64,000 nt of DNA. Origin: Haliotis cracherodii. Taxonomy: Eukaryota. Of the stretch, positions 1 to 64,000 are shown one piece after another; within the stretch, counting starts at the first letter, position 1; each line of letters begins with the position of its first letter. The notes under the pieces were generated by a model. The model was not told the DNA's origin. It was given only the letters and a program-made list of their open reading frames with translations, and did no database searches. The stretch spans positions 3,472,001 through 3,536,000 of the forward strand of contig NW_027266279.1 of the NCBI RefSeq assembly GCF_022045235.1, in the 5' to 3' direction. Both the position numbers and the translations under genes were made by a program.

Positions 1-368
1 TTTGCCACCGCCTCCTTTGCCACCGCCTCCCTTTCCACCGCCTCCATGTCCTCCTCCGCCTCCTTTGCCGCCACCCCCTCCGTGGCCACCATAGGCAGAG
101 CCAAAGAAGGCTGTGAACACTAGAAAGGAGAACAGTGCATCTGTAGTTAAATGTCTTTAAAGAACAACGCAAGAATATAGTTTTCAACCTCATAATGTTG
201 CCAATTACCTTTTGTACGCTCTTTAAGTCACGTTGTTGTAGAAAATACGCAATGAATTAAAAGATAAGTGAATTTATCAGTCCACATTTCAATAGAACTC
301 ACACAGCTCACGTTTGAAAGGTTGAACTTACCCAAGGCCACAACGAGTGCAATTTTATAGAGCTGCAT
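1..368 (-). CDS. Secreted Gly/His/Lys-rich peptide, copy 1 (3' part outside window); exon1 332-368, exon2 <1-119
   Basis: Same ATG, GTAAGT donor and TTCTAG acceptor as the other copies. Confidence 0.85.
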
Positions 369-2077
369 CTTCACAGTTACGTCTATCCACAGTAGAATAA
401 ACGGTGTGAATGATCATATAGCGAATACACAAGGCCTTTTATACAAATGGATAAGGAAATCAGGACACTATGAATCGAAATACTCCCAATGGAGAAAGAA
501 AGAGAACAAGTTCTATTTTGACTTTTTCCTTAACATGTATTTGTAAACTAACACCAGATTATATAATATCACCTTGGCATTGGAGAGTTTCATTCTTTTT
601 TATTTACGTCTTCCTGAATAACCATCAAAACCTGCTGTGCATTTGTTACGTAAGGTGGCGCCCCTTGGATGTTTCTCTGTTGGATTAAATGCAAGGTGCA
701 CTGACTCATCCAATGAATTCAAAGCAAATATGACATACAAAAAAATGAATGGACAGATGTCTATAAAATGCAAGAACAATGATTAGCTGTTAATATCCTG
801 TTACTATAGGTTTCGTTATGCAGTTTCTTGGTCCCATCAATGACTATTGTAAAAGACGTATATCTGAAATGAGCAAACAGTAGATACTGCATGCTTTTCA
901 TTTGATGAAAATACACCGATATTTATGGAATTACAACACGTACTACATGCCTCCATCGCCTTATATGCTACTCGTAGCACCACACATACACATACTGTAA
1001 GTAATATCTACTCAATAATGGACACAGAAGTGACCGTGTAGCCACTTATACACGAGATATTTACACCTTTCTGAGAAGCGTAGGGATACAATAGGGCTAC
1101 AGTCTGAAAGCAGAATATGAGACCGCTCCATGTCACACATCTGAGTTGCTTTGTTCAAAGCAGTTAAAAGAAAGCTAGACAATTAATTCAACTATTGTAG
1201 TCTGCATGTTTCAAATATTTCTTTGAGCTCTTTCCACACGATCGAAATCGCCTACCAATATATGCTGACCGCTGTAACCTGTAAGGAGCATACTATCTCC
1301 ATTTGACTCAGCAATACAGTAAACTAAATGTAATGTCAACGGTATTACATTTAAGAAGGAGTGCTAAATGACATCCTATTATGGTGTGCGGATAGTGTAT
1401 CAATGCAGTTAGCACACTGATAGTCAAATGGACAGGTGTGAAGTTAATTAGGTATGGTATGTTGCTACTTTAATACTATTGTAATTCTCCACAAGGTCAA
1501 AACTGCTAAAATGCAGAAACGTCTAAAAGTGGACAAGAACAAGGTAGATGTGAAGCATTTGGGGACGATTATGTAGGGTTGAAAATTCTTTAAATCTTGA
1601 GACAAAACATATTAGAGGGGAAGAGTTCTGTTTTTGACGCATACACAGTGAAGACAAAATGTTGAAATACATTAAAAGCAAAATGTTCTCATAGCTTAGA
1701 TATAAAGGTATTTTGCAATTATCAACGGAATCTGTTAAGCTAATTCTAGAGACGATGTGTATGATTTCACTAGTGGAAACTGATATATACCATGTATTTA
1801 CAATTCTCTTTCCGACAACACAGTCAAGTCAAGAAGTGAATTATTTGCAATGTTTAATTGTAAATTACCTTTTGTATTAGGAGGATTCATATGCCAACAA
1901 TGGTACTAAAACTAACTCTCGCTGTGCAGCTGTTTTTGTAATAAACAGGATACTGTTCTCACTATGTGCGTTTGTATTATACATCATGTACCACATAGGA
2001 GATATGTGTTTCTTCTTTGAATTTGCAGGTAAGCAGTAAGTAGATACAAAGTTGAAAAGACATATTCATTTCATGGT

Positions 2078-2083
2078 TTTATT
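2078..2083 (-). terminator. Polyadenylation signal AATAAA of Gly-rich gene, present in every unit
   Basis: AATAAA on the minus strand ~113 nt after the TAA stop. Confidence 0.7.
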
Positions 2084-2195
2084 TGAAGTCGTTTCTCAAA
2101 GTTGACATTGAATAGTGTGGTGTAGCCAACGAGGCTATGACAACGATGACATCAAATGTCCAGCATTTGATAGAAATGTGAAGAGCCTGTTGAGT

Positions 2196-2854
2196 TTAAC
2201 CATGGTGGCCACCGCCTCCATGGCCACCTCCTCCATGGCCGCTGCCACCGTGACCACCTCCGTGGCCACCACCACCGTGACCGCCGCCGCCGCCGCCGCC
2301 GCCTCCATGACCACCTCCGTGGCCGCCACCTCCATGTCCGCCGCCACCATGACCCCCACCACCTTTGCCGCCTCCTCCGTGGCCGCCACCCCCTTTGCCA
2401 CCGCCTCCTTTTCCGCCACCTCCTCCGTGGCCGCCACCTCCTTTGCCACCGCCTCCTTTGCCACCACCTCCTTTGCCACCGCCTCCTTTGCCACCGCCTC
2501 CTTTGCCACCGCCTCCCTTTCCACCGCCTCCATGTCCTCCTCCGCCTCCTTTGCCGCCACCCCCTCCGTGGCCACCATAGGCAGAGCCAAAGAAGGCTGT
2601 GAACACTAGAAAGGAGAACAGTGCATCTGTAGTTAAATGTCTTTAAAGAACAACGCAAGAATATAGTTTTCAACCTCATAATGTTGCCAATTACCTTTTG
2701 TACGCTCTTTAAGTCACGTTGTTGTAGAAAATACGCAATGAATTAAAAGATAAGTGAATTTATCAGTCCACATTTCAATAGAACTCACACAGCTCACGTT
2801 TGAAAGGTTGAACTTACCCAAGGCCACAACGAGTGCAATTTTATAGAGCTGCAT
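2196..2854 (-). CDS. Secreted Gly/His/Lys-rich peptide, copy 2; exon1 2818-2854, exon2 2196-2605; 148 aa
   Basis: Exon1 encodes MQLYKIALVVAL and ends G|GTAAGT. The acceptor is TTCTCCTTTCTAG|TG. The phase-1 join gives signal peptide MQLYKIALVVALVFTAFFGSAYG followed by GHGGGGGKGGGG...GGGGHHG*. Confidence 0.9.
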
Positions 2855-2922
2855 CTTCACAGTTACGTCTATCCACAGTAGAATAAACGGTGTGAATGAT
2901 CATATAGCGAATACACAAGGCC

Positions 2923-2929
2923 TTTTATA
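2923..2929 (-). promoter_or_regulatory. TATA box (TATAAAA) of Gly-rich gene, present in every unit
   Basis: The minus strand reads GTATAAAAGG ~70 nt upstream of the ATG, with an Inr-like TCATTC ~25-30 nt downstream. Confidence 0.75.
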
Positions 2930-4681
2930 CAAATGGATAAGGAAATCAGGACACTATGAATCGAAATACTCCCAATGGAGAAAGAAAGAGAACAAGTTCT
3001 ATTTTGACTTTTTCCTTAACATGTATTTGTAAACTAACACCAGATTATATAATATCACCTTGGCATTGGAGAGTTTCATTCTTTTTTATTTACGTCTTCC
3101 TGAATAACCATCAAAACCTGCTGTGCATTTGTTACGTAAGGTGGCGCCCCTTGGATGTTTCTCTGTTGGATTAAATGCAAGGTGCACTGACTCATCCAAT
3201 GAATTCAAAGCAAATATGACATACAAAAAAATGAATGGACAGATGTCTATAAAATGCAAGAACAATGATTAGCTGTTAATATCCTGTTACTATAGGTTTC
3301 GTTATGCAGTTTCTTGGTCCCATCAATGACTATTGTAAAAGACGTATATCTGAAATGAGCAAACAGTAGATACTGCATGCTTTTCATGTGATGAAAATAC
3401 ACCGATATTTATGGAATTACAACACGTACTACATGCCTCCATCGCCTTATATGCTACTCGTAGCACCACACATACACATACTGTAAGTAATATCTACTCA
3501 ATAATGGACACAGAAGTGACCGTGTAGCCACTTATACACGAGATATTTACACCTTTCTGAGAAGCGTAGGGATACAATAGGGCTACAGTCTGAAAGCAGA
3601 ATATGAGACCGCTCCATGTCACACATCTGAGTTGCTTTGTTCAAAGCAGTTAAAAGAAAGCTAGACAATTAATTCAACTATTGTAGTCTGCATGTTTCAA
3701 ATATTTCTTTGAGCTCTTTCCACACGATCGAAATCGCCTACCAATATATGCTGACCGCTGTAACCTGTAAGGAGCATTCTATCTCCATTTGACTCAGCAA
3801 TACAGTAAACTAAATGTAATGTCAACGGTATTACATTTAAGAAGGAGTGCTAAATGACATCCTATTATGGTGTGCGGATAGTGTATCAATGCAGTTACCA
3901 CACTGATAGTCAAATGGACAGGTGTGAAGTTAATTAGGTATGGTATGTTGCTACTTTAATACTATTGTAATTCTCCACAAGGTCAAAACTGCTAAAATGC
4001 AGAAACGTCTAAAAGTGGACAAGAACAAGGCAGATGTGAAGCATTTGGGGACGATTATGTAGGGTTGAAAATTCTTTAAATCTTGAGACAAAACATATTA
4101 GAGGGGAAGAGTTCTGTTTTTGACGCATACACAGTGAAGACAAAATGTTGAAATACATTGAAAGCAAAATGTTCTCATAGCTTAGATATAAAGGTATTTT
4201 GCAATTATCAACGGAATCTGTTAAGCTAATTCTAGAGACGATGTGTATGATTTCACTAGTGGAAACTGATATATACCATGTATTTACAATTCTCTTTCCG
4301 ACAACACAGTCAAGTCAAGAAGTGAATTATTTGCAATGTTTAATTGTAAATTACCTTTTGTATTAGGAGGATTCATATGCCAACAATGGTACTAAAACTA
4401 ACTCTCGCTGTGCAGCTGTTTTTGTAATAAACAGGATACTGTTCTCACTATGTGCGTTTGTATTATACATCATGTACCACATAGGAGATATGTGTTTCTT
4501 CTTTGAATTTGCAGGTAAGCAGTAAGTAGATACAAAGTTGAAAAGACGTATTCATTTCATGGTTTTATTTGAAGTCGTTTCTCAAAGTTGACATTGAATA
4601 GTGTGGTGTAGCCAACGAGGCTATGACAACGATGACATCAAATGTCCAGCATTTGATAGAAATGTGAAGAGCCTGTTGAGT

Positions 4682-4765
4682 TTAACCATGGTGGCCACCG
4701 CCTCCATGGCCACCTCCTCCATGGCCGCTGCCACCGTGACCACCTCCGTGGCCACCACCACCGTG

Positions 4766-4802
<37 letters not shown>

Positions 4803-5349
4803 TGACCACCTCCGTGGCCGCCACCTCCATGTCCGCCGCCACCATGACCCCCACCACCTTTGCCGCCTCCTCCGTGGCCGCCACCCCCTTTGCCACCGCC
4901 TCCTTTTCCGCCACCTCCTCCGTGGCCGCCACCTCCTTTGCCACCGCCTCCTTTGCCACCACCTCCTTTGCCACCGCCTCCTTTGCCACCGCCTCCTTTG
5001 CCACCGCCTCCCTTTCCACCGCCTCCATGTCCTCCTCCGCCTCCTTTGCCGCCACCCCCTCCGTGGCCACCATAGGCAGAGCCAAAGAAGGCTGTGAACA
5101 CTAGAAAGGAGAACAGTGCATCTGTAGTTAAATGTCTTTAAAGAACAACGCAAGAATATAGTTTTCAACCTCATAATGTTGCCAATTACCTTTTGTACGC
5201 TCTTTAAGTCACGTTGTTGTAGAAAATACGCAATGAATTAAAAGATAAGTGAATTTATCAGTCCACATTTCAATAGAACTCACACAGCTCACGTTTGAAA
5301 GGTTGAACTTACCCAAGGCCACAACGAGTGCAATTTTATAGAGCTGCAT
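4682..5349 (-). CDS. Gly/His/Lys-rich peptide, copy 3; exon1 5313-5349, exon2 4682-5100; 151 aa (poly-Gly tract G12)
   Basis: Splice sites and ORF intact; the GGC run is expanded. Confidence 0.9.
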
Positions 5350-7176
5350 CTTCACAGTTACGTCTATCCACAGTAGAATAAACGGTGTGAATGACCATAT
5401 AGCGAATACACAAGGCCTTTTATACAAATGGATAAGGAAATCAGGACACTATGAATCGAAATACTCCCAATGGAGAAAGAAAGAGAACAAGTTCTATTTT
5501 GACTTTTTCCTTAACATGTATTTGTAAACTAACACCAGATTATATAATATCACCTTGGCATTGGAGAGTTTCATTCTTTTTTATTTACGTCTTCCTGAAT
5601 AACCATCAAAACCTGCTGTGCATTTGTTACGTAAGGTGGCGCCCCTTGGATGTTTCTCTGTTGGATTAAATGCAAGGTGCACTGACTCATCCAATGAATT
5701 CAAAGCAAATATGACATACAAAAAAATGAATGGACAGATGTCTATAAAATGCAAGAACAATGATTAGCTGTTAATATCCTGTTACTATAGGTTTCGTTAT
5801 GCAGTTTCTTGGTCCCATCGATGACTATTGTAAAAGACGTATATCTGAAATGAGCAAACAGTAGATACTGCATGCTTTTCATTTGATGAAAATACACCGA
5901 TATTTATGGAATTACAACACGTACTACATGCCTCCATCGCCTTATATGCTACTCGTAGCACCACACATACACATACTGTAAGTAATATCTACTCAATAAT
6001 GGACACAGAAGTGACCGTGTAGCCACTTATACACGAGATATTTACACCTTTCTGAGAAGCGTAGGGATACAATAGGGCTACAGTCTGAAAGCAGAATATG
6101 AGACCGCTCCATGTCACACATCTGAGTTGCTTTGTTCAAAGCAGTTAAAAGAAAGCTAGACAATTAATTCAACTATTGTAGTCTGCATGTTTCAAATATT
6201 TCTTTGAGCTCTTTCCACACGATCGAAATCGCCTACCAATATATGCTGACCGCTGTAACCTGTAAGGAGCATTCTATCTCCATTTGACTCAGCAATACAG
6301 TAAACTAAATGTAATGTCAACGGTATTACATTTAAGAAGGAGTGCTAAATGACATCCTATTATGGTGTGCGGATAGTGTATCAATGCAGTTAGCACACTG
6401 ATGGTCAAATGGACAGGTGTGAAGTTAATTAGGTATGGTATGTTGCTACTTTAATACTATTGTAATTCTCCACAAGGTCAAAACTGCTAAAATGCAGAAA
6501 CGTCTAAAAGTGGACAAGAACAAGGCAGATGTGAAGCATTTGGGGACAATTATGTAGGGTTGAAAATTCTTTAAATCTTGAGACAAAACATATTAGAGGG
6601 GAAGAGTTCTGTTTTTGACGCATACACAGTGAAGACAAAATGTTGAAATACATTAAAAGCAAAATGTTCTCATAGCTTAGATATAAAGGTATTTTGCAAT
6701 TATCAACGGAATCTGTTAAGCTAATTCTAGAGACGATGTGTATGATTTCACTAGTGGAAACTGATATATACCATGTATTTACAATTCTCTTTCCGACAAC
6801 ACAGTCAAGTCAAGAAGTGAATTATTTGCAATGTTTAATTGTAAATTACCTTTTGTATTAGGAGGATTCATATGCCAACAATGGTACTAAAACTAACTCT
6901 CGCTGTGCAGCTGTTTTTGTAATAAACAGGATACTGTTCTCACTATGTGCGTTTGTATTATACATCATGTACCACATAGGAGATATGTGTTTCTTCTTTG
7001 AATTTGCAGGTAAGCAGTAAGTAGATACAAAGTTGAAAAGACATATTCATTTCATGGTTTTATTTGAAGTCGTTTCTCAAAGTTGACATTGAATAGTGTG
7101 GTGTAGCCAACGAGGCTATGACAACGATGACATCAAATGTCCAGCATTTGATAGAAATGTGAAGAGCCTGTTGAGT

Positions 7177-7832
7177 TTAACCATGGTGGCCACCGCCTCC
7201 ATGGCCACCTCCTCCATGGCCGCCGCCACCGTGACCACCTCCGTGGCCACCACCACCGTGACCACCGCCACCGCCGCCGCCACCATGACCACCTCCGTGG
7301 CCGCCACCTCCATGTCCGCCGCCACCATGACCCCCACCACCTTTGCCGCCTCCTCCGTGGCCGCCACCCCCTTTGCCACCGCCTCCTTTTCCGCCACCTC
7401 CTCCGTGGCCGCCACCTCCTTTGCCACCGCCTCCTTTGCCACCACCTCCTTTGCCACCGCCTCCTTTGCCACCGCCTCCTTTGCCACCGCCTCCCTTTCC
7501 ACCGCCTCCATGTCCTCCTCCGCCTCCTTTGCCGCCACCCCCTCCGTGGCCACCATAGGCAGAGCCAAAGAAGGCTGTGAACACTAGAAAGGAGAACAGT
7601 GCATCTGTAGTTAAATGTCTTTAAAGAACAACGCAAGAATATAGTTTTCAACCTCATAATGTTGCCAATTACCTTTTGTACGCTCTTTAAGTCACGTTGT
7701 TGTAGAAAATACGCAATGAATTAAAAGATAAGTGAATTTATCAGTCCACATTTCAATAGAACTCACACAGCTCACGTTTGAAAGGTTGAACTTACCCAAG
7801 GCCACAACGAGTGCAATTTTATAGAGCTGCAT
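7177..7832 (-). CDS. Gly/His/Lys-rich peptide, copy 4; exon1 7796-7832, exon2 7177-7583; 147 aa
   Basis: Intact. The predicted mature peptide is 124 aa: 99 Gly, 15 His, 10 Lys. Confidence 0.9.
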
Positions 7833-9615
7833 CTTCACAGTTACGTCTATCCACAGTAGAATAAACGGTGTGAATGATCATATAGCAAATACACAAGGCC
7901 TTTTATACAAATGGATAAGGAAATCAGGACACTATGAATCGAAATACTCCCAATGGAGAAAGAAAGAGAACAAGTTCTATTTTGACTTTTTCCTTAACAT
8001 GTATTTGTAAACTAACACCAGATTATATAATATCACCTTGGCATTGGAGAGTTTCATTCTTTTTTATTTACGTCTTCCTGAATAACCATCAAAACCTGCT
8101 GTGCATTTGTTACGTAAGGTGGCGCCCCTTGGATGTTTCTCTGTTGGATTAAATGCAAGGTGCACTGACTCATCCAATGAATTCAAAGCAAATATGACAT
8201 ACAAAAAAATGAATGGACAGATGTCTATAAAATGCAAGAACAATGATTAGCTGTTAATATCCTGTTACTATAGGTTTCGTTATGCAGTTTCTTGGTCCCA
8301 TCAATGACTATTGTAAAAGACGTATATCTGAAATGAGCAAACAGTAGATACTGCATGCTTTTCATTTGATGAAAATACACCGATATTTATGGAATTACAA
8401 CACGTACTACATGCCTCCATCGCCTTATATGCTACTCGTAGCACCACACATACACATACTGTAAGTAATATCTACTCAATAATGGACACAGAAGTGACCG
8501 TGTAGCCACTTATACACGAGATATTTACACCTTTCTGAGAAGCGTAGGGATACAATAGGGCTACAGTCTGAAAGCAGAATATGAGACCGCTCCATGTCAC
8601 ACATCTGAGTTGCTTTGTTCAAAGCAGTTAAAAGAAAGCTAGACAATTAATTCAACTATTGTAGTCTGCATGTTTCAAATATTTCTTTGAGCTCTTTCCA
8701 CACGATCGAAATCGCCTACCAATATATGCTGACCGCTGTAACCTGTAAGGAGCATTCTATCTCCATTTGACTCAGCAATACAGTAAACTAAATGTAATGT
8801 CAACGGTATTACATTTAAGAAGGAGTGCTAAATGACATCCTATTATGGTGTGCGGATAGTGTATCAATGCAGTTAGCACACTGATGGTCAAATGGACAGG
8901 TGTGAAGTTAATTAGGTATGGTATGTTGCTACTTTAATACTATTGTAATTCTCCACAAGGTCAAAACTGCTAAAATGCAGAAACGTCTAAAAGTGGACAA
9001 GAACAAGGTAGATGTGAAACATTTGGGGACGATTATGTAGGGTTGAAAATTCTTTAAATCTTGAGACAAAACATATTAGAGGGGAAGAGTTCTGTTTTTG
9101 ACGCATACACAGTGAAGACAAAATGTTGAAATACATTAAAAGCAAAATGTTCTCATAGCTTAGATATAAAGGTATTTTGCAATTATCAACGGAATCTGTT
9201 AAGCTAATTCTAGAGACGATGTGTATGATTTCACTAGTGGAAACTGATATATACCATGTATTTACAATTCTCTTTCCGACAACACAGTCAAGTCAAGAAG
9301 TGAATTATTTGCAATGTTTAATTGTAAATTACCTTTTGTATTAGGAGGATTCATATGCCAACAATGGTACTAAAACTAACTCTCGCTGTGCAGCTGTTTT
9401 TGTAATAAACAGGATACTGTTCTCACTATGTGCGTTTGTATTATACATCATGTACCACATAGGAGATATGTGTTTCTTCTTTGAATTTGCAGGTAAGCAG
9501 TAAGTAGATACAAAGTTGAAAAGACATATTCATTTCATGGTTTTATTTGAAGTCGTTTCTCAAAGTTGACATTGAATAGTGTGGTGTAGCCAACGAGGCT
9601 ATGACAACGATGACA

Positions 9616-10316
9616 TCAAATGTCCAGCATTTGATAGAAATGTGAAGAGCCTGTTGAGTTTAACCATGGTGGCCACCGCCTCCATGGCCACCTCCTCCAT
9701 GGCCGCCGCCACCGTGACCACCTCCGTGGCCACCACCACCGTGACCACCGCCACCGCCGCCGCCACCATGACCACCTCCGTGGCCGCCACCTCCATGTCC
9801 GCCGCCACCATGACCCCCACCACCTTTGCCGCCTCCTCCGTGGCCGCCACCCCCCTTTGCCACCGCCTCCTTTTCCGCCACCTCCTCCGTGGCCGCCACC
9901 TCCTTTGCCACCGCCTCCTTTGCCACCACCTCCTTTGCCACCGCCTCCTTTGCCACCGCCTCCTTTGCCACCGCCTCCCTTTCCACCGCCTCCATGTCCT
10001 CCTCCGCCTCCTTTGCCGCCACCCCCTCCGTGGCCACCATAGGCAGAGCCAAAGAAGGCTGTGAACACTAGAAAGGAGAACAGTGCATCTGTAGTTAAAT
10101 GTCTTTAAAGAACAACGCAAGAATATAGTTTTCAACCTCATAATGTTGCCAATTACCTTTTGTACGCTCTTTATGTCACGTTGTTGTAGAAAATACGCAA
10201 TGAATTAAAAGATAAGTGAATTTATCAGTCCACATTTCAATAGAACTCACACAGCTCACGTTTGAAAGGTTGAACTTACCCAAGGCCACAACGAGTGCAA
10301 TTTTATAGAGCTGCAT
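9616..10316 (-). CDS. Copy 5, +1 frameshift in G5->G6 run (~9850-9855): Gly/Lys N-half then Arg/Trp-rich tail (or assembly error)
   Basis: ACCCCCCTTT here versus ACCCCCTTT in the other units. ORF 9616..10068 switches frame mid-repeat. Exon1 is at 10280-10316. Confidence 0.6.
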
Positions 10317-12099
10317 CTTCACAGTTACGTCTATCCACAGTAGAATAAACGGTGTGAATGATCATATAGCAAATACACAAGGCCTTTTATACAAATGGAT
10401 AAGGAAATCAGGACACTATGAATCGAAATACTCCCAATGGAGAAAGAAAGAGAACAAGTTCTATTTTGACTTTTTCCTTAACATGTATTTGTAAACTAAC
10501 ACCAGATTATATAATATCACCTTGGCATTGGAGAGTTTCATTCTTTTTTATTTACGTCTTCCTGAATAACCATCAAAACCTGCTGTGCATTTGTTACGTA
10601 AGGTGGCGCCCCTTGGATGTTTCTCTGTTGGATTAAATGCAAGGTGCACTGACTCATCCAATGAATTCAAAGCAAATATGACATACAAAAAAATGAATGG
10701 ACAGATGTCTATAAAATGCAAGAACAATGATTAGCTGTTAATATCCTGTTACTATAGGTTTCGTTATGCAGTTTCTTGGTCCCATCAATGACTATTGTAA
10801 AAGACGTATATCTGAAATGAGCAAACAGTAGATACTGCATGCTTTTCATGTGATGAAAATACACCGATATTTATGGAATTACAACACGTACTACATGCCT
10901 CCATCGCCTTATATGCTACTCGTAGCACCACACATACACATACTGTAAGTAATATCTACTCAATAATGGACACAGAAGTGACCGTGTAGCCACTTATACA
11001 CGAGATATTTACACCTTTCTGAGAAGCGTAGGGATACAATAGGGCTACAGTCTGAAAGCAGAATATGAGACCGCTCCATGTCACACATCTGAGTTGCTTT
11101 GTTCAAAGCAGTTAAAAGAAAGCTAGACAATTAATTCAACTATTGTAGTCTGCATGTTTCAAATATTTCTTTGAGCTCTTTCCACACGATCGAAATCGCC
11201 TACCAATATATGCTGACCGCTGTAACCTGTAAGGAGCATTCTATCTCCATTTGACTCAGCAATACAGTAAACTAAATGTAATGTCAACGGTATTACATTT
11301 AAGAAGGAGTGCTAAATGACATCCTATTATGGTGTGCGGATAGTGTATCAATGCAGTTAGCACACTGATGGTCAAATGGACAGGTGTGAAGTTAATTAGG
11401 TATGGTATGTTGCTACTTTAATACTATTGTAATTCTCCACAAGGTCAAAACTGCTAAAATGCAGAAACGTCTAAAAGTGGACAAGAACAAGGCAGATGTG
11501 AAGCATTTGGGGACAATTATGTAGGGTTGAAAATTCTTTAAATCTTGAGACAAAACATATTAGAGGGGAAGAGTTCTGTTTTTGACGCATACACAGTGAA
11601 GACAAAATGTTGAAATACATTAAAAGCAAAATGTTCTCATAGCTTAGATATAAAGGTATTTTGCAATTATCAACGGAATCTGTTAAGCTAATTCTAGAGA
11701 CGATGTGTATGATTTCACTAGTGGAAACTGATATATACCATGTATTTACAATTCTCTTTCCGACAACACAGTCAAGTCAAGAAGTGAATTATTTGCAATG
11801 TTTAATTGTAAATTACCTTTTGTATTAGGAGGATTCATATGCCAACAATGGTACTAAAACTAACTCTCGCTGTGCAGCTGTTTTTGTAATAAACAGATAC
11901 TGTTCTCACTATGTGCGTTTGTATTATACATCATGTACCACATAGGAGATATGTGTTTCTTTTTTTGAATTTGCAGGTAAGCAGTAAGTAGATACAAAGT
12001 TGAAAAGACATATTCATTTCATGGTTTTATTTGAAGTCGTTTCTCAAAGTTGACATTGAATAGTGTGGTGTAGCCAACGAGGCTATGACAACGATGACA

Positions 12100-12800
12100 T
12101 CAAATGTCCAGCATTTGATAGAAATGTGAAGAGCCTGTTGAGTTTAACCATGGTGGCCACCGCCTCCATGGCCACCTCCTCCATGGCCGCCGCCACCGTG
12201 ACCACCTCCGTGGCCACCACCACCGTGACCACCGCCACCGCCGCCGCCACCATGACCACCTCCGTGGCCGCCACCTCCATGTCCGCCGCCACCATGACCC
12301 CCACCACCTTTGCCGCCTCCTCCGTGGCCGCCACCCCCTTTGCCACCGCCTCCTTTTCCGCCACCTCCTCCGTGGCCGCCACCTCCTTTGCCACCGCCTC
12401 CTTTGCCACCACCTCCTTTGCCACCGCCTCCTTTGCCACCGCCTCCTTTGCCACCGCCTCCCTTTCCACCGCCTCCATGTCCTCCTCCGCCTCCTTTGCC
12501 GCCACCCCCCTCCGTGGCCACCATAGGCAGAGCCAAAGAAGACTGTGAACACTAGAAAGGAGAACAGTGCATCTGTAGTTAAATGTCTTTAAAGAACAAC
12601 GCAAGAATATAGTTTTCAACCTCATAATGTTGCCAATTACCTTTTGTACGCTCTTTAAGTCACGTTGTTGTAGAAAATACGCAATGAATTAAAAGATAAG
12701 TGAATTTATCAGTCCACATTTCAATAGAACTCACACAGCTCACGTTTGAAAGGTTGAACTTACCCAAGGCCACAACGAGTGCAATTTTATAGAGCTGCAT
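12100..12800 (-). CDS. Copy 6, +1 frameshift right after signal peptide (~12505-12510): signal peptide fused to Arg/Trp-rich frame (or assembly error)
   Basis: CACCCCCCTCC here versus CACCCCCTCC. ORF 12100..12552. There is also an A->V change in the signal peptide. Exon1 is at 12764-12800. Confidence 0.6.
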
Positions 12801-14626
12801 CTTCACAGTTACGTCTATCCACAGTAGAATAAACGGTGTGAATGATCATATAGCAAATACACAAGGCCTTTTATACAAATGGATAAGGAAATCAGGACAC
12901 TATGAATCGAAATACTCCCAATGGAGAAAGAAAGAGAACAAGTTCTATTTTGACTTTTTCCTTAACATGTATTTGTAAACTAACACCAGATTATATAATA
13001 TCACCTTGGCATTGGAGAGTTTCATTCTTTTTTATTTACGTCTTCCTGAATAACCATCAAAACCTGCTGTGCATTTGTTACGTAAGGTGGCGCCCCTTGG
13101 ATGTTTCTCTGTTGGATTAAATGCAAGGTGCACTGACTCATCCAATGAATTCAAAGCAAATATGACATACAAAAACATGAATGGACAGATGTCTATAAAA
13201 TGCAAGAACAATGATTAGCTGTTAATATCCTGTTACTATAGGTTTCGTTATGCAGTTTCTTGGTCCCATCAATGACTATTGTAAAAGACGTATATCTGAA
13301 ATGAGCAAACAGTAGATACTGCATGCTTTTCATTTGATGAAAATACACCGATATTTATGGAATTACAACACGTACTACATGCCTCCATCGCCTTATATGC
13401 TACTCGTAGCACCACACATACACATACTGTAAGTAATATCTACTCAATAATGGACACAGAAGTGACCGTGTAGCCACTTATACACGAGATATTTACACCT
13501 TTCTGAGAAGCGTAGGGATACAATAGGGCTACAGTCTGAAAGCAGAATATGAGACCGCTCCATGTCACACATCTGAGTTGCTTTGTTCAAAGCAGTTAAA
13601 AGAAAGCTAGACAATTAATTCAACTATTGTAGTCTGCATGTTTCAAATATTTCTTTGAACTCTTTCCACACGATCGAAATCGCGTACCAATATATGCTGA
13701 CTGCTGTAACCTGTAAGGAGCATTCTATCTCCATTTGACTCAGCAATACAGTAAACTAAATGTAATGTCAACGGTATTACATTTAAGAAGGAGTGCTAAA
13801 TGACATCCTATTATGGTGTGCGGATAGTGTATCAATGCAGTTAGCACACTGATGGTCAAATGGACAGGTGTGAAGTTAATTAGGTATGGTATGTTGCTAC
13901 TTTAATACTATTGTAATTCTCCACAAGGTCAAAACTGCTAAAATGCAGAAACGTCTAAAAGTGGACAAGAACAAGGCAGATGTGAAGCATTTGGGGACGA
14001 TTATGTAGGGTTGAAAATTCTTTAAATCTTGAGACAAAACATATTAGAGGGGAAGAGTTCTGTTTTTGACGCATACACAGTGAAGACAAAATGTTGAAAT
14101 ACATTAAAAGCAAAATGTTCTCATAGCTTAGATATAAAGGTATTTTGCAATTATCAACGGAATCTGTTAAGCTAATTCTAGAGACGATGTGTATGATTTC
14201 ACTAGTGGAAACTGATATATACCATGTATTTACAATTCTCTTTCCGACAACACAGTCAAGTCAAGAAGTGAATTATTTGCAATGTTTAATTGTAAATTAC
14301 CTTTTGTATTAGGAGGATTCATATGCCAACAATGGTACTAAAACTAACTCTCGCTGTGCAGCTGTTTTTGTAATAAACAGATACTGTTCTCCGTATGTGC
14401 GTTTGTATTATACATCATGTACCACATAGGAGATATGTGTTTCTTCTTTGAATTTGCAGGTAAGCAGTAAGTAGATACAAAGTTGAAAAGACGTATTCAT
14501 TTCATGGTTTTATTTGAAGTCGTTTCTCAAAGTTGACATTGAATAGTGTGGTGTAGCCAACGAGGCTATGACAACGATGACATCAAATGTCCAGCATTTG
14601 ATAGAAATGTGAAGAGCCTGTTGAGT

Positions 14627-15282
14627 TTAACCATGGTGGCCACCGCCTCCATGGCCACCTCCTCCATGGCCGCCGCCACCGTGACCACCTCCGTGGCCAC
14701 CACCACCGTGACCACCGCCACCGCCGCCGCCACCATGACCACCTCCGTGGCCGCCACCTCCATGTCCGCCGCCACCATGACCCCCACCACCTTTGCCGCC
14801 TCCTCCGTGGCCGCCACCCCCTTTGCCACCGCCTCCTTTTCCGCCACCTCCTCCGTGGCCGCCACCTCCTTTGCCACCGCCTCCTTTGCCACCACCTCCT
14901 TTGCCACCGCCTCCTTTGCCACCGCCTCCTTTGCCACCGCCTCCCTTTCCACCGCCTCCATGTCCTCCTCCGCCTCCTTTGCCGCCACCCCCTCCGTGGC
15001 CACCATAGGCAGAGCCAAAGAAGGCTGTGAACACTAGAAAGGAGAACAGTGCATCTGTAGTTAAATGTCTTTAAAGAACAACGCAAGAATATAGTTTTCA
15101 ACCTCATAATGTTGCCAATTACCTTTTGTACGCTCTTTAAGTCACGTTGTTGTAGAAAATACGCAATGAATTAAAAGATAAGTGAATTTATCAGTCCACA
15201 TTTCAATAGAACTCACACAGCTCACGTTTGAAAGGTTGAACTTACCCAAGGCCACAACGAGTGCAATTTTATAGAGCTGCAT
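14627..15282 (-). CDS. Gly/His/Lys-rich peptide, copy 7; exon1 15246-15282, exon2 14627-15033; 147 aa
   Basis: Splice sites and ORF intact. Confidence 0.9.
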
Positions 15283-17109
15283 CTTCACAGTTACGTCTAT
15301 CCACAGTAGAATAAACGGTGTGAATGATCATATAGCAAATACACAAGGCCTTTTATACAAATGGATAAGGAAATCAGGACACTATGAATCGAAATACTCC
15401 CAATGGAGAAAGAAAGAGAACAAGTTCTATTTTGACTTTTTCCTTAACATGTATTTGTAAACTAACACCAGATTATATAATATCACCTTGGCATTGGAGA
15501 GTTTCATTCTTTTTTATTTACGTCTTCCTGAATAACCATCAAAACCTGCTGTGCATTTGTTACGTAAGGTGGCGCCCCTTGGATGTTTCTCTGTTGGATT
15601 AAATGCAAGGTGCACTGACTCATCCAATGAATTCAAAGCAAATATGACATACAAAAAAATGAATGGACAGATGTCTATAAAATGCAAGAACAATGATTAG
15701 CTGTTAATATCCTGTTACTATAGGTTTCGTTATGCAGTTTCTTGGTCCCATCAATGACTATTGTAAAAGACGTATATCTGAAATGAGCAAACAGTAGATA
15801 CTGCATGCTTTTCATTTGATGAAAATACACCGATATTTATGGAATTACAACACGTACTACATGCCTCCATCGCCTTATATGCTACTCGTAGCACCACACA
15901 TACACATACTGTAAGTAATATCTACTCAATAATGGACACAGAAGTGACCGTGTAGCCACTTATACACGAGATATTTACACCTTTCTGAGAAGCGTAGGGA
16001 TACAATAGGGCTACAGTCTGAAAGCAGAATATGAGACCGCTCCATGTCACACATCTGAGTTGCTTTGTTCAAAGCAGTTAAAAGAAAGCTAGACAATTAA
16101 TTCAACTATTGTAGTCTGCATGTTTCAAATATTTCTTTGAGCTCTTTCCACACGATCGAAATCGCCTACCAATATATGCTGACCGCTGTAACCTGTAAGG
16201 AGCATTCTATCTCCATTTGACTCAGCAATACAGTAAACTAAATGTAATGTCAACGGTATTACATTTAAGAAGGAGTGCTAAATGACATCCTATTATGGTG
16301 TGCGGATAGTGTATCAATGCAGTTAGCACACTGATGGTCAAATGGACAGGTGTGAAGTTAATTAGGTATGGTATGTTGCTACTTTAATACTATTGTAATT
16401 CTCCACAAGGTCAAAACTGCTAAAATGCAGAAACGTCTAAAAGTGGACAAGAACAAGGCAGATGTGAAGCATTTGGGGACGATTATGTAGGGTTGAAAAT
16501 TCTTTAAATCTTAAGACAAAACATATTAGAGGGGAAGAGTTCTGTTTTTGACGCATACACAGTGAAGACAAAATGTTGAAATACATTAAAAGCAAAATGT
16601 TCTCATAGCTTAGATATAAAGGTATTTTGCAATTATCAACGGAATCTGTTAAGCTAATTCTAGAGACGATGTGTATGATTTCACTAGTGGAAACTGATAT
16701 ATACCATGTATTTACAATTCTCTTTCCGACAACACAGTCAAGTCAAGAAGTGAATTATTTGCAATGTTTAATTGTAAATTACCTTTTGTATTAGGAGGAT
16801 TCATATGCCAACAATGGTACTAAAACTAACTCTCGCTGTGCAGCTGTTTTTGTAATAAACAGGATACGGTTCTCCGTATGTGCGTTTGTATTATACATCA
16901 TGTACCACATAGGAGATATGTGTTTCTTCTTTGAATTTGCAGGTAAGCAGTAAGTAGATACAAAGTTGAAAAGACATATTCATTTCATGGTTTTATTTGA
17001 AGTCGTTTCTCAAAGTTGACATTGAATAGTGTGGTGTAGCCAACGAGGCTATGACAACGATGACATCAAATGTCCAGCATTTGATAGAAATGTGAAGAGC
17101 CTGTTGAGT

Positions 17110-17750
17110 TTAACCATGGTGGCCACCGCCTCCATGGCCGCCGCCACCGTGACCACCTCCGTGGCCACCACCACCGTGACCACCGCCGCCGCCGCCGCCA
17201 CCATGACCACCTCCGTGGCCGCCACCTCCATGTCCGCCGCCACCATGACCCCCACCACCTTTGCCGCCTCCTCCGTGGCCGCCACCCCCTTTGCCACCGC
17301 CTCCTTTTCCGCCACCTCCTCCGTGGCCGCCACCTCCTTTGCCACCGCCTCCTTTGCCACCGCCTCCTTTGCCACCGCCTCCTTTGCCACCGCCTCCTTT
17401 GCCACCGCCTCCCTTTCCACCGCCTCCATGTCCTCCTCCGCCTCCTTTGCCGCCACCCCCTCCGTGGCCACCATAGGCAGAGCCAAAGAAGGCTGTGAAC
17501 ACTAGAAAGGAGAACAGTGCATCTGTAGTTAAATGTCTTTAAAGAACAACGCAAGAATATAGTTTTCAACCTCATAATGTTGCCAATTACCTTTTGTACG
17601 CTCTTTAAGTCACGTTGTTGTAGAAAATACGCAATGAATTAAAAGATAAGTGAATTTATCAGTCCACATTTCAATAGAACTCACACAGCTCACGTTTGAA
17701 AGGTTGAACTTACCCAAGGCCACAACGAGTGCAATTTTATAGAGCTGCAT
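17110..17750 (-). CDS. Gly/His/Lys-rich peptide, copy 8; exon1 17714-17750, exon2 17110-17501; 142 aa (one GGGGH unit fewer)
   Basis: Intact, with an in-frame 15-nt deletion relative to copies 4 and 7. Confidence 0.9.
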
Positions 17751-18867
17751 CTTCACAGTTACGTCTATCCACAGTAGAATAAACGGTGTGAATGATCATA
17801 TAGCAAATACACAAGGCCTTTTATACAAATGGATAAGGAAATCAGGACACTATGAATCGAAATACTCCCAATGGAGAAAGAAAGAGAACAAGTTCTATTT
17901 TGACTTTTTCCTTAATATGTATTTGTAAACTAACACCAGATTGTATAATATCACCTTGACATTGGAGAGTTTCATTCTTTTTTATTTACGTCTTCCTGAA
18001 TAACCATCAAAACCTGCTGTGCATTTGTTACGTAAGGTGGCGCCCCTTGGATGTTTCTCTGTTGGATTAAATGCAAGGTGTACTGACTCATCCAATGAAT
18101 TCAAAGCAAATATGACATACAAAAAATGAATGGACAGATGTCTATAAAATGCAAGAACAATGATTAGCTGTTATTATCATGTTACTATAGGTTTCGTTAT
18201 GCAGTTTCTTGGTCCCATCAATGACTATTGTAGAAGACGTATATCTGAAATGAGCAAACAGTAGATACTGCATGCTTTTCATTTGATGAAAATACACCGA
18301 TATTTATGGAATTATAACACGTACTACATGCCTCCATAGCTAGACAATTGATTCAACTATTATAGTCTGTATGTTTAAAATATTTCTTTGAGTTCCTTCC
18401 ACACGATAGAAATCGCGTACCAATACTTGGGGACGATTATGTAGGGTTGAGAATTCTTTAAATATTGAGAGAACACATATTAGAGGGGAAGAGTTCTGTT
18501 TTTGACCCATACACAGTGAAGACAAATGTTGAAATACATTAAATGCAAAATGTTCTCATAGGATAGATATAAAGGTATTTTGCAATTATCAATGGAATCT
18601 GTTAAGCTAATTCTAGAGGCGAAGTGTATGACGTCATCCACATCATCCGAGCCTCTCCTCAATTTCACTTGTGGCAACTATATATATACCATGTATTTAC
18701 AATTCACTTTCCGACAACACAGTCAAGAAGTGAATTATTTGCAATAATCCAGCACTTGATCCTTGCGTTCTTCGTGGAAATGACATTGCGCTGAACGGCG
18801 AAGTCCAAAGGGTCTGCATTTACATGTAGGGCAATTTCAGTCGCGTGCGTTTATGTGTTGTGTGTGT

Positions 18868-19070
18868 TTGTTTTTGTTTTTTGTTTAACGCCGCTTTCGA
18901 TTCCAGCTACATGACGTCAGTCTGTAAATAATCGAGTCTGGACCAAACAATTCACTGATTGATTTCATGAGCGAAGGTCTCCGCAATGGGTATACAATTA
19001 CATGCATCATCCAAATGAACGAGCCCGACCACCCGATCCCGTTAGTCGCCTCTTACGACAAACATAGTCG
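18868..19070 (-). mobile_element. SINE-like family A copy (5'-truncated)
   Basis: Matches the ~240-bp repeat seen at 43425, 59886, 63019 and elsewhere. Confidence 0.75.
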
Positions 19071-19682
19071 TTTCTGAAATGAATGACTATTGTGTACTGA
19101 TGTGTATAAAAGCAGTTATTTTTTACAGAAAACAATCATTCCAAACTCATAGGTTACTGAAACGTTTGACGAAACATATAACGTGACCTATATCTAGTGG
19201 TATCATTCATTTAGTGTGAACCATCAAACGACGTTGAAAAGTTGGACACGACGTCACACCCAAAGGTAAAAAGCAAACAAGGACAATTCCAATGTAATTT
19301 GTCACACACTAGCATCTAAGTTACAGTCGTCATAGAGCAAATAATTGTGCCCAGAATTTCCACAATGACTCTGGTAAGGATCTTCTTAGAAGTCATGTAT
19401 GGACGGATTATTCTCCATGTAAATACGGGGCAATGTGAGTTGAGCGGTCAAAGCAACTACGCGTCATGCCGAAGAGCCGGGTTCGGTAACTTACACAGAT
19501 TTTATTGCACGTCTCCCTTAAGAATTTTGCTAAAATTGTCAGAATAACCAGTTTCTCTCTTAAATAATGCAAATATTTTAACGAAGAATCAGCAGAAAAT
19601 CTGGCAATAAGTCTGTGAATTATGACACGGTATAATCAAAAGTAGTAGGTCTTCAATAGTTTCTTGATCATGTGTATTTTCA

Positions 19683-19707
19683 GGGGGGGGGGGGGGGGGG
19701 GGGGGGG
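19683..19707. repeat. Poly-G run (~25 nt)
   Basis: Read directly from the sequence. Confidence 0.9.
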
Positions 19708-19925
19708 TCAGATAAAACTCATTTTCACGTAAATAAATTATTTCATTGCACATTGAAAGGAAGCTGTTGGGTAGCCGACTGGTTAAACTGTTCTCTCGTT
19801 AGGTCGAAGGCCTGATTCGAGTCTCCGCATAGGAACAATGTTGAGTATTGGTAAAACCACACTCAGTCACAAGTTGATGTCATGTCCACTGCATGGTCAC
19901 ACTCAACAGAGCACTTACTGTCTGA

Positions 19926-20247
19926 GACCGCCTCCTTAGTCTAGTCGTAGAGCTTCCCCCCGGAAAGCGGAAGGTTCGGGGTTCGATCCCCGGCCGCGTC
20001 ATACTAAAAGACGTTAAAAGATGCTAAAACGGTAAAAAGGGGCTTAATCAAAGAGTCAGTATACTGTGTCTGAGTAGCGTATTCATGTTAAACTGCGGCA
20101 TGGCATCTCGGTGGACTAGCACTATAAAATCAGTCCAGACTAGTTCAAGCAGCCACTCACACACACGCACGCACGCACGCACGCACGCACGCACACACGT
20201 CGCTACAGAAGTACATTAATCTTGGAAGAAGCGTTAACCCCCAATTC
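19926..20247 (+). mobile_element. tRNA-headed SINE family D (Meta/MESC-like core), internally deleted
   Basis: A-box TAGTCTAGTCG, B-box GGTTCGATCC, then GTCATACTAAAAGACGTTAAAAGATG. Homologous to 20776-21116. Confidence 0.7.
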
Positions 20248-20775
20248 ACACAAGCACTGTAAAATCTGTATCAGTCCGGACTTGTTCACTTGAAGGTTGA
20301 GTAAACTTTCTGAAGAAGTATATACAAGAAGGTTGGCAGAGGCTGCAACAAAGGCAAAGCACTTCCCATTCACCATAACTCGGGAATGTGAATGCTGCAT
20401 AAGAGCGAATGTTCCCGCAGACAAGAACGTACAAACTTACAACGCTATTCCTGTCATCAGACGTTGGGCTGTTTTTGTTGTTGTTGTTGTTTTATAGTTG
20501 AATGAAACAAATAAAATTAATTTGTGTATTTAAATGTGTTTTTTAATGTTTTGGTAGTAGTTTGTATGGTATATTTTTGGTCGTTCCGGTTAACAGATAT
20601 ATATATTTATTTTTATTGTAATCTACACCCGCCTTATTACCAAAACCCCACCCTCGATTGTCAAGTTTTATATCTCCATTCTATTATGATACATACTCTT
20701 GACCTTCTCCCCACCATTACCCCGCAAGTACCTTCCTACAAAGACAATCGCTGTGTTTTCTATGGAGTCGAAGTG

Positions 20776-21116
20776 AAATGGGGTTTAACGTCGCGTCCAA
20801 GATTATTGCACTTATATAGCGACGTGCATGTACGTGTGTGATTGTGTGGCTGCTTGTACTTGTCCGGACTGATGCCGATTTATAGTGCTAGCTCACTGAG
20901 ATACCATGCCGCAGTTTAACATGAATACCCCACTCAGACACAGTATACTGACTCCGAGCCGACCAGTCCTTGTTTTAGACCCTTAATGCCGAGCGCCAGA
21001 CAGGGTAACAACAAGTACCATCTTTTAACGTCTTTTGGTATGACGCGGTCGGGGATCGAACTCCGGACCTTCCGCTCTCCGGGCGGACGCACTACCACTA
21101 AACCACGGAGGCGGTC
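20776..21116 (-). mobile_element. tRNA-headed SINE family D (Meta/MESC-like core), full length
   Basis: The minus strand reads TGGTTTAGTGG ... AGTTCGATCC GTCATACCAAAAGACGTTAAAAGATGGTACTTG...TGGCGCTCGGCATTAAGGG, resembling the MetaSINE central domain (from recall). Tail CGACGTTAAACC. A third, degenerate copy lies at ~37345-37560. Confidence 0.7.
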
Positions 21117-21382
21117 TGCTGTGAATTGGAAAATGAGTTGTATTTCAAAATGTCAGGAGCTAAAGTATTTGAAAATGAATGACATTAATTATACATGCAG
21201 ATCCTATTTCTATACAGCCGCCATTTTGTAGTCATGGATACGTGAGAGATGACAACGTGAGAGAAAAATCACTTCCGCGTTTCCCCCGTGATGTCAATCA
21301 ATTTCGAAGGGAAACATCTTGTGTTAACGAATTTCTATGTAGATTTCAGGTTAATCGAGGCGAATAATAACGAAAGTAACTG

Positions 21383-21750
21383 TCCCATGTCGGGAATCGA
21401 ACCCGGGTCTTCGGCGTGACGGGGGCACGGGTGGCCCAGTCGGTCGTCTAAGGCGACGCCATTCGCTGTGCAGAGTTGCGTCCCTTGGGCACGCCAGAAA
21501 CCTATGATTGTGGGTTCGAATCCCGGTTCGCCCCGATTATGTTTCTAGGTTTGTAAGCACCATACCCGTGCCCGTGGGTTTCACCGAAGTGGTAAACGTC
21601 TGAGACTTGCATCACTTCGGGCTTTCCTCCCACATTAAGCTGACACGTCTTGATATAACTGGAATACTGTTAAAAGCGGCGTTAAACCCACTCACTCGCT
21701 TCGGCGTGACGAGCGAACGCTTTAACCACTAGGCTATCCGGCCGCCCCCT
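21383..21750 (-). mobile_element. SINE family B head (tRNA-Asp-like) split by a nested family C insertion
   Basis: The two halves rejoin to GGATAGCCTAGTGGTTAAAGCGTTCGCTCGTCACGCCGAAGACCCGGGTTCGATTCCCGACATGGG. Confidence 0.8.
21422..21698 (+). mobile_element. SINE family C (tRNA-Leu-like head), full length with TSD
   Basis: Head GTGGCCCAGTCGG..TCTAAGGCG ... GTGGGTTCGAATCCC, tail GCGGCGTTAAACCCACTCACTC. Flanked by CTTCGGCGTGACG (21409-21421 and 21699-21711). Other copies at ~46490-46720 and ~49375-49620. Confidence 0.85.
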
Positions 21751-23853
21751 TTTGAGCATGAACAGTTTTTTTAAGAAAAAAATATTATAGCGAACCTTTT
21801 TGCACAATGGATAAAATTACAACAAAATATTGATTGTGACCCGACTGCAGAATCTACACGGTGATAGGGTTGGACTATGTCTGACTGCGACATAATACAA
21901 CATTCACTCACTTGTAATTGGTAGCCAAATGATTTGCTTTTCATATGATTGTCATATTGCAGGGATATTGCTGAGTGTGGTGTTAAGCAATGAAGAAAAA
22001 AGAATAACCGTTTTTGTTGATACTTTATATCTAAAGCTGCTAAATCGCGTTCTAGATCAAAGATAGACTCGAGACGCTCAGGGTAGGGCGGCATATGACT
22101 TGAATTGATTCAACAGAGAGGGGTTTATTCACTTACCTACGTCACTACACACCTTGAAACTAATTAAAAAAACATCGTATGTTTCGTTGAGTGTCGCATC
22201 ACGATGAACATGTTGCGCTACGGGAGCGCCTCGCATATATAAACAGGACTGGTAAACATCGTTGAACTTAAAAAAAGAAACCCGCGCTTCATTAAAACGT
22301 ACGACGAATAAGGAATGCTTTGAAATGCGCCCCAGACAGCGGTATTCGAGCAATATCCCGACGACCTGTAAATAGTCGAGTGAGCGCCATGTAAACCAGT
22401 GATTGATAGCATGAACATCGAGCCTCGTCACACATTTCAACACACTGTAAATCACTCATTGCAGCCAACGATGGGTTCTCGGTACCTATTCTACCGAAGT
22501 CAAATTTGGTATAACTTTAGCAAATAATTTAATAAAAAAAGCTGATTTACATGATTTCACCCTGGTCACGAACGCTTTGGTCTCTTTTCTTTATGCTTTG
22601 TGGGGCGGGTGGGTAGCAGAATGGTTAAGACGTTCGCTCGTCACGCCGGGTTCGATTCCTGTCGTGAATAAAAATCTAAGGTCCATTCTTTTGTCGCCAA
22701 AAAAGTGGCGTCCACACTCACTCACTTCGACTTCGTATTAATGCATAAACACATAAACATAACAGAAAATCAAAACAAATCATTGATTTTTCTTTCTTTT
22801 TTAGAAAATCAGAAGTGACGATGTAATGTTTTAAATTCAATTTGTATTTTATTGATGTCTATGTAACTGGAATATTTATGACAATATTCACTCACTCACT
22901 AAAGTATGTAAAATAAAGTTGACAGACAGACAGACAGCTAATTATTTATTTGAGTCTCACCCCAGTAATACAGTATAAAATTTACAAACATGTGTAAAAC
23001 AACAACAAAATTATTACTTAGGCCACACAATGCAGAGTTACGAGAGACTAAAACGGTAGTCTGCAGCTAGAGATCGCTAAGTAATCAGCGTGGCAAGCAA
23101 TCGTTGTGAAAACAAAGTGTGCCAGGTGCCCCTCCTCCGACTCACGGCAGTATCCGGGTACGGACGTGAGCCGGGTCTCATCACTGCTGTCAACTCGGAA
23201 CAAACCGGGGAATTCCCTTTCTGTGAACATTGCATTCCATGTAAGCAGCTGAATGTGAAAGAATACGGATCGACTATTTCATGTTCTGGGATGCGCTGGG
23301 AATCATTTTAACTATTTTTTTCATAAATTACGTCACCAAATTTTGTCTCAGGATTTCATAAGGAGGAGGAAAAAACAAATTGAGTGGACAAGATGAATGT
23401 GCAAAAAGATGTGCATGAAAAAAATAAATGTCCGTCGTGAAGGAGTGAAAAAATATACACTGCCGGACAAAAGGAAGTATACACCCGGGTTTGATGGTGA
23501 CTAGAAATGAAACAAACTAGAAATGACGGGGATGTATTTTATACGGGTATCATACTTGTGTTCAAGCTTAAGTTTGTAGTGTTTAGGCGACTGATTTCAT
23601 CCTAATAACGTTTCTATAATGTTTGTAATTTTTTAATCCAATTTTTATCCGAAAAAGTTTAGTAATCGGTCCCTTGAGGAACCAGGATGTCCTGTTGCAT
23701 CCAGCTTTAGCTAGGATGTCACTCTGACTATTTGACTATTGAAACAGTGTTTAAAATGAGATCATCGCTACGTATACTTGTGTATATATAGAACCCTGAG
23801 TAACACGTGAGGCGATGAGGGGTTGGAGGTGATGACGGCATCTTGACATCGAT

Positions 23854-26800
23854 ATGTTACCATTGCTGTTCTTGGTCTTCGGGATTTTCCACTCGATCAC
23901 TGCGGTTATAACAACAGGTAAGTACAGTTGAACAAGTTTGTATTTGAGTCTTTAAGTGGTGAGGATTAATGCCGTTTTGAACAATATTGCAGTTCTATCA
24001 TGGTGTCAGTTTAGTATGGGATGATATTATACAGTCCAAAGTGATGTAAGTTTTAGACCACTTTAGCGAAACCCATTGGTATAGTGATGACAAAACACTA
24101 ATTATAATCAGTGCAAATCTGGGATTCGAACCCACGATTATCTGACCCTAGCACGGTGAGGGAAGTAACTCTTCAATTCAGAATTAATATTTATTTCTAT
24201 TTTTTTAATGCACCATTATTCCGGCTGTGTGGTAAATACCTGTAAATAATCGAGGCTGAACCAGGCGAGCTCTTAGTCGCCTTTATTTATATTTTATTAA
24301 CTTTAGGTCAAGACAATTGACCTTGTATTAATATAAATATCTTCCAGGCATAAATTCGTACTTTACTTATGATGGCAAATGATGACAGCATCTTATTCCA
24401 GCCACCTCTTTTTCTTGAAAAAATGCTTAAATTTAGAGATTTATTGAAGCGCTATGTCAATCACATGGTGTCTAAATTATCGAATTTAAACTAAATTATT
24501 AAATGTACGCTGTACATACAAGATATTCTGAAAAAAATGTGTTGTTAAAAATAATATTGACTGTTGGTGCTTGTTACAGAGAAAACCATTGTATGCCTTT
24601 AAACTTGGTCTTCGGTGTGACAAAGTCTACTCTGTCTCACCGAGGAACAGTTTCACATTCATCATTACCATAGTAACTATTTATGACTGGATAACGAACA
24701 AACCTTTACATGTACCTGAACAAATTGTAAACTTTTTGATCGGACACAATAGTAAATGAGTGATCATGAATGCGGCGCCTTAGACGACTTAGACAATTGT
24801 GTCCATGGGAGGATTCGAACACGGGTCTTTGGCGTGACGAGCGAACGCCTTAACCACTTGGCTACCCCACCGCCCGTCTACGTATTGACGAAAGAATGTA
24901 TTGATTTCGGAAGGAGGGTCAACGAGCCTGGTTGATTCTACTTCCGGAATCTACAGTCTCGAGTGATTACTCCGACTAAGATAGATAGAAAATTTTGCAA
25001 AGTGACCTACACTCGTGTCAGTTTGTTTAGCTTTTCTTCAGAATGGTTAGTGGTTAGCTCAAAATCAACTGCAATAATAGCATGACGTCATCATATAGAC
25101 TCTTCAAAAGGAAACGCACAGGTATTTTTTAGAAAATTTATTTGTAGCTCATAAAGTCGATTTATGTAATTTAATATCATAGATACAAATATGAAATTGT
25201 GGAGCTCGATAGTCACATGTTACCGTTGTACAAAGGAATTGAAAACTGTTCATTGTCATGTCACATCAAGCCACAAAGTTGCGCTGAACTCAGCATCTCG
25301 TGTGACCGCCCCTGGCAGCAATTACGGCTCTGTATCTCCTCGGCACTGGCTGGATAAGTGTACAAATTCTGTCCTGCGGAATTCTGCGCCTTTCTGCTTG
25401 TAACGCGTTGGTAAGTTGTCTGCGGTGTGTTCTGACGTTGACGTACACGTCGATAGGAGTTCATCCCAGAGGTGTTCGATTGGGTTGAAATCTGGAGATC
25501 TCGACGGCCAGGGCAAGAGGTTTATGTTGGCATTATGAAGGTAGTCTACCGTCACACGAACTGTGTGCAGTGGGGCGTTGTCCTGTTGAAAGAGCTCCCT
25601 CTAGCGGTCAATGATTGGAAGAAGGTGAGGTTGAAGAATTTGATTCATGTAGCGATTTGCTGTCAAATTTCCCTGAACCACAACGAAGTCATATCTCTTG
25701 GTGTAGGATATGACCCCAAAACCATGACACTACCGCCACCGAACTTGTCGAATTCACGTACACAATGTGGGAAAAAACGCTCATTTCGACGACGATTAAC
25801 ACGTTGTCTTCCATCTCGCCGGTGAAGAAGAAATCGTGATTCATCGTTAAACCACACTTGTCTCCAGTTTCTCAAATTCCGAGGCTGTAAGGTATGGTAC
25901 CAACGCACGCGTCGCTGCCGATGGATCTGTTGCAAAACAGGGACGATAACTGGTCTTCTGGGTCGGATTCCAGCCTCGCGAAGATGGTTCCTGACAGTCT
26001 GGTCCGATATCCTCCTCAAACCAGGGATCCGTAATGCAGTCTCGTATCTGTGGCATTGCGTTGACGTACGTGGAACAGTCAAATGTAGCGATCATGTGCA
26101 GGGGTGGTAACTCTTGGTCGGCTGCTTCTCGGGCGGTCTGCAGTGGAATTGAGCTGTGTATATCGGCGATAAATGCTGCTGTGGTGGGCGTTGAAGTGGC
26201 GAGTAATAGAAGACTGTGATTCCCCTCTTTGGATACGTCCTATGCCGATGTTCCGATCGGCAGCACTGAGTCTCGGCATTTTTGAACCTGATAAATGTTG
26301 ACATTTGAATGACGTATTATTGGCTTATGCTTGCCTTTTTTATAGCCACTACCACGAGTTACGAATGCCATAACTTGCACGTACATTTTGCTTTACTGTT
26401 TTCCTCCATGACATTATGAACAGGTGTGAAAACAATGCCGTTTAAGACATTGCAAATCGACAATGGATGCGTTTTGACGCCCTGTTTGTCGAATATCAGG
26501 CCACCAATATTTTCCAATAACATATATTCAATTTATATTCCGGGTTTTTTTTTGTGTAGTCAGGTTCAATGAACTACATACTTCCTGTGCGTTTCGCTTT
26601 TTGAAGAGTGTATTACGGCGCGTGCCCATGATTGGTTAATCCCTACATGTGTTAATCCAGACGGTTTCACAGGAAGAGTCTGGATTAAGAGGCTCTCACT
26701 GAATAGTGTGATCATGAATGGTCTCTCACTCAATAATCCCATGGGAATCCTGGGTTAGAATTGTTCCCTATAATCAGGCGACCAGACTCTGATTTGGCCG

Positions 26801-27164
26801 ACTGTGTGTCACCTTCATCGTTACTCATGCTTTCATTCACTGGTTTGCCCGGTACAGACTCGACTATTTACAGCTTTGATACCTCTGAGATAACAACGGC
26901 TTTAAACAAAATTCACTTTTTCTCACACTGTAACATCAGACCTGTATGTTTTCAGTTCCCACAACCCCAAGCATGATTGGCAGCATTGAGTATTCAAACA
27001 GAATCACCACGCCTTCACAAGACATCATCGCCAGATCGTTATCACCCCGCATCATGGCCTCTACAATGTTGCTGAGGATATTATGCGCTTACTGCCAGAA
27101 GATTGAAAGAAGTCATTATGAAGGCTACAGCTGTCGGAAAGTGTGTGTGAAGATGTCATCGTAG
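23854..27164 (+). CDS. Candidate small secreted protein (~90 aa) with C-terminal CxxC-x12-CxxxC; exon1 23854-23917, exon2 26956-27164
   Basis: TATA-like TATATATAG at ~23783. Exon1 MLPLLFLVFGIFHSITAVITT is hydrophobic and ends AG|GTAAGT (phase 1). Acceptor TGTTTTCAG|TT continues in phase into VPTTPSMIGS...LCAYCQKIERSHYEGYSCRKVCVKMSS*. The exon pairing is inferred. Confidence 0.55.
25096..26612 (-). mobile_element. Tc1-like (DD34E) DNA transposon, both TIRs present, transposase frameshifted
   Basis: TIRs TA-GACTCTTCAAAAGGAAACGCACAGG and CCTGTGCGTTTCGCTTTTTGAAGAGTG-TA. Transposase fragments from 26279 down to ~25390: MPRLS.., ISDQTVRNHL, WFNDESRF, FGGGSVMV, QQDNAPLHT, WPSRSPDFNPIEHLWDEL. Confidence 0.92.
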
Positions 27165-27567
27165 GGATGACACTCACGAAGTTCTACCACTCACTGTAAA
27201 GATAGGACTTCAAGTATACAAAATAATGGTGCCAGTTAAAGGAGGCCTGTCTAGTGTCGTTAAGGAGTTGATTCGTCACGCTGAACGTCCGCGGTTCTTT
27301 TCCCAATATGGGTAATCATGAACTCAATGAGACATTGACGATATCTACTGAGGGTAATCATGACTTGCTAGATTTATGTTCATCCTAACATTGTGGAACA
27401 TTAAAGTGGTGTTTGATTTGATTGGATCAGACTTCCTGGGACTAATCGATGCCAAAAGCGAGTCTCTTTTAAAGATATCAGAAAATGGAGTAATCACAAA
27501 CTTTTTACTAGATGGTGCGTGCGTGCTTGCGTGCGTGCGTGCTTGCGTGCGTGCGTACGTGCGTGCG

Positions 27568-29560
27568 TACACGGACACTGCAATCTATGTCCACTGTGTG
27601 GGTTACAATAAAGCCTACACGGACACTACAATCTATGTCCATTGTGTGGGTTACAGTAAAGCCTACACAGACACTGCAATCTATGTCCACTGTGTGTGTT
27701 ACAGTAAAGCCTACACAGACACTGCAATCTATGTCCACTGTGTATGTTACAGTAAAGCCTACACAGACACTCCATCCCATGTCCAGTGTGTATGTTACAG
27801 TAAAGCCTACACGGACACTGCAATCTATGTCCACTGTGTGTGTTACTGTAAAGCCTACGATCTATGTCCACTGTGTATGTTACAGTAAAGCCTACACGGA
27901 CACTACGATCTATGTCCACTGTGTGTGTTACAGTAAAGCCTACACGGACACTACGATCTATGTCCACTGTGTGTGTTACAGTAAAGCCTACACGGACACT
28001 ACGATCTATGTCCACTGTGTGTGTTACAGTAAAGCCTACACGGACACTACGATCTATGTCCACTGTGTGTGTTACAGTAAAGCCTACACGGACACTACGA
28101 TCTATGTCCAGTGTGTGTGTTACAGTAAAGCCTACACGGACACTACGATCTATGTCCAGTGTGTGTGTTACAGTAAAGCCTACACGGACACTACGATCTA
28201 TGTCCAGTGTGTGTGTTACAGTAAAGCCTACACGGACACTACGATCTATGTCCAGTGTGTGTGTTACAGTAAAGCCTACACGGACACTACGATCTATGTC
28301 CACTGTGTGTGTTACAGTAAAGCCTACACGGACACTACGATCTATGTCCAGTGTGTGTGTTACAGTAAAGCCTACACGGACACTACGATCTATGTCCACT
28401 GTGTGTGTTACAGTAAAGCCTACACGGACACTACGATCCATGTCCAGTGTGTGTGTTACAGTAAAGCCTACACAGACACTACGATCTATGTCCAGTGTGT
28501 GTGTTACAGTAAAGCCTACACGGACACTACGATCTATGTCCACTGTGTGTGTTACAGTAAAGCCTACACGGACACTACGATCTATGTCCACTGTGTGTGT
28601 TACAGTAAAGCCTACACGGACACTACGATCTATGTCCACTGTGTGTGTTACAGTAAAGCCTACACGGACACTACGATCTATGTCCACTGTGTGTGTTACA
28701 GTAAAGCCTACACGGACACTACGATCTATGTCCACTGTGTGTGTTACAGTAAAGCCTACAAGGACACTACGATCTATGTCCACTGTGTGTGTTACAGTAA
28801 AGCCTACACGGACACTACGATCTATGTCCACTGTGTGTGTTACAGTAAAGCCTACACGGACACTACGATCTATGTCCACTGTGTGTGTTACTGTAAAGCC
28901 TACACGGACACTACGATCCATGTCCACTGTGTTTATTACAGTAAAGCGTACACGAACACTACGATGTATGTCATCTGTGTGTGTTACTGTAAAGCCTACA
29001 CAGACACTACGATCTATGTCCACTGTGTGTGTTACAGTAAAGCCTACACAGATACTGCAATCTATGTCCACTGTGTGTGTTACAGTAAAGCCTACACAGA
29101 CACTACGATCCATGTCCACTGTGTTTATTACAGTAAAGCCTACACGAACACTACGATGTATGTCATCTGTGTGTGTTACTGTAAAGCCTACACAGACACT
29201 ACGATCTATGTCCACTGTGTGTGTTACAGTAAAGCCTACACAGATACTGCAATCTATGTCCACTGTGTGTGTTACAGTAAAGCCTACACAGACACTACGA
29301 TCCATGTCCACTGTGTTTATTACAGTAAAGCCTACACGAACACTACGATGTATGTCATCTGTGTGTGTTACTGTAAAGCCTACACAGACACTACGATCTA
29401 TGTCCACTGTGTGTGTTACAGTAAAGCCTACACAGATACTGCAATCTATGTCCAGTGTGTGTGTTACAGTAAAGCCTACACAGACACTGCAATCCATGTC
29501 CACTGTGTGTGTTACAGTAAAGCCTACACAGACACTACGATCCATGTCCACTGTGTGTGT
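27568..29560. repeat. 48-bp minisatellite (~41 units) TACACGGACACTACGATCTATGTCCACTGTGTGTGTTACAGTAAAGCC
   Basis: Direct periodicity, preceded by a (GCGT)n microsatellite at 27517-27567. Confidence 0.97.
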
Positions 29561-30379
29561 CACAAGTGTCTAAGCTCAACTGAAAAAAATCCTCTTTAAT
29601 GGAGCATATTACTCATCGCCTCTCAGCAGATCTCTGGGCGCTGAATAATTGTGTAACTTAATATAATTAATGCCTAACTCAGAACTTATTTCACGGAGTA
29701 GGTCCAGGTCAGACGTCAACAAATTCGGCGACTGTGGGCATGATGTGAGGGAGCGTGGGTGTTGAGCCGGATGCCGCGTTGAGATCCGGACGGAGTACCA
29801 GGAAATGTCGCTATGATCATTTTTACAGCCTCTTTACTGAGGAATGTTATCATGATCCAACCGCAAGCTGTTCTGGCCGTATCTGAATGAGAACTTCCTT
29901 ACACAGTTACGCCAATCGTCGAAATTATGTTTTTTATCTACATTAATATCCAAACAAACTATAAAAAAATAATTCCCGACGGTTATGGAGCTCAGATACT
30001 CATTTGTCATATAAACATGCGAAACAGCTGGCCAGATATCAGTTCTCCAATCTAGAAGTAATCATTGATATCGACATCGTTAAGAACGATAACTGAGTTA
30101 ACTCTGTCAGTGGAAATTGCTTGTTATGATCCATTATGCACACGATTTCTGGGGTCGCACGGTCTTGTACACTTAGCCGTCGTGACTATTGAGGTTTGCA
30201 TAACGATGAGGGCACAGCCTTTTAAGTAGATAACAGAGTTTCGAAAAGTTTAATTCTAAAATCATGAATGTTATATTTGTGTGATAAAAAACATTATAAC
30301 TATCATTTTCTGAATCTGTGTATAGTTATATGGCTGCACAATAGCCGATTTATGTGCATATGTACACGTCTAAATCTGC

Positions 30380-32995
30380 AAATGTAGCTGTCTACATCAG
30401 ATCTGCATATATAGCTGTCTACATCTGCACATACATCTGTCTACATCTGCATATTGCAGCTGTCTAATTCTGCACATACATCTGTCTACATCTGCATATG
30501 CAGCTGTCTAATTCTGCACATACATCTGTCTACATCTGCATATGCAGCTGTCTAATTCTGCACATACATCTGTCTACATCTGCATATGCAGCTGTCTAAT
30601 TCTGCACATACATCTGTCTACATCTGCATATGCAGCTGTCTAATTCTGCACATACATCTGTATACATCTGCATATGCAGCTGTCTAATTCTGCACATACA
30701 TCTGTCTACATCTGTATATGTAGCTGTCTAATTCTGCACAAACATCTGTCTACATCTGCATATATAGCTGTCTAATTCTGCACATACATCTGTCTACATC
30801 TGCATATGCAGCTGTCTAATTCTGCACATACATCTGTCTACATCTGCATATGCAGCTGTCTAATTCTGCACATACATCTGTCTACATCTGCATATGCAGC
30901 TGTCTAATTCTGCACATACATCTGTCTACATCTGTATATGTAGCTGTCTAATTCTGCACATACATCTGTCTACATCTGCATATGCAGCTGTCTAATTCTG
31001 CACATACATCTGTCTACATCTGCATATGCAGCTGTCTAATTCTGCACATACATCTGTCTACATCTGTATATGTAGCTGTCTAATTCTGCACATACATCTG
31101 TCTACATCTGCATATATAGCTGTCTAATTCTGCACATACATCTGTCTACATCTGCATATGCAGCTGTCTAATTCTGCACATACATCTGTCTACATCTGTA
31201 TATGTAGCTGTCTAATTCTGCACATACATCTGTCTACATCTGCATATATAGCTGTCTAATTCTGCACATACATCTGTCTACATCTGCATATGCAGCTGTC
31301 TAATTCTGCACATACATCTGTCTACATCTGTATATGTAGCTGTCTAATTCTGCACATACATCTGTCTACATCTGCATATATAGCTGTCTAATTCTGCACA
31401 TACATCTGTCTACATCTGCATATATAGCTGTCTAATTCTGCACATACATCTGTCTACATCTGCATATGCAGCTGTCTAATTCTGCACATACATCTGTCTA
31501 CATCTGCATATGCAGCTGTCTAATTCTGCACATACATCTGTCTACATCTGCATATGCAGCTGTCTAATTCTGCACATACATCTGTCTACATCTGCATATG
31601 CAGCTGTCTAATTCTGCACATACATCTGTCTACATCTGTATATGTAGCTGTCTAATTCTGCACATACATCTGTCTACATCTGCATATGCAGCTGTCTAAT
31701 TCTGCACATACATCTGTCTACATCTGCATATGCAGCTGTCTAATTCTGCACATACATCTGTCTACATCTGTATATGTAGCTGTCTAATTCTGCACATACA
31801 TCTGTCTACATCTGCATATATAGCTGTCTAATTCTGCACATACATCTGTCTACATCTGCATATGCAGCTGTCTAATTCTGCACATACATCTGTCTACATC
31901 TGTATATGTAGCTGTCTGAATCTGCACATACATCTGTCTACATCTGCATATGCAGCTGTCTAATTCTGCACATACATCTGTCTACATCTGCATATGCAGC
32001 TGTCTAATTCTGCACATACATCTGTCTACATCTGCATATATAGCTGTCTAATTCTGCACATACATCTGTCTACATCTGCATATGCAGCTGTCTAATTCTG
32101 CACATACATCTGTCTACATCTGCATATTGCAGCTGTCTAATTCTGCACATACATCTGTCTACATCTGCATATATAGCTGTCTAATTCTGCACATACATCT
32201 GTCTACATCTGCATATGCAGCTGTCTAATTCTGCACATACATCTGTCTACATCTGCATATTGCAGCTGTCTAATTCTGCACATACATCTGTCTACATCTG
32301 CATATATAGCTGTCTAATTCTGCACATACATCTGTCTACATCTGCATATTGCAGCTGTCTAATTCTGCACATACATCTGTCTACATCTGCATATATAGCT
32401 GTCTAATTCTGCACATACATCTGTCTACATCTGCATATGCAGCTGTCTAATTCTGCACATACATCTGTCTACATCTGCATATTGCAGCTGTCTAATTCTG
32501 CACATACATCTGTCTACATCTGCATATGCAGCTGTCTAATTCTGCACATACATCTGTCTAATTCTGCACATACATCTGTCTACATCTGCATATGCAGCTG
32601 TCTAATTCTGCACATACATCTGTCTACATCTGCATATTGCAGCTGTCTAATTCTGCACATACATCTGTCTACATCTGCATATGCAGCTGTCTAATTCTGC
32701 ACATACATCTGTCTACATCTGCATATGCAGCTGTCTAATTCTGCACATACATCTGTCTACATCTGCATATGCAGCTGTCTAATTCTGCACATACATCTGT
32801 CTACATCTGCATATGCAGCTGTCTAATTCTGCACATACATCTGTCTACATCTGCATATGCAGCTGTCTAATTCTGCACATACATCTGTCTACATCTGCAT
32901 ATGCAGCTGTCTAATTCTGCACATACATCTGTCTACATCTGCATATGTAGCTGTCTAATTCTGCATGTGTATATCTCTACATCTGCATATGTATC
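30380..32995. repeat. 44-bp minisatellite (~58 units) GCAGCTGTCTAATTCTGCACATACATCTGTCTACATCTGCATAT
   Basis: Direct periodicity; the unit is a diverged dimer of 22-bp halves. Confidence 0.97.
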
Positions 32996-33275
32996 TGTCC
33001 AATTTACATTTACATGATGAAAATAAGTCAAAATCCGCCATGTGATCACAAACGACAACATGATATTCCAGTTTTCATCTGCCTATACAAATAACACGCG
33101 AAATTAGATTTAAATACTTTAAATGGCTCTTATCTGAGGTCACGGTGCTTATTAAGTCGGTGCAATTAACCTTTCCAAACGCTCGATAAACTATCTCGGA
33201 TAAACTACAAGTGCCGGAAGCCCATAAATAGAGATATTTGACAACCCTCGCCCCCAGTTTCACTCAAGCTTCAGC

Positions 33276-36200
33276 ATGGGGAGGTCAGTTGTAGTTGCTG
33301 CTCTGTGTGTCGTGGTGGTAGTGTCGGGCGCTGTTCATGACGACACTCAAGTTTCGCAGCTGAGAGAAGAAGTCAATGAACTGAAACAGTTTATACAACA
33401 ATCAGACGTCACACGCCGGGAGGCGGAGGAGGAGGAGGAGGTCACCGCAGGTAGGAGAGGCATGAGCCCACGACGAGGTATTAAAGCTGATTTGAGGAAA
33501 ATATCCAACCAGTTACGGGGATTGGAAAGCATGTTGAGGCGTGTGGAAGAAGGTGTTGCAGAACAAAAGGTTTGTCTCCGTGACCAAGGTGACTTAGTTC
33601 AAAATATCATGAACCACTGCTGCGTCGGAGACAGAACTTCTGGTTCAACGGAATCGCCCTCTGAGAACGTCATTTCCACTACTGAAGCTCCCGACCGTAA
33701 GCTAAGTTTATTCACCAAAGAAGCCTTTTAACTGTTATTTGAGATGCAAGCACAAATAATTCGTCACTACTCGGCCCTTTTCGTAACCTGTAATTGATGT
33801 GTCACCACGCGCCATTCCGTAACCTGTATTTGACTTCGTCACCAATCGGTCCTTTTCCTTACCTGTAATTGATTTCGTCACCAATCGGTTCCTTCCGCAA
33901 TCAGTAATTGATTTCGTCACCTCTCGCCCCTTTCCGTAACCTCGATTTCATCCACACTAGCCCCTTTCCGTAACCTGTAAGTGATTTCGTCACCACTCGC
34001 CTCTTTCCGTAACCTATATTTGATTTTGTCCTAACACGCCCCTTTCCGTAACCTGTAAATAATTTCGTCACAATCGGCTCTTTCCGTAGCCTGTTAATTA
34101 TTTCGTCAATTCGTGACCAACTCGTGTTTTCCCGGGACAAGCCGAATAGTGACTCGTGCCCCTCTCGTGGCCCTTTTTGCGACCGGGTTCCGTCTTTGCG
34201 CAAACGGGCATACCTAAAACAATTGTCAACTCGTTGCGTCATGGTTTACATATAATTCCCCATATATTATATATATTCAGATGCAATTTAAAGCACATTG
34301 TGACATGCGAAATAATACAGTATGATTGAACAAATTTAACTGTGTCTTGGGTATATTTTTAGATGCAAGACATATGTAAAATCCAAGATTATTTCTGAGG
34401 GATTCTCTGACGAAGAACTTGAAATCATACGCGCATTCTGAATGGTTTGTCTTATTTTCGCACATAACATACATCGAGAGGGGGACGAGTCTTCTTACAG
34501 GTTACGGAAAGGGGCGAGTGGTGACGAATGTTATTTCGTCCCAACTCGCCCCTTTCTATAACTAGCCGATGGGATCATCCAGAAAGTGCGTATTCTTCGA
34601 GGTTCCTTATTCTAATTTTGCTTGTCTAATATCTTTGGTTATTGGTATAACTAATTAATTAACATTTCGCACGACCTGTTATGAATGCAAGAGCGTAACA
34701 AAGGTGTCACGTGCCGGGAAGGAGCTTGGTTTCTGGCGTGCCTTTTGGACACAACTCTGCCCAGTGGCGCCTCACACGACTGGGCCAACTGCTTTACAAA
34801 CACTACTGCACATCACCGACAATCATTCGAACCCAACACCTAATTCAATAGGTCCTTTCCAGTGAATTTGACCGATCTTTCACGACGGGCTGTCCATGAA
34901 AAAGTTGTGAAAGGTATCGCGCAGACACTTTCATCGCTTATAAATTCTTCTAATCGACTGTACCAATTGGGCTGTTGTATCATGTTTAGTCAGACACTCC
35001 AACATGAAGGATCACGTTCTCTTTTGCAGAGCAACTGTCACCAACTGTAGTCGTCGTTGTCGGGACAACGCGCACGACGATTGAGCTGGCGATGACACCC
35101 TCTTCTAACTATGGGAACCGAGAGGTCACATGGTATGAAGTTCGGCATAATACTTCCGGTTACGATGTCGTCTACTTTGTTGTGGGTAAGTAATAGACAC
35201 GTCACACCGATAACCCTTACGGAAAGATGCGAATGTTGCCGAATGATGTAAGTGCGATTAAAAAAACGACAATACCAATGCACAGTCATTAAAGTTTTAA
35301 TATTAACAAATCTACGACTCTGTTTGCATCTAGGTAGTCTAACGGACACTCGTCATTTTGTGGTGTCGGGTTTGGTGCCCAACACGCAATACACATTTCA
35401 AGTGACTGCATGGTACAGCCGTAACGACGGAGAGATTGCAAACGTCACAGCAAAAACACTGCGTAGGAGTAAGTATATAAACTATATAAGTATATAATCT
35501 ACACTGTCACACACCTCTGTAAATATACTCTTCAAAAAAGGAAACGTAATACGGATATTTGGGGCTATAAAATCAAAATTAGCAGAACCAAGAGGTCCAA
35601 AATGAGGTTTACTGTGTTATAGTGTCAGTGACAAATTTCCCGGATCAAAATGATCACAACAAGGACATGCAAACCATTAGTCGGGAAACACGTACGATTC
35701 GGAAACATGCACCCAGTGCAGTAACAAAAGAGCAATGGAGCTGCACGTACTGCACATGCAGCAGCACTATGAACGGTATTAAAGTGCAGGGTTTTAGATC
35801 GCCTGGCATCTGCGTCAATCGAACAGTGACAGTTCAACAACATGCCAAGATTAACAGAAGTGCGAAGAAACAACCTCATAGGCCGCATGCAGGCAGGAGA
35901 ATCCCGATCAGCTTTTGCCAGGGTTATCTAATGTACCGCCCAGCACCATCACAAGGCTATGGGATCGGTTTCAACAACATGGGTCAACACGCGATCGGCC
36001 AAGGTTGGGACGACCACGACAGCTCCACCTACGCTGAAAGGACAGCAACCTCAACTGCATCCCAAATATCCGGACTGCGCAGAATCTCCGACCAGACCGT
36101 ACGAAACCGTTTAAGAGTAGCAGGTCTACGAGCAAGACGTCATATTGACGTCAACACAGGATATGGCCTCAACTTCGATGGAGAGATGTTTTGTTCGGTG

Positions 36201-38492
36201 ACGAATCAAGATTTCTCCTCCGTTGAGAGGATGGAAGAGCACGGCTCTGCATATGTCGGGGAGAACGTTACGCCGGAAACTGCGTACAGGAAGTGGACAG
36301 GTTTGGTTGGGGTAGCGTTATGATGTGTGCGGCTATCTCTCCTCATGGCAGGACAGGTTTGAACATATCCAAGGCAATCTTACGATACATCAACGAAATT
36401 CTCATACAACAAGTCCTCCCAATTGCAGCCCACGGAAACAGGAGCCTGTCTACTCAAAAACAACGTTGAAGTTCTCCCCTGGCCCTCCTGATCCCCGGAT
36501 TTGAACCCGAGAGAGCACCTGTAGGATGAATTGGATAGACGGCTACGCCGACGTCAACCACAACCCCAGACGTTGCAGCAGTTGGCTTTTGCGTTACAGG
36601 CCATTGCGTGTGGGCTACCATTCCCAAGGATGTGATTCCAACAGGGGACATACGCATTATTGATGGTAGCTGACTTTTCCTATGAACCGATAACTGAGAT
36701 GACTACAATCACCAACAACATTTTGGCTCAATACCTTGTACGGTTCCTCGTACAAATGTATTTTTTCTAGCTCAAACTCATGCTTGTCGTAAATGGCGAC
36801 TATGCTTGTGGTAAGAGGCGACTAACGGGATCGAGTGGTCAGACTCAATGACTTGGTTGATGCATGTCATCGTATCCCCATTGCTTAGATCGATGCTTAT
36901 GATGTCACAATCACTGGATTGTCTGGTCCAGACTCGATTATTTACAGACCGCCGTCATATAGCTGGAATATTGTTGAGTGCGGCGTTAAAAAACAAACAA
37001 ACCAAACAAACAAAGCTCACACAAATCTGTTTTTGAGGACTATATAATTAGATTACCCTACCTCTCCGTGAGGATTCACGGGCGCGGATGGCCCAGTCGT
37101 CTGAGGCACCGCAAGTCGTTGACCATAGTCTGTTGTAGAGACTAAAGAACTTTTTTTCAGCCGTCCCGTCAGCTCCAGTCGTCAACATTGGTGAACTCAC
37201 AAACTACTCTGTGGAGTTGCTGATGTCCAAGCCAGCATCTGATGAAGACGTGGACGTCGATTCCTATGTTATTGTTTATCCACGTCTGACAAATGAACAT
37301 CGCTTCAACGTCAAAATCAGTAAGTATTTCCATACAGGTTAAGTTGGAGTTTAATGTCGCGTCCAAGATTATTGCCTCTTACGGCGACGTGCGTGTGTGC
37401 GTCGAGCGCTCTTGTCCTTGTCCGAACGTCTATTGTGCCGACACACTGAGATACCGTGACACAGATTAACATGGATACCCTACAGACATTATAATGTCTC
37501 CGAGCCGACCAGTCCGTGTTGCATCCTCTTAATGCCGAACGCCGGGAAACAACAAGTACAATTTCTTTTGATGGCTTGGTCGCATCTCACAACTGAAAGA
37601 GTTGTGAGATAATTATTGCTAATAACAGTGACAATAATGAGATCGACTTGTTTCTGTATTTCAATATGAGTATTATGTCAATTGTAAAATTAAAAAAGAA
37701 ATTAAAAAAATTAACACAGGATACGATTTCCAATTTTTAATTTTATATGGAAATATGTAGTAAGCGAAGTTTAGCCTTTTTAGCTTGCCGGCATCCAGTT
37801 ATGCCTGATAATTCAGCACCATACTGGCGTGTAACACCGAGGTGACTGAACATATATAATTAGATCCTTAAATATGCCCTCACATCGCAATATCACCGAA
37901 GTTCTGTGGGTCAAACACTTCATTTAAACCAACGTGAGTCAATATATACCTAATTTCTTGGAGGTGATTGTTCGCATTGTAATCCCTTGATGTTTTATCA
38001 TGGTCAGGTGAGCTTACACGCGGTATTTAAAATTCACAGCGCCACCTGTCACCAGATTTTGGGTCAACAGTACGTGGCCACAGACTATTCAGGTTCAAGC
38101 AGCAGCTGGTAGGGAGACTGGGCCAGATGTGCTTGTTCTTGCTTCTCCTTTATCGGACCGTAAGTTGATGAGGAAATCAGTTTCTCGTGTGTTGTTCATG
38201 CTCTACTTCGCCATTACTGTGGCCGGATGTTGTCAGACATTAAGGGCGGGTAACTCTGACCATACTCCATTTTGAAAAATGTATCTGTATCCTGCCATTG
38301 ATAATTTTTGCTTGATTTTTATGATGCAATAACTTGACATATTGCTGGAGAAAAATGAACAAACACGAGAGCAAAACATGTAATGAAACAGGATATCTTG
38401 TCTGAGAACGTGTGGGGGACAAGTTTTCTTCTCATTGAAAATGCAGAATGATGGTTTTGCTTCATTATTTACTTTCAAATCCAGGTGGTTGA
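33276..38492 (+). CDS. Secreted coiled-coil + two fibronectin type III domain protein (~330 aa); exons 33276-33696, 35030-35185, 35334-35468, 37161-37319, 38040-38159, probable 38485-38492
   Basis: Signal peptide MGRSVVVAALCVVVVVSG and heptad-like segments (LREEVNELKQF, LRKISNQLRGLESMLRRVE). All introns are phase-1 GT-AG and join in frame. FN3 signature VVSGLVPNTQYTFQVTAW; the second repeat starts VPSAPVVNIGELTNYSVELLM. The terminal exon RG* is followed by AATAAA at 38498 (terminal exon less certain). Confidence 0.85.
33755..34110. repeat. Degenerate ~39-bp tandem repeat (CCCCTTTCCGTAACCTGTAATTGATTTCGTCACCACTCG) with inverted copy at ~34475-34530
   Basis: About 9 diverged units; the reverse-complement unit TTACAGGTTACGGAAAGGGGCGAGTGGTGACGAA lies downstream. 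Confidence 0.75.
35524..36770 (+). mobile_element. Degenerate Tc1-like element related to the one at 25096, in intron 3 of the FN3 gene
   Basis: Left TIR TATACTCTTCAAAAAAGGAAACG. Fragments MPRLTEVRR (35842), RRISDQTVRNRLR, FGDESRFLL and WPS*SPDLNP. Right TIR not found. Confidence 0.85.
36778..37013 (+). mobile_element. SINE-like family A copy
   Basis: Family consensus with (CAAA)n tail. Confidence 0.8.
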
Positions 38493-38860
38493 TGCTAAAT
38501 AAAGTAAAACTTAGTATAACTCTGTGAAAACCCTTACATAATCAGGTGAGTTTTCCAGGTTTTTCACCTCCATAACCGTGGTCGTATGTTTCACCACAAA
38601 ATTATATCCGTCTGGGACTTGCATCACTTCATAAAAAAATCCCCAAATATTCATACTCCCTATCTTAGTGCGAAATACAATAATATCATTACAATATATG
38701 TTAAAATGTCCAGTTTAGTATTTTCTGTTCTTAGAACAACGATTGTGGTTTTGGGTTTTTTTTTCAAACATTCAAGACGTACATAAATATTCCAAGATTC
38801 CAAGGTGAGGTCAAGAGCTCTATCATGTATTTGTTTTATTTCATCTTTAGAGAATACTAC

Positions 38861-39150
38861 TCCGTGAGGTTCCGTGTAGCAATTGGTCTTCAACAACCCG
38901 CGCTTTTCCTAAGAGGCGACTATGCTTGTCGTAGGAGGCGACTATGCTTGTTGTAAGAGGTGACTAACGGGACCGGGTGGTCATGCTCACTGACTTGGTT
39001 GATGCATGTCATCGTATCCCAATTGCGTAGATCGATGCGCATAATGTCAATCGATGGATTGTCTGGTCCAGATTCGTTTATTTACAGAATGTTGTCATAA
39101 AGCTGCAAAATATTGTTGAGTGTAACGTTTAACACAAACAAACAAACAAA
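38861..39150 (+). mobile_element. SINE-like family A copy with three 22-nt hairpin units
   Basis: Starts TCCGTGAGGTTCCG and carries three ATGCTTGTCGTAAGAGGCGACT-like units. Confidence 0.8.
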
Positions 39151-40412
39151 ACCACAGGAAACACCGGCCAACACTGCTAATATAGAGTACTGGAGACATG
39201 TTGTCAATGCTGAGGGACGAATACTCTTGCCAGTGCAGATCAGTTCAGTCATCGCATGTGGTCCAAAGAACTCCAATCGGATCAATTTGAAGAAGAGAGT
39301 ATCGATTACCTAAATTTAGAGGATTTTAATACGATGCATCACCCCACAACCTCGTTTGAACAAGGACCATATTGTATATACAAATATAGTAATATTAATA
39401 CAGAGTAATGGGGGTGAAAGGAGGTATTATTCCCTACTAATATGAAATAACGTCATGTTTACAGATTCGGTAGAAAGAGGCTGAGTGTGTCTGATAGCCC
39501 TACAGCGGTGATCTCCCTTGTCTGTCTCCACCATTGTCAAGATATTGTCACTATACATGGTGTATTTTAATTTGAAACTATACAATACTGAAATGTGAAG
39601 GGGAATAAATCAGGATTTATTTCTTAAACGTTGATTTTTATTTCTTTTATGGCTCATCCCAATGTGTCATTTTCATGATCTGCGGTGACACCAAAAATGA
39701 CTTCCCACATTTCTTCCATGTGTGGAATCGAACCCGGAACTTCGGTGTGATGAGCGAACGCCTCGCCCACTATGCCGCAGTTGACACCCAATCCTCATGA
39801 GTCATGGCCTTGGCAGATGTCATAGTCGATCTGTCGTATTTTATAACTACGCCTTTTATACAGAAATGGAAAGTAGTTTTTTCGAAAAAGAGACTTTAGG
39901 TTCATAAACAACCACATATACAAGAAGAGAAAATCGTGCGCTGGGTTCAGGAGCTTTCGAGTTTTATCTTGGTATTGAACAAATAGCCTCACAAACACCT
40001 TGTTTAAAATAAAACTCCTTGTAAAGGGGATATCGTTTGAACTGGGAAGGTGAAGGAGTGGGTGTTTTTCCACGGATTGTGAGAAAATATGTTATACTTC
40101 CGAAAGATGCATCTGACATAGTTGGCATGAAACGTGTGTCAATACTGATGAATAGCAGTGAGGTATGGGGTATGAAGCTATTTTTTTAGTTGATTCCAAA
40201 TGTTGGCAAATCATTACTGTAGTCTGTGGGGATTGTGGTAGACATTCATTATATATTAACTATCATACAAACTAGTAAGTACTGGTTGAAATTAATAACA
40301 ATGCCTGCTAACAGATACTTATCAAAAGTTACCACTGATATGTGAATGTAAACGCCCTCTGTGGGCATTTTATGTCAAACAATATATTGTTTCTATTGTC
40401 ATACATCATCGT

Positions 40413-40507
40413 TTATGTATGTATGTATGTATGTATGTATGTATGTATGTATGTATGTATGTATGTATGTATGTATGTATACATATTTACAGATCTAATA
40501 GGTAAAA

Positions 40508-40547
<40 letters not shown>

Positions 40548-40561
40548 ACATATATATATAT
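40413..40561. repeat. (TATG)n, (CA)n and (TA)n microsatellites
   Basis: Read directly from the sequence. Confidence 0.95.
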
Positions 40562-41204
40562 AGGCTAACAGACACGTTAAACACATGCATTTGTTTCTAA
40601 TATAATATTTATTATCTCATATAATGTACACAGTTGTGCTGGTTCTGTATTTCCAAGAGTTTTGAGCAAATTTAGCCTGCGTAAATGTTATTCCCTAACT
40701 GTTTGACAAGCAAATGGATTCTTATGTCTTGTGTCAATCTGAAGAGCGTATAACATTATATTGGGGACAGGCTACATGTACTTCATCTTCAAAGACAGAG
40801 CATTTAATACAAAGAACAGTCTGATGCACAATAATATTTTTCAAGAATTTCCTTGAACATTTTGTTTTCGTTCGATAAATGCTCATCAAAAGCAGCAGCA
40901 AGGTTAGTCAAACGTTTATTTGGCTGAATAAAAGTGGAGACAATCGCTACCATTGCAAAAAACATATAAGGTGAAAATATACTTGATACACATGAGGGTA
41001 GTTATAAAAATGAAGTAACGGGGACAAGCTGACACGCCCTGATACAACTGGAATACAGTTCCAAGCGACGTTAAACCAACCCCATTCACTCTCACCCCTG
41101 TGGTAGTGTTAAAGTTTGCTGAGGACCATGGCTTGATGGTATAAAAAATAACCGAACACACGAGGGTGAAATATAAAGGAACACAATGGTTAGGTAACCC
41201 AAGT

Positions 41205-41470
41205 TGGACCAGAATTTCATGATGAACGGCCTCATCGTGCCAGGACTGTTGATGCCTACTTGGAGCAGGAGACCCTTGTTCACAGGGAGTGGCCAGCCCG
41301 GTCACCGGACCTCAACTCTATCGAACACACGTGGAACGAGCTGCAGATCGTTCTCTCACGACGCCCTGTACTTCCGGCAGCTCCACAGGAAGGCAATGCT
41401 CTTACTGAAGAGTGGAACAATCTTCCCTTGGCAATCACCCAGACACTTATTGGGAGAAGGAGACGATTTC
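41205..41470 (+). mobile_element. Tc1 transposase C-terminal fragment
   Basis: EWPARSPDLNSIEHTWNEL...LTEEWNNLP. Confidence 0.8.
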
Positions 41471-41858
41471 GCGCTACTGAGAGGTTTGGCTTTTTTACAA
41501 TGAATTGTGATTTTTTACCTTTTAGTTTTGGTCAGATACTCTCATTTTGACGGGGGATCTGACTGATCATTGGTCACATGTTGTTTGTTGGCAATGTGTG
41601 GCACATCTCAACGGAGGTTTGTTCATAAAACACGTCTTCACGCAATATTGTATTTGGGTATTTCAACAGATGCACACTATTTGACTTATTACTATTAACA
41701 GTGGTGATCCTTAGCAAACTTTGAGGAGTATATGACAGCTGACCTGTTAAACTGGCTTTAAATATTAAATTAGGACTTAGTACTTGCTTACTTACTTCTG
41801 AAATGAAATAGCTACTTGTCGCTGGCCACTGTGTAAACTCAAACCACTCACTAACCAT

Positions 41859-44105
41859 TCACATTATCTTCATTCTAACGTTCATACAGTCTCTGAACGA
41901 TAGCAGAACCCCCGCGACATAACTCTTAGATCGGGACAGACGTGAAGTGTAAAGACTTATGCCCCTGGTCGGATCCTTCATGGAAAGCAGCTTCTTCATA
42001 CCCTTCATCGTTATTATTACTTCCTCGACAAGTGTGTACTCTTTAAACAGCTGGATCTTTTCAACCAGAACCCTTCGAAACCTTGGTGAGTCTGATATGA
42101 GCTGTCCGTTCATAGCAATAACTCGATTTCCTGGTGATTTCACGACAATATTAGACATTCTGGACCAATTAGGTGATCTGTACCTTTCGACAAACACTTT
42201 GTAGTCAGCTTGACATGACCGCTTGGATATTATAATTTTTATTTCGAAAGCGATGATGACCCGCTTGTCCGGTATGCCGAGATTGAGGGTAGCTTTACAA
42301 TACCTGTCTGACGTTGACCTCAGTGATGTCGGATATATATATCCCTGTTCGTCGACCAGGCACCCAGTGACAGATTGAAACCTGTGTTCTGGAACGAGTA
42401 GGTGATTGGAGTGGAGAGGAGGGCAGTGGAAGGGAGGGGAGGGGATTGAAGAGGAGGCGAAGCTGATGGAATCGTTCTCGACCTTGGTACCATCGACATG
42501 TACCTGGGTTAAATTTTAGTCATCGCCACGAAATCACGAAATGTCGCGTTAATCAACAAAGATAGCTGCAAATGTGCTAATACTTATAGAGTGAAAGAAG
42601 TTATTTTCCCAAGAAGCAATATTACTTACATTAATGACAAACATTGCAAGGTGCGCTTCTCAAGAAATATCCATTTTGCTGGCGATAAACATAATCATGG
42701 TACCTAGGTCGAGAACGACCCCATCAGCGTAAAATGAAATTGCCTTTGTGTAACTTATGTTTGGGGTATTTTGGGATAATCTGGGTCCTTGTGTGTTACG
42801 TTTGAAATCGGCTTTTGAACATGACTGACATTTTGCAGTTGTTGGTAGGTCAAATTAAATTAACCGTTTCTGTAGATATTATGTAGCAGGTGTAAATTTA
42901 GATACGTTTTGATCGGCAATCGCTCGATTCCGCTGTACATAGGGAAACAGGTACATGCAATAATACTCCAAGAGACTGAGGTTTTGTAAGATATAACAGG
43001 GCCCTTGTGGGGGACGAATATCATTGCATAATTTGTAAACCATGTGGTCACCTTCCACAACAGTATATTTTCATGTCCATCCTACATCATCTAAGTTTAA
43101 TATTGTAATGTCAAACCCAGAGAAGTCGTACTACAAGTACTGCCTTGTCGCAAGGAATCGCCGTTTGGCCATACTGTCTTTTTTCAACCGTCAATTGTAT
43201 CATGGGGCGGAGGCCAAGACAAGTGCTGAATAAAGATTTAGGATTTCTCATTCCATGTATTTTTAAAACCCTTGAGCTATTACTTTCGAAAGTGACATGG
43301 AAGGAATTGTTTTATCCAAATTTCCATAGAACCTTTTCACCTTTAACAATAAGCATCTATATTTTTCTGTCGTCAACTTCCGATTTCAGGGACAAAATGA
43401 TGGATTATTTTGGGTGAGTAAGGTTGGTTGGTTTGTTGTTTAACGCCACAGCAATATTCCAGCTATATGACGGCGGTCTGTAAATAATCGAGTCTGGACC
43501 TGACAATCCAGCGATTGATATATTGTGCGTCGATCCTCGCAATGTAGGATCGATGACATGCATCAACAATGTCAGCGAGCATGACCACCCGATCCCGTTA
43601 ATCGCCTCTAACGACAAGCATAGGTGCGTTTTACTGCAAGCATGGGTTGCTGAAGACCTCTTCTACCCCGGATCTTCACGGGTAGTGTGAGTAAGGTGAT
43701 ACATAACGTCGCATCAGCTTTATTGCAGCCATATAGCGAGGAGAGCAAGGTTTCATATCTGCAAGCATGTCGTATGAATGCATAAGAGTCATATTTAAAG
43801 GCAGATTGTCAAACACATTTTAGCATAACAATAGTAGTTACAGCGGCCTATAGGCCACCAGCATGTTTACAAAGAATTTTGATTTGCAAGAAAACCTAGA
43901 AGTAATGTCAACGGTGTCGTTACCTCTGAACACACATACTGGCTTCCCCGCGCGTGATTTGAGGCATACGTCTCCGCGTGAACATGTCCGGGCCGAGCAT
44001 TCAGTCTGTGAATAAAACGTAGACAGTGAGTGACTCAACATTGTTTTCAGCGTTCTCATTTCTTATCTCCTGCAGATATCTGGGCCAGGCAAACCAGTGT
44101 TATGG

Positions 44106-44168
<63 letters not shown>

Positions 44169-45564
44169 CGCGTGCGCGTGTGTGTGTGTGTAGTACAACC
44201 AGCAATCTATACATTTTTCTTCTTAACACACAAATAGTGACGTTTGGGTAAATCCTGTCATTTTAATCAATTTGATTTCAAGAAAATAGTTATTAAAAAC
44301 TAAAATTTTCATAGTTTTCACCAATGCAAACAAACTATTCTTTTGGGGCATATTTCTGGATAAGTTATTCATTTACAAAAACAATCCCACTCACCCCATA
44401 GAAATCAAATGGATGCTCCCTAAAAATAGGAAGTGAAGCCAAATTAACGTCCTAACGCCTATCCTCGGGTCTATGAAAGGTCTGATACCCTCACCATCCA
44501 GGGGTAGGAATGGTGGTTGTGTCTGACAAAACATCTATGTTCTTAAGATCCAAGCAACCTCTATTCAAGCAGGTTCTGTGGAGTTCATGCTTGTGAAGGT
44601 AGTATAAGGTTCTGTGGAGTTCATGCTTGGGAAGGTAGTATAAGGTTCTGTGGAGTTCATGCTTGGGAAGGTAGTATGAGGTTCTGTGGAGTTCATGCTT
44701 GTGAAGGTAGTATAAGGTTCTGTGGAGTTCATGCTTGGGAAGGTAGTATAAGGTTCTGTGGAGTTCATGCTTGTGAAGGTAGTATAAGGTTCTGTGGAGT
44801 TCATGCTTGGGAAGGTAGTATAAGGTTCTGTGGAGTTCATGCTTGTGAAGGTAGTATAAGGTTCTGTGGAGTTCATGCTTGGGAAGGTAGTATAAGGTTC
44901 TGTGGAGTTCATGCTTGGGAAGGTAGTATAAGGTTCTGTGGAGTTCATGCTTGTGGAGGTAGTATAAGGTTCTGTGACTTTGCTGATTGGCAGCGTACCC
45001 CAATACAGTGTGCGGAAAAGCACCTGCCCGGTTGCCCGTGGCTTCTTTATTTTTTTCAGGCTGGTGAAAATAAATCAGTGCAGCCCATATCAAGTGGAAA
45101 ATGTTCACTTGAAAAATAAGATAAATTTCTAAAAACAATTTGTTATTCATCTATCACAGCATATTAGTTCTGAAAGTGTCAAAAACCTATTTTATATCCT
45201 CTCAGATTGAAGTTTCTAACGTTGTTAAAGCTAATATTTATTCTCCTACTCATATCAGATTGCCCTTGATTTCTTCTTTATTGCCTTCAAAACGGTTTCC
45301 AGTATTATGTATGGCACCTACCTCTCGAATCTTGAAATGCCGGTTCGGTAGGACTAGTGTTTGAGACCGGCGAATAATCCGTGGTTGTCTGTAGAAGAGT
45401 ATCGTACACTGCAGTCTCTTGGCGGAGAACCGTATTCCCTCGCACATGGCTGTTTTCAGGCACAATTCTTCACACATTAGCTTTCCAGTGACCCCGATAC
45501 CGTTAGATGAAGATATGAAACGTGCAAACACTATCCACGATAAAACGTAAAGTGGTCGGGACAT
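41859..45564 (-). CDS. Secreted protein (~284 aa): PAN/Apple-like Cys domain + short 4-Cys module + uncharacterised basic beta-rich C-terminal domain; exons 45322-45564, 43924-44005, 41859-42388
   Basis: Exon1 is MSRPLYVLSWIVFARFISSSNG..CEELCLKTAMCEGIRFSAKRLQCTI..KIRE|GTAGG (phase 0). Exon2 is TECSARTCSRGDVCLKSRAGKPVCVFR G|GTAAC (phase 1). Exon3 after TTCCAG reads EHRFQSVTGCLVDEQGYIYP... and is open to RDCMNVRMKIM*. A paralogous copy supports the exon boundaries. Confidence 0.75.
42462..42728. mobile_element. MITE-like element with ~31-bp terminal inverted repeats in intron 2
   Basis: GCTGATGGAATCGTTCTCGACCTTGGTACCAT ... ATGGTACCTAGGTCGAGAACGACCCCATCAGC. Confidence 0.7.
43425..43682 (-). mobile_element. 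Full-length SINE-like family A copy with TSD
   Basis: GTGAGTAAGGT on both sides (43414-43424, 43687-43697). The 5' end is CCCGTGAAGATCCGGGG. Confidence 0.85.
44109..44191. repeat. (TG)n microsatellite
   Basis: Read directly from the sequence. Confidence 0.95.
44571..44977. repeat. 36-bp minisatellite (~11 units) in intron 1
   Basis: Periodicity of AGGTTCTGTGGAGTTCATGCTTG(T/G)GAAGGTAGTATA. Confidence 0.95.
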
Positions 45565-47371
45565 TTTTGGCTGACAGAAAGTTCCTGTGTGGGTCACTCT
45601 TACAGATGTACCGCTGTACACTCTGGGATGCTTAAGACTGAAGGAAAGACGAATTAGTTCGGGTGCTTTGGGACTATCCTGTTACCGTAAATTAATCAAT
45701 GTCTGACAATCTTGAGCACAAAGGAATGTTTTTTTGGTTTATGGTTTGCGGCGGTCCACATGAGGGTAGCTTGCGGTGTTGTGTTGATCGTTGTTATCAT
45801 ACATGGTAAAGTAAGGCCCGTAGCCGGCGTTATGGTGATGGTCGTGGCAGGAAGTGGGGTGTGGTCGTGACAGGAAGTAGGGTGTGGTATGGCAGGAAGT
45901 GGGGTGGTGGCTGTTGACAGCGGCAGCGAGATGTCACGTGCGATATTAGGATGATAATCGTGGCCAGTGGTAGGATGATGGCTTTTCCCGGGGTTCGTGA
46001 ACACACGAAATTGCAAGCATGAATTGGAATGATGAATAGTGGTAATTAAGTGAAACAAAAAGAAATCAAATCTGCATCATCGGTATTTAAGATACCTCAT
46101 AAAAACTTCTTGCAGTGATTCGTTGAATTATCCCTGGTTAGGCGAATGCCCCGCTTATAGTCTTCTGTATCATGCAGCATTAAAGGAACGCGGTTATTCG
46201 CAATGAAGATTAACGAGAAGTGTCTGACCAGCAGCTAATTAATTCATAGTAAATCTTTTGAGAACTTACTGAGAAATTATTTCTAAGGATATTTATCTAT
46301 TCTTTTCGCTTTTGACACTGCTGAAAATGTAAGAGTTGGGTGTCAATTATAACTGATTTATCGACAGTGGCTTTGTGACGCTACATTCATACTTTAGATG
46401 CTGCATCAATTATAAGGCGCCATTTGTATTGTTGGAAAGAAACTCGTCAGTGGGTAATGGAGATTTACGTTGTAGGAAGGTCAGTCCTGCGTGGACGCGG
46501 ATGGCTCAGTCGTCTTAAGCTCTGCAATTCGCTGTGCAGAGATCCCTTGTTCACACCAGAAACCTCTGTGGGTACGAATGCCTGTTCGCCCTGATTGTTT
46601 CTAGGTTTGTCAGCACGATACCCGTGCTTGTGGGTTTCACCAAAATGGTTAACGGCTGAAACCTGCATCACTTCGGGCTTTCCTCCCACACGCCGTGATA
46701 TAACTGGAATACTCAAGCACTCATTACTCCAGCTCAGTAAAACTCGTTAAAACTCAATCTGGTTTGGCTCATTCTGGATTATCATGTTTCCATTATATTT
46801 TCCTTCTGATTTGTTAATAAGGTTCAGCCTTATGGTCACTTTGAACTGCAAATGACAGGAGAAGGGCCTCTTCACTGCAGATTTATTGGTGAGGTGGGAG
46901 GAGGGAGGAGGGACTACTTCGTGATGTAATAAAGTTGGAATAAAGGATATGATGCCCTTTGTTCTCATTCACTTCCGGTTGATTGTGCAATGATATAGAA
47001 TCCTGTATCTATATCCTTATCTGACATGAAATTTGGCAATATGCTGTATATTTATGTTTACAGGGCCAAACGTCGGACACCTAAAAGTGTGGTGAAGTGC
47101 ATCAACCAAACACCACCCTATTCCGTGTGTCCCCTAATAACAATAACAGTATTTTGCCAGTATTGCGCCGCATGTTATGACTGATAATAACAATATTTAT
47201 GTATATTGAATATGGCGTATCGGTTATCTCCATTAGAAGTTTTTAAGTACGATGCATCATAGTTCAACACCTCGTATGAACAAGGACCAATACTGAACGC
47301 AAACGTTAGGGATCGTCAATAGGCTTGGGGATGTATTTTTATAGTGAAAAGAGAGCGCACAAGTTAATAAG

Positions 47372-47375
<4 letters not shown>

Positions 47376-47423
<48 letters not shown>
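47376..47423. repeat. (CT)n microsatellite
   Basis: Read directly from the sequence. Confidence 0.95.
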
Positions 47424-47425
<2 letters not shown>

Positions 47426-47864
47426 GAAACGCTTGAAAAAAAAAATTATGCTTCAGACTGCTAAAATGTTGTCTTTTTCTGTAGGGAAAAATGTAAATAT
47501 GAGGCATTGCAGAACCAGATTATCTTTTCTCAGTGAAAGTGGTTACAGTGTTCGCTCACCGAAAACTCCGACTCGATTCCCCACATGACTACAATTTGTC
47601 AAGCCCATTCCTTGTGGCCCCCGCCGTAAAATTGCTGGTATATTGCGTAAAGCGGCGTACAATCACAAACAAAGCCGCCAACAGGGTGGACCTATTCTGA
47701 TGTGGTAGGAAGACCGAGGGCCTTTTCTATCCATGTGTTAATAGGACAACTGGCCTTGATTTAGATATAAACTGAGGACGTAGTCTCAGCCACTTAGGAA
47801 TTGAAATAGCAACTTGTCGCTGAACACTGTGTAAACTCACTGTGTAAAACCACTCACTAACCAT

Positions 47865-50800
47865 TCACATTATCTTCATTCTAACGTTTATACAGTCTCT
47901 GAACGATAGCAGAACCCCCGAGACATAACTCTTAGATCGGTACAGACGTGAAGTGTAAAGACTTATGCCCCTGGTCGGATCTTTCTTGGACAGCAGCTTC
48001 TTCGTTATCATTACTTCCTCGACAAGTGTGTACTCTTTAAACAGCTGGGTCTTGTCAACTAGAACACGTCTTGTGATCTATCTTTGATAAAATGGTCCAT
48101 GTGATATGAGATCACCGTTCTCAACATTAACTCGATGTCGAGGGTATTTCTTGACAATACCAGATAATCTGGACACAGCACGTGAGTTGGACTTCTCGAC
48201 AACCACTTTGTATCCAGCTGGACATGAACGCTTGAATATTTTAATTTTTATTTCGAATGCGATGTTGAACTGCTTGTCCGGTATGCCGAAATGGGAGGAT
48301 AGCGCTACAATACCTGCTTGAGATTTACCTCCGTGATGTCGGATACATATATCCCTGTTCGTCGACCACGCACCCAGGGTGAGAATCGAACCTTTGTTCT
48401 GGAACGAGTGAGTGAGTGATTACGACACGAGTGTTCGTCAGATAACATTTATCTTACACCGACTTGTAAGATAAATAGTAACTGACAGGTACGAGTGCAG
48501 TGATCTGTTTCTTACACACCCAAACACCGCACCATTTTAGCATGGAATCGATGCATGTCTTTCTTTCGCAGTGGAGCATTAATACATACCAATGGTCATG
48601 AATCACCTCATCCGGCTTACTTCTCAAACCTTGTTTCACCCTCCATAAAAGCGTTTTAACGATATGTGTGGATTCATTACCAAGACGATGATGATAATTC
48701 ACTCTGGATAACATCAAAGAATATTTATTAAACACAAAAACGTTTCGACACAGACGAAGGTGAATGAGACAGAAGCCCGAAAAAACCAGGAAAGCAGTCC
48801 GTCACAATCTGACCTAATGTCATCACCATGAAGTAGCCAATCACGGACCTAGAATTCATTCTCCCCTGCTCCTTCGTCTCTCAGTTTACCCTTGTTATTG
48901 ACATTAGACAAGCACGATATGCACGAGCGAAGGAGCGACGCGTGGCGACATAGCTCGATATTCACGTGCACGACATGACACGAGGGGTGCATGCGCATAT
49001 ACCCCGGATGTTAACCCCATGTGCTCGAATTTGCGCCATTGACTGGATGGATAGCGAAGAGAACGTTGTTGAACTGGAAACCTTCAGTGTCGGCAATGAA
49101 AATGGATATAAATTAAAGATGCTCAACACTCTGTCGTTTGAAATACAGGTAAATGTCAGTCATTCTTTCTTTGAATTTTGGATCATTAATTAATTAATTA
49201 GTGTTTCAACACTGGTATCTGGCCATGACAAATACTAGAAATGGAAAATTGGGACATTTCTTGTACATCTTTACAACCTATAGAAGGCGGGTAATTAAGT
49301 GCAACCTGAATCTGAAGAGATGTTATATTTATAGCATGGATACATGATTGAATCATTCTCATTCTCAATAGATTAGGGTGCACGTCTGAGGCGCTACAAT
49401 TCGCTGTGCAGAGTTGCGTCTCTTGGGCACCTGTGATGGAGGGTTCAAATCCCCGTTCGCCCCAATTATGTGTATGGATTTGTCAGCATCATACTCGTGC
49501 TCATGGGATTTCATGAAAGTGCAAGACGTATAAGACCCGTATCACTTCTTCAGTAATCTGACATGCCGTTATATAACTGGAATACTGTTCAAACCGGCGT
49601 TACACCAAACTCACTCCACTATTTTTGCTGTTAACAACATCGCATTCACATCACGTCGTTATACCAATACTCAATGTTATATATCACACATTCTGCATAT
49701 TCTTTGATACCAGTGAACATTCGGGCCAGAATGGGTCCTCCTCAACCAATGCTGGAATATTGCTGTGTGCGGCGTTAAACAACAAACACAATTATATTCT
49801 TTGTATCTTTACACCCATGTTAGTGGGAACAGTGTTTTAGATTTCCTTCAAGAAATTCACACGCATGGCAAACTCAAATTGTGATGTTCCAAATGGTACT
49901 TTTCGGCCTTCCTGCCGATTGTATTAATGTATTAATGTATTTTATTGGATATGATGTCGAAATGAATCGCCAACAGATATTACATGTTTCAGGGTTCGTG
50001 TCTTTGGTGACATGCGGGAAGACCACCTAACTGAACATCGCAGAAGGCTGATTAAAAACTTGGAGGTGTTAGAAATTGAGATCTGATTAAATCGATGACC
50101 GATTTTTAGTTCTTCAGTCTGTTTGCGAATGACATAACCCTTATTGTCTTCATTGTTAAAAACTTGGGAATTTTGTTGAGATGAATGGCATTGTGTCTGC
50201 CCCTTGGAATTTGTCATTTACAAAACAATTAAATTGGAGTGAACATGTGTCTAACGTATCGCTACAGGCAAAGAAGATATTGTTCTGTTTTGAAACGTAT
50301 ATTTACATGTATTTTGGGATTGACTACACGAAAGTTGGCCCATATTACATGGAGCTGAAATTTAGGGCTTGGATATATGCAAAGAAGTGATGTATTTATG
50401 TTCGTGCAAAATTGTAAATATGCCTGAATCTCGTTACCCTCTTGAAGCTGCCAATGTTAAATGTAATTTGGGATCTAAAATTAAGTTTGGTTTGGGGCCG
50501 AGCATTCAGTCTGTGAATAAAACGTAAACAAACTGATTAAAGGAAAGATAAAACAAACATTTAGATTCAGAGTCCTTACTCTTATCCTCAGCTCCATGAA
50601 AGTTTCAATTAACTCACCGCCTATTTTCATATACTCTTGTTGAGATCCAGTATTTCCAGCCGATTGATAACCAGAAGTATTCAATATCATCGTTATTTTG
50701 GGGCTATCGGCTCATGCGTTAGAAGATAGTTTTTAAGGGTGCCATGAAAATTTGACCTGTTTATACAGTTAATAGTATTATGTATGGGAACGGTACCTAC

Positions 50801-51640
50801 CTCTCGAGTCTTGAAATATCGGTTGTGTAGGACGAGTGATTGAGACGGGCGCCTAGTCCGTTGATTTTTGCAATCACAAGGGATAATTATGTCAAATCAT
50901 CTGTCAAGGATCTTTTTAATTGTATTACATCCCATTTAATTATATTTTTTTTAAAGAAATAGAATTGTGAAATAAATGCTTGAACATATTATTTGTAATT
51001 AAAAAATGATCTATTTAGACTTGGTTGAAGGAAATTAGTTAACTTGGATTGTTAGTGGATGTACCTTGATGGGGGTTTAAGTGATGTAAAATAATTGTCC
51101 CAGAGAGGATATGTAAGACCACGTCATTCGGAGTAATGTTTTCCTGCCACATTTTTAATCGTAGAATATGTGTTCATTTAACTTTGGCTAAATTTAACAA
51201 AAATCGCCAACACCTGAAGGGCTGATGTAAATCCGGCTGGGGTCCATGCAGGAAGCAAAGGTACTGAAAGTCCCATGGAAACTAGCATGGTGATCTACCT
51301 TCAGCTGCTGGCGATCTATAGCCCTATTTTATTATGTATTGTTACATATAGTGATGCTAGTATGCATCGTTTTAATCTAAATATGTTTTCTTAACATATA
51401 ACTTCTCGTCACGATATGGCTGAAATATTGCCGATGTGACGTTAAATATTAACTCACTCAGCTGTAGCCTGTTGAACAGTATGTACACTGTAGTCCCTTG
51501 GCGGAGAACCGTATTCCCATGCACCTGGCTATTTTCAGGCACAATTCTTCACACATGAGCTTTCCAGTGACCCCGATACCGTTAGATGTAGATATGAAAC
51601 GTGCGAACACTATCCACGATAAAACGCAAAGTGACAACCA
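47865..51640 (-). pseudogene. Disabled tandem duplicate of the 41859-45564 gene
   Basis: The ATG segment is deleted. Exon1 is split by a ~600-bp insertion (~50866-51465). Exon2 is truncated after TECSA (~50495). Exon3 (47865-48398) has TAA at 48325-48327, a 1-nt insertion and TAG at 48078-48080. Confidence 0.85.
50185..50490 (+). mobile_element. Degenerate LINE ORF2 fragment abutting truncated exon 2 of the pseudogene
   Basis: Fragments FTKQLNWSEHVSNVSLQAKK, LHGAEI and SRYP resemble the post-RT region of non-LTR elements. Confidence 0.45.
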
Positions 51641-51921
51641 AAGTTCCTGTGTCGGTACTCTTACAGATGTACCGTCGAACACAATAGCATGCTTAACTCT
51701 GAAGGATGAAAGTAATTAGTTCGGATGCTCTGGGACTATCCTGTTACCATAAATTAATGTCTGACATACTTGAGCACAAAGGAATGTTTTTTGGTTTTAG
51801 GTTGCGGCGGGCCGCATTGGTTTGACTGACGGTGGTAGTTTGGTTGTGGTGGTGAAGGCCAATGGTAGCGATTTGTATTCGGCAGGAAGTAGGGTGGTGG
51901 TCGTGGCAGGATGAAGGGTGA

Positions 51922-52360
51922 TGGTGGTTAACAGCGGTAGCGAGATGTCGTGGGCGGAAGTAGGACGGTGGTTAACAGCGGTAGCGAGATGTCGTGGGCG
52001 GAAGTAGGACGGTGGTTAACAGCGGTAGCGAGATGTCGTGGGCGGAAGTAGGACGGTGGTTAACAGCGGTAGCGAGATGTCGTGGGCGGAAGTAGGACGG
52101 TGGTTAACAGCGGTAGCGAGATGTCGTGGGCGGAAGTAGGACGGTGGTTAACAGCGGTAGCGAGATGTCGTGGGCGGAAGTAGGACGGTGGTTAACAGCG
52201 GTAGAGAGATGTCGTGGGCGGAAGTAGGATGGTGGTTAACAGCGGTAGAGAGATGTCGTGGGCGGAAGTAGGACGGTGGTTAACAGCGGTAGAGAGATGT
52301 CGTGGGCGGAAGTAGGATGGTGGTTAACAGCGGTAGCGAGATGCTGCAGGCGGAAGTAGG
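51922..52360. repeat. 44-bp minisatellite (~10 units) GGTGGTTAACAGCGGTAGCGAGATGTCGTGGGCGGAAGTAGGAC
   Basis: Direct periodicity. Confidence 0.95.
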
Positions 52361-53974
52361 GTGATAATCGTGGCCAGTGTAAGGATGATGGCTTTTACCG
52401 AGTTTGAGACATCACAAACAATTCGGGAATATGAATTGGAATGATTAGCGAATAAAGAAATAAGATCTGCATTTGTAAATGTCATTAGTAATCATAAGTA
52501 GTATAGATTAAGATCACTTAGTAATAGTTTTTGCAGTGAACCGTTCTCGGTTAGGCGTGTGCCCAGCTTTACAATCTTCTGTAGCGTAAAGCGCTGAAGG
52601 AAAAGGGTTGAAGGATTAACGAACTTTGATGATATAAATCTCCTGAGGATATTTTTTTCTATTCGGAACCTTTCACATTCGCTAAAATCATTCGATGTGA
52701 CCTGAGATGTTGCTTCACTGATAAGGCGTCGGTTGTGTTGTAAGAAAGTCAATTGGCTGATGGGAATAGCAGAAACCTACGATTCTTCCCGGTTTGGTAA
52801 TAGTCGACCTGCTTCCCTGCCACATCACGCCGACTGGAATTTGTATTTTAGTGAAGTAAAGAATCTTTAAAAAATCTTATGAACGATATCGAACAAGGTA
52901 TTTTGTGGTTTGATGGGTTTTTTAATCTTTCTGATTTTGCACATTTCATTACACACCGATATTTTGTGGTAAGGTCACGTCTTCAGTGCGGATCTTGTGA
53001 ACTTTGGGCCCAGTGACATAAGTGTAACACGATGTTAAATGTATGTTGATTTATGGCAAATAAAAGTTATCAAATATTTACTGTGGAATATGCGTCTCTT
53101 ATGATCACAACCCTTGAGGTGATGGGATAGTGCGGCGTTAAACAAACAAACATACGCTGGCACTCGAGTCTTGTACATTGTTGCTCCAGAAATTGGAGAG
53201 AAGCTGAAACGGCCAACCTGCGGGCATGGATCGTCACTCGACCACCAATATATTTCAGGTTGCATTCACGACTCACAAATATATTTTTCAACACAGATTA
53301 CAAATAAATCGTGATATTTCCGATGCAATAACACTCCCCTCTCTTCACAATACAAAAAAAGTGTTGGAAATGAAGATAATTCAAAGCGAAATTAGTTGCC
53401 AACAAATTTCAATCCAAGGTGGTATTTTACTGCAGTTTCAATTTACAATGAGGGTAACTTGTAGCAATGAGGATGTGTGCAAAAGAAGTTTCGTGACTTA
53501 TTTTGCCCACAAATTCATGATATATACGATAATTAGTTATTCATAATATATTTCTTCTTGTGAATCGAATTTACCACATGATTGTACTTCAGATATATTT
53601 CCACTATCCAAATTTGCATATCAAGTAGACATAAAACAAACAGTTACTGGCCCATTTGATTGCTGTCATCTGTAAAAATCATGATCTTGTTTAGTATGAC
53701 ACAAATTGCTATTCAAGCTATTTACAGTCTTCAGTTTCTCCAAATGCTAAGTGACATGTATGTCCAGATCACATCGTCAAGGCACAACAAACATCCCACA
53801 TTCATCTTCTTCATGCGTGTCGGTGTCACTTTCACTGTCCGAACTGTCAGTTATGCTCACATCAGCAATATCTGCATCTGAATCGTCGGGGAAGGTCGTC
53901 AGTTGCTCAGTGATGCGGCTTGGCATTTGATCACCATCTAACTAAACAATATGTTATATCTACAAACTTCCAGC

Positions 53975-54406
53975 CGTGTCCTTCTGGTGCATATTGAACA
54001 GGTGTGCCATGGTTCACAGGTGTGCCATGGTTCACAGGTGTCCAGCGGACTGCGTGTTTGAGTCTATTCACCATGGAAGACGAGTCAGCCATGTCCTTCT
54101 GGTGCATATTGAACCAGTGTGCCATGGTTCACAGGTGTCCAGCGGACTGCGTGTTTGAGACTATTCACCATGGGCGACGAGTCAGTCATGTCCTTCTGGT
54201 GCATATTGAACAGGTGTGCCATGGTTCACAGGTGTCCAGCGGACTGCGTGTTTGAGGCTATTCACCATGGGCGACGAGTCAGCCATGTCCTTCTGGTGCA
54301 TATTGAACCAGTGTGCCATGGTTCACAGGTGTCCAGCGGACTGCGTGTTTGAGGCTATTCACCATGGGCGACGAGTCAGTCATGTCCTTCTGGTGCATAT
54401 TGAACA
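53975..54406. repeat. 97-bp tandem repeat (~4.5 units) at inner end of left arm
   Basis: Repeated ORF starts at 54119 and 54216; the unit begins TGTCCTTCTGGTGCATATTGAAC. Confidence 0.9.
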
Positions 54407-54600
54407 AGAGATGGTGTTTCAGCATTTCTTGATAAGTTTGTCTGTCTGACCATCGACCAACGGAGAGGGGCTTGTCATCCGACCATGAACAACGGCAACC
54501 GTCCAGGTACCAGCTAGATCATGCACAAGCCGGGATACTGTTGGCCGCCTCACCACGGGATCTGTGAGGAAGTGTCCGGTGTCAGCAACCAGAGAACCTT

Positions 54601-55010
54601 CCCATGAATATTCTGTGTTAGAAACTGGTCTTCAGCAGCCCATGCTTGTTGTACAAGGCGACTAACGGGATCGGGTGGTCAGGCTCCCTGACTTGGTTGA
54701 TTTGTCATCTATCCTAAATGCGTGGATCGATGCTCATGACATTAATCACTGGATTGTCTGATCCAAACTCGAATATTTACAGACCGTCGTCATACAGCTG
54801 GAATATTGCTGAGTACGGTGTTAAACAACAAACCAACCAACGTAAAAGGCTATTAACGGGACTTGGTGGTCAGACTCGTTGATGCAATTGCGTAGATCGA
54901 TGCTCATGATATCAATCATTGGATTGTCTGGTGCAGTCTAGATTATGAACAGACCACCATCATATCTATAACTGGAATATTGCTGAATATGGCGTTTAAC
55001 CAAACAAAAG
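54601..55010 (+). mobile_element. Two adjacent SINE-like family A copies (full, then 5'-truncated)
   Basis: Family consensus occurs twice, each ending GTTAAAC/GTTTAAC plus (CAA)n. Confidence 0.75.
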
Positions 55011-55394
55011 CAAGAAAACACATAACCGTCGGCAACATCAGGCTTACATGTCATCCACAGAATAACCGTATAAGACGGTATGGGAGGAGCGGTATCCAGC
55101 AGACTGCATATGAAGGTCAAGTCACCATGGACAACAGTGGTTAATGGGGGACAAAGATTTATCCGTCTTGACCGAGTCTCAACCATGAGACAACTTCGAA
55201 CCAGACCATTCCATCTCTGAGTTGACTGAGCAGTTGTATCATCTGATGCCATATCTACAACCCAAGGTTAAAGAGGAGAAGCCACCATAGAGGCTAGAAT
55301 GTCCAGTGTTCTATGGTTCCTCATCTTCATCACCCACTCCCAAACGTGATATCCTTCCATGGCCAAGTTTTATATATTTATACATTGAAAGGAG

Positions 55395-55556
55395 TGAGTG
55401 AGTGAGTGAGTGAGTATGGTTTTATGACGCTTTTAGCAATCTTCCTGCAATATCACGGCGGGGGACACCAGAAATGGGCTTCACACATTGTACCCATGTC
55501 GGGAATCGAACCCGGGTCTTCGGCGTGACGAGCGAACGCTTTAACCATTTGGCCCC
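55395..55556 (-). mobile_element. SINE family B (tRNA-Asp-like head, (ACTC)n tail) with TSD
   Basis: Flanked by ATTGAAAGGAG (55384-55394, 55561-55571). Degenerate copies lie near 19770, 22600, 24805, 39650 and 47530. Confidence 0.85.
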
Positions 55557-57289
55557 ATAAATTGAAAGGAGATGACAGGTTGCTGCTGCTCATATTGAAG
55601 AGTGGGTGTTAGTTAAAAATTAACGCCACACCCAATTGAAGAAACGAACATACCAGACTTATGATAATCCGTTCCCTGACCATTAGGCTGGTGAAGTTTC
55701 CCAATAACAGGATGTCGGCAAGAATCAACGATTTGGATGATGGACATCGATTGTACATCCACTCGTGTGTGACAGGAGTTGACCATGTCATACCTTCCAC
55801 ACAGGAATCGTACAGTGGCATGCCGGGATGAAGAGGGGTCAAGTAGTTTACCGAAAAGCGGGCAACAAAATCAGCAACAAGAAAAGACAACATCGACAGT
55901 TGCTTTTGTAATTGGCGTATCAAGTATTTCCATCTGTGCACACTTTCACGACACAGCTGCATTCATCAGAAAGGGACAGTGTCAACGCTTGCAAATATTC
56001 CAGACATCGAAAGCCTTCTGATAAGATTGTCTTCAGTGGTTGTCATGGAAATACTATTAGAACACTTTTCTGGAATTGAGAAGTTTGTATGCACCTCATA
56101 TTCCAGACCATATAACTCCTGTTCAATATGCACCAGAAGGTCATGGCGGGAAGTAAGTAGATAACACCTACCAAATTATTTAGTTTGATGATGATCAAAT
56201 GCCAAGCCGCATCACTGAGCAACTGACGACTATCCCTGATGACACAGAAGTAGATAATGACAATGTAAGGATTAGAGACAGGTCTTACCAGTTTCTGTGT
56301 CTCTTTCACTGTCTGAAGATCAATGTGATACGTCCGTCGTGCCATGAAGATGTGACCTGGACATACACGTCACTAAGCATCTGGAGAAACTGAAGACAAT
56401 AAATAGCTCAAATAACAATTAGTGTCAAACTAAACAACATCATGACTTTTGCAGAAGGCAACAATCAAATGGGCCAGTAACTGTTTGATTTATGTCTACT
56501 TATATATCTGAAGTACAACCATGTGGTCATTTCGATTCACAAGAAGAAATATATTATGAATAACTAATTAATTATCATAGTTACATATATCATGAATTTG
56601 TGTTTAGTTGGCAAAATAAGTCACGAAACTTCTCATGCAGACATCCTCATTGCTACAAGTTATCCTTGTTGCAAATTGAAACTGCAGTAAAATACCGCCT
56701 TGGATTGAAATTTGTTGAGAAACGGAACTTACAAAAAATTGACAACCCTGGTCACTAATTTCGCTTTGATTTACTTTAAAGGAATGGTATGAAAGGATTA
56801 TCTTCATTTCCAACACTTTTCTGCAATGTTTTTTTTGGTATTGTGAATTAAGAGGAATTAACGAAAAGTGTCAAAAACTGATTATTTTTTTAAGTCCAAA
56901 CAAGTACTATTGCTAATTATTGTGCTAATAATCTTTATACATTCTAACATAATTTCTTCATCTGATAACCCATTCACAAAAGATTCTGATCTCGGGTACT
57001 TTTATAAAAAAAACACTACAAAGAACTATCTACCTTTTGTCGACTTTGTAACATGACCCGTGTCACTAATTTTGCTTTGAATTACTTTAAAGGAATTGTA
57101 TAAAAAGGATTATCTTCATTTCCAACACTTTTCTGTAAAAGAAATTATAATTTATGCAATGTTTTTTTTGTAATGTGAAGGAAGGGAAATGAACAAAAAG
57201 TGTCAATACTGATTTTTTTAAACATTCTTTGAAAATTCAGGCTTTGTTAATTAGTTATATATTTTTTTATAAATATTTGAATTTTCATT

Positions 57290-58600
57290 CAGTAGACATA
57301 CATGTAACATTGGTACATGAGGTATATACGTGTAGCAATTCATAGAATCTTAAAACATGATCAGATATGGGAATGTACATATATTGATTGACTAATAAAT
57401 TATAATAAGTACGCTGATAATTCCTTCCATTTTCTGTCGAATCTATTAATACTACTATTTTTCATTGAGATAATTTTTTTCTATTTTACATACATCTTCA
57501 ATATTTTTATGAAAAATGGAGTTTTCTTAATGCTTGACTGGTGAATGTATTTTTTTGCAAGAAGAATTATATGGTTGAAAAGGTAGTTGTTTTTGTTGTA
57601 GTAAAATAACTTATCCAGAATGGTAATATGAATATCATATGCAAGTTTCGAGTTTAGGTACATTTCAATTTCTAACTAAAATTCCTTTACAAAAACACAT
57701 TCTACATACACATGGTATGTTTTCAGATTCAGAGACACAAAATGTGTATATATCATCATCCATTAACTTCATTTTCAATAATTCATTTTTGGTATATAGA
57801 GCTCTTTTTATGAATCTGTACTGAAAATATTAGTTTAACGTCATTGGCACACATTCTACAATTACAGAGAACATTATTCCATAAAATGCTTTGATTAAGT
57901 TCATTTTCCCATTTATCACACATCAGAGGAAAGGAGCCCTTTGTTCTTATCAACAAGTCTCTCAAAATGTTATTTATGTTTAAATTAATTGTGATACAAA
58001 ATCTGCCATTTATTGCTTATTCCATGATTTAGGGATATTTAGCATTACTCTGTTGTAGTCAAGTATAGTACCTTTAATTTGAAATTTGTTTTGTAATTCT
58101 TCAAATGTTAAAAATCTGTTGTTGCTACATAAATCTTTTAAACTATGAATACCCTTATTAAACCAATGTTTTAGAATGAAATTATTTTTAATTGGCGATT
58201 GAACCATATTGACTCTGATAAAATTTCTTCAATATTGTGTTTGTCAACTTTATGTTTTCTGTAGTAATTACCCAAAATATTCAATATATCCCTACCAAAA
58301 GGATTTTTCAAAGTGATAAACTTATCAATATTTGCTCCCAAAAGGAAGAATGTTTTGATTGAAAGTTCTTTAATGTTGACAAAGTCGGTTTTTTTAAACT
58401 TGTCCTTAAAAATGATAATTTAAATGAATCAATAAATTTGCAGATATCTATCATTCTCAGACCACCTTCTTCATATTTCCTGATCAAAATAGATCTTTTT
58501 ATTTTGTCTGGTTTGTTATTCCAAATGAATGTATAAAATAGTTTATTCAATTTTCCAATAAAATCATTGGGTGGATAACAAACATTAATTTGTATGGACC
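57290..58600 (-). mobile_element. L1/Tx1-clade LINE ORF2 3' fragment (degenerate)
   Basis: KLFYTFIWNNKPDKIKRSILIRKYEEGGLRMID, WFNKGIHSLKDL..FLTFEELQNKFQI and NHIILLAKKYIH are typical post-RT motifs of L1/Tx1. Confidence 0.85.
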
Positions 58601-59289
58601 TCAATCTGAAATAAATTGCTCCCATGTCTTGGACGAAGACCCTCAACCACATACACTTCCAAGTTAAGTCCAACCAATCCCACGAATGTTAGGATTTGAA
58701 TTCCGGTTTTTAACCAAAAAAATAAAAACGTCACCAAATGACTTAGAATCGATACGTTTGCCTAAGGATACCAAGGATACAAGGATATCACATATAAAAC
58801 TTCCAAATGTATGCTGTTAAAGGGGGGTCACGTAGATCCGCGTACGAGTTTCTAAATAATTTCATTGGGCTCCAGTGAAGCAATAAAGCAACAATGTGCA
58901 CGGAGTTACAATCCCTTGTCTGAAACATTTAGGTAAATATTCTTCACATTGCAGTCGAGAGATACTATGAACTTACACTTAGTTTTCATAGGTTTGGTTT
59001 AGCACGAGAAATCATGACTAAACGTACAAAACATCCCAACCTCTGTGTGGTCGAACCTAGAACTTGGCAAACATCCCACAGTTGCAATTAGTAACATTGC
59101 CCAAACACCAACAGTTACCGTGTTTCGTCTTAGCTGATGCATCATTACATGCCTCAGACCAGAGTGGACTTCACTGCATTATTGCAAATCTCTCAAATAG
59201 TATTAGTCACACAAATAAATCAATAAATAGACAAACCATGAAAGTAAGAAAGAAGTGGAACACAAAATTACAGGACTAAAATATCCACT

Positions 59290-60290
59290 TCCTACAGACA
59301 CAAGGACACAATGGTCATACTAGGACAAGAATGACATGTCCTACAGACACAAAGGCACAAGGGTCATACAAAGACTAGAATAGCCATGTCCTACAAGCGC
59401 ACAGGGGTCATAATAGGACCAAGTCCTACGTAGACACAAGGGCACCAGGGGCATTCTAGGACAAGAATAGCCATGTCCTGTAGACACAAGGGTCAAACAG
59501 GGACAGGAATAGCCATGTCCTACAGACACAGGGACACAAGGATCATACCAGGACAAGAATAGACATGTCCTACAGACACAAGGGTCGAACAGGGACAGGA
59601 ATAGCCATGTCCTACAGACAAAAGGGTCATACCAGGACAAGAATAACCATGTCCTACAGACACAGGGACACAAGGGTCATACCAGGACAAGAATAGCCAT
59701 GTCCTACAGAGACAGAGGCACAAGGGTCTTACTAGGACAAGAATAGCCATGTCCTACAGACACAAGGTCACAGGGGTCATACTAGGACAGGAATAGCCAT
59801 GTCCTACAGACACAAGGATCATACTAGGACAAGAATAGCCATGTCCTACATGTCCTGTAGACACAAAGGTCATACTAGGACAAGACCCGTGAAGATCCGG
59901 GTAAGAATTGGTCTTCAGCAACCCATGCTTGCCGTAACAGGCGACTATGCTTGTCGTAAGAGGCGACTGACGGGGCCTGGAGGTCAGGCTCGCTGACTTG
60001 GTTATCATCGTGTCCCAGTTGCGTAGATCGATGCTCATGTTATCAGTCACTGGATTGCCTGGTCCAGACTACCGTCATATAGCTGGAATATTGCTGAGTG
60101 CGGCGTTAAACAACAAACAAACATACTATGACAAGAATAGCCATGTCCTACATGTCCTGTAGACACAATGGCACAAGTGTCATAAAAGGACAGGAATAAT
60201 CATATCCTGTAGACACCAGGGCAGTAGGAACATACTAGGACAAGAATAGACATGTCCTTCAGACACAATGGCAAAAGGACCATCCTAGAA
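59290..60290. repeat. Degenerate ~42-51-bp minisatellite (GAATAGCCATGTCCTACAGACACAAGGGTCATACTAGGACAA) interrupted by a SINE
   Basis: Direct periodicity. Confidence 0.9.
59886..60121 (+). mobile_element. Full-length SINE-like family A copy with 15-bp TSD-like flanks
   Basis: CATACTAGGACAAGA / CATACTATGACAAGA flanks; 5' end CCCGTGAAGATCCGGGT. Confidence 0.85.
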
Positions 60291-61019
60291 CAAGGACGTT
60301 CTCTCAACTACAAGCATTGCAACTGGCTGTTAAAAGAAGGGAGATCCAGTTTATACTTTCAAAGAAAACACTCCAGATCTCTTGAAAGATGTAACAACTG
60401 AAAGTTATTGAATATATTTTTTTCACACATGTCTAACCATTCTTAAGGAGAACATTATGACATGTGGATTTTCTGAAAATGCACTCGGAAGCTCAAACAA
60501 ATTTGGAATATTTAAGTCTGATCAGGAGAATAATCTCTTTACACTTTCGTCTTAAAGAGCACAATATATATAACAGAAATATAAGAAGGTAAACGTAAGA
60601 TTTGAATATCTACTGTCTTTTGAGCAATAAACAAATGATAAATGCTTCTTCACATAAATAAATAGCATAAACTAATACACATCAAAAACATCATGAACAC
60701 ATCACAGGCCAGTAATCTAGTCGGACCTTAACAGAGCCATCAAATAAACGATCCATCCACATGGCCAACCCACTGAGATATTTCTTTCTGAAGTCCATAT
60801 TGTCCTGTTCTTGTCGGAATCGAAGTCGTCGTCAAGGAAACCGATGGCCCGTTAATTGTGTTCCTAATCCACTGCCGCGCCTTCTTCGGGTGGAAGATGT
60901 AGTAGTATTTGCGGGAGCCGTTGGTGGCGAGGACGGTTCCGACACAGCTGCTGATATTGACGTTGTTGAGGCTGGGGATGTTGTACTACGGTTTCCAGGT
61001 AGGTGAAGGGCAGGGCACT

Positions 61020-62616
61020 CTACCTGCAAACACACGAAGAAACGGCAAGCTGTGACTTAAAAGAAAGTTTTATCAACACAGTGAAGCTAACACTAACTTC
61101 ATTAACTACATCTGTATCATTCACATGAAGATGAGCCACTTGGAACCTTTGGCATGCTAATTGTGCCAAAAAGAAAATTTAGCTCCCTTTCTTTTCATGG
61201 AGATTGATAATAACCTCTTCAATTTCCAAATGGAACTATAGCGATTACAAGAACACACTAAAGTATTATTTTTTTATGTATTTTATTTTGTTTTGCAACG
61301 ATCTCAAAGTGTAAACACTTGCATTTTGTGATACTTGCAACTGCGCCCTGGTTTGAAAAGCCTATTGCAGAACAATACAGATAAAACCGTGCAGTGTTTA
61401 TGTCATAGTAAGCAATACTCCCGCTACATAACAAAAACCTGCAAATAATCAAATCGGGGTGGTTGTTGGGGAGGGTGGGCGATCGCGCGAGCGTTTAGCG
61501 AGGCAATATAACTCTACCGCTAAACAAATATCTGACGACATCTCATTATAGGCACGTCAGAATGACCTTTCATCCGACCAATCAGAGCCTCGCTAAGCAG
61601 ATCAGGAAAGTGACAGTTGGAATGTGGTTCTGATCATGCCACCTCGAAAATTCAACACAGGGTATTCCGAACGACAGTTATTGGCTGAACAGTTAAATAT
61701 GTCAAAACCATTGTCTATCTCTCATTTCAGTTGGATAAATATTTGAATGGGAATACTGCCATACAATCTAGGCCATCTATTAGACATTACAGAATGTTCT
61801 TTTGTTCATTTTTCAAATTTTGAATATTGTTAAAATATTTGTCAAAACGTAGTCTGGAATAGAAGTCCCACGTGTTATACAGGCGCCGTAAAGCACAGGA
61901 AAGCTACTTTCTGATTGGCCAGTGTCGTTCGCGTGAGGTCGCCCTGTAATGTCCTGTAATAAGATTTCCTCAGATCTTTGTTTGAATCAACTGAATTGAC
62001 TCGCCACTGAAATATTACTTCCCATATTCCAATGTAATTCAACAGTCTCCCCACCAGATCATCACTGCCTATATTCCAATGAGAATCAACAGACTTGTCT
62101 CCCCATTGGCGAATAACTGCCAAGCTCCTTCCCAGCCCGTGACACCGTTTCACTCTCGGTAACATCGCTGCTGTCAGTGTGGAAGTGAAATTAGCCCTCT
62201 GACCCCAAATGTTGTCACGCTTATATTTTTGTTTATGTCTTTGGAAATGCCATCATAGCGAATTTTGATAAGGTTTACGACTGACAAGATTTCCTGTTTT
62301 GTTTGTTGAATCTGAAAGTCACCCAACTTTACCCTTACGTTCTTACTCTACCAATTAAAATTACATGATAGTTGAAATAGAAATTCAAATTAACACAGTT
62401 TAGAGGGAGCGAGGAGCTTGCATGACTGCCTATATTCCAGTGTAAAACAACAGAGTTGTCTCCCCGTTGGAGTATTACAGCCTATATTCTAGCGTGAGTC
62501 TGCCCACCTGGAAGGCGGGCGCATGTTCCTCTTGGCATCCATCTGCCGCTCGACCTTGCGTTCCACACTGGCCAACTTCTGCTTGGAGCAGCCGGCCAAG
62601 ATGACAAACATCATAG
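61020..62616 (-). CDS. Probable 3' exons (62508-62616; 61023 downward) of a gene entering from beyond the window; hydrophobic stretch then basic tail
   Basis: TGCTTCCAG|..MMFVILAGCSKQKLASVERKVERQMDAKRNMRPPS AG|GTGGG, then a strong acceptor TGTTTGCAG at 61024. The reading frame is ambiguous. Confidence 0.4.
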
Positions 62617-62685
62617 CTGGAAGCACACGCGATGTCATCTTATACTCGGGCTGGAATACGTGTAATAATAACCTTCAGCGTCTCT

Positions 62686-63643
62686 TTGTTGTTTAACGCC
62701 GCACTCAGCAATATTCCAGCTATATGACGACGGTCTGCAAATAATCATGTCAGGACCAGACAATCCAATGATTGACATGAGCATCAATCCATGCGATTGG
62801 GATACGATGACATGCATCAACCCTGTCCACCCGATCCGTCATACGCCTGGATTCCATCATGTTAACACATTAAATACTGGCACAAGGTTTGGAAGTGATA
62901 TCCCATAATGTCTTGATAACTTTGGCCGAGAAACTACCTAAGACGCCGTAAGTCACTATCACCAAAGGAATAGACATATGCAGCTTATCCTTATTTCACA
63001 ACTGCCAACTATCTGGGTTTGTTTGTTTGTTGTTTAACGCCGCACTCGGCAATATTCCAGCTATATGACGGATGTCCGTAAATAATCGAGTCTGGACCAG
63101 ACAATCCAGTGATCGACATCTTGAGCATCGATACACGCAATTGGGATCGATGACATGCATCAAGAAGCCTGACCACCCGATTCCGTTAGTAGCCTTTTAC
63201 GACAAGCATTGTCGCCTTTTACAGCAAGCATGGGTTGCTGAAGAACTATTCTATCCCGGAATCTTCACGGGGAAGCTATCTGGGATTACGATTGGAAAGA
63301 AGTGACGTATTTCCGCCTTGCGCAGTTGCATTACTCCAGCATAGAAGTGACGACCACGTCGATTGAAAATCCAACCAAAACACTGAATCACATCGACAGT
63401 CATTTATTGTTACACCATACACAATACATACACAATTGTTTTTCAGCAACCCATGCTTGCCGTCAAAGGCGACTATGCTTGTAAGAGGCGACTAACTGGA
63501 TCGAGTGGTGCATGTAATCGTAGCCCAATTGCGTGGGTCGATGCTCATGACATCAATCACTGGATTGTCTGGTCCAGACTCGAATATTTACAGGGGGTGG
63601 TCATGCAGCTGTAATATTGCTGAATGCGGCGTTCAACAAACAA
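62686..63643. mobile_element. Cluster of three family A copies (62686-62838 -, 63019-63271 - with TSD CTATCTGGG, 63441-63643 +)
   Basis: Family consensus matches. Confidence 0.8.
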
Positions 63644-64000
63644 GCAACTTGCTGCAGACCGACTTGGGGAGAAACCCTCAACGAATGCAGCAAAACACTT
63701 GAGGTTTTACAGTTATGTAATATTGAATTAAAACTGTTCAAAGAAAAATGGGGAAAAGAAATGTATACATTTAATGTAATATTATAATGGCTCTTCAAAG
63801 AATCATTATGACGACGTCACGCTATTGTTCCAGTTGATTCTGACCCAGGAACATGACACATTTCACATCAACCGGAAGCAGAATCTGAAACATGATTAAA
63901 ACATGTTACAATGTTTATTGTTAAATTCATAAAAGTCAACATACAATCTTAAAATAAATAGAACAAGGGTGACAGCATTTCCTTTTTGCAACAGAATTAT

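What the first reader, a model, noticed from the sequence alone, without database searches (positions are those of the whole stretch)
1..17830. Highly homogenised tandem array of a secreted three-letter (Gly/His/Lys) peptide gene
Seen: at least 8 near-identical complete transcription units. The spliced product, which the ORF track misses, is a 23-aa signal peptide plus a ~124-aa mature chain (99 G, 15 H, 10 K in copy 4). It has a Lys-rich GGGGK N-half, a His-rich GGGGH C-half and a terminal HHG. Known: Gly/His-rich secreted peptides act as antifungal or antibacterial effectors (holotricin-3, tenecin-3, shepherins) or as metal-binding structural proteins (Nereis Nvjp-1, Glycera MTP, squid beak HBPs), and a terminal Gly is the PAM amidation substrate. 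Inference: this is a dosage-amplified, possibly undescribed cationic/metal-binding effector or biomaterial protein.
Basis: partly seen in the sequence, partly recalled or inferred. Interest (0 to 1): 0.85.

Follow-up and report, generated by a model that had tools for sequence, protein, structure and literature searches.

The report
Abalone Gly/His/Lys secreted-peptide gene array
The black abalone genome holds a real, homogenised tandem array (27 copies, 8 in this window) of a tiny two-exon gene for a secreted 9-kDa chain made only of glycine, histidine and lysine; it belongs to an apparently undescribed family of at least 116 genes whose expression and function are untested.

Summary
Window 1-18,745 is the right end of a 27-copy, 67-kb minus-strand array with a 2.44-2.51 kb unit. 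The genome is Haliotis cracherodii, shown by an exact assembly-size match. Each unit has CCAAT and TATA boxes, a 37-nt exon 1, a GT..AG intron, an exon 2 of about 400 nt and an AATAAA signal. Copy 4 encodes exactly 99 G, 15 H and 10 K, with a Lys-rich N-half, a His-rich C-half and a terminal HHG.

Corrections:
- One of the 8 window copies is cut by the window edge.
- Two copies carry +1 G frameshifts.
That makes the intron 221 nt and the signal peptide 20 aa, with the same mature chain.

Three paralogous arrays share the promoter, splice sites, GH start, HHG stop and a 3'UTR block, while their introns are saturated. K:H ratios are 12:6, 3:27 and 0:17. This points to selection on a secreted peptide.

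No homologue or paper was found. The scan found this family before on other DNA (s1-829562).

My leading reading, at about 40%, is a bulk-secreted, pH- and metal-switchable, possibly amidated polycation for host defence. A structural or mucus material is the close rival.

The parts
1..18745 (-). Right-hand end of the 27-copy tandem array (genome copies c20-c27). Homology to the unit ends in fragments at about 18,745.
   Evidence: Anchors and unit alignment; genome-wide anchor count; boundary blastn.
1..444 (-). Copy 1 (c20), cut by the window start. Exon 2 start 1-110 (119 with the alternative acceptor), intron 111-331, exon 1 332-368, TATA 435-444.
   Evidence: The rest of exon 2 is seen in L001 and is intact.
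2078..2930 (-). Copy 2 (c21), intact. AATAAA 2078-2083, exon 2 2196-2596, intron 2597-2817, exon 1 2818-2854, TATA 2921-2930.
4564..5425 (-). Copy 3 (c22), intact and the longest Gly run. AATAAA 4564-4569, exon 2 4682-5091, intron 5092-5312, exon 1 5313-5349, TATA 5416-5425.
7059..7908 (-). Copy 4 (c23), intact reference copy. AATAAA 7059-7064, conserved 3'UTR block 7133-7146, exon 2 7177-7574 (mature chain 7180-7551), intron 7575-7795 (alternative acceptor puts the exon 2 start at 7583), exon 1 7796-7832, TATA 7899-7908, CCAAT about 7947.
9542..10392 (-). Copy 5 (c24), frameshifted. An extra G in a G5 run (plus-strand C6 at 9850-9855) shifts the frame after ...KGGGGKGG into an Arg/Trp-rich frame ending at 9616. 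Exon 1 10280-10316.
12026..12876 (-). Copy 6 (c25), frameshifted. An extra G (plus-strand C6 at 12505-12510) shifts the frame after GGHGGG. It also has an Ala>Val change in the signal peptide. Exon 1 12764-12800.
14509..15358 (-). Copy 7 (c26), intact. Exon 2 14627-15024, intron 15025-15245, exon 1 15246-15282, TATA 15349-15358.
16992..17826 (-). Copy 8 (c27), intact, with one GGGGH unit fewer (15-nt deletion). Exon 2 17110-17492, intron 17493-17713, exon 1 17714-17750, TATA 17817-17826.

Best explanation
This is a genuine, selectively maintained tandem array of a two-exon gene in black abalone.

Gene structure: each unit carries its own CCAAT/TATA promoter. Exon 1 (37 nt) and the start of exon 2 encode a cleavable signal peptide. 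The rest of exon 2 encodes an intrinsically disordered chain of about 9 kDa built only from Gly, Lys and His, with a charged residue every fifth position.

How it would work (inferred):
- The Lys block is cationic at all physiological pH.
- The His block (HGGGG repeats, a predicted Gly-His N-terminus, and a conserved C-terminal His-His-Gly that could be amidated to His-His-NH2) gains charge below about pH 6.5 and can coordinate Cu/Zn/Ni.
- The product is therefore a multivalent polycation switched by pH and metal.
- The many near-identical copies serve output (dosage), not diversity.

My leading functional reading, at about 40%, is a bulk-secreted host-defence peptide of the glycine-rich / Gly-His-rich antimicrobial kind. 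It would act on anionic microbial surfaces or by metal binding, in mucus, gut or haemolymph.

Shown: the gene anatomy, copy number, composition, and conservation across paralogous arrays.
Inferred: splicing, secretion, amidation, metal binding and biological role.
For: Array and anatomy.

Selection on a coding gene:
- Four arrays share the ATG, GTAAGT donor, YYYACAG acceptor, reading frame, CAC-CAY-GGT-TAA end, AATAAA signal and an invariant 3'UTR 14-mer.
- Between arrays the intron is 43-55% identical (about random), against exon 1 at 70-81%, the signal-peptide part at 74-83%, the promoter at 60-68% and the 3'UTR at 61-72%.
- Mature chains in all four arrays use only G, H and K, although third codon positions differ at about half of aligned codons and first and second positions rarely differ.
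- All seven coding indel events within the array are multiples of 3, apart from the two +1 sites.
- GGG codons are avoided: 4 of 329 Gly codons, P about 1e-10 even against a 10% expectation.

Disorder: AF2 mean pLDDT 44, pTM 0.10.

Charge: +25 at pH 5 and +10 at pH 8.1.

Analogues with measured antimicrobial activity and matching size and composition:
- holotricin 3 and tenecin 3 (PMC5715947);
- shepherins (PMC10004757);
- acanthoscurrins and ctenidins, 8.8-10.2 kDa, cationic, C-terminally amidated (PMC6784228).

Dosage: 11 of 27 copies encode the identical product.
Against:
- A count of 116 or more homogenised copies is far beyond known antimicrobial-peptide clusters and is more typical of bulk structural products.
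- The Gly/His-only paralogue is about neutral at seawater pH, so it is not a classical cationic peptide there.
- Five of 27 copies are frameshifted.
- A terminal Gly is unsurprising in an 80%-Gly chain.
- Resemblance to known antimicrobial peptides is compositional only. No homology is detectable.
Confidence: 0.5

Rival explanations
1. Structural or matrix polycation. The peptides are made in bulk as building blocks of an extracellular material such as radula or jaw, periostracum or shell framework, or pedal adhesive mucus. They would be stored soluble at acidic pH. At seawater pH they would condense or cross-link through His-metal coordination, Lys chemistry and polyglycine hydrogen bonding, or by complex coacervation with anionic glycans. 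The four arrays with different K:H ratios would give a graded set of components.
For: - Extreme copy number with homogenisation and identical products suggests dosage rather than diversity.
- There is a K:H compositional series of 12:6, 10:15, 3:27 and 0:17.
- Gly/His-rich, disordered, pH- or metal-triggered proteins build Glycera and Nereis jaws and squid beak (PMC9999432).
- GGGGK tryptic pentapeptides and a Lys-free His half would escape standard shell proteomics. Their absence from abalone shell proteomes is therefore uninformative.
Against: - The chain has no Tyr/DOPA, Cys, Ala, Asp or Glu, which the known jaw, beak, cement and shell proteins carry.
- The chain is small (6-9 kDa, against 15-38 kDa for those proteins).
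- A conserved terminal HHG suggests a peptide-type modification.
Confidence: 0.3
2. Extracellular metal buffer or carrier. The HGGGG repeats, like the HGGGW copper sites of prion-protein octarepeats (recalled from my own knowledge, no paper read here), bind Cu(II), Zn(II) or Ni(II). This would store, detoxify or deliver metal in a copper-rich, haemocyanin-based animal.
For: - There are 13-27 His per chain, each followed by Gly runs.
- The predicted N-terminus is Gly-His and the C-terminus is His-His.
- Shepherins and histatins show Zn/Cu interactions (PMC10004757).
Against: - The Lys-rich paralogues (12 K, 6 H) are poorly explained by this reading.
- No link to metal-handling genes was seen in the flanks.
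- Nothing was tested.
Confidence: 0.08
3. Not a working gene. On this reading the G-rich block is a minisatellite inside a 2.5-kb satellite unit, the open frame and signal-like exon are fortuitous or relics, and the copy number is partly an assembly artefact.
For: - All six frames are open across the block.
- Within the array, SNP density is similar in coding and spacer DNA.
- Five of 27 copies are frameshifted.
- No expression data exist, and no protein match was found.
Against: - Gene signals are conserved across four arrays whose introns are saturated.
- Composition stays strictly G/H/K while synonymous sites are scrambled.
- Coding indels are in frame.
- The assembly is HiFi 37x at QV 62.8 (PMC9709981).
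- Every pair of units differs at 4 or more positions, so long reads can place them.
Confidence: 0.05

Closest known systems
Insect Gly/His-rich antifungal peptides (holotricin 3, tenecin 3, Sarcophaga AFP)
   Same: They are small, secreted, disordered peptides dominated by Gly and His. Holotricin 3 contains HGGGHGGGHGGGH, like array B of this family.
   Different: No detectable homology. The insect peptides also carry Gln, Pro, Tyr, Asp, Asn, Arg and other residues and have no Lys block. They are not known as arrays of 100 or more genes. Here the alphabet is strictly three letters, with 4-8 Gly between charges.
Shepherins I/II (Capsella)
   Same: The chemistry is almost pure Gly/His, the end is ...GGGGHG, and activity is modulated by Zn.
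   Different: They come from a plant. They have 28-38 residues, use a GGH period of 3 and contain no Lys. Each gene here encodes one chain with no internal processing sites.
Chelicerate glycine-rich antimicrobial peptides (acanthoscurrins, ctenidins, serrulin)
   Same: They are 8.8-10.2 kDa, more than 70% Gly, cationic through Lys, and amidated from a terminal Gly. They are active at micromolar levels against E. coli and Candida.
   Different: They contain Leu, Tyr, Phe and Arg and little His. They have no Lys/His block architecture and are unrelated in sequence.
Marine His/Gly-rich biomaterial proteins (Glycera MTP, Nereis Nvjp-1, squid beak HBPs)
   Same: They are secreted, disordered and Gly+His rich, and they assemble on a pH or metal trigger in seawater.
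   Different: They are 15-38 kDa and contain Tyr, Asp, Glu and Ala. MTP has no more than 2 consecutive Gly, and HBPs use GHGXY with Tyr. None is a Gly/His/Lys three-letter chain.
Pearl-oyster KRMP/shematrin shell-matrix families
   Same: They are small, basic, secreted molluscan proteins with Lys-rich and Gly-rich regions and rapidly evolving repeats (recalled from my own knowledge, not read here).
   Different: Those carry Tyr and Cys and are bivalve families expressed in the mantle. No homology or expression link was tested here.
The Gly/His-only array on contig C23 of the same genome (scan finding s1-829562)
   Same: It is a true paralogue with the same promoter motifs, exon structure, GH start, HHG stop and 3'UTR block.
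   Different: It has no Lys, a shorter chain (about 91 aa), a 2.8-kb unit and 46 copies.

Membership tests
Abalone Gly/His(/Lys) peptide family (four arrays, this genome) | Shared promoter motifs, 37-nt exon 1 with a phase-1 GTAAGT donor, YYYACAG acceptor, ...G|GHGGGG start, GGGHHG-TAA end, TGCTGGACATTTGA in the 3'UTR, and AATAAA. | tested here: met
   Five-sequence alignment; 98 exact pattern hits confined to four arrays; 109 hits with the 5'UTR pattern.
Insect Gly/His-rich antifungal peptides (holotricin 3 / tenecin 3) | Detectable sequence relatedness. | tested here: inconclusive
   HMMER-based searches return nothing for this low-complexity query. Composition alone cannot show homology.
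Insect Gly/His-rich antifungal peptides (holotricin 3 / tenecin 3) | Small secreted peptide dominated by Gly and His. | tested here: met
   124 aa with 80% Gly and 12% His, plus 8% Lys. The signal peptide is inferred.
Insect Gly/His-rich antifungal peptides (holotricin 3 / tenecin 3) | Antifungal activity and immune-related expression. | not testable with these tools
Chelicerate glycine-rich antimicrobial peptides (acanthoscurrin/ctenidin) | About 9-10 kDa, more than 70% Gly, net cationic. | tested here: met
   About 9.0 kDa, 80% Gly, charge +10 at pH 8.1. Comparator values come from PMC6784228.
Chelicerate glycine-rich antimicrobial peptides (acanthoscurrin/ctenidin) | C-terminal amidation from a terminal Gly. 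| not testable with these tools
   A Gly immediately precedes the stop in all four arrays. The modification itself needs mass spectrometry.
Glycera multi-tasking protein | [quoted passage not shown] | tested here: not met
   Here the chain is 9 kDa with Gly runs of 4 (17 times), 5 (3 times) and 8 (once), and no acidic residue or Ala. The definition is from PMC9999432.
Squid beak His-rich proteins | GHGXY / GAGFA pentapeptides with Tyr and hydrophobic residues that drive coacervation. | tested here: not met
   The mature chain has no Tyr, Phe, Leu, Val or Ala.
Collembolan polyproline-II antifreeze proteins | Gly-X-X tripeptide periodicity folding into a PPII bundle. | tested here: not met
   The spacing of non-Gly residues is 5, not 3. 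AF2 gives no fold, with pLDDT 44.
Shepherin-type plant GRP peptides | GGH period-3 repeats. | tested here: not met
   The period here is 5. The shepherin sequences and their Gly-Gly-His repeat motif are from PMC10004757.

The most novel reading that the evidence does not exclude
Abalone carry an undescribed, lineage-restricted extracellular system. It comprises more than 110 genes in four homogenised arrays. Together these encode a graded series of three-letter polycations, from Lys-rich to pure Gly/His. Their charge and cross-linking are set by pH and by Cu/Zn, and the chains are capped by Gly-His and His-His-amide ends. The system would work either as a metal-activated mucosal antimicrobial or as a coacervate-forming material, with gene dosage rather than sequence diversity as the adaptive variable.
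Probability: 0.45. Interest if true: 0.75.

Novelty: new variant of a known kind. Interest (0 to 1): 0.6.

Why it matters
If the genes are expressed, this would be one of the most extreme cases of a natural reduced-alphabet protein: 124 residues built from three amino acids. It would also be an extreme case of dosage amplification of a small secreted peptide in an animal.

For abalone biology, the black abalone is critically endangered and was devastated by a bacterial disease. A bulk-secreted cationic, metal-binding peptide family would be an obvious candidate for mucosal or haemolymph defence.

For biomaterials, a natural series of (GGGGK)n-(GGGGH)n diblock polycations is a ready-made model for assembly switched by pH and metal.

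For genome evolution, the array shows three things together: homogenisation, more divergent edge copies, and avoidance of GGG codons, with frameshifts arising exactly at the few GGG codons that remain.

Tried and rejected
- Protein homology with the exon 2 product found nothing. None of 8,000 candidates scored at E<=0.001. At E<=10 only plant or bacterial RNA-binding glycine-rich proteins appeared, which I take as chance.
- The ESM Atlas gave no usable hit.
- Exact-sequence look-ups of the full precursor were therefore not done.
- Literature: there were no hits for GGGGH or GGGGK strings. GGGHHG and GGGH repeats turned up only in holotricin 3, shepherin II and one untested nematode candidate. 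Neither abalone shell proteome reports a Gly/His protein. A 2025 review lists no such abalone antimicrobial peptide.
- Rfam on 1-20,000 found nothing.
- AF2 on the mature chain gave no fold.
- The spacer ORFs are short and are not conserved between arrays.
- Flanks: only Tc1/mariner remnants and minisatellites, so there are no informative neighbours.
- AP-1-like and other promoter motifs are not conserved between arrays, except for the CCAAT and TATA boxes and a few short blocks. I rejected them as evidence for any particular regulation.
- I treat the Arg/Trp-rich frameshift product as a by-product of GGN to NGG re-reading, not as a designed switch. This is untested.


Full report
**What is in the sequence**

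The first 18.7 kb of the window is a head-to-tail array whose gene lies on the minus strand. Exact anchors at the start codon recur at window 368, 2854, 5349, 7832, 10316, 12800, 15282 and 17750, with spacing of 2,468-2,495 bp. The seven full units are 99.4-99.8% identical. Homology to the unit continues about 1 kb beyond the last start codon and breaks up at about 18,745.

Each unit reads, 5' to 3' on the minus strand:
- a CCAAT box;
- GTATAAAAGG (TATA box) about 70-75 nt upstream of the ATG;
- a 37-nt exon 1 encoding MQLYKIALVVAL plus one base;
- a GTAAGT donor and an intron;
- an exon 2 of about 400 nt ending CAC CAT GGT TAA;
- an AATAAA signal about 115 nt further on.

Copy 4's mature chain (window 7180-7551, minus strand) is 124 residues with 99 Gly, 15 His and 10 Lys, exactly as stated.
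- Lys sits in the N-half and His in the C-half (K:H 9:3 against 1:12).
- A non-Gly residue occurs every fifth position in 17 of 24 intervals.
- The only adjacent pair of non-Gly residues is the terminal His-His before the last Gly.

Three corrections are needed.
1. Copy 1 is cut by the window start. It is intact in the genome.
2. Copies 5 and 6 each have one extra G in a G5 run (plus-strand C6 at 9850-9855 and 12505-12510). They shift into an Arg/Trp-rich frame that stays open past the normal stop.

**Whose genome, and how big the array is**

The window is G000:C16:3,472,001-3,536,000 in an assembly of 1,182,234,246 bp in 80 pieces. The published black abalone (Haliotis cracherodii) primary assembly is 1,182,252,637 bp in 81 scaffolds, and its mitochondrial genome is 18,391 bp (PMC9709981). 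The difference between the two totals is exactly 18,391 bp and one record, so this is that assembly without the mitogenome. It was built from PacBio HiFi at 37x plus Omni-C, with base QV 62.8.

In the genome the start-codon anchor occurs 27 times, all in one block at C16:3,425,711-3,489,763. The window therefore shows only the right-hand eight copies.

I fetched the remainder and aligned all 27 units.
- The leftmost copy is an edge copy at about 97.5% identity.
- The rest form three blocks (c02-06, c07-18, c19-27) that are 99.4-99.6% identical within a block and 98.9-99.4% between blocks.
- Many variants are shared patchily between non-adjacent copies, as expected with gene conversion or unequal exchange.
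- Eleven copies encode the identical product, and 22 of 27 reading frames are intact.
- Every pair of units differs at four or more positions, so HiFi reads could place them. I could not check read depth.

**The frameshifts**

The five broken copies use only two sites: c04 and c25 share one, and c06, c09 and c24 share the other. They sit on different unit backgrounds.

Both sites are G5 runs created by two of the only three GGG codons in the gene. Across representatives of the four arrays GGG is almost absent, at 4 of 329 Gly codons. GGA, GGC and GGT are used about evenly.

I read this as selection or mutation pressure against slippage-prone runs, with the residual runs being where frames actually break. 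In a HiFi assembly these are more likely real alleles spread by conversion than consensus errors. Only reads can settle the point.

The Arg/Trp-rich frame is what any GGN repeat gives when read as NGG. I do not treat it as designed.

**A family of at least 116 genes**

A DNA search of the genome with one unit found three more arrays, all on the minus strand. A pattern spanning the stop codon and a 3'UTR block (CACCAYGGTTAAA, 27-33 nt, TGCTGGACATTTGA) hits 98 times, and only in four places.

| Array | Location | Pattern hits | Unit | Mature chain | G / H / K |
|---|---|---|---|---|---|
| A (this array) | C16:3.42-3.49 Mb | 9; the other 18 copies do not match the exact pattern | about 2.45-2.5 kb | 124 aa | 99 / 15 / 10 |
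| B | C16:4.974-5.021 Mb | 16 | about 3.1 kb | 119 aa | 89 / 27 / 3 |
| C | C16:5.231-5.295 Mb | 27 | about 2.28 kb | 85 aa | 67 / 6 / 12 |
| D | C23:68.440-68.587 Mb | 46 | about 2.8 kb | 91 aa | 74 / 17 / 0 |

A 5'UTR pattern gives 109 hits. All 100 listed places lie in the same four arrays; the remaining 9 were not listed. With A's 27 copies the total is at least 116.

All four products start ...G|GHGGGG after the predicted signal-peptide cleavage and end GGGHHG-stop. This matches an earlier finding of this scan on the C23 array (s1-829562, which gives 'at least 119 genes in four arrays'). I recounted the arrays independently.

**Is it a real gene?**

I had no RNA evidence. The case therefore rests on comparative anatomy.

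Aligning one unit from each array shows conservation of:
- the CCAAT and TATA boxes;
- the ATG and the 37-nt exon with its TTGG|GTAAGT donor;
- a polypyrimidine tract with ACAG acceptor;
- the reading frame, the HHG-TAA end, an invariant 3'UTR 14-mer, and AATAAA.

By region, identity between array A and arrays B, C and D is as follows.

| Region | Identity, A vs others |
|---|---|
| Intron | 43-55% (no better than chance alignment) |
| Downstream flank | 43-54% |
| Exon 1 | 70-81% |
| Signal-peptide part of exon 2 | 74-83% |
| Promoter | 60-68% |
| 3'UTR | 61-72% |

In protein-guided codon alignments, third positions differ at about half of the codons while first and second positions rarely differ. 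For A against C the differences by codon position are 4, 2 and 42 over 85 codons. The caveat is that protein guidance forces Gly-Gly pairing. The alignment-free version of the same point is that, after this much divergence, not one residue other than G, H or K occurs in the four representative mature chains.

Within array A the seven coding indel events (3, 12, 15, 15, 15, 18 and 27 nt) are all multiples of three, unlike the spacer indels. All six frames are open over the G-rich block. Only the G/H/K frame joins exon 1 in phase and ends at the conserved stop.

I conclude this is a functional gene family under purifying selection on a secreted product, with about 0.9 confidence.

**Splice site**

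The acceptor 9 nt downstream (TTCACAG|CC in A; TTTACAG or TTCACAG in the others) is present in all four arrays and is also in frame.

So the intron is 221 nt and the signal peptide is 20 aa (MQLYKIALVVAL-A-FFGSAYG) if the shared site is used. They are 212 nt and 23 aa if the upstream one is used. Arrays A and C may use both. The mature chain is the same either way.

Cleavage after ...AYG / ...xLG fits the -3/-1 rule in all four arrays and gives a Gly-His N-terminus. This is an inference, as no predictor was available.

**What it probably does**

The chain has no fold (AF2 mean pLDDT 44, pTM 0.10). It also has no Cys, aromatic, acidic, Ser/Thr or Pro residues and no dibasic processing sites.

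Estimated net charge falls from about +25 at pH 5 to about +10 at pH 8.1. The Gly/His-only paralogue goes from +16 to about 0.

The chemistry is therefore that of a flexible, multivalent polycation with one permanently charged block (Lys) and one block switched by pH and metal (His).
- HGGG units are the copper-binding core of prion octarepeats. This is from my own knowledge and was not checked in a paper here.
- The predicted Gly-His N-terminus and His-His C-terminus would also be expected to bind metal. This too is my own reasoning and was not checked in a paper here.
- A Gly directly before the stop is the substrate for peptidyl-glycine amidation. Glycine-rich spider and scorpion peptides of the same size are amidated in this way (PMC6784228).

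Two readings compete.

*Host defence (my leading reading, about 40%).* The nearest things in the literature by size and composition are antimicrobial: holotricin 3, which contains HGGGHGGGHGGGH, and tenecin 3 (PMC5715947); the shepherins, almost pure Gly/His, ending GGGGHG and Zn-modulated (PMC10004757); and the acanthoscurrins and ctenidins. The conserved HHG end also looks like a peptide-type modification signal.

*Bulk material or mucus component (about 30%).* More than 100 homogenised copies with identical products point to dosage, as for structural secretions. The graded K:H series across arrays resembles a set of material components. His/Gly-rich disordered proteins that assemble on a pH or metal trigger build worm jaws and squid beak (PMC9999432). 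However, this chain fails their defining features: it has no Tyr, Ala or acidic residues, it has long Gly runs, and it is only 9 kDa.

A metal-buffer role (about 8%) and a non-functional satellite (about 5%) are minor alternatives.

**Novelty**

I found no homologue and no paper describing a Gly/His/Lys peptide family in abalone or any mollusc. The searches are limited.

I class it as a new variant of a known kind (glycine-rich / Gly-His-rich secreted peptides). It is convergent rather than homologous. Its distinguishing features are the strict three-letter alphabet, the Lys/His diblock, the capped ends, and the unprecedented copy number. The scan had already met the family on other DNA.

**Surroundings**

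Right of the array the window holds Tc1/mariner transposase remnants at 25663-26082 and 35622-36323. It also holds several large minisatellites and no recognisable gene. Rfam finds nothing in 1-20,000.

Noticed in passing
window 9850-9855 and 12505-12510; also genome copies c04, c06 and c09 (L008, L003): The +1 G frameshifts recur at just two sites in 5 of 27 copies, on different unit backgrounds. Both sites are G5 runs made by two of the gene's three GGG codons. The shifted frame is Arg/Trp-rich and stays open to 9616 in copy 5.
   Followed up: partly
window 7180-7551 (-) and L004, L005, L007 equivalents: GGG is almost never used for Gly (4 of 329 codons), while GGA, GGC and GGT are used about evenly. 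This is consistent with avoidance of slippage-prone or G-quadruplex-prone runs.
   Followed up: partly
window 7133-7146 and the same place in every copy (2152, 4638, 9616, 12100, 14583, 17066): A 3'UTR 14-mer, TGCTGGACATTTGA (minus strand), is invariant in all 98 pattern-matched genes of the four arrays, although the surrounding UTR has diverged. It is a candidate regulatory (RNA-binding or miRNA) site.
   Followed up: no
window 7575-7583 and the equivalent in every copy: There are two in-frame acceptors 9 nt apart (CTAG and ACAG). Only the downstream one is conserved in all four arrays. A third AG 21 nt further upstream lies right after a branch-point-like TTTAAC.
   Followed up: partly
window 7133-7657 (-): An ATG inside the intron opens a 174-aa ORF in the Arg/Trp-rich frame across exon 2. 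It would be read only from an unspliced transcript and is probably meaningless.
   Followed up: no
L009 (C16:3,423,342-3,425,719), outside the window: The leftmost copy of the array is clearly more diverged (about 97.5% against about 99.4%) and carries His>Arg at the third residue of the predicted mature chain. This is the usual escape of edge copies from homogenisation.
   Followed up: partly
window 27568-29564, 30401-32966, 44571-44976, 51923-52360, 54020-54405, 59305-59885: Large minisatellites lie right of the array: 48 bp x 42, 44 bp x 58, 36 bp x 11, 44 bp x 10, 97 bp x 4, and 50/92 bp x 6-11.
   Followed up: no
window 25663-26082 (-) and 35622-36323 (+): These ORFs match the Tc3-type transposase HTH domain (PF01498; the first passes the Pfam cut-off, the second is weak at E 0.0094, below it). 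They are Tc1/mariner remnants flanking the array.
   Followed up: partly
whole genome G000: The assembly size equals the published Haliotis cracherodii primary assembly minus its 18,391-bp mitogenome, to the base. This identifies the organism without any sequence search.
   Followed up: yes
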